A program made the position numbers and the translations under genes. A stretch of 64,000 nucleotides of DNA, from positions 1,169,234-1,233,233 of the forward strand of contig ML992503.1 in assembly GCA_010093995.1 (NCBI GenBank), given 5' to 3'. Below the pieces are notes generated by a model. That model worked only from the letters and a program-made list of their open reading frames with translations. It ran no database searches and had not been told where the DNA came from. Below, piece by piece: positions 1 through 64,000 of the stretch. This DNA comes from Elsinoe ampelina. Taxonomy: Eukaryota. Position 1 is the first letter of the stretch. Each line of letters begins with the position of its first letter.

Positions 1-12
1 GCGCTCGCGCAG

Positions 13-837
13 AATGTGACTGGTTTCTTCATACTAGCCGGGCTGACCAATGTGCCTTTCGTCTATAACGTCAAAATCATCCGAGACGGCCGATCATACT
101 GCACCCGCATCGTGAATGTCACGCAAGCCGAGGGCAAAGGCATCTGCTTTACTTGCACGTGCTCGTTCAAGACCGACGAGGAATCGCCTCTCGATGTCCA
201 AGAAGATATCGACCTCTCAGAAAAGTACGCAGTCGTCCTTCGTGGCAAGAAGGAAGAGGACTGGCCCGAGGCACCAGGTATGGACGTCAAGTGGTATTGG
301 AACATGCTTCGCGAAGGGACCCCAAACGACAAGTTTCCAGGTCTGGACTCACGTAAGGTTGACATGACAGCCTACAATGAACATCGAGACCCCTTCTCGA
401 GACGACAACTACTCTTCTACCGAGTCATAGGCTCGCTCCCATCCTCTGCTGATCCAAATCTCCATGCTTGCGCCCATTTGTATGCTTCAGACCGCAACTC
501 ATTGTTCATCGTTGCCAACCACCTCGACGTGGGTCAGAATTTCACCCAGATGGCAAGTCTAAGCCACACCGTCGTCTTCCATACCCCGCATGAGGATTTC
601 GCCATGGAGCGGCCTGGTCAATCTGGGCAAGAAGAGCGCATCTGGTACTGCAAAGAAGACTGGACCTCTCGAGCTGCTGGTGGTCGGGGCATCCATCATA
701 GCCGCATGGTAGGACCTGGTGGCCGACATGTTGCTACTTCATGGCAAGAAGGTATAGTCCGAGTGGGAAAAGATCAGGATGAGCAGAGAGCTGCATACCT
801 CAAAGGGGCGTTTGGCAAGAACCCCACCAAGCTCTGA
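13..837 (+). CDS. Acyl-CoA thioesterase II (TesB/ACOT8/Tes1 family), 3' part; the 5' end lies outside the window
   Basis: Hot-dog-fold thioesterase motifs RDGRSYCTRIV, HACAHLYASDRNSL, MASLSHTVVFH and GGRGIHHSRM...HVATSWQEG. Probable acceptor CAG at 10-12. Ends in -TKL. Confidence 0.88.
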   Translation, partial: NVTGFFILAGLTNVPFVYNVKIIRDGRSYCTRIVNVTQAEGKGICFTCTCSFKTDEESPLDVQEDIDLSEKYAVVLRGKKEEDWPEAPGMDVKWYWNMLREGTPNDKFPGLDSRKVDMTAYNEHRDPFSRRQLLFYRVIGSLPSSADPNLHACAHLYASDRNSLFIVANHLDVGQNFTQMASLSHTVVFHTPHEDFAMERPGQSGQEERIWYCKEDWTSRAAGGRGIHHSRMVGPGGRHVATSWQEGIVRVGKDQDEQRAAYLKGAFGKNPTKL

Positions 838-1056
838 TATCACGATATCAGGACGGGTAGCGGGCGGGAACCACGTGGGTGCTATAATAAGTTCAGCACA
901 TTAGAGTCGCGGCGTACCCGGGAGAATCACACTGGAAGTCGACGATCACCTTTCTCAACATGAGGTTGGAGCGGCAGATGCTACACGAAGAGGTCCCGAC
1001 AATCCATGACCCCTTCTACCAGCGGCAACAACCAAAGCACGAGAGACACTTCGATC

Positions 1057-3381
1057 TCATCCGACCCAAGCATCCTTGATCTTGTCGAAGAGAACCGCAC
1101 AGCCATCATTGAGCATGCCCAGCTTCGTCCGGACAGGATTCCGACACAGGTTCATCGAAATCCGCTTGCCGAGCCCATCACAGCCACACACCTTGTCGTG
1201 GACGCGAGCATAGAGCTCTGCCCTAAGGCATCCGGCTGTGCAGCAATTCTCGGTCTTTACCCCGAGCTGCGCAGGCATCTTCGACTTGAGCCCTCGGTCA
1301 CTTGTGGTGACTGTGACCTTGTGATGAGGCTTGGTGAAGGCGTCCTGTTTGACGATGGGCGTGGGTCGAGTGCTGTCGATCCTTGATGAGTCGGGGATGG
1401 GCGTGATCTCGTCGTCGACTTCCTGCTTCGATCTGGTATTCGAAAGCAGCACGTCCCGGGACGTAGCTTGGCCGAGGCGAGCGTCTTGTGTAGCAGTCTG
1501 GGCGAGCTGGCGGTCTTCTGTGCCCATCTGGGTCAGAGCATTGCTTCCCGTCCTCGCTGGTCGGAGCTGGAGCTCATGGTCTCCTGCACTATTCTGCGCC
1601 ATCAGCGGGCTCGTCGCAGCCGCTGTCTCGGCCTCCCTGGCTGCGCCTTTGTCGCCTTTCGCACCCTTCATACACCAACCTCTCATCTTCCTCCAGATTG
1701 TCTTCATCCCACCGCAAATCATCTCCTCTTCCTGTTTCTTCACCTTCGCCTCATTCCCTCCACACCAACCCCTCGCCGTATCCCACGCATCCTTCATCAA
1801 CTTCCCCTCAATCTCATCCCCCTCCTCAAGAGTCCACACCTTCACCGTCTCCCTCTCCCGTCCCGCCAACCTCGGCACCGTACACCCACACTCAAACTTG
1901 GCATTATGCCCGACACACATCCTCAAACACCCCTCCATCGCCCACCTCCCGGCCCTCAACCGCCACCTCGCCGCCCGATTCGCATACACCTCCACCCCCT
2001 CGGTCACCGCCCCCCCGGTCCCAACACAGCTCACATACCCCACGGGCCTCACCAGCCCTTCCCCAGGGACACGAACCCCCTCCCCACCATCCGCCAAGAC
2101 AAACCTCTCCCCCTCCGTCCCTCTCTCCTCCCCGCCTCCCTCTCTCCAAGCCCACACCTCCCCTTCCTCCGGCGCCCCCACAAAGCTGTAATCCGCGCTC
2201 ACGCTGCCCCGGAGGTCAAACCTGAGCCTCTTGAGGAGGTACACGTCCCCCTCGCGCGCGGCCCCGGCGTCGCACCCGTCCAGGGGCACCTCGGGCTGTT
2301 TCGGCGCGCCGCTCGCCTTCTGCACGTGGATCACGGCCCAGTCTGTGGCTGTGACGTGGAGCGACGAGAGGGAGGAGCCCGAGGCGCGTTCTTCGGGTCG
2401 CCATGTCGCGCGGTTGACTTCTATTGGGGGACCGTTGGGGCCGGTGAGGTGGGGGCCGAAAGGGGCGGTGGCGCTGCGTGGTGAGGTGTCGGGTAGTTCG
2501 GCTGGGGGAGAGGAAGGTGCGGATGGGGAATGGGAGCTGTGGGAGACGCTGCGGATGGGGTGGGGGTTGTTCTGTCGAGACGAAGGGGCCGTGTAGGGTA
2601 GCGTGGGGACGGAGACTGTGCGGTGTGGGTTGCGGCGTGGGGGACCAGATCGGGAGGGAGAGGGGTGGACGGCTTCTTTGCCCTCTTGTTCGGGGGCCAA
2701 GTGGTGGTAGGCGAGGCCGGCGATGGTGGTGGAGGGGAAGCAGGGGACGGGGCCGGTGGAGGGGCCGCGGGCGTTGTCTGGGAAGATACGGGAGGAGGTG
2801 GCGAGGTAGGTGCCTGGTGGGGTGCCCTGGGAGTTGTTGGGCGTCGGGGAGGGGGAGTTGCGGGCTGGATGCCTGCGCGGGATGGTAGGGTGGGTAGTGG
2901 GCGGAGAGCTGTTGATGGAGCGGGGCGAGTCGTCCGGCGTGTAGGGTGGGGAGATGGGAGCGTTGCCGCCTGCTTGCATGTTGGCCTTTGGGGTGGCGGA
3001 CTGCTGGTGGCAGAGGCGGGACACTGGCTTGGGTCGGCTGCTGGCGTCGGTGATGTCCCTTGTGCCGGCCGAAGCGATAAGAGGTGCTCGCTGCATTGTG
3101 GTCAGAGATGTCAGGGGCACAGTCGGGTAGCTTGGTCGGGAGAAGTTGCGGACTGGTGGCTTGTGGTTGTAGAGGTGCAAAGGGGATTCGGATCGCCTGT
3201 GCTGGTTCTTCCACAGGTCGTGGGTGTAGTACTCGGCGATGGGGATGCAGCGACTCCTTGGGTGCGAGGGGTAAGGCGTGTAGGGCTGCCTTGGGAGTGG
3301 TTTGCGAGGGACCTGGTATCTCGGTGCTGGTAGTTTTGTGGATGGTCGGGGAAGCCTGGTTGACTGCTCAGGACTGGGCAT
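1057..3381 (-). CDS. Hypothetical protein: Pro/Ser-rich N-half with Cys-containing C-terminal segments; gene model uncertain
   Basis: 774-codon ATG-started ORF with no recognisable family. Much of the low complexity coincides with a C/G skew flip, so it may be a mis-joined or partly spurious model. Confidence 0.45.
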   Translation of the reverse strand: MPSPEQSTRLPRPSTKLPAPRYQVPRKPLPRQPYTPYPSHPRSRCIPIAEYYTHDLWKNQHRRSESPLHLYNHKPPVRNFSRPSYPTVPLTSLTTMQRAPLIASAGTRDITDASSRPKPVSRLCHQQSATPKANMQAGGNAPISPPYTPDDSPRSINSSPPTTHPTIPRRHPARNSPSPTPNNSQGTPPGTYLATSSRIFPDNARGPSTGPVPCFPSTTIAGLAYHHLAPEQEGKEAVHPSPSRSGPPRRNPHRTVSVPTLPYTAPSSRQNNPHPIRSVSHSSHSPSAPSSPPAELPDTSPRSATAPFGPHLTGPNGPPIEVNRATWRPEERASGSSLSSLHVTATDWAVIHVQKASGAPKQPEVPLDGCDAGAAREGDVYLLKRLRFDLRGSVSADYSFVGAPEEGEVWAWREGGGEERGTEGERFVLADGGEGVRVPGEGLVRPVGYVSCVGTGGAVTEGVEVYANRAARWRLRAGRWAMEGCLRMCVGHNAKFECGCTVPRLAGRERETVKVWTLEEGDEIEGKLMKDAWDTARGWCGGNEAKVKKQEEEMICGGMKTIWRKMRGWCMKGAKGDKGAAREAETAAATSPLMAQNSAGDHELQLRPARTGSNALTQMGTEDRQLAQTATQDARLGQATSRDVLLSNTRSKQEVDDEITPIPDSSRIDSTRPTPIVKQDAFTKPHHKVTVTTSDRGLKSKMPAQLGVKTENCCTAGCLRAELYARVHDKVCGCDGLGKRISMNLCRNPVRTKLGMLNDGCAVLFDKIKDAWVG

Positions 3382-4856
3382 GAGACGGTCGACAGTGGGC
3401 TTCTGGTAGTACTTCTCGGATGCTGGTGACCTATGTCACTTGTCTAAGGGGGTCAGTCGCCTGGTGACAGGAGCTGCTGGTAGTACTTACTGGTCGACAA
3501 TGCTAAGCTAGCTGGCTGGGACCGTGAGGAAGTCTACAGTAACAGGGCTCTGGTAGTACCTTGATATGGGAAGAAGTAGAAGAAAGAATCAGGGTTCGAG
3601 TGGGCTACTTCGAGGAATTCTGACCTCTTTGTGAGGCTTTGTATAAGCAAGTTCAACATTGCAACCTTATACTCCGTCTCACGAACCATTGCGCGTAGGA
3701 CTATCCTACCGCTGCAAAAGATTTGCAAAGAGCCCGCAGGTCCATCTTTCCTTGGTGCCTACCCAATAGCAATGAAGTCTCTGATCACTTATGGAATCTT
3801 ACCACATGAAGCTTTTGACCTGGAGCGACACAGTATGATCACAAGAGCAAGGTTTGAGCTCCACCTTTCGAGCTATCCTTATTGTAAGGCGCTTCGTAGT
3901 GGTCCCTAATACCCGCCGGTGAACATTCGGTCCCGTGTGAATGGTGGATAAGGAGGCATCGCTCGCATACGCTTCGAGCTTCAATTCGGGAGAGGCTAGA
4001 TTGACAACGAACCTTTGAGTAGTTCTCATCTTGACGTTTCTGTAAAGAGGCTTGAAGACATGCTTTGAATAGTTCACCGAATTCCTAGACTCCTATAGAG
4101 AGTGGACGACGCGGGCGTTAATGAATGAAGACACATGTCAATCTCGTGAGTACCACCAACGAAGTCACAAGTACGCTATCTTCCTGGATATTAATCGTTC
4201 GTACTCCGTGCAGCACGAATTGTGAAGCCTGTCGCAAGATAGACCACAAGGACAACTTTATGTAAATTCAGGCAGAGATTTTGGGCGAAGCCCAGAGAAA
4301 TCGTCAAGGGATGTCAGCACACACGTGATCTTCGCCGCCCCGAACACCACATTCTCATCTTCGAGCACCGGAATTTTGACAGTATTTTCATTGGGTTTGA
4401 AATAAATGATTCCACCATCTCCGGACTATTGCTGTCTGAGCCATATACCAAGACTCATCCTCACGGTGCCGCGACCTTTAGAATTGCTAAGCCTGGAGTT
4501 AAAACTCTCGTAGCAGAATCAGATCATATGTGAGCTGTTATGTGCGGCTGAGAGTTGATCCTCTGGTGGCTGGACAGCACCAAGTATCAGTGGTGAGCCG
4601 CTTGATGTCCAGAATTGGGCGCTGTGTCACCCACGTTTGCAGCCAAGATGGCTTAGACGCATTATGGCTGGTGCGACGACGAGCACTCGATGGCTTGTCG
4701 CAGGCCAGAGCGCCGATACACGCCCCCGTATAATGTACTGGTATGACGTGGACTGCCTCTCGATATCGACATGCCGTAAACCCCACACTGAAGCAGGGTC
4801 CCAACTGCGAGCATTGGTCCCTCACGAAGCCTTTCCCATACCCTTCAAACCCCCTC

Positions 4857-5823
4857 TCACACCCCCTTCCCCATCTCCACCCTCTTCATCAACACCAACC
4901 CCCCCACCGCGGCACCCCCCTTCACGGCCCCAGCCACAAACAACGCCCCTTCCAACCCCGCCCTCGACCGCATAACCCACCCCGCCACCACCGCCCCCAC
5001 GAGCACCAACACGACACTCGCCACCCTGCGATCCCTCTTCCGATTTCCCCTCTCCAACACCTTCTTATCCCCCATAATATCACAATACGTACTCGTCACC
5101 ACATTCACCGGCAACTCATTGAAGCCCAACAGCCGTGACGTGGCGATCTGTACCCCTGCCTGGAACGCCAGTAGAGGTAGTAGCGCGACTATCCTCACGT
5201 CCTCCAGTACCGCGGCCGCGGTAGCGTGCGTGGCCATGCCGGGTGGGTTATGAGGCACCACGTCCCCCGCGACTAGGCCGGCGGCGACGAGGATGAAGAG
5301 AGACTGCACGGCGAGGAGAGCGAAGAGGTAGAGGCGGTTCTCACCTACGCTCTTGGGGCCCGGGACGATCAGGGACGAGAGGCGGAAGGTGGCTAGGGCG
5401 CCGAGGAGGTAGGAGGTGATGGAGACGAGGGTGGTGAGCCATGCGTGTGGGTTGCCGGTTAGGCCGGCGGTGGAGAGGCCGAGGAGGACGGTGTTACCTG
5501 GGATTGTCAGAGGTTTGTATCGTGAGCGATATGCAGGTCGGTGGATGGGATAGGGAAGGGGATGGGTGGGGGGAAAGGGGGAGCGGAAGAAAGGGCGACG
5601 AACCAGTTTGCATCCCCGCGAACACGGCCCAGTTGCTGAAACTCGCGGCGTCGACTATGCCGGTGGCGAGGGAGTGGGCGAGGAGGATGATGTCGGCGTG
5701 CGAGGTATCGACAGGGCCGAGGAGGGAGGCGCGGGAGAAGAAAGGAGTACGGAGTGGTTGGGCGTGGGGCTTGCAAGGGGGGTTGTCGCCCGACTCGAGG
5801 TCGGGTGGTTCGCGTGAGGGCAT
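4857..5823 (-). CDS. DUF1275 (YoaK-like) membrane protein, 286 aa; intron 5498-5603
   Basis: Splicing GTTCGT...CTGAC...CAG joins TGIVDAASFSNWAVFAGMQTG to NTVLLGL. Also LLAFQAGVQIATSRLLGFNELPVNVVTSTYCD and RDRR motifs, with several hydrophobic helices. Confidence 0.88.
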
Positions 5824-6711
5824 GATGGATGTGCTTTGCTATACTAAGGCGGAGAGATCTGAAGTAGGGACAGAATAGATGATGTCCGAGCAAACGGAAA
5901 AAGCTTGTTGGCAGTAGGTATGTAAGAGCCTCTATTCACCTACCATGAGTCGACAACAGCGTCATTGGGAATGGAAAATTAAAATATCCAGATAACAGAG
6001 ATAACACCGGGTATATCTGTGCGCGATGAGACCATATCTCGCAATGGAAGAATTTTTGCGATTCTGGCACTGATGACGGCTTGCTCAAACCCGACGTTCA
6101 GCGCCACAGCCTTGCGATTTCGGCATCGACATTAGCAGATAGAGTTCATTACGTGGGCATGGCATGGAGATAGGCTACTGGAATTGGGTACAGCGAGCGC
6201 TCCGAACTGATATAGATACCGTTGTTTGCTTTTTTGAAGTGACATGATTGCGAGGCATGAGGTTCAATCAGAAATGACAAACTTTGTTAGGACGTCATCG
6301 TCGACCAATAGCGTGCCACCACTATCTGCTTTGGCAATCACGTCACGTGCATTTTCGCGGAAGCTCGAGCACAAAATACAGGAGCATGGGCAATGGTTGT
6401 TATGCATTCATATTCAATGTCATTGAGACAATTCGCCTACTAGACAAGTCCGAGTATCCTGCTGGCAGACCTTGCTTGTCTTGCGCAGCTGCTCGCACCA
6501 ATGGCAATCTCTATCATGTACGTGAGGCGGATTCCTTCCGCAGCTCGATCTGCTTGATCGGCATCCTGCAACTCTCTACTTGCAATGCGCCATGTCAATG
6601 CACCTGTTGCCCGTGATATATCGGCCGTAACCTCGCTGATGCCGCTGTGACGTTGAACAAATTGGATCAAAAAAAATGCAAGCGCTTGATGCGTGTCGTA
6701 AAAGTAGTGCC

Positions 6712-8613
6712 TCAATGCATCTGATGTGCTTGAGGACGATGGTAATGTTGCGATGGATCGGAGGTCATGAACCCAGTCCATTGATCGCCAGCCGCTGTGA
6801 CCCTTTGCGAGTTGTCAAACCATTGATTCTGACTGACGTAAGGCAAACGTCCTTGCTGACGTTCCTGCGGACGACCAAGAGGCTGATAATGCATCTGGTT
6901 GTTGCCGACATGCTCCGGTTGATGCATGGCTCGGGAAGGTGGCGGTACCAAAAGAGTGTGCACACCTCGTACCGGCTTGTACGGACTGTCTCTTTGCGAG
7001 AGGAAGAAGGAGGGTGATTGGTGCTGTACAGGCATGAGAGAAGTGTTGGTTGGCGAGACGTTGGTCGAAGACAGGTACGGACTATGGTTCCTAGAAGCAC
7101 GTGCCGATTGCAGAGCGGCCGCCATTGCGTTGGGCATGTGTCCAAGGCTGGTCGGCGGTTGCTGCCAAGCTGTTGGCGTGACAGAGGCATTCAGATGTTG
7201 GGTCAGAGGAGGCAGCCTGTTCAAGATGGATTGCTCTCGAGGTGCCTGTGAGCCGGGGCGGGACAAGTTGTCCATCGATGTATTCGACAAAGTTGGTGGA
7301 TATTGTTGGCTCTGCTGAAGCGGCTCAAAGTTCCTGATTGGAGTGTTGGAAGCCGGCTGTGAATAATTTTGGACCTGGTATGGAACGCTATACATGACCC
7401 TCTTCGAAGCTGGTGTGCTGTCAGACTCTTCTAGACTCCTCTTCCTCGACTTGTTTGATGTGATGGGGGCCAACGGAGATGGATTTGCCATCGCAGGTTG
7501 TGCATATTGCTGAAGAGGCGGAAGGTAATTCGTGGACGCTGCTGGAGTGTGTGCTCGAGGTGGGGATGCCTGGAACGATGTCGGTGGAGATGGTAGATTG
7601 GCTTGCCCGAACATGGATGACTGAGGAAGGGTTTGCGGGATCGAAAGGGGCTGAGGCTGCGAAGCACGCTCGATGAAACGAGCGAAGCGTCCGAGTTGAG
7701 ATTGCCATCTGGCCCACGTCTCCGAGGAGGTGAAGAGGTTGTACTTCATATTACTCAGAAACTCTACCTCCATGATGTGGACTTCGGCAACCGAGATACC
7801 GGAAACATCAGCCCAGGTCTTGTTCGTGTATGTGTTGTCATCAAGGAACTTGTTGCCTAGCATCAGAGCAACCGTGAGCAGACGATACTCGCTTCCTTCT
7901 TTGCCCTGAACAGAAGGGTTCTGTCTCTTCAGCCGGTAGATGAACAAGAGAGCAAGGAGGATTACATTTTGTGCAACCTGTGTCGTAGAAATGATGGTGG
8001 TGACCCATTTTCGGAAACCAGAGGAAGGCATGGTTTCCTTCTTCAAGGGTGGGAGCGGAAGGGCGGCGGATGAAGGATCTTCAGCAAAGTCCAGCACTGC
8101 CGAGCTTTCAAACCAGAACAGGCATGTTACCTGTGCAGCCAGTTCGGAGAGGCTGCCTTGGCTGTTGTTGACGGTCTTGGGAATTTGCAGAGAGGGAGCA
8201 ATCAAGCTGACCTGCGAAGCCTGCCGTTGGTGATGTGAAGAATTCGATGTGAAGGAGTGGTGGGAATGTGCTGGGCTCGATTGCCGGCTGATATGAGCTC
8301 TTGAGAACTGAGACATGGTGCGTTGCTCGGGCATGCTCTCTGTGACTGAATCGTGCGAGGAGGCATATGGATATCTGACGTCCGCATTATGTAGTCCATG
8401 CTCTTGATGCTTCTCCAGCGGTCGAAAGTTGTAGGCAACGGAGCCCATATCTTCGGGTGGTGTGATGGGCCGTCTCACCTGAGTGTTGAACCTGGCGAGT
8501 GGTGAGAGGGTAGAAGCCACGGGAGGTTCAAAGGCTAGGGCCTTGTGGGAGTGCAAGTGTGGTGCGGCAGAGGGCCAGTGACCTCTCGTCTGGAATGCTG
8601 TCTGTGAATACAT
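6712..8613 (-). CDS. CLG1: Pho85-family cyclin, Clg1/mug80-like, 633 aa
   Basis: Cyclin box FRKWVTTIISTTQVAQNVILLALLFIYRLK...SEYRLLTVALMLGNKFLDDNTYTNKTWADVSGI...MEVEFL, flanked by long S/P/Q-rich tails. Confidence 0.85.
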   Translation of the reverse strand: MYSQTAFQTRGHWPSAAPHLHSHKALAFEPPVASTLSPLARFNTQVRRPITPPEDMGSVAYNFRPLEKHQEHGLHNADVRYPYASSHDSVTESMPEQRTMSQFSRAHISRQSSPAHSHHSFTSNSSHHQRQASQVSLIAPSLQIPKTVNNSQGSLSELAAQVTCLFWFESSAVLDFAEDPSSAALPLPPLKKETMPSSGFRKWVTTIISTTQVAQNVILLALLFIYRLKRQNPSVQGKEGSEYRLLTVALMLGNKFLDDNTYTNKTWADVSGISVAEVHIMEVEFLSNMKYNLFTSSETWARWQSQLGRFARFIERASQPQPLSIPQTLPQSSMFGQANLPSPPTSFQASPPRAHTPAASTNYLPPLQQYAQPAMANPSPLAPITSNKSRKRSLEESDSTPASKRVMYSVPYQVQNYSQPASNTPIRNFEPLQQSQQYPPTLSNTSMDNLSRPGSQAPREQSILNRLPPLTQHLNASVTPTAWQQPPTSLGHMPNAMAAALQSARASRNHSPYLSSTNVSPTNTSLMPVQHQSPSFFLSQRDSPYKPVRGVHTLLVPPPSRAMHQPEHVGNNQMHYQPLGRPQERQQGRLPYVSQNQWFDNSQRVTAAGDQWTGFMTSDPSQHYHRPQAHQMH

Positions 8614-9446
8614 GAAGAAGCACGGCCAGCATGCGGAAGGTGTGAGCGATGTGAAATTGTGCTGTTGAGTGTGTTATGACGTTTGCTCGTGTGAAGTCGA
8701 CTTCGAAGCTCGTGAATGAGGGTGGATGTCTGCAGGCCGTGACTCGTTCCTTCCTGTAATCTTCATGGCATGTTTCGTTCAACCTGGCGTGACAGTGACG
8801 GCGTGGTCTGGATGTCGTCGGTGGAAGCAAGGGAGTCGAGGGGAGATTTGCTTGCTCAAGGTATGCAAAGATGTTGTAGGAAAGGTGGTGGAGGGGGGAT
8901 GAGAGCAGGTTTGAGATGAGAGAAAGGACAGAGATTTGACCTGACTAGTCGATAGATTGTCGGCAGAGGGGAACAATCAAAGAAGATGGTAAGAGAGAGT
9001 TCACATGTGGAGAAGGTAGACCTGGCTTGAGTGTGAGAGTATGAGGTGCGTGACGAAAGCCATCTGATGGCTTGGGAAGGAGCAGCGGATACGGAAGCCG
9101 CAGTCAGGACAACCGTATCATGCACCATCCACTCTCAGCAGAGTGAGCTCAAGGCTTGGACTTCGCCTGACGGGGTTCCGGTTTAAGGGTTAACGAGGTT
9201 CTGAAAAGACTAAGGGCCAGGTTTGCATCCACGCCGCTGGTGCCAGATGGTCGCACATGGTCCCAGCGATGATCACCGGCACGAGCGGCGGCGGCGGCGG
9301 TAAGAGGATGAGAGCATGAGTAGAGAAGGTCTGGGTTTGATTTCGGATGGCGCTGGGCGAAAAACGTTGTCGGCCGTCTCGTCTCGTCTCGCATGGCATG
9401 GCAGGCATGGCTCGTGTGTACCTTGACACGGTTACGCGCGGTGGGT

Positions 9447-9460
9447 GGGGGGGGGGGGGG
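9447..9460 (+). repeat. Poly-G tract (G14) upstream of the cyclin gene
   Basis: GGTGGGT followed by 14 G; G-quadruplex-capable. Confidence 0.9.
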
Positions 9461-12400
9461 CGAGAAGGCGAGCAGCAGGGCCTGGGGCCAGGCAAGGCAA
9501 GACTCCGCACGTCTAAGAGTGGCACGAGTGGTGGAAAGGGGAAAGAGAGTGTGAATCAGACGACGGAAGACTATGGAGCGACGTCGGCAGCAGCCAGGAT
9601 CCAGCACTCGGGATCAGCTCTCAGCATCCACACGCACATCCAGGCGCCGCCTTTGATCAGGGAGTTGGAACGGGCTGCAACCAGAAGACCAATGCACACA
9701 CACACTCGGCGTCAAGGAACGTCAAGAGGAGGCTGATGGCCGATGACCGCACAACACACGCTAGCCAGACCAGGCGAATGAGAGGCCGCGAGTCACGACG
9801 ATACACCAGACGATGCACGACGATGGCACGACGGAAACGCAGGCGCAGGCGGGCACAAGCTTTGCTTTCCCACGGTACAATCCTTTCTCGGAACCTGTCC
9901 TGCATCGTGTAGCGCTGCGTAGCCCGCGTAGCGTTGTGGCCCCCCTCAATTGCACAGTTGACACCGGCCAACGTACATTTGCAAACTCCTGATAGGACAA
10001 CGCACGGCCAGCACGGTACGGCTCAGCTCTTGGACACCTGCCTGCAGTGCCTGGCTTGTCAATTGGTCATGCTGGCACAGGCTGGCACAGACCTGGATCA
10101 ACCTTTGCTGGCCCGAGACCTTGTTGCTCCCCCTTGGCGTCACACACTCTCAGACTGACCGCCCAAGGAGACAGGCACTACTCCGGGCTGGCTAATTCGG
10201 GCTGCAAGTGGGACCATCTTTCAGCCCTTCTGATGCTCGCTGACAAGACTCTGGTACCCGTCTCTCGCATCGCAACACCTCATGCTCAACCGCTAGTGTA
10301 TTATTGACCCAGCGGCCGCAACGCCGGGTTCCTGCCGTGGCTTTGGCTCGATCAGAGCTGTCTGGTCATGACGGGATTGCCCTTTGTAGAGATGTCGTGG
10401 GAGACATGGTTGCGGTGTGTGATTGGGATTGACAAGCCCCTTCCAAAACCTTCTCACATTCCGACTGTTGATGAAGCCGGCCCGCTCGTCATTTGTCCTC
10501 TGACCCCTGTCTCGACAATCGAACGAATGGCGAGGCCCCGACGTCTGACGCCGCAAGGATGCAATGCAATAACAGGTTCTGCCTCGCATACAGAGGCAAC
10601 ACCCACATGAGGCACGGTTCCGAAATCAATCTCGATAATTGTTGCGAGCAAACAAATTTATTGGCTTGTGGCATGCGCAGCCATGACCCGGACGGTACCG
10701 TCCTGGCACGCCTCGACCCAGTCATCAACGACCACAATTCGCCGGCCTGGACCTCCCCGCGACCTACATGAACACTTGTGGTCCTGTATCCGTGATGAGC
10801 ACGGGTCGAGTGTCGGATGGATCAACAAACTGCGACAGCTGAATCTTCCGGAGGTTGGCGCCGTTGTAGGCGACATGGATGCTGCCATGGACTCGTAATC
10901 TTGAACCAATATTTGCCTGCATAACCTTGCAATATGTATGGGAGAATAGGCTGCCAGCTCACCAAAAGTCAAATCTTGGTGACCATTTCGACCGGCCGAC
11001 CGTACCGTTAGTGTATACTTTTTGGGGCGCGAAATATTGACCGACTCTGCTCACCGGCTTCTGACTTTCGAAGATCTTTTGATAGTCCCGCGTGGACATT
11101 CAAGCCACTTGGCTCAGCGCATGTGTGTCAGTCGTCTTGCATTCCTCCAGCCGATATTAGTGGAACACTAAGGGCTGCATCAATGCTCAGCCGTGGTGGA
11201 CGATACTGTAGATTACTTCCCTTGCCGCGAGAACACCCTTTTCCATGTCGCTCGCAGAGTGTTCGAGAATCCCGGCGCTACCGGACAGAGGCGTCATGAT
11301 TTCTCCAATTAGACGAAACCTTGTCAGCAGCAAATCCAACGGATGAGGATGCAACTGTGTTACACCACGAGACTTGGACGGCCATGGCAAAAGTTGTCCT
11401 TCTCCAGGAATGTGGCAATGTATATTGCCCAACAGATGCAAGGCCGCTAGATCAGTCTCATCTCACCGTCCAAGGATCAGCGTACTGCTTGCCTCGTCAG
11501 CTGCGGACGTTGGCCGCGGAGGATTCTTGATGACAAGGACAGTCTTCTGCCGGCAAGCGAATACGCTTTTGGTACATCGCTATACGGTGGACGTGCCCCG
11601 CCTTCGAGGGTTGGGTGTCAGAGATGTGGCGCCGCCGTGGAGATTGCTCGATTGGGCCGTTGTTGTCATGGTGGACCTCACAAGCAAACCCCAAGTGTCT
11701 CGCGCATGCGCATCACAAAAACTGGTCTGGTCCACCCAGCCCTTGTGAAATTTTCTTAGTTGGGAGGTCCAGCGCTACTTGTCAACGCAGCCGTGGGCAC
11801 ACATGGCGTCGGAAGGATCGCAGCGCGCAAAATGTCGATTCGAACGTCTCCTCCTTCCTCTAATAGCAACGAAGGGCTAGGTCTCCGGCACGGACCAATG
11901 GGACATTTCACACGTCGCAACCTCCTCCCACAATACTGGGTTTCACACGATTCAGGTTACGGCAATTATAACAATCTGTTCATATCGCTCGGAGCCTCGG
12001 CCTTGATGCGCTATTCGTCTGACATCACACGACCATCGCTGCATGTCGGTAGACATTCATCCCACTGTCGGTGTCCGTCGATAATATCATGCTTGTTCCC
12101 GTATGGCGTTGCCAGTGAGCGCGAGCAGCGGGAGAATCGCTTTGATATCGAAAGCCCGGTATCCACAGGGTCCAACGATCAAACGCATGCAATCGAGTTT
12201 TCCTCAAGACGCTTGATCCTCCATCCACGCCAATGCACGCTAATCGCTTCAAATGACGGCACATCGATTAAAACACACACATGTCGAGGAATTGGAAATT
12301 TTGCCTTTTGGAGCACGAGGTCTAGGTGTACGCCAAGGGCGCCCGCGGATGCCGATCAGGTGGAACGGCCGCCAGCGTCGAGTTGCAGGTTCAAGTTTCG

Positions 12401-12818
12401 TACGGGAAACCTTTTTCCACAACAAAATCCTCTCTGCCGGGCCTTCTTTTTCCTCGCTCGCGAATCCAAGCCGGGTTCAGGAGTGATCGTTGGATACGGG
12501 GCTGGAAACTCTTTGATAATCTACCTGAGCGGTCATGCATACGTCGCTTCTGCGGTGTGACTCGAACATCGATCAGATTTCGTTCCTTGTCGGACGCTTC
12601 GGAAATTGTTGTTCCATCCATGATCCCAATCCCACGCCCCTTGGGCTAAGGTGGCCGGATGTCAAGCGAGCTGGGCCGAACCCCGTGATCATCTGCCTCT
12701 TGATGCGAATAATGTATCCGGAAAGGAGGCAATTGATGCTCGAGTATCGGCAGCACTGCAATTCCTTCATTGCTCCACTGCTTGGTGACGTGACTCTTGT
12801 TCTGGTTTTGGGTCCCCA

Positions 12819-13175
12819 TCACCTGACCCACTTGCTGCGTCTGAGCACCAGCGTGTCATGCGAGGTCGTCAACCTTATTGCATTCTGGAGACGACAGCAG
12901 ATGCTTCTAATTGCCAATACGGCCTTGCCGCCGCCCGTGGGGATATCGGTGTATTTCCCGGAGAAGCCTGTGGTGGGGTCGACGCCCTCGAGGGTGCCCT
13001 TGGGTGGCGGCTGCGTGGGCTGCTGTCCGTCTGGCGAAGGTGACTTGAATGGTAGGCCTGTTGATTTACCCGCCTCGGATTGAGCTGGCGGTGTCGTTGG
13101 TGGCTTCGGTGGTGCTGCCACCGCAACTGAGAGTAAGCATGCGAGGAGCACGGCGCTGAAGGTCTGAGTCTTCAT
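12819..13175 (-). CDS. Small secreted Pro-rich protein (candidate effector); 3' end uncertain
   Basis: Signal peptide MKTQTFSAVLLACLLSVAVA, good start context (caccATG), CAA-rich leader and TATATAA ~140 bp upstream. Confidence 0.62.
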   Translation of the reverse strand: MKTQTFSAVLLACLLSVAVAAPPKPPTTPPAQSEAGKSTGLPFKSPSPDGQQPTQPPPKGTLEGVDPTTGFSGKYTDIPTGGGKAVLAIRSICCRLQNAIRLTTSHDTLVLRRSKWVR

Positions 13176-13313
13176 GGTGATTGAGTATTGGTCGTTGTGA
13201 TGTTGTTTGAGTCTTGTTTGTCGACTATAGGGATGTGAGGAAGCGGAGTGAACTGGAGGAGATTCGCTGATGGTATGGGAATGATTTCGACAATCACCTC
13301 GATTACCTCGATC

Positions 13314-13320
13314 TTATATA
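13314..13320 (-). promoter_or_regulatory. TATA box of the small secreted protein gene
   Basis: TATATAA on the minus strand, ~140 bp upstream of ATG 13175. Confidence 0.55.
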
Positions 13321-16300
13321 CATCGGACTGCGCTTGAGAACTGTGCATCTCTGAGATGTTGATACATTGCTGCATTACCTTGCGAGGTTACATTCACAGC
13401 ATAAGTCTTCCTACCTTGTTGGAGACTGCTAGCCATCTGGCCATATTCGCCGCCAAGATGAACAAATCTGGTCCTTATGGAAGGTCTCAAGGGACATAAC
13501 AGGACCTATTCGGCGACAACAGGGAAATCTGTCCATACATCTATGCCATGAGCAGTCACTACCAACTCACCAAGCATAACAGATTGTGTAGTAACATAAC
13601 GAAACAATGGAATGGAATGAGGCAGGCGTTGGGAAAAGGGCCTCATTGGCTGCCGGTCTCGAGACTCTGGATGAAGCTGGATGCCTTGCACCATCTCAGG
13701 GGCGCATAAAAGTACTCGACCGGAGATGATTGGTGAGGTGGAGACCAAAGGTCGACTTGCAAGTACTGCATGCTTGCGTGCTTGTTCGCAGGCCTGATCG
13801 CTACAAACTTTCAGGGGATGAGGCTGAAGTTGACACAGTACGAGATACTCGCCAGCCTGATAGTGCTTATTCACCACTGTAGCCATGACAGGCGATCCAA
13901 TCTTCCAGAAATTAGCCGCGGGATCAATATACGGATTGTCTCGCTACGGTAGCGAGAATGTTCTGGGCATCAAAGTCTATGACATGGCGTCACATATCAT
14001 CCCGGTGGCTGCCGTATGTACCAAGAGGCAATATGGCCGGCGTCATGACCGTGGCGTTTGATCTTTGAAAGTGTAACCGTGGGAATCCTTTTCGCAAACG
14101 GGACATTTGGTGGAGACTGCACGCTGGAGTCTGAAATGCGCTAAAGCCGCGACATCGCGCATACCGATCCAAGACTATGTCCGGCTCCGATGTTATCTGA
14201 TTTTTCTGGACCCTGGATTCGCATTTCCGCTCATCGACCTTACAGCTGATTGATGCTGCCAGATGATTGGTCTGTGGTGGAGCGGCAGGAGTAACGAGGC
14301 GTCGACAACCCCTCTCTCCACCATACTCTACTGGAGCCTGCTCAAAGGTCAAGCACTTCCATGCACGAAGAAACTCCCCACTCGCTGATGGAGAGTCACA
14401 TTCCTCACCGCCTGAATCCATCCTCCTTGAAGGATGCACACTGCAGCACCTGCATGAGCGATCGGCAGCCGACCGGGCTAGGCATAAGTTGAGCCTGCGA
14501 GGTACTGTACCCCCGACCAAGGCCGAATTGAATGCGGCTTGTGGCACGTAAGAAGTCTAACGCCATGTTATTTGTCGGTACAGTAAATCACGAACACGCG
14601 CCGCGTGCGAGGATAGCCCCTACCACTTACGTCTCCCAATCAAGCTAGCGCAAGCTGACAACGTCAACTCTCCCCCACCCACACGGCGAGATGTGACACG
14701 AATATGAATCAGGTTGCCGACGACAATCAAACGGCACGGTCTGTGATTTTCTCCAGATCCTAGCCTGCTTCATGCGTTTGCTTTTTTGGAACTCTCCGCC
14801 TATGCCTATCCCTGAACCAAGCACGATTTCCACGATTCATTCTCGCAATCACCGTCTCTTGTCTGAGCTCCTCCGACCTTGCATTTTTCCGATGTACCAC
14901 ACAGGTACCGACAAGCCCTGCACACTAGCTGCGCGTTTCCTGTCAGCAGACTCTCTGATGGATGGCTTCCGTGCTCGGTCAATGCCGGCCATATTGCTCG
15001 CAACGCGTTCACGCGGTTTACCTCATCAAATCCGACTCCACCTGGATAGCTCCCGGCTGAACCCACCACGTTGGAGGCTGCTCAGGATCCACTTTGGGTG
15101 ATCTGCATTGGTGCTTAGATCACCTTTCGTTATGCACACTTTCGATCGTGCATGACATTGAATCAACGTTCTTGAAGGTAGTCAATGCCGTCTCAAGCCT
15201 CCCCGTGATTGCGAGGCAAGCAAACTCGCAAATACCTCGGTAACGGCAGGTCCAATTTGAAATGTACGAGGTGTACACACTGCCTTTGTCGCAGGTAAAA
15301 CTTCGGTGCCCTAGATGATATGCAGCCAAGGCCAACCACTCTACTGGCTTGATGGAGTGAACAATCCTTGGAACATCCTCGGATGGTCACGGATACACTA
15401 AACGCCAGTAGATCACGACACTGGCTTCCTTTGGTGACTTTTCTATTTTCTTGATCAAACGCTCCAGTTTTGATTCGATTCAGACCTCGTACCCTCTTCC
15501 CACCCATAATCTTGCTCAAAGGATCATCGCCCATGCAGTGCGCCGGATGCTTGCCCAGTTTCACCTGCCGCCGCATCCGACCACATCATCCCTCGGAAGC
15601 ACGTTGGTAGTCAGGCAACAGGAAGCGATTTGGGCTCCACCGCATCACATGACGCCAACGACAACATGCGATGCATCATCAGTCGATAAGTCACATCCAC
15701 GCTTTGGACCGAGCTGCATACCGTCCGTTGAACGCACGAGTCCGAGCTTCGAACATCACCAGGGGCAAAAACTCCCAGACCACGGCTCCATCACGCGTCG
15801 CCCTCAGCACTGGTAGGATTCTCACCGCAAAGTCTGTGACACCGCATGCAGGTGGCAGATACTCCTCGGCCGGTCTGATCAGGCATTCCTCCTCGGTCCG
15901 CAACACCGAGGCTCTCCCGCAGTCGACATGAGCGGATGCAAAGCGACACAAATCCGTGTAAACCAGGACGTATCGCCTTGACTGTCCACGTTCAAGCAAT
16001 CCTTGTTGCTTGGGCAGTCGTGCGTTTGCCGATCATGGACGCTGTGCTGTAGTCTGGATGCAGATATGCATCAACTTTTGCAGGCCGGTGGGGATTTGGG
16101 AGACGACTCCGTCGTGTGAGAGGGTGTTCTTTACTGCTGTGGACCGTCCAGGAAGTACGTCTGCTGCATATTTTTGGTCCTATTGACTCACCGACAAGTG
16201 ATTCGACATGGCCGGTGTCTGGCGTCGTCTATGTGCATGGACATAGCAGATGAACGGGATGTGACCATCGTCTCCTACCAAGGCGCTCTCATACCCTGAT

Positions 16301-16875
16301 GACAGCCGTGGGAACACGCTACTGCGATGTCACACTGTGGGAACGTTGCCCAAGAGCAAGGTCCTTTGTGTCATGCAGTGGTCTGAGAACGACCATGGAT
16401 TTGCACCTCATGAGCCTGCGTCAGAAGCGGACGGTATCTGGCGGGCTGCCCTCGTACGGCCAGTAGGGATGTTGTGTCCATGTTCGCACACAAGTGACAA
16501 TGCTGCGCACAACCGCTTTGTGACTGAGTAGGTTCGCTCATGCTCGGTTGGTCAGTCTCCCGTAAGACACCACGAGTAAATAATACAGGGTCTGTGGCAC
16601 GTTTTTCACACATGATGTTCCTCGTGATAGCCATCTGGGCCATGCCACCTCAAACAGCATGATACCAATCCATGGCGGGAGATGATGGAACGCTATGTCA
16701 TATGTCGTTCTACGTCTGTTGACGAACATCGTCTCACGCGTCCGTTATCTGCCATGTATTATACAAGTGCACTTCTCAAGGCTCCGACCCTGCACAGTGT
16801 CCAAGATGCAAAAAAGGTCAAAGGCCAGTCCTATACAGCTCCCATGCTCATCTGTCACCCTCTTCACAGTCCACC

Positions 16876-17834
16876 CTACCACAACCTATTCTCCACCTTC
16901 GTCTGCCCCTTCGCCTTGACCTTCTTCTTCGCCCCATCCGTCCCCGACCTCCCGGGCACCTTGAAATACAAACTCGGTCCCTCACCCTCGGGCACCAGAT
17001 GACTCAAATACCCCCTATGCCTCTCATCCCTATAATACTCAATATCCTTCCTCCCCGCCGGATCCGCCAGTCGGTACTTATACCTCTCCACCTCCGCCCT
17101 CTTCCCCTCCTCACTCTCCCCCTCGAGCAACGGCTGGCTCTGCAACGAATGATACGGATGCGCCTCCCCGCGCAATACCCGCGCGAGCGAGCTCTTGCTG
17201 TAGTACCGCGTGACGACGCTCCCGCCTGCTTTTTCCACGGCCGAGATGGCGGCGGCGGAGGCGCGGGAGACGACGATCTGGATGGGGACGGAGAGGGGGG
17301 AGTCGGTTTTGCGGGCGAGGAGTTTGACGCCGTCTTTGACGCGGGAGAGGCAGCGCGAGGAGATGAGGGATTTGATGGTTATGGGGGCTGTGGGGGAGAG
17401 GCGGCCGGTGGAGATCCAGTGGGAGATGCGGGAGAGGTTGAGGGGTTGGAGTTCTTTGGATAGACTGGAGGGATGTTAGTAGGTTGGGACAATGAGGGGA
17501 CGGATAGTGCCTACGGGTTCTCGAAGCCTCGTTTGCCGTGCACGACTTCCAGGGGTGTTTGGCCGCCCTCGAAGCCTGCGGGCACTTTGCCGTGTTGTCC
17601 TTGTCCTTTGTGGCCTCTACCTGAGGTCTTGCCCTTGCCTGATGCTGGACCGCGACCTCTGCGGATGCGCTTGTTGTAGGCGCCTTTGGTGTCGCTGAGG
17701 GAGGAGAGGACGGAGGCGTTGCGGCATTGTTGGAAGCGGGTCAGGAAGGGTGAGAGAAGAGTGGCTGTCGATGTGTGTTGTATCAGGGCATTTGACTGTG
17801 CGGCCGCGCGAGCGGCAGGTCGTATTGATGCCAT
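16876..17834 (-). CDS. MRPL10: Mitochondrial 54S ribosomal protein uL15m (YmL10), 302 aa; intron 17465-17514
   Basis: L15 signature [36 protein letters not shown] and DGVKLLAR, with an Arg/Ala/Ser-rich presequence. Intron GTAGGC...CTAAC...CAG restores the frame. Confidence 0.95.
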
Positions 17835-18401
17835 TGGAGGGTTGTGATGGTGTTACCAACAGGTGTTGAGTTCGCTGGTGAAGCTTGAAATTTCGGAGCT
17901 TGATGCCAAGACAAATGCTCTCTGTTCACCTCCGAGCATCTTGCGGTGAACAGAAAATGCAATTACACGTGCATCGCTTTTGTGAGGATCATTGGAAAGG
18001 GATTGGATGCATGTTGAGTCCTAAATGTGATCATAAAAATCATGGATATCTCTAAGTGGATCCTTCACTCTGTACCCAAGACAGGAGCATCTAAGAAGGA
18101 CCAGCATCTTAACAATCTCGTGAATATATGCACTACATCATCCGCCTCGCTCATGACATACGGCATTACCAGCTCTTTCCTCTGCCCAGTCTCCTGTGTA
18201 AGACTCATTGTCATCAAGGTGAGATCTTACAGTTTCACATGCCCTCTCCGGAGGTTCCGCCGGCGCTGATTGGCTGTCTCCAACGTCAGCGCTGAGACGG
18301 GGCGGAGATTGGCTTTTGGCGTAGACCTCATCTCCGCGCGACTCTTTTTTGCGATCCATTTCTCATCTCACGCGACCTGCCCTCCGACACTATCCGCAGA
18401 C

Positions 18402-20003
18402 ATGGCAGCACACGACGGACCCGGGTCTCAACCCTCGGAAATCTCGAATTCACAATCCCAGAATGGCACAGCTCAAGCAGAGCGAAGAAGACCGCGGCGC
18501 AAGTCCAGTGGACTGGGGGGTGAGCCTAGAGGAGACACTGGAGGAGTAGCATTGGCGACGATAGCATCACAGCACGTCACCGACTCGGCTATAGGTGTAT
18601 GTGCTCTCTCCATCTCTTCAATTCACTCGAGTCTAACCATCACCAGCGAACACCCTCAGAAAAGCTTCCGCGACAATCGAAACGAAGAAAAGCAAAGAGC
18701 TTGTTCAGACGATGGGTGCGATTCTCCCTACGACACACCTGGGTGAACCCATTGATAGTCATACTCGCGGTCCTGGCCCTCTACGCCATCAACCCGACCA
18801 CATCCAACCCTCTCCACCAAGCCATATTCCTCTCCTACCCTCTCCCGCGACCACTCCTCGCCTCAGCAGACACACCCATTCAATACGCCAAGGGCCGCGC
18901 CGACTTTGCCTTTGTCGCCTTCTACATAGTCGTCTTCTCCTTCACCCGCGAGTTCCTCATGCAGCGCATGATCCGCCCTCTAGCAATCAGATGGGGCATC
19001 TCGTCCCGCGCCAAACAATCCCGTTTCATGGAGCAATTCTACACGGCCATCTACTTTGCCATCTTCGGGCCTCTAGGGATGTACATCATGTCGCGAACAC
19101 CAGTATGGTACTTCAACACGACCGCCTTTTACGAGAACTTTCCCCACAAAACCCACGAAGGCATCTTCAAAGCGTACTACCTCCTCCAAGCCTCATACTG
19201 GGCGCAACAAGCCATCGTGCTGGTCCTCATGCTGGAGAAGCCAAGAAAGGACTTTAAAGAACTGGTCCTCCACCACATTGTCACCCTCGCACTCATCTGG
19301 CTCTCCTACCGCTTCCACTTCACCTACATCGGCATAGCAGTATACATCACCCACGACATTTCCGATTTCTTCCTCGCCGTACGTCCCCCTCTCCCTCCCT
19401 CGCTCCCTCCCCTCCCCTCTTCCTCCCATCTAACCCCCTTCCCAGACCTCCAAAGTCCTCAACTACCTCGACTCCCCCCTCACAGGACCCTACTTCCTCC
19501 TCTTCATCCTCATCTGGACCTACCTCCGTCACTACATCAACCTGCTCATCCTCTGGTCCGTCCTCACCGAGTTCCGCTCCGTCGGCCCTTTCGTCCTCAA
19601 CTGGTCCACCCAGCAGTACAAGTGCTCTTTGTCTCAAGCCATCACGTTCGGGCTGCTGGCCACGCTGCAGGCCGTGAACCTGTTCTGGCTGTTTTTGATC
19701 CTGCGCATCGCGGTGCGGTTCGTGACGACAAAGGTGGGCAAGGATGAGAGGAGTGAGGATGAAGAAGAGGAGGAGGAGGAGGTCGAGGCGGAGGATAGGG
19801 AGGGTGGGGAGACGGTGAAGGACAAGGACAAGGACAAGGAAGAGGGGGAGGTAAAGGAGGACGGGGAGAATGGGCATGTCACGAGGAGGAGGTCGACGAG
19901 GTTGAATGGTTCTGCGTCGGCTGGGGCGCCCAAGGTCTTGGTCGACGGGGCCCCGGTGGAGGAGGGGAGTGGGCATATTGGACGAGGGAGGAAGGGGAAA
20001 TGA
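18402..20003 (+). CDS. LAG1: Ceramide synthase (sphingosine N-acyltransferase, Lag1/Lac1 TLC domain), 494 aa; introns 18597-18646, 19379-19445
   Basis: Lag1p motif [55 protein letters not shown], and acidic tail [10 protein letters not shown]. Canonical introns. Confidence 0.95.
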
Positions 20004-20393
20004 GACCTCGTTTCACACCTGGACCAAGGATTGGGAGACAGACATGCATGGGAGGGACACAGCGGCAACGCGTACACAGCGAATGATTCCAGCTTCTTGT
20101 TTGGAGGAGTCTCGGGCGGAGAATCTAAAACGGTCACTGTTCACAAAAGGTAGAACCCCAGCGCATCAATAGTGTGTAATTCATGCATTTGGCATCGTGA
20201 GCTCTCTAGAGCTGGAAGTGACGTCCTAATCCTGCCCGTGAATGGTGATGTATCGTCATCAGCGCTGAACGCTCGAGAAAAGCAACTCGTCTGGTGGAAA
20301 AGCGTCGTGGGTCGACACTTGATATGCTCGTCATCTTGCCTCGGCTCCTCGCAACCTCTCTGCTACAAGTATCGAATGTCCTTGCAGTCATCC

Positions 20394-21441
20394 TCACGAG
20401 GTATCCATCTCCTCCCCACCCCTCTTCTCCTTGACCCAGGCAACAAACTCATCAATCACCCCGGGCCACGCCGAGTCCTCGCTCCACCAGCTCATGCTCT
20501 CATCCTCCAGCGTCTTGAACGCGAAACTCAGCGTCTGATCCCACATGTCCTTGTTGACGCTCTTCTTCCACTTGGCCTCGAGGAACTCTATCCACCAGTC
20601 GAGCCAGGGGCTGTTGGGCGTCGACCAGCTGAGTGACGGAGGGGAGAAGAGAAGACGCCAGAACTCGATCGCCGAGTCGAGGGGGATGGACTTGCTGCCT
20701 TGTGCTTTGGCGATTGTGAATGTGTGTTTGTAGACTTTCTTGAGAGTGGCGCGGTCGGACGAGGAGAGGACGGAGGAGCGCTGGTTAATGAGGGCGGAGA
20801 TTTTGGCGGAGTCGGAGACGCTACAGAGGTATCAGTGGGAGGTGATCGAAGTGGCATAGCCCCGTCATCTGGCCAGGGAGGGAAGACTCACGCTTGTTGC
20901 GACAATCCATCCACAAACCCCTCCCTTGTGATCTTGCCGAGCGTCGGGCTCTGCACCAGCTCGGAGAAGATGAGCAGATCTGTGCTCTCCATGTCGACCT
21001 TCATGTCTTGCATCATCTTGCCCATGCCCTCCATATTGACCTCATCTGGTTCTTCCGTCGGGTTCTCGCGGTAAGAATCGAAGAGCTTTGTGAGTTTTGA
21101 CTTGTGAGGGTTGGAGGCTACATTGGCATTGCCTGAGAAGAAGCTATCACCTGTGTCAGAGCGCTCGTTGACAGGATATGGCTGTGAATGTGTAGTCTTC
21201 TTTGCACGAGGCTTCTTCGATGAGCGGGCTGCCGGCATTGTGCGAGGTGATGGAAAAGAGAATGTCGAGGAACGGAGAGAAGGATCTACTGTAGACGTGA
21301 ATCAACGTACGCATTGGCTGCCTGCTGCACATCCCAATTGAACTGCTTCAGCAATTTCGCCGCGGTCGTCTTGTCGGTCTGCGTGAGAGCTACATATTGC
21401 GAGATTGCGCCTTTTTGCGCCGCCGTGTACGAGGGCGGCAT
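20394..21441 (-). CDS. DCN1: Defective in cullin neddylation protein 1 (UBA-like + PONY/DCUN1), 269 aa; introns 21144-21310, 20821-20891
   Basis: Exon 1 MPPSYTAAQKGAISQYVALTQTDKTTAAKLLKQFNWDVQQAANA (UBA-like). Downstream LFDSYRE, LGKITREGFVDG, KSVNKDMWDQ and WSEDSAWPGVIDEFV (DAD patch). Confidence 0.93.
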
Positions 21442-22080
21442 GGCTGCGATTGTCAGTACGAATCCACACTATGCGTACGACTGGCCGGCGGCGGAATCAA
21501 AAGAGTGACAAGGGTGAAATTCCAAATGTATTTGTGAGACGGAGAAGATCGAGTTCGGATGGGCTGCGAACATGCCTGAGGTCATATCCTTGGCAGACAT
21601 CCGGAGCCCCATAGTGGGGGAGGGGCACATCCAGGAACAGGATGGATCGGTAGCTGGTACTCACCTCTAATCTTCTTTCTATCGATATCTCCTATGATTA
21701 GGTCTTCGAGGGAATGGCTTAGCGAGTTGTCGAATTTCCTCTTCCTGACGATGATCTGTGACATTCTCGAGTCACGAGAAGTTGGCGTCTTGACAAGACA
21801 GGCTTGATGGAACGAATGGAGAAGGATGGTGGTACATCTATGAAAGGAAGCGCTACTTTGTCTGGTGCTATTGTGATAGTATTATGTTGGTCGATTATGT
21901 ACGTTTTCCTGTCCGAGGCAGGTGCGGCCCAGGCAGCAGACGGCACGCGACAGGGGAGGCGCGTGGAGGCAGGGATATCTCGAAGATGTGAGCGAAGAGA
22001 GAAGCGCATGTGAAGGGGGTCCGAATGCCATCAAAGAAGTACGCCGTGAACAATGCAGTATCGTCCCAAAAGGAATGCCT

Positions 22081-24279
22081 CTACTCTCCCGTTGGCATGC
22101 CCTCAACCTGATCAGCCAGACTCCTCCAATTGTCCGCCTCAAGTTCAGAGTACTTGACTCTCTCCTGGCTCCAGTCCTGGTGCATCCGACTGACATGATA
22201 GATCGAGTGATTGAAGTATTGCAGCTCGTCGCGGATGCACTCCTTGATGAAGACGCCTCGCGCATGTTGGTCGACAATCGACTGCTTGTCCTGTAACATG
22301 CATGTCAATACTGCCCCTGGCTGACCAATGTAAATTACCCACCTTGATGATTGAATCCTCCACCTTCTCAATATCGCTCGGCTTCGCATCTGGTTTGTTG
22401 CGCAGTCCAATCAACTTGTTCTCATTCTTCTCAATCCTGCGCTCCAATTGCGGGATGTTGTCCACAGCGTATCGATCTCTCCTGTCAAAGAGCTCTCGCA
22501 TCGAGACCAAGCAGTCCCGCTGTCTCTTGAAGTCCTCCAATGCGCCCAGATCCCACGCCCTTCCTTCATCTTCCAGCATCGCTCGATTAGCATCGAAATG
22601 CTTCGACACCGACTTTAGCCCTTCATTAAGTAACGGAACGTCGTTCGTATCAACCGCATATGTCTCCTCTGACGCCTCCGCCAGGTTCTCCATTGCCTGA
22701 GACAAACGCATGTACTCCCCAGCAAGGCCTGCGTTGTATTTCGTGAGCTTCTCGATCCGGTTGCAAAGTTCAATGTAGAACTCTGCGGACCGCTTGACGC
22801 CTACTCGAACAGTATCGAAGAGCTGAGGTAAAGTCGACGGTAACGAGTCCTCCAGTCCAGATGGTAGCGATTTGCCGACAAACTCCTCCTGTACAGAAAT
22901 CGTTGCTTGCTTTCTCCACACAGCCAATTCCTGATCTGTCAGTATCCCTCTTCTGATCCTGATGAGCTCTACTCACGGTTGGTACCGTCAAGAACATGAC
23001 AACCAATTGCTCCTGTCCCAACACCGGATGTCTGACCAACGCATTGGCGAATCTCGCCAGTCCTCTCCTTCGCTTCTCCAGAAACGACACGTCAGCAGCT
23101 AAATGATTCCCGTTAACTGGCCGCCATTAGCGCTTTGTTCGCGCACTGTAGAAAGGGGACGGACTCACTCGCGACTCGTTTGGGAGGTAGTAATGGCAAT
23201 TGTCTGAACGGGTACCGCTTGTGCAAACAATCCAGTAGCCAGACAAAATCACTATACCGCCTGATGACCTTGCTGTTCTTGCGCGTGCTCACGACCTCGT
23301 AATTCCGGTGCTGGAAGAGGAACATGCCCTCTTTCTCATCTAACAGCCCGACCGTGATCTCCTCCTCGATCGACGAGCCTGTCTTCTTCCCTGATCCTAG
23401 AGGTCTCGGCGCTCTGCTCGGCGCGCTTCCTCCCTCTCGGCCAGGAGCTCCGAACCCTGCCTCTGCGGCCGGGAAGGTTCCCTCCCCTCCCCATCCCACC
23501 GTATCGTTCGTTGCAGTCTGCTCCGAGCCAGCAAAATCCGACGGCGTCTCTCCTACCGTCGTCGTTGTGAATGTGCTCGTCGTCCGTTGCGGCGGCTCTT
23601 GGGATCCATTCGTGTATCCCTGCTCATGATTGTGTCCTCTGTGCATCGCCGGACTACCCCACGGATCCGAGTCCAGCGCGCCGAAACTCTGCCCCGTGGC
23701 AGTGCGCTGTGGTGCTGGAGCGCCAGGGTTGACTTGCTCGTTCGGTGTGCGCGGCAGATCATTCTGCTTCGCGGGCTTCGGTTGCGAGACTTGTGGCAAT
23801 TTCGGTTCGGGTAGTCGTTTCCGTCGCTCGTCCACGGCGTCGAGCGATAGTTCCTCGCCTTCCTGCGCCAATCCGACGAGGGCGAGGAGGACATTGAACT
23901 CTTCCCGGCCTATTCGATCTGCTCCGCCACCTGCTACAATCTCGAGGATCTTGGATTGATCAGACGCGGGAATGTTGGTCGTCTTGATAAAGTCTCGCGC
24001 CGCAGACACGGTGATCGACCCGCTGCTCCCGCCATCTTGCGATAAGAGGTTGTCGTAGGTGGTGATGTAGAGTTCCGGGACAGAGGTGGACGGCAGGAGA
24101 GATTTTACGAGGTTGCGACGAGCATTCTTCTTGGGCGTTGGCATGTCCCATGGTGAGGACGACGGGTCATCTGCAAAGAGACCAGAGGCGGAGGGCTTGG
24201 TTTGGAGGGCCGAGTCGTCGAAGAGGGAAGAGGAATTGGCTCTGGGCTGTGTAGGCGGGGATGACCCGAAGAGAGACAT
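22081..24279 (-). CDS. MVP1: Sorting nexin Mvp1 (EH-like + PX + BAR), 682 aa; introns 23117-23168, 22931-22976, 22291-22342
   Basis: PX motif [15 protein letters not shown]...[39 protein letters not shown]...[22 protein letters not shown], followed by a helical BAR region. Confidence 0.95.
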
Positions 24280-24888
24280 GTCGCGCGATTTGTTACGGTC
24301 CGATCAGAGCAATTGAAGCAAAGCAATGCAGGGAGCGGTATGCGCTGAAGCAGGATGTACGCGAGGTTGGAAGAGAGGCACCTCAGGTTGCAGCTTGAGC
24401 TTCGGCCGGCTTGGCGTTGCGATGACGATGATGAGACGCGGTAAGATCTTGGGTCTCCAAGTAGACAAGTCAAGTCAGCTTGGTATAGCTTTTGTCAATG
24501 TCCTCACTCGGAGCAATTGCAATGGACGTCAAGCAGTGAGAATGTGTAGCTGAGGTGTATTACAACTGCTGCGCTCCCCATCCTCAGGCCTGATGGCAAA
24601 CACAGCTGAACCTTAACCAAGGTAGACTCAACAGCCCTAGCCGATATACCACCAACATGACGTTTCTTGACCGGAACAAATGACGACTGGCACAAATACA
24701 ATATCCACGAGGCACAAACAACACAAGTTCCCCATCTCAACACATCAATTCCACTCAACAGCTAAGTATAGGTACAAGAAGATAAACCAACGTCCTCCAC
24801 GAGAAAGGTAATCCCCATCTCCATGCCACATCACAAAAGTGCAGAGGTATTTCGCAGCATCCCATCATGAACGTCCCCTTCCTCACAT

Positions 24889-25677
24889 CTATGCCCTGAA
24901 CTTCTTCGCAACATTGGCGATGCCGCTGGGGAAGTACGGGCCGGGGATATCGTAGTCCTTGAGGTTCTGGTAGATGTTGATGAGGATACCAGGGTCGTTG
25001 GAGGTGTAGAGCTTGTTGCCAGGTGTGCCGGCGGGCTGCAGAGAGCCACCGCCGGAGACGGTGATGTCGACGCACTGGGGGTAGAGCTGGGCGCCACCGA
25101 CGGAGCCTGCACCGTGGAGGGCGATGATTTCGTGGCGGAGGACGTACTCGCCGTTGGCGATCTGCGAGGGGATGGTGATGGATTGGGTGAGTCCGTTCTT
25201 GCTGAGCTGGGCGGCTTCCCAGGTGCCGCTCTTGAGACCGCTTTCGCGGATCTTGAACCACTGGAGGCTGTCGGCGCTGGTGAGCGCACTGCAGGCACCG
25301 GGGCACTTGGCCAGATAGTCGAGCGTTGGGCCGGGGTGGTCTGGCCACTGGTCCCATGTGACGGTCAGGGTAGAGCCGGCGGTGACGGGGACGGGGGCAC
25401 CCTTGGCTGGGAGGGCACCCTTGGTGGTGTCGGTGCCGTTGAGCTTGTGGCATCCGACTGAGGACGAGGCGAGGGTGGCGGCATCGGATGGGATGAAACC
25501 ATTGTCCTGGTTACCGGAGCGCCACGAGGCATCGCCGGCAGCGTTGGGTTGGTAGACCCAGGATGGACCGATGAGAGGGTATGCCTTGCCACCCGAGGTG
25601 ATGGTCTTCAAGTGGCCGTGGGCGGCGACGGAGGTCACGAGAGCCGCAAGGGCTGCGAGGGAGATTGGTGCGTGCAT
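24889..25677 (-). CDS. Lytic polysaccharide monooxygenase, family AA9 (GH61), secreted, no CBM
   Basis: Signal peptide followed by mature N-terminal His (HGH), WPDHPGP, GEYVLRHEIIALH and GAQLYPQC: the histidine-brace and Tyr motifs. Confidence 0.95.
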   Translation of the reverse strand: MHAPISLAALAALVTSVAAHGHLKTITSGGKAYPLIGPSWVYQPNAAGDASWRSGNQDNGFIPSDAATLASSSVGCHKLNGTDTTKGALPAKGAPVPVTAGSTLTVTWDQWPDHPGPTLDYLAKCPGACSALTSADSLQWFKIRESGLKSGTWEAAQLSKNGLTQSITIPSQIANGEYVLRHEIIALHGAGSVGGAQLYPQCVDITVSGGGSLQPAGTPGNKLYTSNDPGILINIYQNLKDYDIPGPYFPSGIANVAKKFRA

Positions 25678-27253
25678 CTTGCGGGAAGTGGCTGACCAGC
25701 AACGAGGGCTTTGGAGTGCGATTGAGCTTGTTTCTGAAACAAGGATCTGGGAGGAGAAGGATATAAAAGAGCGACGGGTCCGATCAACGAACGGTGCAAA
25801 CGAAAGAAGCGAATGAGCGAGTGTACCTGTACAGGATCTTGCGTGTGATGAGAGAAGAGGAGAAGGGTAGCCGCAAAGGAAACGGATGGCTTTTGAACTT
25901 CTTGCCTGAAGACGGCGCGACGACTCCCTTGGTCCCCTGTGGATATTCTCGGCGCCTCTGCGTTTTGGGATCGAAACGACGGCATGGTCCAGCGCCTCGC
26001 AGAAGCAGGTAGAAAATTACAGGCACGTCCAACAAACCCCACCCAAGCAGTCATGACCAGATTGACTGGACGGAAGAGCGCAGTCTGGGTTGTGCAATGG
26101 GCCGGAAGAATGCAGTCCACTTTCCGTGTTGTATCTGGTGAAACGGGGATTTGTGGCGATTGACGAGGTGGTGCTGGAGGTGAAACGACGAGATGCTGGG
26201 TGACAATTGTCTGGGCGGTGTCCACTCCTGCAAGGCACAACCCCTCGGCGCGTGGGGATCCAACGATGGCCCTCCCCTGTCGATCTTGAATCGGATATTA
26301 TTGTAATGATGAAGCGACAAGGATATGCAGCATCTTTCAGTAGATGGACATGTTCGCAAGCAAAGTGTGGTGTCCAGTTCACCTACCGGCTGTGCAGAGA
26401 TTCCTTCGCTGTGGGAACCTTTGTGTTTGAGGCACCGCTTGCCACGGCAAACATGAAACACTTCTTCTTCATCGACGAATAGACTGTGCTTTTCTCTTCT
26501 GCCACTGACCGTGCCGCATAATCACCCACTGACTCGAAGCCCTGCTTACGCCGTCTAGGTCACAGGTGTCGAAATGCTCGTCTGCAAAGTCTTTTTCCCG
26601 CAGTAACTTCTGTCGCCATCGAGAACGTACTGTAGACGAGGGTTGATGACACGTCATTTTACCCGCCCGAGTATTTTTCCATACAATCATGAGATCCAAT
26701 CGCCAGGAAAGACCCTCGGTCTGGTCCTGTCCATGTTGTTGACGTGATAGTAATGTCGGAAGGCTGGCTCCGTGCAGGACGCGGCCAAGAGCTTGTCATG
26801 TTGGACATACCTAGCAGCGCCATGTACTTGGTACAAGGACACACCTGACCTGGGTTGAAAAGAGTCTTCTTTTCCGCTTCATGCATGAGAGAATTTTGCT
26901 CTGAGGTCTGGTGACACGTAATCGAAGATTGTCAAGTGTTGGACAGTCCCTAATTAAGCATGCAACTGAACGCAAGGCTACGAGTCCAACAAAGACAGCA
27001 TGATCGCTTGCATACAAGTCTCCCCTGTCCAACACGATCACGACCTCCTGCACATCTCAAAGCACGTCAACAAGACCCACAAAATTCAAGATTACAATAT
27101 TCATTTCACCTCATCATCGACATATATCCGCTATGTACAGATGTCCTTTTGTTCCTATCCGGGTAGTCCTGAAAGCTGCAAATACTCCTCGCTGGTATCA
27201 TCGTAAAAGACTCAAACATAAAACGCCAGACAGTCGTAATCCCATCAGGTATA

Positions 27254-29536
27254 TCACCGATCGTCCCGAGACTTGGGCCGCGGTGACGTCGATCGCAGAC
27301 GTGCATCCAGTGATGGAGGAGTCTTGTCTCGCGGCTCGTCCTTCGGCGGTGGTGACGGAGGAGGGAGGCTTTGCCTGTTTGATGGTCCAGCCTCGCCTTG
27401 TCGTCTCGACGATGGCGGACTGTCGTTGTTGCTCGACGAGTCCACAGCAGTGGTCTCGTTCGACGTGCTACCGCCGGGACTTCCAGCATCGTCCCCATTG
27501 ACGGGACTTGGACTCCAAGCGGTACCTTGAGGCTGCACAGGAATGACCGTCCAAGGTAGATCGTCCACTGACACCTTGGCTGCCGATTTCTTCTTGTTCT
27601 TGGGCATATTCTTCGATGATGATGCACCACCGAAACGTGACTTGAAGTCGAACGCCGGCTTCTTGCTAAGATTCAATCCGTGGCCAGAGGTGATACCTTG
27701 GTCCTGCGTAGTGTCTTGTGACGCTCGAATCGCCGCGCGAACTTCGGCAGGTGGAGTGGTCCGTTTCCGCTTGAATGGATTCGATACTGTGTGCCACGCC
27801 GAAGACTGGCCCTTCTTTGCATTTGCAGCGCGGTGTGCAGCGACCTCCTCATGGTCCACTTGATCAATGCCTTGTTGATGTATCGCGTGGTTAGCATTGT
27901 CGGGGGTAACATGTCGCCGCCGTACAGGTTGAGCTCCATGTGCACCATCGTGCCGTACGACATACACTGTCGAGGCCGCAGAGGTAGTATCTGTCCGACT
28001 CGGCGGTGATACTGCAGGCGGCGGCGGCGTAGGATGTACAGGGGGTCTAGTGAATTGCGGAAGTGGTCCAGGACTCAGGTCATCCTCCTTTTCGTAGTCC
28101 TTGATACCAGCTGAACTGCCAGAGTACTTGTCCATGCCTGACGACAGCGAACGTGAATGTCCCAGATTGAGCGGCACTGGCGAAGGCTTCGAGGCTCTCG
28201 ACTTTCCGAATCGACTCGATATGTTGAAGCTGAATTTCTGAGACAAACCACCAGTCGAGGTAGCCCCTCCTCCAGATCCGCCACCGCGACCCCTCGGGAA
28301 GTAGCTGTCATTTCGTCTGGCGTTGTAGGTCATTTCCTCAGTCGGGTGCATATCGAGCATTTCGTCTCCATCAAAGATCTCCCTCCCCAGGATACCATCC
28401 TTCTTCTCATCCCTCTCCAGGATCTCTATCCGCTCGACCCATTCCCACACAATAACACTGGCGGCGGCACCGCCAACCCACCTGAAATAGTCACCCCACC
28501 CTGCAATATCCGGGAAGGTAACATCGATAACAAAGAACACAACAGGTGTGAATATAGCAACAAGTGAGAGCCCAGAGATGAGTGTGACAGTTCTCATCTT
28601 TGGGTGATAGAAGGCATATTTCCGCTTTGTGAACGCATAGTAGATGACCCATGCGGCGTAGAGCAGACTCAAGGCGAGCTCGAAAAGGTAAGTAAGGGCG
28701 GGTATGGCGTCGACAAAGTCCCTAGGTCTCCGGTAACCATTAACCATGAAACTGTTCAGACAGGAAAAGGTCGTGTCCAAGACAATGAGTGCGAACCCAA
28801 TCCACTTGATCAGAACCTTTTCCTTGTGTCGAGGAAACAGTCTAATCAAGGTCTGAACCTGGGCAAGCCACACGAATATGTCGGAGATGTTTCGGGTGAC
28901 CCGGATCTCGACGCGATTCTCGATCTGAGCCCTCATTGAATTCCCGTCAATTCCTGCCGGATAGTGTTTCTCGGAGACGATGAATGTGTCGGCGGTAGCG
29001 ATAGTGAGAGATATGGCGACAGTGAATGCAGCGGCTTTTTGGAGCCACGGTCGTGATCCGATGCCAACTGAAGATGGTGTCCCTCCATTTGCACCTCCTA
29101 TTATTCCTCGACCAACAGAGAATGGATTCGGTCCAGAATTCAGATTGTTCATGAATGTCCGGGGAGATATGACCAACATTATCAGAAGAACCCATGCTAG
29201 TACAGTCGCGGCCGCGACAACGTAGACCTGCGGCGTCGCCGAAGCGTAGAAGGGACTCGCGGTGATCGTCTCATTGTCGCCAGCGGCATCTGTGCAGAGA
29301 GGTTGGAAGACGAGTTCGGTTGTGAGAGTGACCACATTGTCCGTCGCAAAGGATAATATACCGTTCGCTGGTAGAGTTATGGGTGTGCAGTCCTATGTCC
29401 ACGTCAGTGCCCGCCTCCTGCCTCCTTCAACATCCCGCCGGACGCGACGACGGCTTACCGAGTTTGGTTTTTGTGAAGTATAGGTTGGCAAATTCCACAG
29501 CTGCCGTTCGTGCAGTCGAATTGGAGTAGGCTGCAT
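27254..29536 (-). CDS. palH: Ambient pH sensor PalH/Rim21 (7-TM + long cytosolic tail), 738 aa; intron 29393-29458
   Basis: RQLW...|DCTPITLPANG, PFYASATPQVY, GSRPWLQK, WLAQVQTLIRLFPRHKEKVLIKW, VWEWVERIEILERDEKKDGILGREIFDGDEML. Confidence 0.95.
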
Positions 29537-29870
29537 CTTCCAAATTCAACACCGGCGCCCATGGTAGGGGACGGCGCGTTCGTCACGACTGCATGCGGCG
29601 TGCGGTTGGGTGTTGAGTCGAGCGTCGTGGACTTGAACGTCGGGAGGGGTCCAGAGGTGTCGTAAATCTTTGCTATGGTCGTCACTGGTTGTCGCTGGGT
29701 TGTCGAAGAGGAGCCAGAGGAGATCAAAAGGCTTAGAGGGCGTGGCAGGTCGAAACTCGTCTTGGGCGTAGAGTGTTTCTGTCGTGTCCAAGGAGACTTG
29801 GGCGCTGTGACAAGGAACTCAAGGAGCCGAAACGCCAAGTGGGATTAAGCTTGACTCTTGCGAGGGCGGG

Positions 29871-29896
29871 CGAGATTCGAGATTCGAGATTCGAGA
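29871..29896 (+). repeat. Tandem 7-mer (CGAGATT)x~3.7 in the palH / hydrolase divergent intergenic region
   Basis: cgagattcgagattcgagattcgaga. Confidence 0.85.
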
Positions 29897-30234
29897 AATG
29901 GGCGGAGCTGCTCTCACAAGCAGAGACCACGGAGCGAGGCGGAATTGGCACGACCCAGAGAACAGACCAAGGGCCCCGGGTGGGGAGTCCTGATTGGCCC
30001 CGCTTGCTGCATTTCCTGCATGAGAACGATTCGGGTCAAGCTTCATCCGTACAAGGAAGGCGCCCGACCTTCAAGCCTCAACGGCGCTTTTCGACATCTC
30101 CTACTCGCTGACAAACTGCAGCTTAATATTCGCGATTATCTGCCTCGGATCTGGAGTCGCTGGGTTATGCATAAATCAACCTTGACGAATGCTTGTTTCC
30201 ACCACTAATATCCCATCAAAGCCCGACCGATATC

Positions 30235-31326
30235 ATGGCCGCCGCACTCCACGAGACCATCACCCTCAACTCCGTGCATCCCTGGTTGAAGCGAAACGAC
30301 ACCCCCGTAGAATCGTGCCCAAATGTAGTCAGCTACACCCACGACACAGGCAGCGGTCCCGTCCTCTTCCTCATCCACGGCTACCCCCAATCCGCCTTTA
30401 TCTGGCGCCATGTATGCCCTTCCTCTCCCTCCTGACCACCACCAGCCAGTAAGTAGCTCACCACCCGTAGGTCGCCCCCCTCCTGCAATCCCGCATATCC
30501 CTCTTCATCCCTGAAGTACGCCCCTCCTCCCCCTTCCCCTATCCCCTCCCTGACCTCCCTCCCCTAGATCCCAGGCTACGGCATCTCCTCCCCCCCTAAC
30601 CTCCCCATCACCTTCTCCACCATGGGCCTCCCCCTCCTCCAAGCCTTCCAAACCCTCTTCCCCTCCCGCCCCCTCATCCTCGGCGGGCACGACCGCGGCG
30701 CCCGCATCGCCCACCGCCTCGCCATCGACCTATCCCACTCCCCCTCCCCTTCCTCACCCCTCGACCTCCGCGCCCTCATCCTCCTCGACATCGTCCCCAC
30801 CCTCGTCCAATGGTCCGCCTTCGCTTCCGCCAAAGCCTCGACAGCGTACTTCCACTGGCCACTCCTCGCCTCTCCCCTCGGGCCCGAAATGATCCTCGCC
30901 TACGGCGGCGCGGAGTGGACGCGCGCCGCGCTGGACCGTATCGGGGGCGGCAACGAGGCTGCCAGAGCGGCGTTCCGATCCGACAGGGCGTGGGAGGTGT
31001 ATGAGAGTTTGTTCGCCACCGAAGGGGCGGTGAGGGGTTCGTGTGAGGATTATAAAGCTGGGGCGATGGTGGAGCCGGGGTTGCAGGAACGGGATCAGGG
31101 GGAGGGGAGGAAGGTGGAGGTGCCGACGTTGGTGGGGTGGAGTGAGAGGGGGTTGGGGGGCATGCATGGTGATGTCGGGGAGATTTGGAAGCGGTGGGTG
31201 CGGGAGGGGGTGAGGTTTAGGGGGTTTGGGTGTGGGGATGGGGTGGGGCATTATTTGCCTGAGGAGGCGGCGGGGAAGGTGGCGGGGGAGATTGGTGGGT
31301 TTTTGGATGAGGTCTTGGGAGGGTAG
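30235..31326 (+). CDS. Alpha/beta hydrolase, epoxide hydrolase / haloacetate dehalogenase-like, 326 aa; introns 30412-30470, 30516-30567
   Basis: HGYPQ oxyanion motif, PGYG, GHDRGAR (Asp nucleophile), YFHW and GHYLPEE (catalytic His). Confidence 0.9.
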
Positions 31327-31487
31327 GTCAACAGGCTGATGAGGTCACGGGTGATGACAGTGACGCTCGATTGCTCACCGGTAGTGAGAGATGCTAATGG
31401 ATATATATTCATTGATGCATGCACAGGCAAGAAGCATGTCTAAGAGCAAGGGCTTCTATCTACCACTGGAACGCCTCTCCTCCAACT

Positions 31488-33263
31488 TCACTTCCCCCCA
31501 AGAACCTTCACAACATCCCTCACAGCCTCCCCAACCTTCCCTTCCCCCTTGACACCCCCCACCACATCCTTCGCCCCCATCACCTCCACAACCTCACTTA
31601 CCTCCCCGCCCACCTCAGCGAAATACACCAGATACCCCACCGCCAACACAGCCTGATGCGTCCCCTCCTTGGCCCCCACTCCCTCCTCCCCCAACATCTC
31701 CAACAGCGCAGCCACCAGCTCCGTCTGGCTCTCCTGCGGCAACGCCTCGCGATTCTCCTCCCTTCTGATGCGGTAATTGCTCGCTGCAAGATTAAACGCC
31801 AGACTCGCGGCGGCAGAGCGAAGAGCAGGTCTGTCTGGCTCAGCGAGGAGGGAGGAAGCCGCCAGGGAGGCGAAGATGCTGCTTAGAGGGGTGGTGTAGA
31901 TGGTGGTGAGAGCGACGGGAGATGTGAAGAGGGTGCATGCTAGTTGGAGAGTGACGAGGCGGAGATTGTAAGGGCAGGAACCTTGGTTGGTGAGAGAGGT
32001 GATGTGGTTGAGGAGGGTGAGAAGGGTGGTGGGTGAGGAAGGACCGGATTCAGTGGCGTAATGCGAGGAGACTCGTGGGTCGAGAAGGATGCAGCGGAAG
32101 AGATCGACAGCTGCGAAGAGAGCGTCTGGGGCGAGAGTGGTCGGGGCTGAGCGGAGAAAGGGAGTCCACACTTCAAAGGATGTGGATGGCATGGAGTGCG
32201 TACTGGAGGTGGCGGAGCGGGCCTGAATGAAGTCCTTGATGGATGCGACAGCTGGAGAAGAGGATACGCTGCCCATTTTAGCGATCACTTTGTCGAGAGG
32301 AGGGATCTTGGTGAACGAGACTGGTCGCAGGCTACCTGACTGCAATGCTGGGACTGAGATGGTGGAGTGAGGATGTCCAGGGAAGGCGAGATTTGAGAGC
32401 ATCTCTACGGCACTTCGGAGACGACCAGGGTCTGCGCCAGACCATTCTTCTTGCTTCTTTCCGTTCAAGAATGTCATAAAGGTAGGTGTCGCTCGGATCT
32501 GATATCGTGCTCCAATCGCATCCGCTTCGTTGATGTCCACTTTGATGAGGACAGATTTGGGATGCTCGCCCGCCAGAGAGTCATATGGCCCATAGCATAT
32601 CCTACAAGGCCCACATGTTGACGACGTGAAGAAGATGGTGGCACATCCGGACTTTGCCTCTTCCAGCAGCTTGTCTAGTTCTGGCAGCTGGGTGACGTTG
32701 TAGACCTGCCGGTGCTCCTTTGCACCTGATTTTGAAGGAGCCTTGATGCTATGGCCATTTGTTGATGGTGCCATGTGATTGCTACTGGGAGGCAGACTTG
32801 ATGATGCCACCGGTGCTTGCGTCACAGACCTCATCGATGCGTCCAGCTGAGGCCTCAACATCTGTCCGAACGGTGTATTTAGTACCGTCTCTGGTAGCGA
32901 TGTGATGTGGCTCGGAATGCCTTTTCCCACCAGGAACTGGGCAAAGTCATTTGAGAAGTTGTTGCAGTTGTTCTGGAAAAGATCATATGCTTCCGCGGTA
33001 TAGACTGACTTCATCGACTCGAGGTACTCCAGTATCACTTCAGCGGGCAGCTGTGTTTGGCCCATTTCTACAACTTCCATTGGTCTGCCATGATGGGTGG
33101 CACCGGGTCGTGATTGTTGTATTCCTTGCCCGAAAAAATATTCCACCCCGTTGACAACTATCGAGGTGTGATAGATTGCGTCTATTTGTGTTCCCAAGAA
33201 CTGCCGTGACATGTTTCTGGCCATACCCTGCGAAAGGTCGTATACATATAGTTGGACATCCAT
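31488..33263 (-). CDS. PPPDE (DeSI-like) peptidase - thioredoxin - PUL domain protein, 591 aa
   Basis: VQLYVYDLSQG, IYHTSIV and NNCNNFS (His/Cys dyad), thioredoxin TCGPC...IRATPTF, and a helical PUL-like C-terminus. Confidence 0.92.
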   Translation of the reverse strand: MDVQLYVYDLSQGMARNMSRQFLGTQIDAIYHTSIVVNGVEYFFGQGIQQSRPGATHHGRPMEVVEMGQTQLPAEVILEYLESMKSVYTAEAYDLFQNNCNNFSNDFAQFLVGKGIPSHITSLPETVLNTPFGQMLRPQLDASMRSVTQAPVASSSLPPSSNHMAPSTNGHSIKAPSKSGAKEHRQVYNVTQLPELDKLLEEAKSGCATIFFTSSTCGPCRICYGPYDSLAGEHPKSVLIKVDINEADAIGARYQIRATPTFMTFLNGKKQEEWSGADPGRLRSAVEMLSNLAFPGHPHSTISVPALQSGSLRPVSFTKIPPLDKVIAKMGSVSSSPAVASIKDFIQARSATSSTHSMPSTSFEVWTPFLRSAPTTLAPDALFAAVDLFRCILLDPRVSSHYATESGPSSPTTLLTLLNHITSLTNQGSCPYNLRLVTLQLACTLFTSPVALTTIYTTPLSSIFASLAASSLLAEPDRPALRSAAASLAFNLAASNYRIRREENREALPQESQTELVAALLEMLGEEGVGAKEGTHQAVLAVGYLVYFAEVGGEVSEVVEVMGAKDVVGGVKGEGKVGEAVRDVVKVLGGK

Positions 33264-33726
33264 GATCTAATCAGATCACGTAGTGATTCAGTGAGAGAGT
33301 GACAAGTTTCTGAAAGGTGTCTTTGAACCTGCTTGGAAGTTTTGTGATGATGTTGATGTGAGGTGTGGTCGTCAGCCTGGATGCCTGTCAACGTCGCCAC
33401 CCATCCGCTTCCACACCCTTCCACCACACGTATCACGGCCGCAATTTGACAACAACGAGACAACAGACCTTCTTCAAGAGCAGTAAGTAATTCGCTGTCC
33501 GCTTCACAGCTTTTGAGCCATCCCGGACAAGATGAAGACAGTGAAAGAATCACGAAGACGGATAAGTTTATTGTCCAATCGTATTAGATACATGGTACAG
33601 CTCAGGGCCAGAACGAAGCTTTGTAGTATGCCCACTACCTCTTTGATGAATCCATATGCCCTTCAGATATGCTCATACACTTATACGCCTGCTAATGCTA
33701 TCTGGAACGTGACCTATCGTGCTTGC

Positions 33727-35511
33727 TTACTGAATCTGAGAGATCTTGCACTTCCATCCTGACTCCTGACTGAGGAGTGGCAGACTGCGAAATCGTCAGC
33801 GTGCTTCGAAGTACGAATGTGAAATTGCTTACCTTGCTCCGAGACACCATCCCAATTCATTACCCTTGATCTTCTTCGCGATTCTGACCTCCCTATCAAT
33901 GGGCATTTCGTAGCCAGTGTGCAAAAGTGCCAACATGAAGTTGAGATCCAGACAGCTCTCTGGTCTTCCATTCAGCTCTTCCATAGCGCCCTCAACGCCC
34001 TGAAACACCTCCCAGCTACCGGCCTTGCCACCCTGGCACACTCTGTGAGTGAGCTCCTTCAACTCACTCAAGTGGAAGCTGTCGGGCATGCCGAGCGGCT
34101 TAGTTCGGTCGTAGAAGTAGCTGAACAAGAAGACTTCCTCCCTGCTGAAAGTCTTGCTGAGGCTGGGCTGATGCACACCGTCAAATGCACATGGTGCAAG
34201 CTTGCATTCCTTCTCTTTCCTGAGTGTCTTCTCCGCAAGCGATCTGCACTGAGTGCCGCTGCCACTTGCAGGTCCGGTCATGTTGAGCTTCACGCTGTCG
34301 CCCAGAGGGTGATCCTTGCCGAGAGGTACTTCCACGCTTGTGCTCATACCAGGTACGATACACGGGTTCAAAACAGGCTTCTCGGTCCAGGCAGTGTCCT
34401 CTCCGTGCTTCTCGTGCATGGTATCCACGACCACTCGGTGAAGGTTCTCGCGGGCAGCCATGAGACCGTAGCCAAGGTAAGAGTGCTGATAGAGTGTAAA
34501 ATCTCTCCCGCCAAATGAGAGCTTGTACTTATGGTCTCCTTCTGAAAGTTGCTCTGGCATGCCACCCGCTTTGGCATCTGGGAAGGTCGGCTCAAAAACG
34601 ATCTGTGTCGAGCCTCCACCAAGGTCAAAGACTGCAGCGGTAGGAGTCTTGTCCGGGCCTCCAATCTTGCCGAGTAGGTAGTTCGTCGTAATCCAGGCGT
34701 AAACACCCTCATCCTTGCCGTCCATGACCTCAACACCACCCTTGCTCGCCTCGAGCACCGGGAAAGGATATGCTGTCTCCAATCTTGTCCTCACAGCCTT
34801 CAGTATAGCATCGCTCTTCTCAGGTCCCAGTTTTCGCAGACCCGCAGTCGCCTTGACGGCAATGGGTGTGCAGCCTTGAATGGCCTTCGGTACGTTCTTG
34901 ACTGCAACGTCCAGCAGGATATCCAAGCTCTTTGCAGCTGCCTCTGGGTCGTCGGGATACGAAGACAGCCCGGAACCTCCCTTCTTCGGCGCCGTCATCT
35001 CAAACCACTCTTTCTCGAGCTCAGGCGTGGCACCGCAATTGTTGAAGCGATAGACGTGGATTCTCGAGCCAGTGCTGCCAGCGTCCACCATCAGCGCATA
35101 TTGCACCAATGGCTTCGAAGGCGTGTGTGGCTTTGTGCATTTCTCCGTCGTCACTGAGGAATCCGAGGGTATCGAGCTTCCTCCGGCTGAGAAGTCTCCT
35201 ACCGCAGAGCCATAATGTGATGGTGCGAGGTAGAAGAGAACCAGGATTATGAAGGCGATGATGCCACCAGTTTTGAGGAATCTAGAGGGGACACCCATGA
35301 AGCCGGTTCTGTGATCTGACATGGAAGACGCTTTCGCGTTGAGATTTGTTGAGCGAGGGACGGGATTGTGTCGATCTAGTTTCTCGTGAGGGTCGAGCGA
35401 CCTGCGCGTCTTGGGTAGTGAGACGCTTGTCCTGCGGCGTGTAGATGTGAGATCGAGATATGACCAGAGACTGGATTTGGTTCCGTTACTGTCGTTGATG
35501 CCGCTTGACAT
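33727..35511 (-). CDS. GDA1: Golgi guanosine diphosphatase (GDA1/CD39 family), 578 aa; intron 33785-33832
   Basis: Apyrase conserved regions DAGSTGSRIHVY, KATAGLR, DEGVYAWITTNY, DLGGGSTQI and ELGWCLGA|SL, with an N-terminal TM anchor. Confidence 0.96.
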
Positions 35512-36020
35512 GCGGACTCGTGATTAGGAGGTAAGGAGTGAAAGTCCGGTCATCGATCGATGCAAGGGAAATTTTGGCCGGAGACAGCTCCCAGGAGGAA
35601 AGATTCAGGTACTATAGGATCGTGGAAAGCCCTGAATGCGCCCTCGAAAAGTCCAGAGATGGAAGAAGAGGAATTGAGAACCGCTCAGGTGTAAGTTACG
35701 TGAAATTGGAACAAATTGACGGCAAGTTGGATGCATCCTTCAAGCAATTCGCGTGAAGCCCCTGGGTGCCGATCATTGGCGGGACCCTGATTTTTGCAGG
35801 CCACATCCCCTTTGGGAACAGCACGCCGCCATTGGATTCGGACTTGTCAGTTACACTTCGTGACTTTCACGTGACGATGGTGCAAATGTTCGATATGCAA
35901 GAGAAGAGTCATACGTGCAACCAATCTACGTAAAGGACGCCATGACAACGCCATGCAGGACAAAGACCACCGCCCGTGCTATGCATCACAATTGCCACCA
36001 TATCCATCCACCTGGTTTCG

Positions 36021-37514
36021 TTACAACTCGATGGCAAAGCGCTCCCTGATTCTCTGGCCAAACACGTAGAAGAGGATTGGCGCCGGCGCTATGACTACCG
36101 AGAGAAACCCAAAGACCGAAATACCCCAACCAACGCCAATGGCCTCGATGAGTCTCGGTGTGAAAAGAGGCACGACACCGCCCACAAGACTCCTAAAAAC
36201 CGCGCCGGCAGCAATGGCTGATGCTGCAAACTTTTCGAAACTGTCGATGTAGTAATTCTGAACTGTATTTAGAATCATGACCTGTCCAAGACCATAGAAG
36301 AAAGTTGCGATAATGGAGACGCTCCAATGAAGGTGAAGCTCGACAGCCCATGCGAACCAGAACAGACTGATGGGGATCAAGACAGATCCAATGTTGGCAA
36401 GTGGTAGGCGATACTCCGGCTTTGATTTGCCTCCGTTCTTGGAAGTCAAGTTCTGATACACCGTGTCTATTCGAGGTACAAGGAACCACACTGCAGTGAG
36501 AAATCCGATGCCGGGTCCGAGATAGAGAAGACCGACCTGTTCAGTATTGAAGCCATAACGATCCTGGTAGATGGATTGAAAGTTTGTGTAGATGCTGTAG
36601 GTCGTTCCGAAGACGAGAGCCTGGTAGACAGACATGGTAACAACTATCGGTTGAATGAAGATGCGAAGCGGGCGGGACAGTGCTCTCAGTATCTTGGAGC
36701 CAAGTGGTGTCTCGTCGTACCCATCCACCCTATACCTGCCCGAGACACCTTCTTCCTTCTCGAGCTCGACCTTTTTCTTGGAGAGAACGATTGGCGCATA
36801 GCTCTCTCGCAGAAAAAAGTAGCCAGCAAGTGTGTTGATGCCGCAGACGATAGTGAGGAGGAAGAAGATCCAGCGCCAGTTCAGTCGCTGAACTACCACG
36901 CCTCCGAAAACAGGTCCAATGGTGGGTCCGAGAAGGGGTCCTAGCAAGTACCATCCATAGATGCTGGCTCGCTCATTCGGCGTAAACATGTCGCTGATTG
37001 TGCCTCCGCCGTTGGCGATGCCTACACTGCCATAGAAGCCAGCAATCGTCCTCATAGCGATCAGGGTCTGAATGTTTGGCGCCAAAGCAGTCGGTATCTG
37101 CAACAGCGAGAAGACACCAAAGCAGATCAGATATAGATTGCGTCGACCATACGTCTCGGACAGTGGTGCGAGGAACAGAGGACCGATACCCAGACAGACC
37201 ACGAACCCTGTAGTCGTCCCAATGACTGTGTTCTTGTCTGTTCCAAGGTCGTCTGCGATCTGCTGTAGACCAGGAGTAAATGCAGAGCTTGCTAGAGGTG
37301 ATAAGATAGACATCATGGCAATCACGAAGACGTTGACCATCTTCCGCCTCCTCGGCCAGTTGCGTGGATTCGTCTCATCGCCGTCCTCGAATTTGAGTAG
37401 CTTTCTCGTATCTTCGTCGACGGCATCACGACCAGAGAGATTCTCATCGAGCAAGGGCGTCTCCTCGTTTGTATCGTGACGCGATGGCCGGTTCTCCTCG
37501 ACGTGTGGCGGCAT
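36021..37514 (-). CDS. MFS transporter, DHA1 (drug:H+ antiporter) family, 497 aa
   Basis: NPRNW, APLSETYGRR, GPLLGPTIGPVFGG, WRWIF and PEYRL motifs; about 12 TM segments. Confidence 0.95.
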   Translation of the reverse strand: MPPHVEENRPSRHDTNEETPLLDENLSGRDAVDEDTRKLLKFEDGDETNPRNWPRRRKMVNVFVIAMMSILSPLASSAFTPGLQQIADDLGTDKNTVIGTTTGFVVCLGIGPLFLAPLSETYGRRNLYLICFGVFSLLQIPTALAPNIQTLIAMRTIAGFYGSVGIANGGGTISDMFTPNERASIYGWYLLGPLLGPTIGPVFGGVVVQRLNWRWIFFLLTIVCGINTLAGYFFLRESYAPIVLSKKKVELEKEEGVSGRYRVDGYDETPLGSKILRALSRPLRIFIQPIVVTMSVYQALVFGTTYSIYTNFQSIYQDRYGFNTEQVGLLYLGPGIGFLTAVWFLVPRIDTVYQNLTSKNGGKSKPEYRLPLANIGSVLIPISLFWFAWAVELHLHWSVSIIATFFYGLGQVMILNTVQNYYIDSFEKFAASAIAAGAVFRSLVGGVVPLFTPRLIEAIGVGWGISVFGFLSVVIAPAPILFYVFGQRIRERFAIEL

Positions 37515-37993
37515 GGCTAAAGTTATATGTAGCTCACGTGGCTCGACGGTCGATCTGCGATGACTCTGCGCTGCTTGTGCTTAACCGGGTAACTCTAGAG
37601 CTGGCGTCTCGAGTATTGCTGTTCGACAGCCACCAAGAACAAGATACCTCAAAGGTGCTGAAGAGATTTTGGACGTCGAGAGGAGAAAAGCACGCGCGCA
37701 CCTACCTCTTTTCATGGTCAGACCTCGAAGGGACCTGGAGTGGAGGTGAGAGCCTAACAATGACGTTTGGGCAAATTAGCGGGCGCTTCACAGATCACAG
37801 ATCCTGGATCTGCTTCAAATCTGAAGAGCCGCAAAAGAGGACCCTGCGGGCTTTTCTCCTGCAGCCAGACAATCCTCCTTCCGATCTCCCCCTTCTCCGA
37901 TTGGACGACCTGCTGCGAACTCAAGCTACACAAGCAATACCCATCACCTTAGCCGATTGGAACGCACCATCATGCGAGTAGACGCTTCGTGTA

Positions 37994-39016
37994 ATGACGA
38001 GCCCGTTTCCAACAGCGACCTCTACGCCAGGTCAAGGGACGATTGATCTCATTCAGGTGCCACCTCTGGCATCAGCACTTCGTCAATTCTCATATCAATA
38101 TCCTTTGAAATTGGTGGCTCCGGCCCCGCTCACCTCGGACGATGAAATTTCCATCCAGACGGTGTACCTGCTAAGTTATGGCGGTGGTCTCGTCGGAGGT
38201 GACAGCATTGATTTAAATGTGTCGTTAGATCATGGCGTCCGGCTCATACTCTTGACGCAAGGCAGCACCAAGATCTTCAAATCTCCCTCTCCAGCCGTTC
38301 TCACCAGCCAGTTGACTACAGTGCGAGTGCTATCTGGAGCTGGCTTGTGCTATCTCCCAGATCCTGTGCAGCCGTTCGAGAAAAGCTGTTTCGAGCAAAA
38401 GCAGACGTATCACATCAAAGCGTCTATCGAGTCTGGAACGTCCAGCACAGGTTCGATGTGTGTGCTGGACTGGGTTTCGCAGGGCAGAACCGCGCGCGGG
38501 GAGAATTGGAACATGTGGAGATATGTCTCTCGCAATGACGTCTGGCTTCATTCAGGCGAGGATGAGCATGCGAAGAGGCGACTACTCCTTCGCGACAAAG
38601 TCATCTTGGATCCAAACCCAGGGGGTGATGGTTCCAGCACTTCACCGAGCTATGCAGAACGAATGCATAGACAGGGTGTGTTCGGCACCCTCATCCTGTT
38701 CGGGCCTTTGACGACATCACTGGCGGACTTCTTCCACGATGAATTCAAGCTTGTCCCACGTATCGGTGGGAGGAAATGGGACGGATCAGACGATGGCAAG
38801 GAGCCCACAGAAGTTGAAGTACGAAGGGAACTTCGACAACGACAAGAAGCATCTGATGGCTTGTTGTGGTCAGTTGCTACTCTCCGAGGCTGCACAGTGG
38901 TCAAGTTTGGGGCACGAGAAGTAGAGGGGGCCAAGCGTTGGCTGAAGACCATGCTCGAAACCGAGGGAAGTGTTATCAGACACTACGGCGAGCGCGCTAT
39001 GCTATGCTTGAGGTGA
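37994..39016 (+). CDS. ureD: Urease accessory protein UreD, 340 aa
   Basis: YQYPLKL, LSYGGGLVGGD, LTQGSTKIFK, LPDPVQPF, LDWVSQGRTARGENW. Confidence 0.94.
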   Translation: MTSPFPTATSTPGQGTIDLIQVPPLASALRQFSYQYPLKLVAPAPLTSDDEISIQTVYLLSYGGGLVGGDSIDLNVSLDHGVRLILLTQGSTKIFKSPSPAVLTSQLTTVRVLSGAGLCYLPDPVQPFEKSCFEQKQTYHIKASIESGTSSTGSMCVLDWVSQGRTARGENWNMWRYVSRNDVWLHSGEDEHAKRRLLLRDKVILDPNPGGDGSSTSPSYAERMHRQGVFGTLILFGPLTTSLADFFHDEFKLVPRIGGRKWDGSDDGKEPTEVEVRRELRQRQEASDGLLWSVATLRGCTVVKFGAREVEGAKRWLKTMLETEGSVIRHYGERAMLCLR

Positions 39017-39685
39017 AGGACTGGACTGCCAGGACGCGCCAATTCGCTGGCCTGGAGCAATGCCGAGCTATGCCATATCGCCTGTCTCGGCGGTACTATC
39101 AGTCGATGATGCGAGTGGTTGCATTCAAACCATGAATTAAGGCATGCATTACTGCGCCTTCTTCAACGATAGAGGCTGTTTGCGACGCCTAGAGCTTCCA
39201 AGGAATTCGCGGACGACCATAGACGCTGTCGCTACGTGTCTTCGACCAACACTTTTTGTGCAGCCATACGACACATTTACAAACTCAAAAGAGTGTCCAT
39301 ATTGTCGTAGTGCATCTATCGAGGTGCTGCGACACTATTTGGAGAAGCTCGCTGCTTCGAGCTCTGCTCTCATGTGCTCCGACGTCGGCGACGCCATGCA
39401 TGAGGCTGTGCACCGATACACAACTTGTGGCATCACAATGCAGGACAGAAAATTTCCTCGACATAGCCCGACTATATCGCAGATGGCTCGATCGTGTGCC
39501 TTACGGTTGCAGTATTCTGGATATTTCTGTCTATAAGTACATTCGGCTTGCTCGATCAGACAGGATCATGACCGTACACACTTCGCCGGTCTGTCCTATA
39601 TTCTCGAAGCGGACAAGAAAGCATCATTCAATAAGTCAACGTACCCAATCCTCGATCATCGCCACTATTACTCAACAACATCACA

Positions 39686-39943
39686 ATGTACTCTCACACA
39701 GGCGACCTCGCTGCCCGCCTCTACATGAAGATGTGCCAGACCAGCAGGACAACCTCCGACAAGAGCAAGGCCGTTACTACGACATGTACACTTGCTGTAA
39801 GCCCATCCAGACGTGTACATGGCCGACCAGCCCTGACATATGATGCGAAGACCTCACCGCCGATGGACCAGTCATGCCAGACGATTGTCGCCTCAAGGGC
39901 AAGCTTCGCGGGAGATGTTTTCAGGGCCATTTACCATATATGA
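39686..39943 (+). CDS. Possible small orphan gene or gene relic (85 aa; 67 aa if intron 39797-39850 is spliced)
   Basis: TATAAGTA at 39532, CAA-rich leader, cacaATG context, and an in-frame GTAAGC...CTGAC...AAG intron-like segment. No recognisable family. Confidence 0.3.
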   Translation: MYSHTGDLAARLYMKMCQTSRTTSDKSKAVTTTCTLAVSPSRRVHGRPALTYDAKTSPPMDQSCQTIVASRASFAGDVFRAIYHI

Positions 39944-40086
39944 TACCTCCTCGGACGCTTCGAAGCATGTATTATTATTATATTCCTACCACATCCTCGC
40001 CTTCTCAGCCAGAGTGCATGTAGCACCAGCCATACTTCAACAATGAACAACCCCCTTCCTTCCTTCCTCCAGCATCATCTGACCAG

Positions 40087-41547
40087 CTAAAACCTAGCAT
40101 TATGCCTCCCCCTCTCCCCCGGCCCCGGCTTCACCACCCTCAATGCCTCCACGTTATGCTTCTTCGGCGGCACGGGGCAAAACTGCGCCTCCGCCGGCTG
40201 TCCCCCCGCTATCCCCACCCCACTCACACTCATGGTGATATAATCCGCAAACTGCGCCGCATACAGAATATTCTGCTGATTGCTCGTATCCACAATATCA
40301 CTGACCGTGAGCTGGCGTCCCTTGTTATCCGGGCCCGTCCCGACCACGCCGTCCGGGATCTGGATGTGCAGACGCAGACCCTGGTGTTTGGCGATGTCGC
40401 CGCGTTGCCAGGTGTAGGTGCCGTCGGGGACGGGGACGAGGTTGGAGCCCGTGCCTTGGATGTCGAGTTGGAGGTTGGAGAAGTTGGTGGTGTTGATGTA
40501 GATTGCGACGGGGTTGGCGATGGAGACGGAGACGCCGGAGCGGGCGAGTTTGTTGATGCCGTCGCCGATCTGGGAGGGGGTTAGGGATGTGGTGGAGGGA
40601 GGAGAGGGAGGGGGTCAAGGGGGAAAGGGGCTTACGGCTGGGTCGGAGTTGCGGCTGGGGTCGCCGTATTTGGAGCAGTTGATCAGTTTGGTCCTGTCGG
40701 TGACGATGTTGCCGTTTGGGTCTTTGCGGATGACGGTGCCTTGGGCGGCGATGTCGACTTCGGCGCTGAGAGAGTTGTTGGGTTGCACGAGGTGCATGAT
40801 GGTGCCGGTGGTGGTGGAGTTGTTCCACTTGTTGGTCGGATTGTAGGTGCCGTCTGGGTTCACCAGATCGGATAGCTGGATCTGGTTGGAAAATGCTGGG
40901 TTGCAAGCCTTGTACAGGCCCAGGACTTTGTTCATGTCAAGGGAGCCAAGGAACTGCCAGTACTAGTAGATGTAAGCTGACGGTGACGCAGTAGTCACTC
41001 CAGGTCACCCACCTCTGGGCCTTCACAGGTAAAGGTCACACTGTCAATGGTGTTTCCGGTCCTTTGGACAGTCCACTCGAGGTACTCGTCTTGGTTGTCA
41101 CGAGTCTTGTCTGCCTCAATCCAGCGTTCTGGTTCGTTTGGGTACCTGACTTGCATCTGAAAAAATTGTCAGCTACAGCTCCAACCCATACGTCGCAGCG
41201 AGACATGCATTCCTCGGAAATCCGATCCAGGTGATGACCACGGGTGTCTGATCAACGTCATAGGCCGTGACAGTGCCATTGAAAAACTGTGGCAATGGAG
41301 TGCGTACGACATTGTCGCCACCGAGCAGTGGGGAACCATCATCGTTCTTCGCAGTGATCTCGGTGTTCATCCAATCAGCGATGTAGTCGGTGGACCAAGT
41401 AGCTCGCTGATCTGCGGTGAGGCCGTCGTCGACACTTGGATACCCAGGGGGGTCGAACTCGGCAAGCGTCTCGACCCTTACAAGAGGCTGTTTGTCGGCA
41501 GCGACCTTGATGCTGTCGGAGCGGACGGTGTCGATGATATCGGCCAT
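40087..41547 (-). CDS. Conserved-looking protein of unknown function (QDEYLEW/FTCEGPEYW motifs), 430 aa; introns 41157-41208 (GC-AG), 40963-41012, 40570-40635
   Basis: Three introns with branch points join four ORF fragments into one 431-codon frame: WIGFPRN|MQ...QDEYLEW...VTFTCEGPE|YWQFL...YNPTNKWN...HLVQPNNSLSAEVDIAA...YGDPSRNSDPA|IGDGIN. Confidence 0.85.
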
Positions 41548-42838
41548 TGTCTATGCGGGAAGGAGAAGAACTGCAAGAAGTTATGAGGAAGTAGGAGATG
41601 TGGTTGAGTTGACCTCGATACTTGTGGGACGGCCACCTCTATAAACCTATGGCGGGTGCAGGCCAGGAACAACATTTCCCAATGCAGCCAGTCAACAGTA
41701 TATACGGCGTTGGCATGTCGTTCAAGCAATTCGAGTCCGTTCGCATCGATACTTGAGCATCAGGCTGGCTGAGGGTAGATCCCCGTTGGCAGCAGGTCTC
41801 CCTATTCAGCTCAAGATGGCGCGTTTACAGCGACTTCAATCAAGCAACAAATCAATAGCTCGATGATCTTCACCACACAAGGACGCGTAACGTAACGCAC
41901 CTTCATACCGAGACGACTTCAGGGTTCAAACGACGAGGGCACATGTTGTCGAGAAAAACGCTGTGTCTCTCTGATGTCGATCTCCACCTGACAACCGTTG
42001 GGGAATCTTGGTGTCCCTCGGCCCGCTCCTCTGCGCTCTTTTTTCGTCCACCTGCTGTTCCACTGTGATGTCGTTGCAATATCACGTACACGTATCGCTG
42101 CATACTTTGATCCAATCATCCAAGATGGATCCTGAGTCTCTTGTTGCCGCTGTCGTGACCAGATGACCATTCGGAACCAGCATTGCGCCCTTTGAGACGT
42201 TGAACGCAGGGTACAGGGTCTTGAGTCGCTTCTACTGACTGTTGCAAGTCCCATCTCGCATGCAGCTCCATTTTGGATGTCTCAAGATGCAGGGTCGCGA
42301 CCGTTATGCTGCAGCTGATGGGAACAGCAACATTACGCCGAACTATGCAACGGGTCTATCTGCTTAGCTGCAAGCTCATGACACTTGTGGAGTATCCAGT
42401 GCCTGGAATGGTTCACTCCATCCATCAGCCCTCGGCGAATGCGACCTCATCGTTGAGCTAGAGATGAGCCCACAGCGGTCAGACACGCTATCCTGCAGGT
42501 GTTCTACAGCTCGCAGCCAATCACGGCCGTGCCGTATATCCCTCAAATCGATATATTGAGTACAGCACTTCATACAGACGCTTCATCCATCTCCTCATGC
42601 AGAGACGTTCGAAATCAGTACACCAACTTGCGATGATCTTGCTCTACATTGGGGGAGCTAAGCGACCTGTCTTCATGGGCGGAGCGATCGCCTGTTTGCT
42701 GAGAGACATGGTTGCCACAAGGATTCGTATTGGCCACTCACTTGGGTAGCCAGACTGAAAGCCATAAATTTGGTGCCATGATCCGTCATTGATCGTCTAC
42801 CACTTTTACGTGATTCTACAATTTCTTTTCGCTTCATC

Positions 42839-45800
42839 ATGACACAAAACCTTTATTGGGCTGACTTCCTGCGAACGCAGCTCAACGGGAGGAAAGATAC
42901 GCTCGCAGATCAAGCTTTTCTTAACTTGAACTTCACCGACTTCTTCGGGCAATGGCTTCGTACAGATCAGAACTCCTCTGTTGAGTCTTTCGATGGCCTA
43001 CTGCAGATCTTCTGGGGTGAGTCATCTTCAGATTGAGGTGCCGAATGCGCTAAAGCGATTGTAGGCGGCTCGCAGGCCAATCCTCCGCTCTATCAAGTCA
43101 ACACTTTCGTTATCGCTGATGCCGGTTTCCTCAACAAGAAGACAATCCCAAATGCGGACTGGTTCAGCCCACATATACGTCTTGTATCCATCGTCACTTT
43201 GGCTGGGAAGACGCCATTCACCACCAACCCAGCAGAGTGGACGCTTTGTATCGTTGGGAGCGCCGACTTGACACAGACAAGCAGGGACTCATCATTCCTG
43301 CAAGTTGCCTCATGGGACAGCAAGCTTCTTAGGTTCTATCAGGTGAGCACACACAGGGTGACTGCGACGAATTCATTCTGACGGTGCTACAGAACGACTT
43401 CATCAATGGTCCTGATGGACAACCGACCACTGTCCAAGCGTGGAACTACTTTGGAAACTCCATGGATGCCTTCGGACCCAGCTCATACCTCGGCCCGTTC
43501 AATGGCCACGTGAACGGTGCGGTCATAATGAAGGAACTGCACGCGTGAGTACTACATAGCTCGAGAAATGCTTCGACCTGATTGTTTTCAGCCCGTGGAT
43601 TCACTGGTATGGCAGCAGCGCTGGTGGTAGTCTGCCAGGATTCGACAGCGATTTTACAGCTTGTTTCTCTCAAAAGAACCGAGACGACTTCAAGAAGGCA
43701 CCGTATATTACTCAAGTAGGGCAAGCGATGCTTTCGGCCGTTGACCAGAACCCAAATGATCTGGAGGGCTTCATCAAAACCGGTGTATTGAATTGGTTTA
43801 CTAATCGTCAAACTTGGGACTTCTTCGACAGTCAGCGGAACAACCTACAAGAACATCCCAAGAATGTGGACAGATGGACAGCTCATCTTTTCTTGACCAC
43901 GACGATCAATATTGCCACAGCGTCGCAAAACAGTGAGGGCACAGCATGGATTGTGCCCAACGACCATTTTTACGATCAGGAACTGCTCTCACAATCATTC
44001 ATAAGTGCGTTGCTAGTAAGTTGACGATATCGTGCATCTCAGGATGACTTCTGACATTCTGAAGCCGGGAGAACTTCTTACCATCACTTTCACGCCGGAC
44101 CAGTATAAGTCAGCCCTCGACACCGTCGGTCTCTCCATGCTTCAGGAGGATTTCAGCGACCCGGGGCACCCGTGGCCTGCCGACTACATCCAGCGATCGT
44201 GGCGTTCTTTCTCTGGAGGTACAGGACCAAACGTCGGGTTCAGGAAAGTGTTGGAGAACAACGAGGGACAAGCGGCATTCAACATTCTTCAAGCATCCAT
44301 GGAAGACGCTCAAGGTGTTAGTAAGATGCAAATGCTCAAGAAGGTCAATGGTTCCTGGATGGGTCTATTCTCTACCAAGGTCCTCTACGCCATCATCATG
44401 CTTGATTTTTGGAACCCGATCTACTCCTGGCGCCGCGGAAAGCTCATGGAGTACGTACCGCCGACCACTACTTTGGTTGACGGAAAGACATATGACCTCG
44501 AAGCGAACTTTATAACAAACGTGAAGAACTCAACATACTGCACGCAGGAACAGCAGGACAGTCCAGAATATCAATTCATCCAGCTACTGGACGTTGCTAT
44601 TCAGACACACCAGTCGAACATATCGAAGTACTACGCTGCAATCCGGGGACGTTTTGCAACTGATCCGGTCGCTGCACTGATAGAGAATCTGACCCTTGCG
44701 GAGTCCCGACGTCGTATCTACAGACCACTCCCTCTGGACGAGTTCGGATACACCATGCCATATGCCCTGGGCATTCCAGAAGACGCTCCTCTTGTGGAGA
44801 TGACGGCTGCTGGTACGACAACACAGATACCGGAGCGAGGCATCCGCTTCTTCACCGAGTGGACAGACTCTCTTGCTAATGCGAATCCTCACGTCATCCC
44901 GGATCCGACGAATGGGGCGACTCCAGGGCTGATGAACGCCAAATCACTCCCACGAGCAGCAGGTCTTGCATTACGCTGCCAAGCACCTACTTCAGCTACA
45001 CCGGCACCTCGCATGGCATTCGCTCAGTCGTGCCCCTTTCTCGCTAGCCGGAGAGCTGATGAGGCCGATCGACTTGATTCGGTAGTGGAAACGACACCTG
45101 TTCCGACATGGACTGACGATATCCTCCCAATGATACAGTCTCCGTACTGGCTACCTGCCGCGTCTCGGGCTAGCACAGGAGCTGGATGGATCGGGGCCAT
45201 GAAATATTGGAGCGGACTCCAACTCGATAACTACGAGAACGTCAAGGACAAGTGCGTCACTATATATGAGCACTTGCGGTCGAGGACGATGCCGGTCACT
45301 GACAATCCAGATGAGTACTGGCCAGAGGAGGCTCTTGAGACGTTGCGTTCCTGGGCGAATGGAGGGTTTCCACAGGTTAAGACAGACGCACCTACTCCTC
45401 AGACTGTGATCCCTACCCCGGTCCAGCCGATCCCAGCATATAGGGTCAGAAGAGACATCATGAGTCTATCGGCAGACGAGCTTGCTGTCTATCAGTCAAA
45501 GCTGGATGCTGCACTGGACCCTGGTCAACTTGGTACCAAGTGGCAGGAGCTCGGACTATTACGTACGTGGATTTTGAGGTTGGCTGGCATCATGCTGACA
45601 TGTCGTAGATACCGAGTGGTGTTTGCACTATCAGGAAGCGACGTTCTTGTGGCACCGCGCATACCTCAGGCAGGTCGAGGAGCTCATCGACTACCCGATC
45701 CCGTACTGGAATGGCTATGCCAAAGATTCGAGTGATCCAGACTCTCCATACGCAGGGATACCTGCCGTCTTCTTCGAAGATACCTACAAGCATCCTGATG

Positions 45801-46976
45801 GCAGCATTCGGCCTAATCCGCTGAAGTACGCTCTTGCATTGGACGGCAAGTCTAAACAGCCACCCAACCAGTACGTCACTCGTGATCCTATCTTGGTCAA
45901 CGGTAAGAACGACCCTGGCTGGAATGCGAAGATATCTCTCTTCACTCTGTACCACCAGCAGATCACTCAATCATTGAGCCAGGCTACTTTCACCTCGTCG
46001 AACACTGCGGAAGGCTTTGGTATGCCTTGGGCGAACATACCGACATTCTCGGACAATCAGCCGGATTCTCTGTATCCGTACCGCTTCGACTTTGATGGTT
46101 TGTTTGAGCAAGTCCACGACAATTTCCATGGTTGGGTTGGTCCAGACATGGTAAGTCGTCACACCCAGTCGCGCATTCTATCAAGCATACTGACTCGCCC
46201 AGGCGGACAACACCTACACAGCCTTCGACCCGATCTTCCTCTCGTATCACTGCAACATGGATCGCCTGGCAGCAAAGTTCATCGAGTCCCACCCCGAAGG
46301 CCGATTCACATCCGGCTTCCCTCTCCAGCCCTTCCAGGACAACGGCAAGACAGTAGCCTACGACGATCCCCGGAAGTGGTCCTACACCACCATCGGCGAC
46401 ATGGCCAAAGACACGCGCGCACTCGGCTACTTGTTCGCACTGCCAGCCAACCCAGATGTGTACTCGCCTCCAACGGCGATAGAGAGGAAGATGTATCGCG
46501 CACCTGCAAACGGAGGGAAAGCAGTGACGCTCCTCGCCGCAAGCAACGGATCAAAGGACACCAACGCCACCAATTGCACAACCACGCAGTGCAAAACGCC
46601 ATATATCATCTTCTCCAACGTAGGCTGCACCTCCACCAGCTATCGAATCGACGTCTTCACTCGTCCCGCTGCATCCCTCGACCCCAACCCCGTGACCAAC
46701 CCGGACTTTATTGGACAGATCACCCGCATCGGCATGGGACCCGGGCGAGGCGATGGAGGTCTGCGCAATGCCACGAGGTGTCGCAAGCCGGAGGCCACGC
46801 GGGTGCTCAAGGCCGATGGGGTGAGGGAGAGGTTGGAGAAGGGCGGGAAGGCGGAGGAGGTGTTGCAGCTTGTGGTTACGGATCTGGAAAAGGGGGAGGT
46901 GGTGGGGGAGGAGGTATATGGGAAGTTGGGGGGGTTTGAGGCGAGGGTGATCTGGTTGGATACGACGCAGGAGTAG
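42839..46976 (+). CDS. Tyrosinase (type-3 copper) fusion protein with a large uncharacterised N-terminal region, 1281 aa; introns 43017-43064, 43343-43392, 43545-43591, 44016-44064, 45563-45608, 46151-46202
   Basis: Six GT-AG introns (46-52 nt) give one 1282-codon frame. CuA site H-TEWCL-H-YQEATFLW-H-RAY, PYWN, CuB site EQV-H-DNF-H-GWVG...AFDPIFLSY-H-CNMDR, preceded by YRVRRDI. No signal peptide. Confidence 0.9.
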
Positions 46977-48577
46977 GCATGCTGGTGATGGACATTATTT
47001 GCCGCGGTTGCTCTCTTGACTGCTCGAACGCGATCGTTGCACATGTCTCGAAGCGCGTGTACCTTGCCGGGGTGTTTACTGACCTGCGCAATGCATGGCT
47101 CCACCCCGGAATCAAGCCTATTGTGACATGGCTGGCTGCGTGGAGCCACCAGCTTGCGCGTCTCTGTTAAGCCGCTCCGTCGTCTTGGAACGGCCCCTCC
47201 GTCCCCCCAGAACAGTCGGCATCCATCATCACATTTTCCATCCATCCAGGAAGTTTCAGGCAACAAGATCAGAAAGACGCACTCCGACACCAGGGACGAC
47301 GAAGATGCAGACGCGGCAAAAATGACCGTTGCTGACACAGGAGACAAGGCTACGGAAAGGAAGCGGGGGAGACGGATCTAAAAGTACGAGATCCACCTCG
47401 ACGCGCAACGCTGCCGCATGAGCCGTGAGGTAAACGCGCAGTCGCAAGCATGTTGTTTCATCTTGTCATCTCCGAAGACGAAAAGTCTCGCAAATATACA
47501 GTATGCAGTGCCCCTAGGTCAGCATGAACCTCGAGAGGGTTTATCAGCGATAATGGTAAAGCCAAAAGGTTGGTGGCAGTCATGCGTCAAAGCCATGTGC
47601 TCGGCCTGGTCTCAGCGAGAGTAGCCAATCAGAACCAAGTATCGACGCCTCTCGTGTCTATTGTTGGGACGAGTCATGTCCCCAATTTGTCCCAGTCGAT
47701 CCCAATGCGCAATACGTGCTCGATTGGGAAATTGTCGAATCTCGAGCAATATCGAGCTGTACTGTACTGTAGCCCGCTGTGCGACTGATGGTAAGTTAAG
47801 CAATTCGATGATGCAGAGATACTGACACCTGCCTCGAGGAGAAGGAGAGATGTTTGCTGTCGGAGCGAAAGAGGCTTGTCCGGCGATCGCTGCAGAATGT
47901 GTTTTGTTCATCAGAGCGGGCACGAAATTTCTGATCGAGGCTGCTTTTTTTGCTCCGGGCTGCGGCGATGAATGATGGGGCAGCACTTTGTACCTGCATG
48001 TACCTGCATCGGCATCGTCATTCTTTCCATTCAGCGAACAGCGAGGTTGCAGCCTTTGCAAAGCCTTGATCAATTCACCGACAACCCTTATCGTACCCCA
48101 CAGATACAGCACACTCTGGTGTCGGCTTGACTCTGGCGCGCCATGTCTCGTGGTTTCATTGCGAGGTCTCTGCTCAGGTTGAGTCCTCTAGCATACCAAG
48201 CCAGTGCGCAGCTGTCCGGCGAGTCGAGCGAGACTTGTCTACGGAGCAGAGACCACGACCCGACTCGCTATCCGGTAGTGCTGTGCGCCTGGTCGGGAAG
48301 ACCTAGGTAGGGTTGCCCTATCGCCATTCGGACGCGCATCCGTCACAACCGTGAAGTCGTCAGACGCAGCTGTGGATCTCACAAGCAAGATCAGGTACAG
48401 TATGTCCGACTGTTGTCTCCACGTCTACCACGCTATACCCATCTTTATCCACTCGCAAACGCTGGTTGATCGAGCAGAGATGCTTTTTGGGATGCTTTTG
48501 TTCCTGATTCGCCTGGTTCCCCTAGTGCTGATCGTCAGGAACGGCCGCACGGCAGGCTTGACTCTGGACGAGCAAAG

Positions 48578-48592
48578 AAAAAAAAAAAAAAA
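48578..48592 (+). repeat. Poly-A tract (A15) upstream of the secreted protein gene
   Basis: 15 consecutive A. Confidence 0.9.
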
Positions 48593-49140
48593 GTCAACAC
48601 CACACCCGTTAGCGTCGCCCTCGTCGACAAGGTCCATGCATCCACAATTACGGGAAGCTCCTTTTCACCAACCCAATCATGCCCCTCGCCGAGCTGCAGC
48701 CCGGCCCCGATCGAATGTCAACGTGTGTTTCGTTTCCATATCACGTTGGCCCAGCATGGCCCGACCGGACACACAGGCCAACAAAGTCCCCAGCGCCCAG
48801 AACCATTGCACCCCCCCCGTTTGCGGTTTGTGTTGCCCTCGAGAAGGCCGTGGCCCGCTACTATCCAGCCTAGCGGTAGGTCGGCAGGACTGGGTGAGCC
48901 CATCCTCATATGCATACACTTTCCCCGTCTTGTTCCTTTCCTTCCTCTCACGCACGCTCCCTGTCCTCTACCACGCACACGTTCTCTATCCCACCACACG
49001 CTCTTTAGCACCCCACGGCAGTCTACCTGCACCAGTCGCTCACTACAGTCCTTTTACATACTCACGGCTAGACCGGACTTGCGCTGCTTCTACGGCATAT
49101 ATATCACTCGATACACATCATCCACACAATCATCAACAAC

Positions 49141-49974
49141 ATGAAGTCCTTCATTGCTTCCGCGGTACTGGGTGCTGCTGCTCTTGCCAACGCAGCTACG
49201 ATTCCTCACGGCCATGCGCACACTCATGTAAAGCGATCGCCCATCCAGTTCATGTCTCTGGCAGATGTCGCCCGTCTTGATTCTGTCGAGGGCTTTGGCG
49301 GCGAGAACGCCGGTCCCAGCTCAGTCCTGACCGCAGCCTCGGTGAAGATTGGCGCCAACCTTGCGGCTGCTGCCAACCCCGATGCCCCGATCACTGTCGG
49401 TGGTGACGGCCCATTCAAGGTCGAGTTCATCAACGAGTCCGAGGACGACATTATCGTTGTCGCATGGTCGGATGTTGGCATGTCAAACCCCTGGGACGCC
49501 GCCATCGTCACCAAAACTCAGCCAGCCGTGACCCACACTCTCCAGGCCAACACCTCGACTGTGGTATCCTTCGATCCCACCAAAGCCGGTGGCAAGCTTT
49601 CCGGAGCCTGGACCGCCATCTACCCAGATACCATCCTCAACAACGGCTTCATCTTCGAGGCTTGGGGAGAGTACACCTTCACTGACATGAGCGTCTTCTC
49701 CACCACCGACGTGTCCCGCGCCACCAACATGAACGGCCACAAGATGGCCATCCACAACTTTGCCAACGAGGGCGACGCCGTCCCAGCTTGCTCGTCCACG
49801 TGGGACAAGTGCTCCTTTGTCTGCCCCGAGGGTCAGCAATTCTGCCAGTACGGCGTCAACATTCAGAACTGCCCTGTCGGCACCCCAGGCACCACCTCCA
49901 GCTCGGATTACCAACACGGTGGCTGCGCGGGGATGCGCAACAACGGCGGCTACATGCGCGCACACTTCTTCTAG
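49141..49974 (+). CDS. Secreted Cys-containing protein, allergen Asp f 4-like, 277 aa
   Basis: Signal peptide MKSFIASAVLGAAALANA, Kex2-type KR site, WGEYTF...STTDVSRATNMNG and six C-terminal Cys. Strong C-ending codon bias and TATATA ~40 bp upstream. The family name is from recall. Confidence 0.8.
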   Translation: MKSFIASAVLGAAALANAATIPHGHAHTHVKRSPIQFMSLADVARLDSVEGFGGENAGPSSVLTAASVKIGANLAAAANPDAPITVGGDGPFKVEFINESEDDIIVVAWSDVGMSNPWDAAIVTKTQPAVTHTLQANTSTVVSFDPTKAGGKLSGAWTAIYPDTILNNGFIFEAWGEYTFTDMSVFSTTDVSRATNMNGHKMAIHNFANEGDAVPACSSTWDKCSFVCPEGQQFCQYGVNIQNCPVGTPGTTSSSDYQHGGCAGMRNNGGYMRAHFF

Positions 49975-50396
49975 ACGAATTTTTATTACGACCTCTCTTT
50001 CTTTGACTTACAAGAGGGGTATTTTGGGAGGGATCAGGAACCGATCGGTCACGGACGATCACACTCATGACAAACAACAGAGACAAGGGGGGGGATCAGG
50101 AGGGAGGAACCAATTACGTAGCTCTTTCATTTCATTCTATTCTCTCTCACGACCATGTGGATACCCGATCATACCAACACACACACGTGTGCATCGCGAA
50201 CGCGACTCGCCCCCAGGTACCGGACAGGGAGAATCAGGGCATCGTCCTAACTATCAACTCGTACATCTTTTGGAGTGTGGAAACGCACACCGATCTTCAA
50301 GTCAATAGTCGTAAAACATCTATACTGTTTAGTGTTTCCCGCGTCCGAACCACCTTGCGTCCCCACCCGTCGTGCATACAATGCCTTCTCGTTTGA

Positions 50397-50436
50397 GCAT
50401 CTTGCATCTTGCATCTTGCAGCTTGCATCTCGCATC
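50397..50436 (+). repeat. Tandem 7-mer (GCATCTT)x~5.7
   Basis: gcatcttgcatcttgcatcttgcagcttgcatctcgcatc. Confidence 0.9.
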
Positions 50437-51398
50437 CCCACCCGTGCGACTCCAGCCTCTCCCACCGCTGATTCTGCAGCCCAGATACAGTAGCTGCCCT
50501 CGCCTGATCAGGCGCACGTCCGCCTCACCCATCCACCGTCCCCGATCCCAAAAAAATCCACCAACTCCAGACCTCGACACCCCCTCGTCACCGCATGTGC
50601 AGTCGAAGTAGACCGAAATGCCACGACATGTCGTCCCAAAACCTCAAACACAAACCGTGCCGCGCAACTCCACTTGCGCCCGCCCTGCGTCTGTTACCGG
50701 GGCGTCGGCGCCCAGTTGTCGCACGCTGTGGACCTGTCATTTCGCGCTGCGGCGCCGCCGAACCCACGAAGGGTTTTTTTTATGCTTGCAATTTATGTGA
50801 GACGTGACATGTGGAGTCGTGGACTGTGTTCTGGTCTTTCTGGAAATGGGGGGGGTTTGTGGGATGGACGAGGCTTGTTTTTGAGGTTATTTGCGTGCCG
50901 GTGAGGAGAGGTCGCAGGGAGGTGCGCGGGAGATGGGTGCGCAACGGTGTGTCTCGGGTTTGAGATTGTGTTGTGGAGGACGTTGGAACGGTCGGGCGTG
51001 GTTGATGAGGTGCATGATGCAGGTGATTTGAGATGTAGGCGGGTTGATGATGCTATGTGATTTGCTCGTTGAGTCGATCGTGTGGATGTTTGGTTCATGT
51101 GGTCCTGGTAGGTTGAGGCATGCTTTGACGCCATATTCCAGAGGTCCGTACTCTGCCCGTGGCCTTGGGGTATGTATTTAAGGCAGTCATAGTATACACT
51201 TAGCTCGACTATCTCTATGGATCGGACTATGGTTCTCGATAAACGAAGCTGGCTACGAAGAAGTGGACGCCGTAGATAGATTGCGAACCACCAAGACACC
51301 GGCTAGCACTCTCGAAAACGAGTAGACGACACAGCTCACATAGCACGCGATACCTGGGTAGTGAGAGGCTTCTGCGCGGCAACCACGGTTGTCATCCC

Positions 51399-54300
51399 TC
51401 ATGAGGCTGCATCGTACCGGAAGGATCCTACGCCAAAGTTGACGGCCACACGCACATCATTGTCGCCTATACCTATCACAGCATAGAGGCGACCGGACGG
51501 AGCCTTCGCGGCGCGGCCTATGAAGAATGTCAGTCCTTCTGCAGAACATTGTGAAGGGCGGGTATCTGCCGCGACGCACCCAGGTGTTTTCCATTGTGTG
51601 TGAAGAACAATTCATCCCTCTGATAGTCTACACCACAGCCGATTATGTCCCCGGTATGGTATGTTGTGCCCTCTGAGTAGGCTTGCCCCTTTCCGGATCC
51701 CAGAAATAGCTTCCCGTCGTCCATGTGGAGTGCCCAGGACCCAGCCTCCCAGCCTGGCATGCCGACTGTTGCTGCCATGTCACGGCATAGTCCGATACCA
51801 ATGAGACTGTCGATGTCAGTACCCTGCTTGTCCTTCTAAGCTTCAACACTTTAGTCTTGCTTGGATTGATACCTTCTGCGACCAACGTTCTCGATCTCAA
51901 CCTCAAAGTACGGACGCTGCTCGCTGAATGCAAAAGGGTGATCTGCTCTGATCTGCGAGCGTTTGGCGAGTTCCTCGGAAGAAGCTTTGTCTGGAGGAGC
52001 ATCAGCAGGCAATCGCGAGTGTCTGCAGAACTTCATACCTGCTGTGACAAACAAACTGCCAGGAACGACACCAAGAGAGCTGGCGGGCGTGGCTTTGACA
52101 ACGGATGTAGGCGAAGCCATCGGAACATGGGACTTGTTGCAAATTGCCTTCATTGGTGGGCTAAGGTATGGCAGGAACTCGTGCTCGCCACACCTTTCAG
52201 CCACTTGCCAGGGGAGCCATCCGTGCTGATCGGGAAGTGCTAGATCAGCCTTAGCTTGACTCAGGGCTTTGACCACGGTGGAGTGCGATGTAAGAACCGC
52301 GACATGTAGGGCCGTGCCGAAGTTGCTCCCAGCCAAAATGTCAGCACCCCTCGCAAGGAGCAATTCCACAATATCTTCGTTGCCACCTTTTGCAGCGGCA
52401 TGCAACGCGGTACCGTAGTCCCCACCTTTGGCGTGGATGTCGACGCCATGCTGGAGGAGAAGCTCAACTACAGCTGTGTTTCCTGCTAAAGCAGCAGCCT
52501 GGAGAGCACTACCGTGCTTGCCGACTTGAGCATGTACATCGGCACCCTTGTCAAGTAACATCTTCACTACCACTTCATGGCCGTGGACTGCGGCAGCTTG
52601 AAGTGCAGTGCCGTCTTCGCCACCCTGAGCATTCACGTAAGCACCTCTATCGAGTAGAAGGCGCACTATTGCTTCATGCCCATTCAGTGCAGCAGCTTGG
52701 AGAGCGCTACCGTGCTGTCCACCTTGGGCATTAATGTTGGCTTTCGCATCTAAGACCAGCCGGACTATAGTCTCGGAACCGCTGCATGAGGCTGCTTGAA
52801 GGACGTAGCCATGATCTCCTCCTTCGATGTTGACATCAGCACCATGTTCGAGCAGTAGTTGAATGGCTTTCAGCTGTTCCTCAAACACAGCAACACCTAA
52901 TGGACTACCATGGTCGCCCGCTTGAGCATTGACATCGGCACCGTGATCGAGGAGTAGCTGAATTACTCCTTGGTGCCCCTCAGAGGTAGCAGCACCTAGA
53001 GGGCTACCATACTCACCACCTTGAGCGTTAACATCGGCACCATGATCAATGAGCAATTGTACTACTCCTTGATGGCTATTATGGGCAGCAGCGCCTAGAG
53101 GGCTTCCGTAACCACTGCTTCGAGCGTTGATATCGGCACCGCCATCGAGTAGAAATTGTACCACCTTCTCGTGCCCTGCTAGAGCTGCTGCCGCCAGAGG
53201 GCTCCCAATCCGTCCAGAGATTGTGTTGATATCGGCTCCTCTGTCAATGAGTAGCTGGACTAATTCAACACTGCCACCAGCAGCGGCGGCATTGAGTGGA
53301 GCGCCGTATGATCCTTCTCCGAAACGCCCAACATCAGCACCTTTCTCAAGAAGTAGCAGCATCATCTCTCTGGACCGTCCGTTGGCAGCAGCACCTAGCG
53401 CACTACCGAAGGAGCTATTCAGAGCTTCAAAGTCTGCACCATGGTCGAGTAGTAGCTGTACAATGTCTCGATGACCCCCATAGGCGGCGGCGCCAAATGG
53501 ACAACCCCAGTTACTGCACCGAGCATTGACGTCAGCGCCTTTGTCAAGAAGTAGCTCTACCACGTCCTGGTGGCCAGCCGCCGCTGCTGCACTCAGCGGC
53601 ACACCATAGCCACCACCTTGTGCATCGACATCTGCACCGTTATCGAGCAGTAACTGAACCACTTCACGACGTCCAGCGAATGCAGCAGCACTCAGCGACG
53701 TGCTAGGCCCCCGTCCTTGTTCGACAGCATTGGCGCCCTCATTGAGGAGGAGCTGCACCATTTCCGTACCTGCGCCAAATGCAGCAGCAGCGAGAGGACT
53801 GAAGTCATTGTCGTGACGGTCGTTGATTCTAGCGCCTCTGGCGAGAAGTAGTTTTACCACGTCTTTGTGTCCCCGACCTGCCGCAGCTTGGAGCACACCT
53901 CCGAATGGCCCGCCCGGTGCGTTGACGTCGACACCATGATCCAGAAGCATTTCCACCCCCCAATACAATCCAGTTTGAGCGGCGTAGTACAGTGGGCTTG
54001 GTAAATCTTGCTCGTCAATGTCCTCATCCATGACATCTTTCCACGGCTTGTCGGGATTATACAGCCGTGCGCATCTTTGTTCGAACTCATCAGATCTTAG
54101 CAGTGACTCCGCCATGCGCTGTGACTCTTCGTCATCACGCAGGACACGTCTGGCATATCCGGGCCACTCGTTCGCACAGAATTGAGCGAGAGGATAGTCC
54201 TTGCTCGTCGTGAATGTGTCGTGTGCCAAGTCAAGTCGTAGGAGATACGTGAGGGAGACTCTCGTCAAGGCTCTACAAGATTCAGCTTCTTCAAAATAAT

Positions 54301-57029
54301 CGCGGAGCTTCGGGTCCATCTCGTTCGACTTGAAATATTCTTGAACTGAGAAGTGGGCAAGCTGCAACACCCTTTGTCTTTTTCCGGCGATGATTCGTGG
54401 AACGACGACAACCAGTCCCGAGCAAAAGTTTGTGATTTCATCGGGATTCGGTAATCGTCTTTCGGTCTGTATCGCAGGCGCATCTCCGATTTCTACAATA
54501 AGAACTTCCTGGGCTTCCTCGAGGCGGAGCGATCTTCTAGAATAGATTAAGAATCGCAAGAGTCGAAAGGCCTCCTCGTGATAGTCAGAGTCTATTCTTA
54601 ACACCATTCTGTCATATGTCTCGTACAGTGTCCTGGGTAGCCGCTCCAAGACAAGCCGCAGCTTCTTCGTCTCGAGGCAAGCAGCGATCGTATCGAGTTG
54701 GCATGAAACCCAGCGGAACCTATACGGATCAGCAGTAACTCCTGAATAGTGAGTTGAGCTCATACATGCCCCCGGCCTTCGCAGACAAGCTTGCTATGAT
54801 CTCACGTTGTATTTCCGGCCTGGTCCGCCACCGAGCAAATCTGTCATCCTCCATAATGGTATCATGAATATAGGCATCAATATCTCGAGCGATGCTCGAT
54901 CCCTGTATATTGCAGATGCAACCCGGTCGAGCCCAAGTCTCTATCGACATCTTGATATCAGACTCTGGGCGGCTTGTCAGTAGCAGGTGAACATCCTCGT
55001 GGTCATTGTGTAATTGACGCAGCCACGCCAGCAATCCGTGCTTGGCAGGACCATGTCTCGACGTGCATTCGTCTCCAGCATCTAGCACGATCCAGATCTT
55101 ACCCGATTGAGCCAGACAGGATCGAAAGAGGTCGCAGAGAGCTTCTTGGCTAGCCTTGCGTGATCCTCGCTCGTGGGCATGCCAGAGATCTGTAAGCCTG
55201 GCAGCAGTCTTCTCATTTCGTGTTGCCAATTGGAATAGTAGAGTTCGTATAGCTGCATCCAAGGTCTGCTTCTCAGTATCGGCGAAGTCGAAGTAGAAGT
55301 AGAGGATCCTGTCCCAGATTTTGCCACCATTACTGAGATGATCGATGACAGTAGAGCTTAGAACCGTTTTACCAGAGCCTGCCATACCGTGCAACCATAA
55401 GAAGGACTTTGGCTCTGCCTTCCAAGCTTGGAAGATCTCACTCCTGAGGAACCAGTCCCCAGAACTTCCATGACGCTGTCCGCATGCTTTGAAGAAGTTC
55501 GTCGAAGCATCGGCAGGGTGTAGCCACATCATCCACTGTTCGCCACGCTTATCTCTATGGGCATCATCAAGCTTCTGTTCGATACGGCGAGATATCTGCA
55601 AGCCAGCGTCCACTACGAATTGGTCAGCCTGGTCGTCGGTGAATCTTCTCGAAAATCACTTACAACTTGCAATGATCTCGCCTACTCTCTGCGATTCCTC
55701 AATGTATCGTGGCGTGAGACGAAGGATGAGGTCCTTGGTGTATGCGGCAGCTGTCATGGCAGCATAAGCTTGCCATCTCTTGTTCTTGTGAGTATCTGAA
55801 TAGTCACAGATACCACGTACCACGAGACAAGGTAGATGATTCATGAGACCTGCAGCCTCCATCTCGAAGCACAAGATTCCGTATTGTTTGCTAAGCTGGT
55901 CGCGCCTCAAAGCGTCTCTCATCAAAGTGTTCGCCGATCCAATAGGGCCATAGTGAACAATGATGTCGTCTTGGCCGGTATCACGTTTGCGGCGGAGTAC
56001 CACCGAGGTCTTCGCTTGTCCACAACAAGGTCTTTCGGGCTGCACGTCTCCATCCGCCTTCTCCTGGTGCGTAAAAGATGCCTTGTACAGGATGTCGGTT
56101 GATGCATCTGGCTCTGCATACTCCTTCTGCAGACGCTTGGGAGTGCAACGCAGTATCTCCTGGACAGCTCGACGAATCCCGTTCCCATTCCGGATGTGAA
56201 ATGACTCCAAGCCTGCGCTCGTCGTCAATAGCAAGGTTGGAGGCTGGTTGAGAATAGTCGAAACACTGAAGTAGCCTGTCACTGAGTGGATTGTATCTTT
56301 GGTGCCAGAAGCGGCTTCTGAATAATGGGCATTCATGGATTTGCCTTGATTGGAATCCAAGACTGCCGCGGGAGTTTGGGGTGCCCCGTTCCTGGTTGCA
56401 TGCACTGCTTCCGCTGGTATCGTTGAGTGTTCCTTCCGACCCCAACGTACACTTTGTAGCCTTTGACGGAACACTGTGCGCATTCCTCGTTTGGGCTTCA
56501 CATTCTCCTCATCTGTCTCGGCGCTGTTCACTAGCGTTGAAGGCCGAGAATATGACTTGTGGGTGTCAGAGCTGTTCGTTGTTATGGACATCGTATCGTC
56601 GGGAATGGGCGTGATTGACGTAGCATCCAACTGATGCTGCTTTCCTTTGTCGTATTGCAAGACTGCAGGTGACGTGCTCGATCCCCTACTGACGACTACA
56701 TCCCCCAATCGAATGTCGTGCTCTGGAGAGGGCGCTCCGCCACCAATGCCAACTAAGAGAGGCACGCGGATATTAGGAAATGTGCGTACAAGATCTCGAG
56801 CTACTGTCGCGGCTGAGACGAGTCCATCCTGGCCACCAGGACAGACCGCAATGACGACACCGTGTTTGCCGATGCGACCGAGAGTGTAGTCGTTATTGTC
56901 GCTCACGTCTTTCCATTCGATTGATTCATTGTATTCTTCATCCAGGAACAGCGCAACAGCAGTCACTTCAACGACGAGAGCGCAGATGAGACCGATGGTG
57001 AAGTGGGCTTTGTCCGGCATGGGAGTCAT
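51399..57029 (-). CDS. NLR-like protein: PNP_UDP nucleoside phosphorylase - NACHT - ~19 ankyrin repeats - SPRY, ~1785 aa; introns 55613-55663, 54720-54765, 51991-52038, 51807-51872, 51518-51579
   Basis: PNP motifs TIGLICAL..E, LVGIGGG, DIRLGDVVV, EMEAAG, RGICDYSD. Walker A GMAGSGKT, Walker B IVLDAGDEC, LLTSR, GM|FRWVSCQL, LAHFSVQEY. ANK repeats. SPRY motifs YFEVEI, GMPGW, DDGKLF, GDIIGCG, FFTHNG, VNFG. Confidence 0.92.
52170..54001 (-). repeat. Coding tandem array of ~19 ankyrin repeats (mostly 99-bp period)
   Basis: Repeating G(S/T)(P/A)L.AA...GH..VV.LLL..GADVNAQGG units. DNA-level similarity is visible between neighbours (e.g. 52880-53150). Confidence 0.92.
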
Positions 57030-57560
57030 GATGGGTAAGGTGCCAGCTCTATCAACCTCTGACCTCCACTGCAAAGTGCGCCAGGTGCGCAGGTCGAGAT
57101 ACTTGAAGGCATAATCAGGCTGGTCATCAGGAGCCGATTGGAGCTTTTAGAATATACGCAAGCCCCAGCTGCGACAATCGATTGACAAAGCTGATGCAGT
57201 GCTGGCCAGTTGAATTGGCCGCCAATGAAAGCCGAGCCAGTCGCGCAAACCATTGACCACATTTGACTAGCTTTTGGCTAAGGTCGAGCCCCGCCGGCTC
57301 CTTGATCATTAGATGGCTACCCGGTGTGGCCGCCAATCTCAGACGCTCAATGCGCGCTGAGCCGAGCTCCAACAGATCTCAATCAGACTGCCGAGTAGCC
57401 TGACCTCTGTAGCTGAAATGTATACATGCTAAACATGTTCTTTTTAGCTCGTAGGGACTTCTTACTACTATACCATCTAGTAGCTTATTGACTTGTAGAA
57501 TTCTTGATTATGTCTTGACGTTCAATAGATGGTCTAAAACTGCTGTGACCAAGCCTCGTT

Positions 57561-59741
57561 CTATACTACCTTCCTGTCTAATACCGTCCTTATCCCCTCC
57601 GCCATTATCTCCAGCATCACCGCATCCTTGGGCCCATCATACTCATAAAAACCCTCCTCCCTCGGCCCATATAACATCAGTGCCACGGGACTACTCTTCA
57701 TCAACCCCACCCACTCTCCCCTCTCCTTGTCCAACCCCGCCCTCAACACCACCGCCACCACAAACCCCACCGTCGCCACCGTCAACGCCGCCGGCAACGC
57801 CATCCACCCCCACCTCACCCGCGCACACGTCCTCACCACCTGCGCCGTCCCCACAGCCGCCCGGTTCGCCGGCTCCGTCACATTCGCCGTCGTCCGCATG
57901 TGCGCCGACAGACTGCCGCTCAGCGCCTGCATATACCTCGTCACGGACTCGAGATCCGCGCGACCCTCGTTCAGAAACGCGGCGAGATGCATCTGATTCC
58001 CCACCGTCTGGTTCTGGGTGCGCATGCTCCCCATGACGCCTTGCTGCGGCGTGTCGGCTCGGCCGGGGACTTTGACGGTGAACATGTTGGCAAGGAATTC
58101 GCGGTATTGGCTGAAGATCATGGGGCCCATTTGTACCGTGCAGGAGGGGGACCAGTATGAGACGTTGAGAGGGGCGAGGTTGTTGGCTATGATGCCGAGG
58201 TCGTGGCTGGTGAGGATGGTGGTGCCGTTGCGGAGACCGATGGTGTTGGTTGCTGTTGGGGAAGGGGTGCCGGTGCAGTTGTGCCAGGTGCCGTCGATGA
58301 GGTGGCGGTCCAGTTTTTCCCAGCTGGAGACGTCGCGGGTTTGGATCTCGGTTTCGATCAGGTTGCCGGACTCGATGTAGGCGTTGTAGGTTTTGAGAGT
58401 TGGCCACATTTTGCAGGTCACGGCCATGGGCTGGACGATGCGTCGGTCTTCGATGGCGTTGTAGCTGCCAACTTGCTTCCAGAACAGTGCGGCAAGTGCG
58501 AACATGGTGTACTTGTCTGCTCGGTAGATATCGGACGTGGGTTGTGTGGGTTCTACTCCTGTCGAGCCTTGGTAAACTTGCATGTTGAGGATCGTGTTAT
58601 AGTCGAGAGTGAGATTCCCAGCGCGGGCATACGGTGGTGCCGAGTGCAGAGAGTAGTTCCAGCTTCGGGTGTTGGACTGATCGGTCGTCAAATTGCTTAT
58701 GAATGAGGTCACGTCCATGCAGGCGTGTGAAATTGTCAGCGTCTGATAGTACCCGTCTGTGGCGTTCCAGGTACAATTGCCGGATCTGCAGACTGGATCT
58801 AGCCGAGCAGGGAGGTGAGCAGATGGTTCAATCATGGCCGAGTAGCTGGCTCGAAGCATTCCATTTAAGATTTCCAGCTGATTACTCCCAGTGCCCAACC
58901 TGTCGCCGTCCATGACCGGTGCAAAGACTTGAACCCTCGGTATGCTGACTGAGGAGTCATTTTGTGGCTGCATGCAAGGTTCGAAGAGGAAAACTTGTTG
59001 AGCAAATGGATCAATGGCGAGAGCTATCAAGGTGATGGTTGCGCCAATTGTGGCTATAGCGCTAGTTGTTGTGAGCATTGGGTAAATCCAAGGTTGCTCA
59101 GTCTGCGTACTCGAGCTTTCCACTGAAGAGGAATAACAGCGATCCCCATGGCCCACGGCTTGCGGAATCATACGTACTCAGATCTGCAAGTGATCGAGGC
59201 CGCAAGAACCATGACCATTTCAGTTGGGAGATTCCTAGCGGTGTGAGCCACATCAGTGCAGGTGATCCTTGAACATACCCTCTGCAACAGCGAATATCAT
59301 GCACCCCTTCATAATGGTCGTTAACACGGCGATGAGGGAGTTCAGCGTGATCAGTGCTGGCCAATCCGGCAACGGCTTGTTTTGACGAGTCCATAGGAGT
59401 ATCACCACTCCTGCCAGCGTGATGGCACTGATGCAGCAGGCGGCGACTTCATATGCCCAGTTGCGGTTCGCCCAGTATCGTGTCCGTTGCCATCGTGTCA
59501 GCGGCTGTGCTTGTTCAACAGGCTGTACTGTTACGTTCGATCGCTGCTTGTCGTTGACCAGACTTCCGTCCCTGGAAGCGGTGCTTTGAATGGGCGAGTG
59601 TGACTGCAAAGGCGTCGACGCATCACTAATGGATAATTCTGTGCTTCGGTCGCGAGGAGGAGCAGGCAGGTCCTTTGAGTTCGGACCGGTGGCAAGTGGA
59701 CTGACGGGGTATGGCGGACTTCGCCCTCGTGAATCAGACAT
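57561..59741 (-). CDS. DUF3176 family membrane protein, ~695 aa; introns 59235-59278, 59062-59110
   Basis: LPDWP.LITLNSLIA, AE|GISQLKWSWF, DLSTYDSASRGPWGSL, AIDPFAQQ, CRSGNCTW, VRWGWMALP and KSSPVAL motifs. Confidence 0.88.
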
Positions 59742-60475
59742 CAGTCGCAGTGAAGGCCAACACGCCCCTGCTTCGCAAAAGTCCAGTAAATCGACCACAT
59801 CGACCAGCGGAGCAATGCATGGGAGAGCCCGGCTTCAAATATGCAGAAAGACCAGGGTGCTCGCTCCTGAGGTTCATTTTGCCCAAGCGCCCAACTACGC
59901 CGCATTGCTGCAGCTGAAAATTTAGAGCGTGCACCAACCGTGGGTTTGAAACGCAAAGCGCTCAGCTGTGCGGCACAGTCGATGATCCTAGGATGTAATA
60001 CTTACCAAGCTAGCCTGCATTTCGATACGAGACCTTGGGAATGACCACGACGAGGTCTTGGACATGGCTTTGAAGATGCCTCTTGATGAACCTGGACTCA
60101 TTGATGTTCTGCATGAGGGCAAGAGACAAAGTAGAGAGAGATTGAGCGGCGTGGTAAGGATCATCAAAGATAGGGTTTCACAAGCCTGATAGATTGGACT
60201 TGGCACTTTCACAGTGGAACCTGTCCAATGCTGCTGAAATGTGGTCCGGTGTTTGATTGGTGGACTGCTGCTATTCACAACAGTCGCCATCTGCTGCAGC
60301 CGCCGATCTGATGCTTCATCACGTGTCGGAGAGGAAAGAAGGTCGCTCGGCCGAAGCCGGAGACGATTTGAGCCGCAATCAATTCACCGCCACGCCGCCT
60401 CGTCCGCAAGCAGTCTTTGATCAAGACCTCACGGAATGCTGACCAAGTCAATGCTGATAATCTCCAAACCACCGG

Positions 60476-63400
60476 ATGACGAAAGATGACTCGGCGACTT
60501 CGAGATGGCGTTTCAAGATAGCCATTGTCTGCGCATTGCCACTCGAGGCCGATGCGGTTCTCAAGATCCTTGATCATGTCGAACGGAACGGCGACACCCA
60601 CGGCAGAGCACATGGCGACACAAACACTTATTCGTTCGGAAGGATTGGTGGACAGGATGTTGTCCTTGTTCACCTGCCAGATATTGGCATGTCCGGTGCA
60701 GCTCGCGCAAGTGCCAACTTGAAGATGAGCTTCCCAGCTGTCGAACTGGCCTTGGTCACAGGTATCTGCGGCGGTATTCCTAGCACCGCCAGTCCTGCCA
60801 CGGAAATTTTCCTCGGCGATCTTGTAACCAGTACCGGACTTGTTCAACATGATTTTGGTCGGCAATACCCGAGTGGCCTCCAAAGGAAGACAGGTGTCGA
60901 AGACGTACTGGGTAAACCAAGTGTGCAATTGCGAGGATTCCTCAGTCGTCTTCGCACAGAGACGCATACCAAGCAATTGGAGCTTGATATTAAGCATATC
61001 ACTGGAATGCACATCTCAATGAGTTCCGGCACTCCGGCTCCTGATATCCTCTACAAGTCAGACTACCTCCACAAACACCGGTATGCAACGAAAGGGTCAT
61101 GTCTATGCTCGGACGGGCTCGACCAGGTCTGTGATGATGCCCTCAACATATCGTGCGATGTCCTAGGCTGTTCTACTGAGGACAGCTGCCAACGTACCCG
61201 ACCTCCTGGCGTCAATGGCACCCCCGTCAGTCCCACCGTGCATTTTGGTCTTGTAGGTAGTGGCAATGTCGTGATGAAGTCAGGTGTGCACCGAGATGCA
61301 ATCGCTAGGAATGGACCGCTCATCGCTCTGGAAATGGAAGCTGCCGGGATCTGGGACACGTTCAACTCCTGTCTCGTTGTGAAAGCTGTCTGTGATTATG
61401 CAGATAGCCATAAGCACAAGAGTTGGCAAAAGTATGCTGCAATGGTCGCTGCGGCAGGTACCAAGTTTATCATTTCCCAGTGGCAGTCTTCCTCCGTTGA
61501 TACTTTGCAGCGTACGTCCGACAGTCTTGCTTGTGCGACGATTAATCGGCTGATATATCCAGTCACCTCGCTGAAAATCGACACCACTCGGACTGAATCG
61601 ATCAACGAGTATTGGTCCATCCCCCGTTCCGTCAATCGTTTGTTCACAGGAAGGACGACTATACTGGACAAATTGGAGCAGGTACTGAAACAACATCTTG
61701 AAGATCCGCAGCCTCGTGAGCCATGCAGCGTCGTAATCACTGGTATGGGAGGACAAGGTAAAAGTGAGCTTTGCCTGAAAATCGCCCACGACCTTCGGGA
61801 GAAGTGAGTTGAGCTTGAGCACGACAGATCGCATGACTGAATTGCATCAGGTTCTGGGGCATCTTCTGGGTCGATGTGAGCAGTGAAGAGCAAGCAAAGT
61901 CAGACTTCATAGCTGTCGCAGACCTCATCGGTCGGTCAGCCACTTCAATCGAGCAGGTCAAGCGCTTTCTGTCCAACGAGAAACGACCTTGGCTCCTGAT
62001 ACTTGATAATGCCGATGACGTCGAGTGGGACTACGAGTGTTACATGCCTTCCGGAACCAACGCTCGGACGATTATCACATCACGCAATGTCGAGTGTGCG
62101 GGTCTGGCTTCACAGAACGGGCATCTGCCTCTGGATGGTCTCGGTGTTGAGGATGCGGAAGAGCTTTTGTATCGGGCTACAAAGCTACCTTCTCAACTCA
62201 GACAGCAACATCAGTCGGATGTTAATGGCATCTGCAAAGTGCTTGGATATCATGCACTCGCAATCAACCAGGCCGGCGCCTTCATTGCCAAAGGTCTGTG
62301 CAGGATCGCTGAGTACGCCGGGCTCTTCGAGAAGCAGCGTTCGCGACTCTTGAAATATCATCCCACCCAGGGACGTTCGAGGTATGGCAATGTCTACTCT
62401 ACTTTCGAAGTCGCGGCCAAGGTGCTGGAGACCACTAAGACTACAGAGGCTGAGGACGCCTTGCTGTTATTGTCACTCCTTACTGTTTACAACTGGATTG
62501 ATCTGCCTCTCGATATGTTCAAGGCAGCACGCCAGAGCCAGCTCAGCAGGGTTGACTGTGACGATTGGCAGGGTGTCGACAACGAGTCCACCAGCGATTA
62601 CATGGATGTACTGCATCTTCCTGAAGCTCGATCGCTCGACATGTTCGACGAAGAAGCTGATACGGAAAGTCCTGACGGCCTCCGTCTACAGCTTGCAGTG
62701 AGCCTACTGGAATCGTTTGCGCTGATCACGAGAACGTTGGTCAATGAACGTGCTTGTATAAGCATGCATCCCCTGGTCCATGCCTGGGCTCAAAGCCGCC
62801 TGCCATCAAGTGAGCATCTCCAACGATGGAAACGAGGTGCTACTGTTCTGGCTCTAGCAGCGAGAGCAGATCTCTGGGAAGGAGACCTTCGGCTGCTCCA
62901 GCCTCACATCCTATACCTCGCAGACCGCGAGATCCTCATCAAAGTGCCCCCTGATCAGGTCAATGAAACCATGGTTGTTTTTGCACACCTAGTGAATCTA
63001 TTAGATATTCTCAGGAATGATCGGCTTTGTATTGAATTGCTGGAAGCTATGTTCGACAAACTGGACCTCTCGATCACAGATCCGACTACCACTTGGTGGC
63101 CGCTGTACCGACTCTATGCTATATCACTCCGCCGGAACGGCCTGTATAGGTTTTCTGCTGACGTCTTGGCAGCTGTCATTAGAACGCGGACAACAGGATC
63201 AGACATGGTCCCAACCAGTGCTATGCTCAACTTGAGACTGGAGTATTGCAGGTCGCTTTCCTGGGATGGAAACTACAAAGAGGCGTTGCAGCAGCTGCAG
63301 CTGTTGTACACCCTCTGCCGTGATTATGCTGGACCAGACAGTGCAGACCTCCTTAGTGTTGAGCACGAGCTTGGTAGCGCATTTAGAAGGTGCGGATATC

Positions 63401-64000
63401 CACTACCGGCTATTCCGACACTGGCGCACGCTTTGGCAATTCGACAAGGAACATTGGGACCGACTAATGCGACCACTCTAGCGACGCAGTTTGAGTTAGC
63501 ACTCGCCTATCTGAAAGCTGCACAATACAGCAATGCTGTTCCTCATCTTGAGCAAATTGTTGCGGTGCAGACGCAGACTCTAAGAGAGGATCACCCACAT
63601 CGTATTGGCTCTCAATATCGCCTTGCTGACGCTTATGTACGAATACAGCAATATGACTCTGCCATCAAGCTGTTTCAAGACATTCTACGAGTCGACGATA
63701 CTATGAACTACGATACCGGCCACCGCATTCGTCACTCGCTCGCAAATGTCCATGCTGCTGCTGGACAAGTGGATGCAGCAATCGCTGCCCTCGAGCATAT
63801 CGTTCGAGACTCTTCGAGCAGGCAGGCGGTATCACTAACGCTCCGGAATCAGCTTGGCCGCCTGTACATGGAGTCTTCGAGACCAGAGAAGACCATAGAG
63901 ATCCTGTCGCCCGTCGCGAAAGAGCATTCCTTGGTATCAGACAGACCTACCGAGGCTCAGCTCGCCGCACGACACACGCTAGCATATGCGTACATTTCCA
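60476..64000 (+). CDS. NLR-like protein: PNP_UDP - NB-ARC - TPR, runs off the window end; intron 61804-61850
   Basis: IAIVCALPLE, VTGICGG, EMEAAG, KAVCDYAD; FTGR, Walker A GMGGQGKS, K|FWGIFWVD, Walker B WLLILDNADD, IITSRN, LAINQAG, MHPLVHAW; then kinesin-light-chain-type TPRs (DHPHRIGSQYRLADAY). The frame appears open to the window end. Confidence 0.93.

Follow-up and report, generated by a model that had tools for sequence, protein, structure and literature searches.

The tyrosinase-linked gene pair of the grapevine fungus Elsinoe ampelina described here points to an oxidative enzyme system without prior description. Our preferred reading, to which we give a probability of about 45%, is that genes A and B each supply one chain of an oxidative enzyme system that is conserved and cytosolic, for which we infer a substrate, a chemistry, and a complex. 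By its precomputed Pfam label, gene A belongs to the PF26676 family, which is the constant component: in the contexts read, it is found beside or fused to a second family without a Pfam model (the N-module, the commonest partner), a long DyP heme peroxidase, or a dedicated tyrosinase.

Structure and splicing of the gene pair

All positions refer to the window, the whole stretch of 64,000 nucleotides that was analyzed. Gene A occupies 41547..40087 on the reverse strand (ATG at 41547-41545, stop at 40089-40087) in four exons (41547-41209, 41156-41013, 40962-40636, and 40569-40087) with three introns of 52 nt (GC-AG), 50 nt, and 66 nt, and gene B occupies 42839..46976 on the forward strand in seven exons (42839-43016, 43065-43342, 43393-43544, 43592-44015, 44065-45562, 45609-46150, and 46203-46976) with six introns, all GT-AG and 46 to 52 nt long. 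Their spliced translations are identical to the deposited E. ampelina proteins P0001 (430 aa) and P0186 (1281 aa), so the head-to-head layout, coordinates, and lengths given by an earlier sequence-only reading were correct. The divergent spacer common to both genes (41548..42838, 1291 bp from ATG to ATG) has homologous counterparts of about 0.7 to 1.45 kb in metagenome loci, and a comparison of seven homologous spacers found no common k-mers beyond those of shuffled controls.

All nine coding introns are skipped at the model borders in contigs of the public runs X1, X2, X3, and X6 (presumed to be RNA, the run type being guessed), each intron in two to four of the four runs, and the lack of introns in these contigs shows that their origin is spliced. 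Contigs of X2, X3, and X6 skip all three introns of gene A, record 7 of X2 (3848 nt) reads through exons 4 to 7 of gene B, and a single contig, from run X1 only, places a further intron in the 5' UTR of gene A (41571..41621, reverse strand, 51 nt, joining 41570 to 41622, GT..AG ends). Co-expression of the pair holds to the extent that spliced contigs of both genes occur in the same three runs; contigs give no levels or co-regulation. A crude check found no signal peptide in either product (polar N termini; no 19-residue window above 1.24 on the Kyte-Doolittle scale), and we infer that both are cytosolic. Two NLR-type genes lie 5 to 14 kb downstream of the pair in the window, not adjacent to it.

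Gene B begins with the N-module (aa 1-620, 42839..44892, forward strand). Its bacterial homologues, proteins of about 490 to 555 aa, have their genes immediately upstream of those for PF26676; aa 137-578 of P0186 match a 537-aa Rhizobium protein with an E value of 1e-22 (BLASTP), and the N-module matches a Bradyrhizobium homologue with an E value of 6e-28. An AlphaFold model of the Chaetomium homologue P0038 (48% identical; pLDDT 82, pTM 0.85) is folded as far as the counterpart of about aa 615-625 of gene B. The signature GHVNG..MKEL..PWIHW lies at aa 190-208 (43504..43607, forward strand, split by the intron 43545-43591) and also aligns in the Rhizobium N-module, which agrees with the earlier suggestion that an HVNG..MKEL..PWxHW family resembles bacterial proteins. 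In a 52-row alignment, among the rows filling the column, H191 is conserved at 100%, K199, E200, W205, and W208 at 98% or more, and H207 at 90%; there is a second signature, DFxNPxxSxxR, and residues D425, D458, N461, S465, R468, and P476 are invariant (46 to 52 rows). By homology and by both signatures, the N-terminal part of gene B is a member of the bacterial N-module family. A low-confidence linker follows (aa 621-689, 44893..45099, forward strand; pLDDT below 50 in its P0038 equivalent), with a Cys-Pro motif (C667-P668) at 45031-45036; the form G-C-P-[FYVA] is found in fungal-type N-modules, fused or stand-alone, and is absent from the short bacterial ones.

The pre-tyrosinase extension (aa 690-803, 45100..45441, forward strand, without a Pfam match) aligns to the N termini of tyrosinases of about 550 to 675 aa, and over aa 729-799 it shares 38% identity with the N terminus of the PF26676-linked tyrosinase of Paracoccus. 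The type-3 copper tyrosinase catalytic domain (aa 804-1050, 45442..46280, forward strand, including the introns 45563-45608 and 46151-46202) matches PF00264 at aa 836-1050 (82.6 bits against a cut-off of 22.6, E value of 6.6e-23). Its copper-site motifs, LLHTEWCLH..WHRAYL and HDNFH..SYHCNMDR, align to CuA and CuB of hemocyanin and contain the CuA histidines H844, H850, and H859, with C848 in a C-x-H motif, and the CuB histidines H1013, H1017, and H1040; the codon of H844 is split by an intron (45562 plus 45609-45610). The PF00264 match and the six histidines bear out the claim of a complete six-His type-3 copper center behind about 800 aa of other sequence, in which no Pfam match was found, and the domain is a putative monophenolase or diphenolase. 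The core is 45% identical over 314 aa to the PF26676-linked tyrosinase of Paracoccus denitrificans (E value of 3e-87), and the best solved tyrosinase chain (303 residues) matches gene B with an E value of 1e-4 only. The C-terminal domain (aa 1051-1281, 46281..46973, forward strand) shares 32% identity over 168 aa with the corresponding C-terminal region of the Paracoccus enzyme and is presumably an active-site lid as in latent tyrosinases.

Because of this identity to a PF26676-linked tyrosinase, we regard gene B as a fusion of two alternative PF26676 partners. It is scarcely credible, and already contradicted, that genes A and B are unrelated neighbors or that gene B is an annotation artifact joining two genes. 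Split database models do exist (Chaetomium, 670 aa; Trichophaea, KAF8544172/KAF8544173), and in Arthrobotrys the N-module and the tyrosinase are separate genes two locus tags apart, but exon 5 of gene B stays open for 499 codons, running from the last part of the N-module through the linker into the first part of the tyrosinase, spliced contigs bridge both introns that flank it, 24 long homologues have 891 to 1305 aa, and the linkage is kept from bacteria to fungi. The N-module and the tyrosinase form a single reading frame, as the sequence-only reading had assumed.

PF26676 and its partners in fungi and bacteria

The precomputed label PF26676.1 is attached to P0001 and to all 22 of its homologue matches, and gene A is 37% identical over about 90% of its length to Rhizobium and Vitiosangium proteins. 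Members have 370 to 580 aa, with a disordered tail that contains a conserved Cys and ends in [ST]R plus zero to three residues. An alignment of 30 rows, drawn from fungi and from each of the three bacterial partner classes, has 24 invariant positions with polar or aromatic residues, with the motifs DEYxEW, ExPxY, YxxxNxxN, H218, and RxSDPxIG and the aromatics W107, Y138, W141, Y162, and Y201, and given this conservation gene A looks enzyme-like. Both QDEYLEW and FTCEGPEYW, after which a QDEYxEW/FTCEGPEYW family had been named earlier, are present in gene A. Pfam gave no flavin-binding domain in PF26676, NCBIfam gave no match for either core family, and we recognized no cofactor motif or known fold in the N-module or PF26676. 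With whole models (>400 residues), the best E values of Foldseek against PDB chains were 0.88 (gene A) and 0.80 (N-module), and the best Z scores of VIA-align were 3.1, 3.6, and 3.4. Our literature search found no published description of either core family.

In a survey of fungal PF26676 genes other than the many Aspergillus, Penicillium, and long-form Fusarium and Colletotrichum ones, seven other fungal species harbor the pair under consecutive locus tags, namely, Cylindrodendrum (g12338/g12337), Neonectria ditissima (g8703/g8702), N. magnoliae (007464/007465), Colletotrichum karsti (01655/01654), Cephalotrichum (DNG_03136/03135), Fusarium piperis (005976/005975), and Dothideomycetes NU459 (g7781/g7782). 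Of the 12 metagenome loci with 1.5 kb or more of upstream DNA, 8 repeat the divergent layout of Elsinoe, which together with the seven species supports the view of the pair as a conserved module; gene B is absent upstream of gene A in 4 of these 12 informative loci. At metagenome locus L106, what lies downstream of gene A is a tyrosinase that lacks an N-module, and in Orbilia blumenaviensis a related tyrosinase (003767) is far, by locus tags, from the PF26676 gene (009187). The suggestion of horizontal acquisition found no support: in an unrooted tree, a well-supported branch sets 27 Dikarya sequences apart, and no bacterial clade encloses them.

PF26676 relatives are encoded in 299 bacterial genome stretches, and the bacterial neighborhood proposed in the sequence-only reading is found there. 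Among the best 80 of the 299, a set that favors the N-module type because it was chosen by similarity to a Rhizobium query, an N-module gene lies directly upstream on the same strand in 79 loci. The two genes overlap in Rhizobium, and the two families form single-chain N-module-to-PF26676 fusions in P0160, P0146 (Funneliformis), P0184, P0179, and P0182. A plasmid census of 30 substantial PF26676 matches gave the N-module upstream in 13, with the proposed neighborhood in 13 of 13 records holding an N-module, a DyP downstream in 12 (11 adjacencies read directly and 1 not read), and a tyrosinase upstream in 5, and the three partner types are mutually exclusive. A tyrosinase is directly beside PF26676 in Paracoccus and Sinorhizobium operons. 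The linked DyP heme peroxidases are long (510 to 555 aa), with N termini that by eye lack an export signal. The 80 bacterial loci contain no tyrosinase (0/80) and a DyP anywhere in the flank in 3. A PF12902 ferritin-like domain is fused upstream of the N-module and PF26676 in P0184, and ferritin-like genes lie within a Nostoc operon. An oxidative role, as proposed earlier, is favored by this context, in which the alternative partners of PF26676 are a DyP heme peroxidase or a tyrosinase; pigment formation, cross-linking, and chemical defense are conjectural uses of it.

No other neighbor family recurs in more than 9 of the 80 loci, and the pair is therefore self-contained. The neighbors include EAD1-trypsin (9 loci), two groups of subtilases (6 and 4), LodA (5), and patatin (4). 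Genes for radical-SAM proteins, flavoprotein hydroxylases, subtilases, and LodA/LodB also occur at some PF26676 loci.

A possibility that we consider doubtful is that PF26676 is a client, not a co-catalyst, in which the neighbor (tyrosinase, DyP, or N-module) oxidizes a specific Tyr, Trp, or Cys to a protein-derived quinone or cross-link cofactor, and that the matured PF26676 is the working enzyme. Parallels for such cofactor maturation are MauG with methylamine dehydrogenase, LodB with LodA, and QhpG, QhpD, and QhpE with quinohemoprotein amine dehydrogenase. Three chemically different oxidants, all able to oxidize aromatic side chains, pair with PF26676, and the five invariant Trp and Tyr residues and the tail Cys would offer them targets. 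The radical-SAM, hydroxylase, subtilase, and LodA/LodB genes would fit a cofactor-biogenesis set, and a flavoprotein of this type is described in the accessible part of PMC7876137; such genes are found in few loci, however (LodA in 5/80 and the subtilase clusters in 6/80 and 4/80), the LodA/LodB genes of Bradyrhizobium form a separate sub-cluster, and maturation enzymes are seldom fused to, or paired one-to-one with, another large domain that is conserved.

The same neighbors bear on an improbable reading in which the pair is a biological-conflict effector (defense, allorecognition, or cell death) that would produce toxic quinones or reactive oxygen species when triggered, possibly after a protease has removed the PF26676 tail. 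Its patchy and often plasmid-borne distribution, the conserved C-terminal tail with its [ST]R ending, the two NLR-type genes downstream in the window, and the variable neighbors that include EAD1-trypsin, subtilases, and patatin are consistent with this. EAD1 is a marker of conflict-system effectors (PMC7159879), but the passages of that paper that were read mention no tyrosinase, DyP, peroxidase, or oxidase, the NLR-type genes are not adjacent to the pair, and no neighbor exceeds 9/80 loci. The anti-phage models of PADLOC-DB 2.0 gave no match for P0186, P0163, P0184, P0001, or P0288 and one chance-level match for P0160 (E value of 0.02).

Comparison with known oxidase systems

In Streptomyces operons of the MelC1-MelC2 and GriE-GriF type, a tyrosinase or o-aminophenol oxidase is encoded with a helper caddie, and the MelC1-type caddie, of about 130 to 150 aa with an export signal, is encoded upstream of the tyrosinase. 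The likeness is that the gene of a type-3 copper oxidase adjoins that of a dedicated accessory protein; in a comparison limited to the NCBIfam MelC2 and BagH models, gene B matches MelC2 weakly, its 26 bits falling far short of the cut-off (450). Unlike these caddies, PF26676 proteins are of 370 to 580 aa, lack an export signal, show enzyme-like conservation, and also pair with DyP, and with the N-module where a tyrosinase is absent. Gene A was rejected as a MelC1-type caddie (430 aa, polar N terminus, no caddie match in Pfam or NCBIfam). The broader idea that PF26676, alone or together with the N-module, acts as a metallochaperone or caddie loading the metal cofactor of its neighbor draws on its position beside metalloenzymes and on the conserved Cys-Pro or Gly-Cys motifs in the flexible tails of both gene products. 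We consider it very improbable: the partner cofactors differ (copper versus heme), most bacterial pairs have no recognized metalloenzyme (tyrosinase in none of the 80 loci, DyP in the flank of 3), and PF26676 lacks an export signal and has three times the size of a MelC1-type caddie.

Ordinary fungal latent tyrosinases have an N-terminal catalytic domain and a C-terminal lid. Gene B shares with them the six-His dicopper site, the C-x-H motif, and a further domain C-terminal to the core, but it has about 800 extra N-terminal aa (a separate conserved family, a linker, and the pre-domain), and its sequence is nearest to the bacterial PF26676-linked tyrosinase.

LodA/LodB and GoxA/GoxB are quinoprotein amino acid oxidase operons (accessible parts of PMC4417212 and PMC3948610). 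Like the pair studied here, whose chemistry would be oxidative, they are oxidative cassettes of a large and a smaller protein that are patchy in bacteria and present in fungi, and in Bradyrhizobium and Mycetohabitans the pair has LodA/LodB clusters only a few kb away, but the families are not homologous. Neither the N-module nor PF26676 is a LodA/GoxA CTQ quinoprotein, with no LodA_N or LodA_C match in P0186, P0001, or the Rhizobium pair and hhalign probabilities below 1%; as a control, the true LodA of the Bradyrhizobium locus scored 200 and 96 bits with these two Pfam models.

Two-gene DyP systems are known from encapsulin cargo and from DtpA-GlxA maturation. The likeness is a DyP encoded beside a specific partner protein; here the partner is PF26676, not encapsulin or a copper radical oxidase, and the DyPs are long. 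The N-module itself is not a DyP (no DyP_N or Dyp_perox_C match in Pfam; hhalign against PF26676-linked DyPs, 0.1%). It was also rejected as an iminophenyl-pyruvate dimer synthase of the VioB/RebD type (TIGR04492), with no match from P0186, P0163, or P0038; in P0184 the ferritin-like domain alone touches this model, with 12 bits where the cut-off is 1250.

Oxidases also work with product-directing partners, as in plant laccase or peroxidase with dirigent proteins and tyrosinase with dopachrome tautomerase. A constant non-redox protein with interchangeable generators of radicals or quinones would be functionally analogous to the present arrangement, but we found no relation in sequence or fold between these partners and PF26676 or the N-module.

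A proposed oxidative system and its significance

In the oxidative system that we prefer, gene A would supply the constant component and gene B the N-module together with a PF26676-linked tyrosinase in one 1281-aa chain, both genes being transcribed from the shared divergent spacer. The dicopper domain would use O2 to convert a phenolic substrate, with free tyrosine, a tyrosine-derived metabolite, or peptidyl tyrosine as candidates, to an o-quinone. A complex of the N-module and PF26676 may bind the substrate or capture the reactive product and would steer the quinone to a defined product and away from random melanin. Where bacteria lack the tyrosinase, the oxidizing step would come from the N-module or from DyP. 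A carrier of both the N-module and the tyrosinase is unexpected if the two are simply interchangeable, and the N-module may serve another role.

A bolder version, which we regard as unlikely, makes PF26676 a new enzyme class with a protein-derived quinone or cross-link cofactor, formed from its invariant Tyr and Trp residues and installed by the neighboring oxidant. If this were true, the N-module would represent a new oxidase fold and the Elsinoe fusion a self-contained maturation machine with a tether to its scaffold, and its tyrosinase would be the first known as a dedicated cofactor-biogenesis enzyme.

Gene B, in which two alternative partners of a single core protein are joined, explains an odd fungal tyrosinase architecture and marks out a subfamily of tyrosinases to which a protein partner is dedicated. 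The N-module and PF26676 families appear to be obligately paired in the genomes of at least 299 bacterial species and in many fungi. The pair recruits three metalloenzymes that activate O2 or peroxide (tyrosinase, DyP, and the ferritin-like domain), and such recruitment by two families without an assigned function marks undescribed oxidative biochemistry. Carriers that are tractable include Paracoccus denitrificans PD1222, Streptomyces, Podospora, and Trichoderma, and depending on the chemistry, the pair may yield a new protein-derived cofactor, a quinone-handling enzyme, or an effector of microbial conflict.

Gene models and the architecture of gene B

The sequence-only reading had described two divergently transcribed genes with products of 430 and 1281 aa, and this layout was recovered when the genes were rebuilt from the raw sequence and checked by script against the deposited proteins. 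Gene A lies on the minus strand in four exons (41547-41209, 41156-41013, 40962-40636, and 40569-40087) that translate exactly to the 430-aa protein P0001, and gene B lies on the plus strand in seven exons (42839-43016, 43065-43342, 43393-43544, 43592-44015, 44065-45562, 45609-46150, and 46203-46976) that translate exactly to the 1281-aa protein P0186. The two genes diverge, with 1291 bp between their start codons. When contigs of four public sequencing runs (X1, X2, X3, and X6; three studies, two coded organisms) were placed on positions 40000-47100, all nine coding introns of the pair were found to be skipped at the exact model borders, each in two to four of the four runs. The RNA type of these runs is guessed, none being recorded as RNA; the contigs are nonetheless intron-less, for which spliced transcripts are the sole possible origin. 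Spliced contigs for both genes are present in X2, X3, and X6. Intron 1 of gene A (41157-41208, minus strand) is of the GC-AG type and is skipped in contigs of three of the four runs, in agreement with the deposited protein; a version with a GT donor at 41191 and an acceptor before 41145 was ruled out by the contigs and by the same protein. Contigs of X2, X3, and X6 carry 63 listed or counted differences from the window within 44504-46313 of gene B, together with a 21-nt in-frame insertion at 46533-46535 in the C-terminal domain; X1 matches the window. This looks like strain or sister-species variation. A search of seven divergent spacers for a common promoter motif gave no k-mer above shuffled controls, with CAGCCAGCC present in four of the seven versus a shuffle maximum of three.

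The fusion of the N-module to a tyrosinase in gene B is real. Exon 5 (44065-45562, aa 345-843) is one open frame that spans the second half of the N-module, the linker, and the pre-tyrosinase stretch and reaches into the first part of the tyrosinase domain, and one X2 contig, 3848 nt long, extends across exons 4 to 7, so the N-terminal region and the tyrosinase belong to one gene, as had been proposed. The search for homologues gave 24 of 891-1305 aa, of which 20 are from named fungi. The protein consists of the N-module (aa 1-620), defined as a conserved family; a linker predicted to be disordered (aa 621-689) with a conserved G-C-P-[FYVA] motif (C667-P668), which is present in fungal-type N-modules and not in short bacterial ones; a pre-tyrosinase extension (aa 690-803); the dicopper core (aa 804-1050); and a C-terminal domain (aa 1051-1281). 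The tyrosinase part scores 82.6 bits against Pfam PF00264 (cut-off, 22.6) and retains all six copper histidines (H844, H850, and H859; H1013, H1017, and H1040), with a C-x-H motif at C848. As a crude hydropathy check detected neither a hydrophobic N-terminus nor a membrane-like segment in either product, both proteins are likely cytosolic.

When exon 5 was searched with phmmer against 1.84 billion representative proteins, just 277 matches were obtained at E<=1e-3, of three kinds: fusions of ~1250 aa, proteins of ~610-700 aa that comprise the N-module alone, and pre-domain-first tyrosinases of ~550-675 aa. Among 20 matches looked up, 12 were named and nine of these were fungal, the others being from the choanoflagellate Didymoeca, from a Thalassospira bacterium, and one labelled simply "tyrosinase"; the names of the remaining eight were uninformative. 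In Arthrobotrys megalospora, two distinct genes, two locus tags apart, still encode the N-module and the tyrosinase.

Bacterial pairs and three alternative partners

PF26676 is the precomputed label on all 22 first matches of gene A. A profile search gave 273 relatives, including Rhizobium and Vitiosangium proteins with 37-38% identity over ~90% of the length. In Rhizobium ruizarguesonis, a plasmid-borne PF26676 gene overlaps the stop codon of the gene upstream, whose 537-aa product shows homology to aa 137-578 of gene B (E 1e-22), the stretch GPFxxHVNG..MKEL..PWxHW included. The sequence-only reading had put forward that both genes resemble neighboring bacterial families, and this was correct, since the two members of the Rhizobium pair are homologous to the N-module of gene B and to gene A.

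Scanning one genome per prokaryotic species gave 299 stretches encoding a PF26676 relative, and in 79 of the best 80, which were those examined, an N-module gene lies directly upstream of the PF26676 gene on the same strand. These loci are from Streptomyces, Kitasatospora, Pseudonocardia, Bradyrhizobium, Sphingomonas, myxobacteria, Planctomycetota, Nitrospira, Kuenenia, Acidobacteriota, and others. The remaining locus is on a Parachlamydiales contig that ends just after the PF26676 gene; its upstream ORF was rejected as an N-module by hhalign. No tyrosinase is encoded within 8 kb in any of the 80 loci, and no third gene family recurs around the pair in more than nine of them, so the N-module/PF26676 pair is a self-contained cassette in changing surroundings. 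The two families also occur as single chains, in the order N-module and then PF26676, in P0160 (843 aa), P0146 (1047 aa; from the glomeromycete Funneliformis), P0179, P0182, and P0184 (1312 aa), the last of which starts with an additional ferritin-like PF12902 domain.

Because the best 80 loci are those most similar to the Rhizobium query, they over-represent the N-module type, and plasmids provided a less biased sample (38 PF26676-matching records, or 30 after setting aside eight in which the match is only a 70-residue fragment). The N-module is encoded immediately upstream of PF26676 in 13 of the 30, which are all 13 plasmid records with an N-module. A long DyP-type haem peroxidase (510-555 aa; Pfam DyP_N and Dyp_perox_C) is encoded immediately downstream in 12 (Bacillus thuringiensis, two Mycetohabitans, two Acaryochloris, Nostoc, two Ralstonia, Sinorhizobium meliloti, Rhizobium sophoriradicis, Bradyrhizobium barranii, and B. 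cereus; adjacency was read for all except B. cereus, that is, for 11). A tyrosinase is encoded immediately upstream in five (four Paracoccus denitrificans and one Sinorhizobium sojae). Identity between gene B and the Paracoccus tyrosinase (562 aa) is 45% in the core over 314 aa (E 3e-87), 32% in the C-terminal domain, and 38% in the second half of the pre-domain, whereas the best solved tyrosinase chain matches gene B at E 1e-4 only. Judged from these alignments, gene B is best described as an N-module fused to a member of the PF26676-linked tyrosinase subfamily, which places two alternative gene A partners in one chain. A role of PF26676 as a metallochaperone is very improbable, as it fits poorly with partners that use different metals and with the majority of bacterial pairs, which are without a known metalloenzyme.

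Several further genes were observed beside PF26676. A 502-aa protein without a Pfam match is encoded after the tyrosinase-PF26676 pair in Paracoccus denitrificans (locus L110, 6307-7815) and Sinorhizobium sojae (L112, 9624-10997), with 54% identity between the two; the Paracoccus protein was rejected as an N-module by hhalign. A Nostoc plasmid (L111, 1-7738) carries one apparent operon for a ferritin-like protein, a radical-SAM protein, a second ferritin-like protein with a weak LodA_C match, an FAD-binding protein, PF26676, and DyP. Four conserved genes lie just downstream of the pair in Bradyrhizobium and Mycetohabitans (L005 9240-14210, L003 9948-14934, L050, L053, L056, and L057); one encodes a protein of 386-413 aa bearing a metallopeptidase-like HELGH motif, another a protein of 218-223 aa, and the remaining two an oxidase of the LodA/GoxA family and a LodB-like flavoprotein. 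Some bacteria have a serine protease gene 19-153 bp after the PF26676 gene on the same strand (L073 9179-11371, L008 5135-7180, L009 9105-11246, and L007 9058-11298), encoding a subtilase or a trypsin-like protease that clusters with an EAD1-bearing one.

Fungal linkage, phylogeny, and genomic surroundings

Seven other species (Cylindrodendrum hubeiense, Neonectria ditissima, N. magnoliae, Colletotrichum karsti, Cephalotrichum gorgonifer, Fusarium piperis, and Dothideomycetes sp. NU459) have gene A and gene B homologues whose locus tags are consecutive, and in seven further species the two homologues are recorded on equal-sized contigs, which is weaker evidence of linkage. A gene A relative is encoded at 24 metagenome loci, and 1.5 kb or more of upstream DNA is available at 12 of them. 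Eight of these 12 (two pairs of which look like duplicates) have an N-module head to head with gene A on the opposite strand, ~0.7-1.45 kb away, together with the pre-tyrosinase stretch and tyrosinase where the contig is long enough. The other four have no head-to-head N-module; one further metagenome locus, L106, encodes a pre-domain tyrosinase downstream of gene A and no N-module.

A quick maximum-likelihood analysis of 54 PF26676 sequences gave an unrooted tree that places all 27 Dikarya sequences on the same side of a branch supported at 98% (SH-aLRT). The basidiomycetes group as a clade next to the Pezizomycotina, the proteins partnered with DyP are a clade of their own (98%), and the fusion from Funneliformis lies on the bacterial side. 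The Elsinoe protein is nested in no bacterial group in this tree, and the suggestion of horizontal acquisition was thus not borne out; as regards an ancient transfer, the topology neither shows nor excludes one. Several relationships within the Pezizomycotina disagree with the species phylogeny, suggesting paralogy or fungus-to-fungus transfer. Long forms of PF26676 (505-531 aa; P0262, P0266, and P0269 from Fusarium and Colletotrichum) make up a long-branched clade; they contain an internal insertion, and their C-terminus is extended by a proline-rich stretch ending in ..GPPDYMGMPEP.PPNGP..SI.PK.IY.

The placement of the pair at the edge of a housekeeping block held: the upstream genes, which encode an AA9 lytic polysaccharide monooxygenase (24892-26016, minus strand), PalH/RIM21 (27257-29392, minus), a PPPDE-thioredoxin-PUL protein (31491-33266, minus), a GDA1/CD39 nucleoside phosphatase (33832-35523, minus), an MFS transporter (36024-37580, minus), and the urease accessory protein UreD (37982-39013, plus), are ordinary context. 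Downstream, 5-14 kb from the pair, are two fungal NLR-type genes, one encoding PNP_UDP_1, then NACHT/NPHP3_N, and then a long ankyrin array in three ORF pieces (51854-57146, minus), and the other PNP_UDP_1 followed by TPR repeats (60461-63999, plus). These two genes, and the EAD1-trypsin, subtilase, and patatin neighbors elsewhere, are what favors the pair being a conflict-system effector, a reading that we consider quite unlikely.

Fold, conserved residues, and possible function

AlphaFold gave confident models, with a pLDDT of 75 and a pTM of 0.75 for gene A, and 82 and 0.85 for the N-module, the latter modelled on the 48%-identical Chaetomium gene B homologue P0038 rather than on the window protein. 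With the whole models (more than 400 residues each), a Foldseek search of solved folds gave best E values of 0.88 (gene A) and 0.80 (N-module), VIA-align found no solved fold (best Z 3.1, 3.6, and 3.4), and sequence profiles matched nothing in the PDB below E 0.1. Both models therefore likely represent new folds. The ESM Atlas returned for gene A chance-level pectate-lyase and tail-spike clusters alone (133-142 of 256 shared features) and for the bacterial N-module nothing beyond its own unnamed clusters, which share no Pfam family; NCBIfam and PADLOC contained nothing for either family, nor did Pfam for the N-module. The N-module was rejected as a diverged LodA or DyP, and PF26676 as a LodA relative, by hhalign, and the N-module was rejected as a diverged VioB by NCBIfam comparison. 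An alignment-free prediction of the complex (P0186 aa 1-618 with P0001 aa 28-408), in which the fold of the partner is uncertain, scored 0.00, a value that speaks neither for nor against a complex.

Across 30 PF26676 sequences from fungi and all three bacterial partner classes, 24 residues are invariant (W107, D136, E137, Y138, W141, E158, Y162, Y201, N205, N208, H218, L226, L254, G261, R265, S267, D268, P269, I271, G272, N276, P290, R326, and P342), a pattern typical of an active site. The disordered C-terminal tail has a conserved Cys followed by 25-45 variable residues ending in [ST]R plus 0-3 residues. Conserved in the N-module are H191, K199, E200, W205, H207, W208, D425, D458, N461, S465, and R468, along with an ESRRR..R motif and other positions. 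The invariant Tyr and Trp residues of PF26676 raise the possibility that it is the substrate of its partner and receives a protein-derived cofactor, with which the occasional radical-SAM, flavoprotein, subtilase, and LodA/LodB neighbor genes are also consistent; this is the main rival explanation, and we regard it as rather unlikely.

We found no description of PF26676, of six locus tags, or of the module in the literature, including work on fusions of tyrosinase, on LodA with DyP, on tyrosinases of Elsinoe and Paracoccus, and on EAD1 with peroxidase, within a coverage that has most subscription journals outside it. On present evidence the module matches no described system: its known component is the tyrosinase, and both core families, the N-module and PF26676, are uncharacterised.

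Our results demonstrate that PF26676 always has a partner in the genome contexts read, and that this partnership is old and sometimes covalent. Of its three types of partner, two are enzymes able to activate O2 or H2O2 and to oxidise phenols. This constancy and these two phenol-oxidising partners point to an oxidative two-subunit system, a reading to which we give a probability of roughly 45%. The tyrosinase (or DyP, or the N-module) would generate a quinone or radical from a phenolic substrate, and PF26676, held by the N-module, would bind that substrate or process the reactive product.
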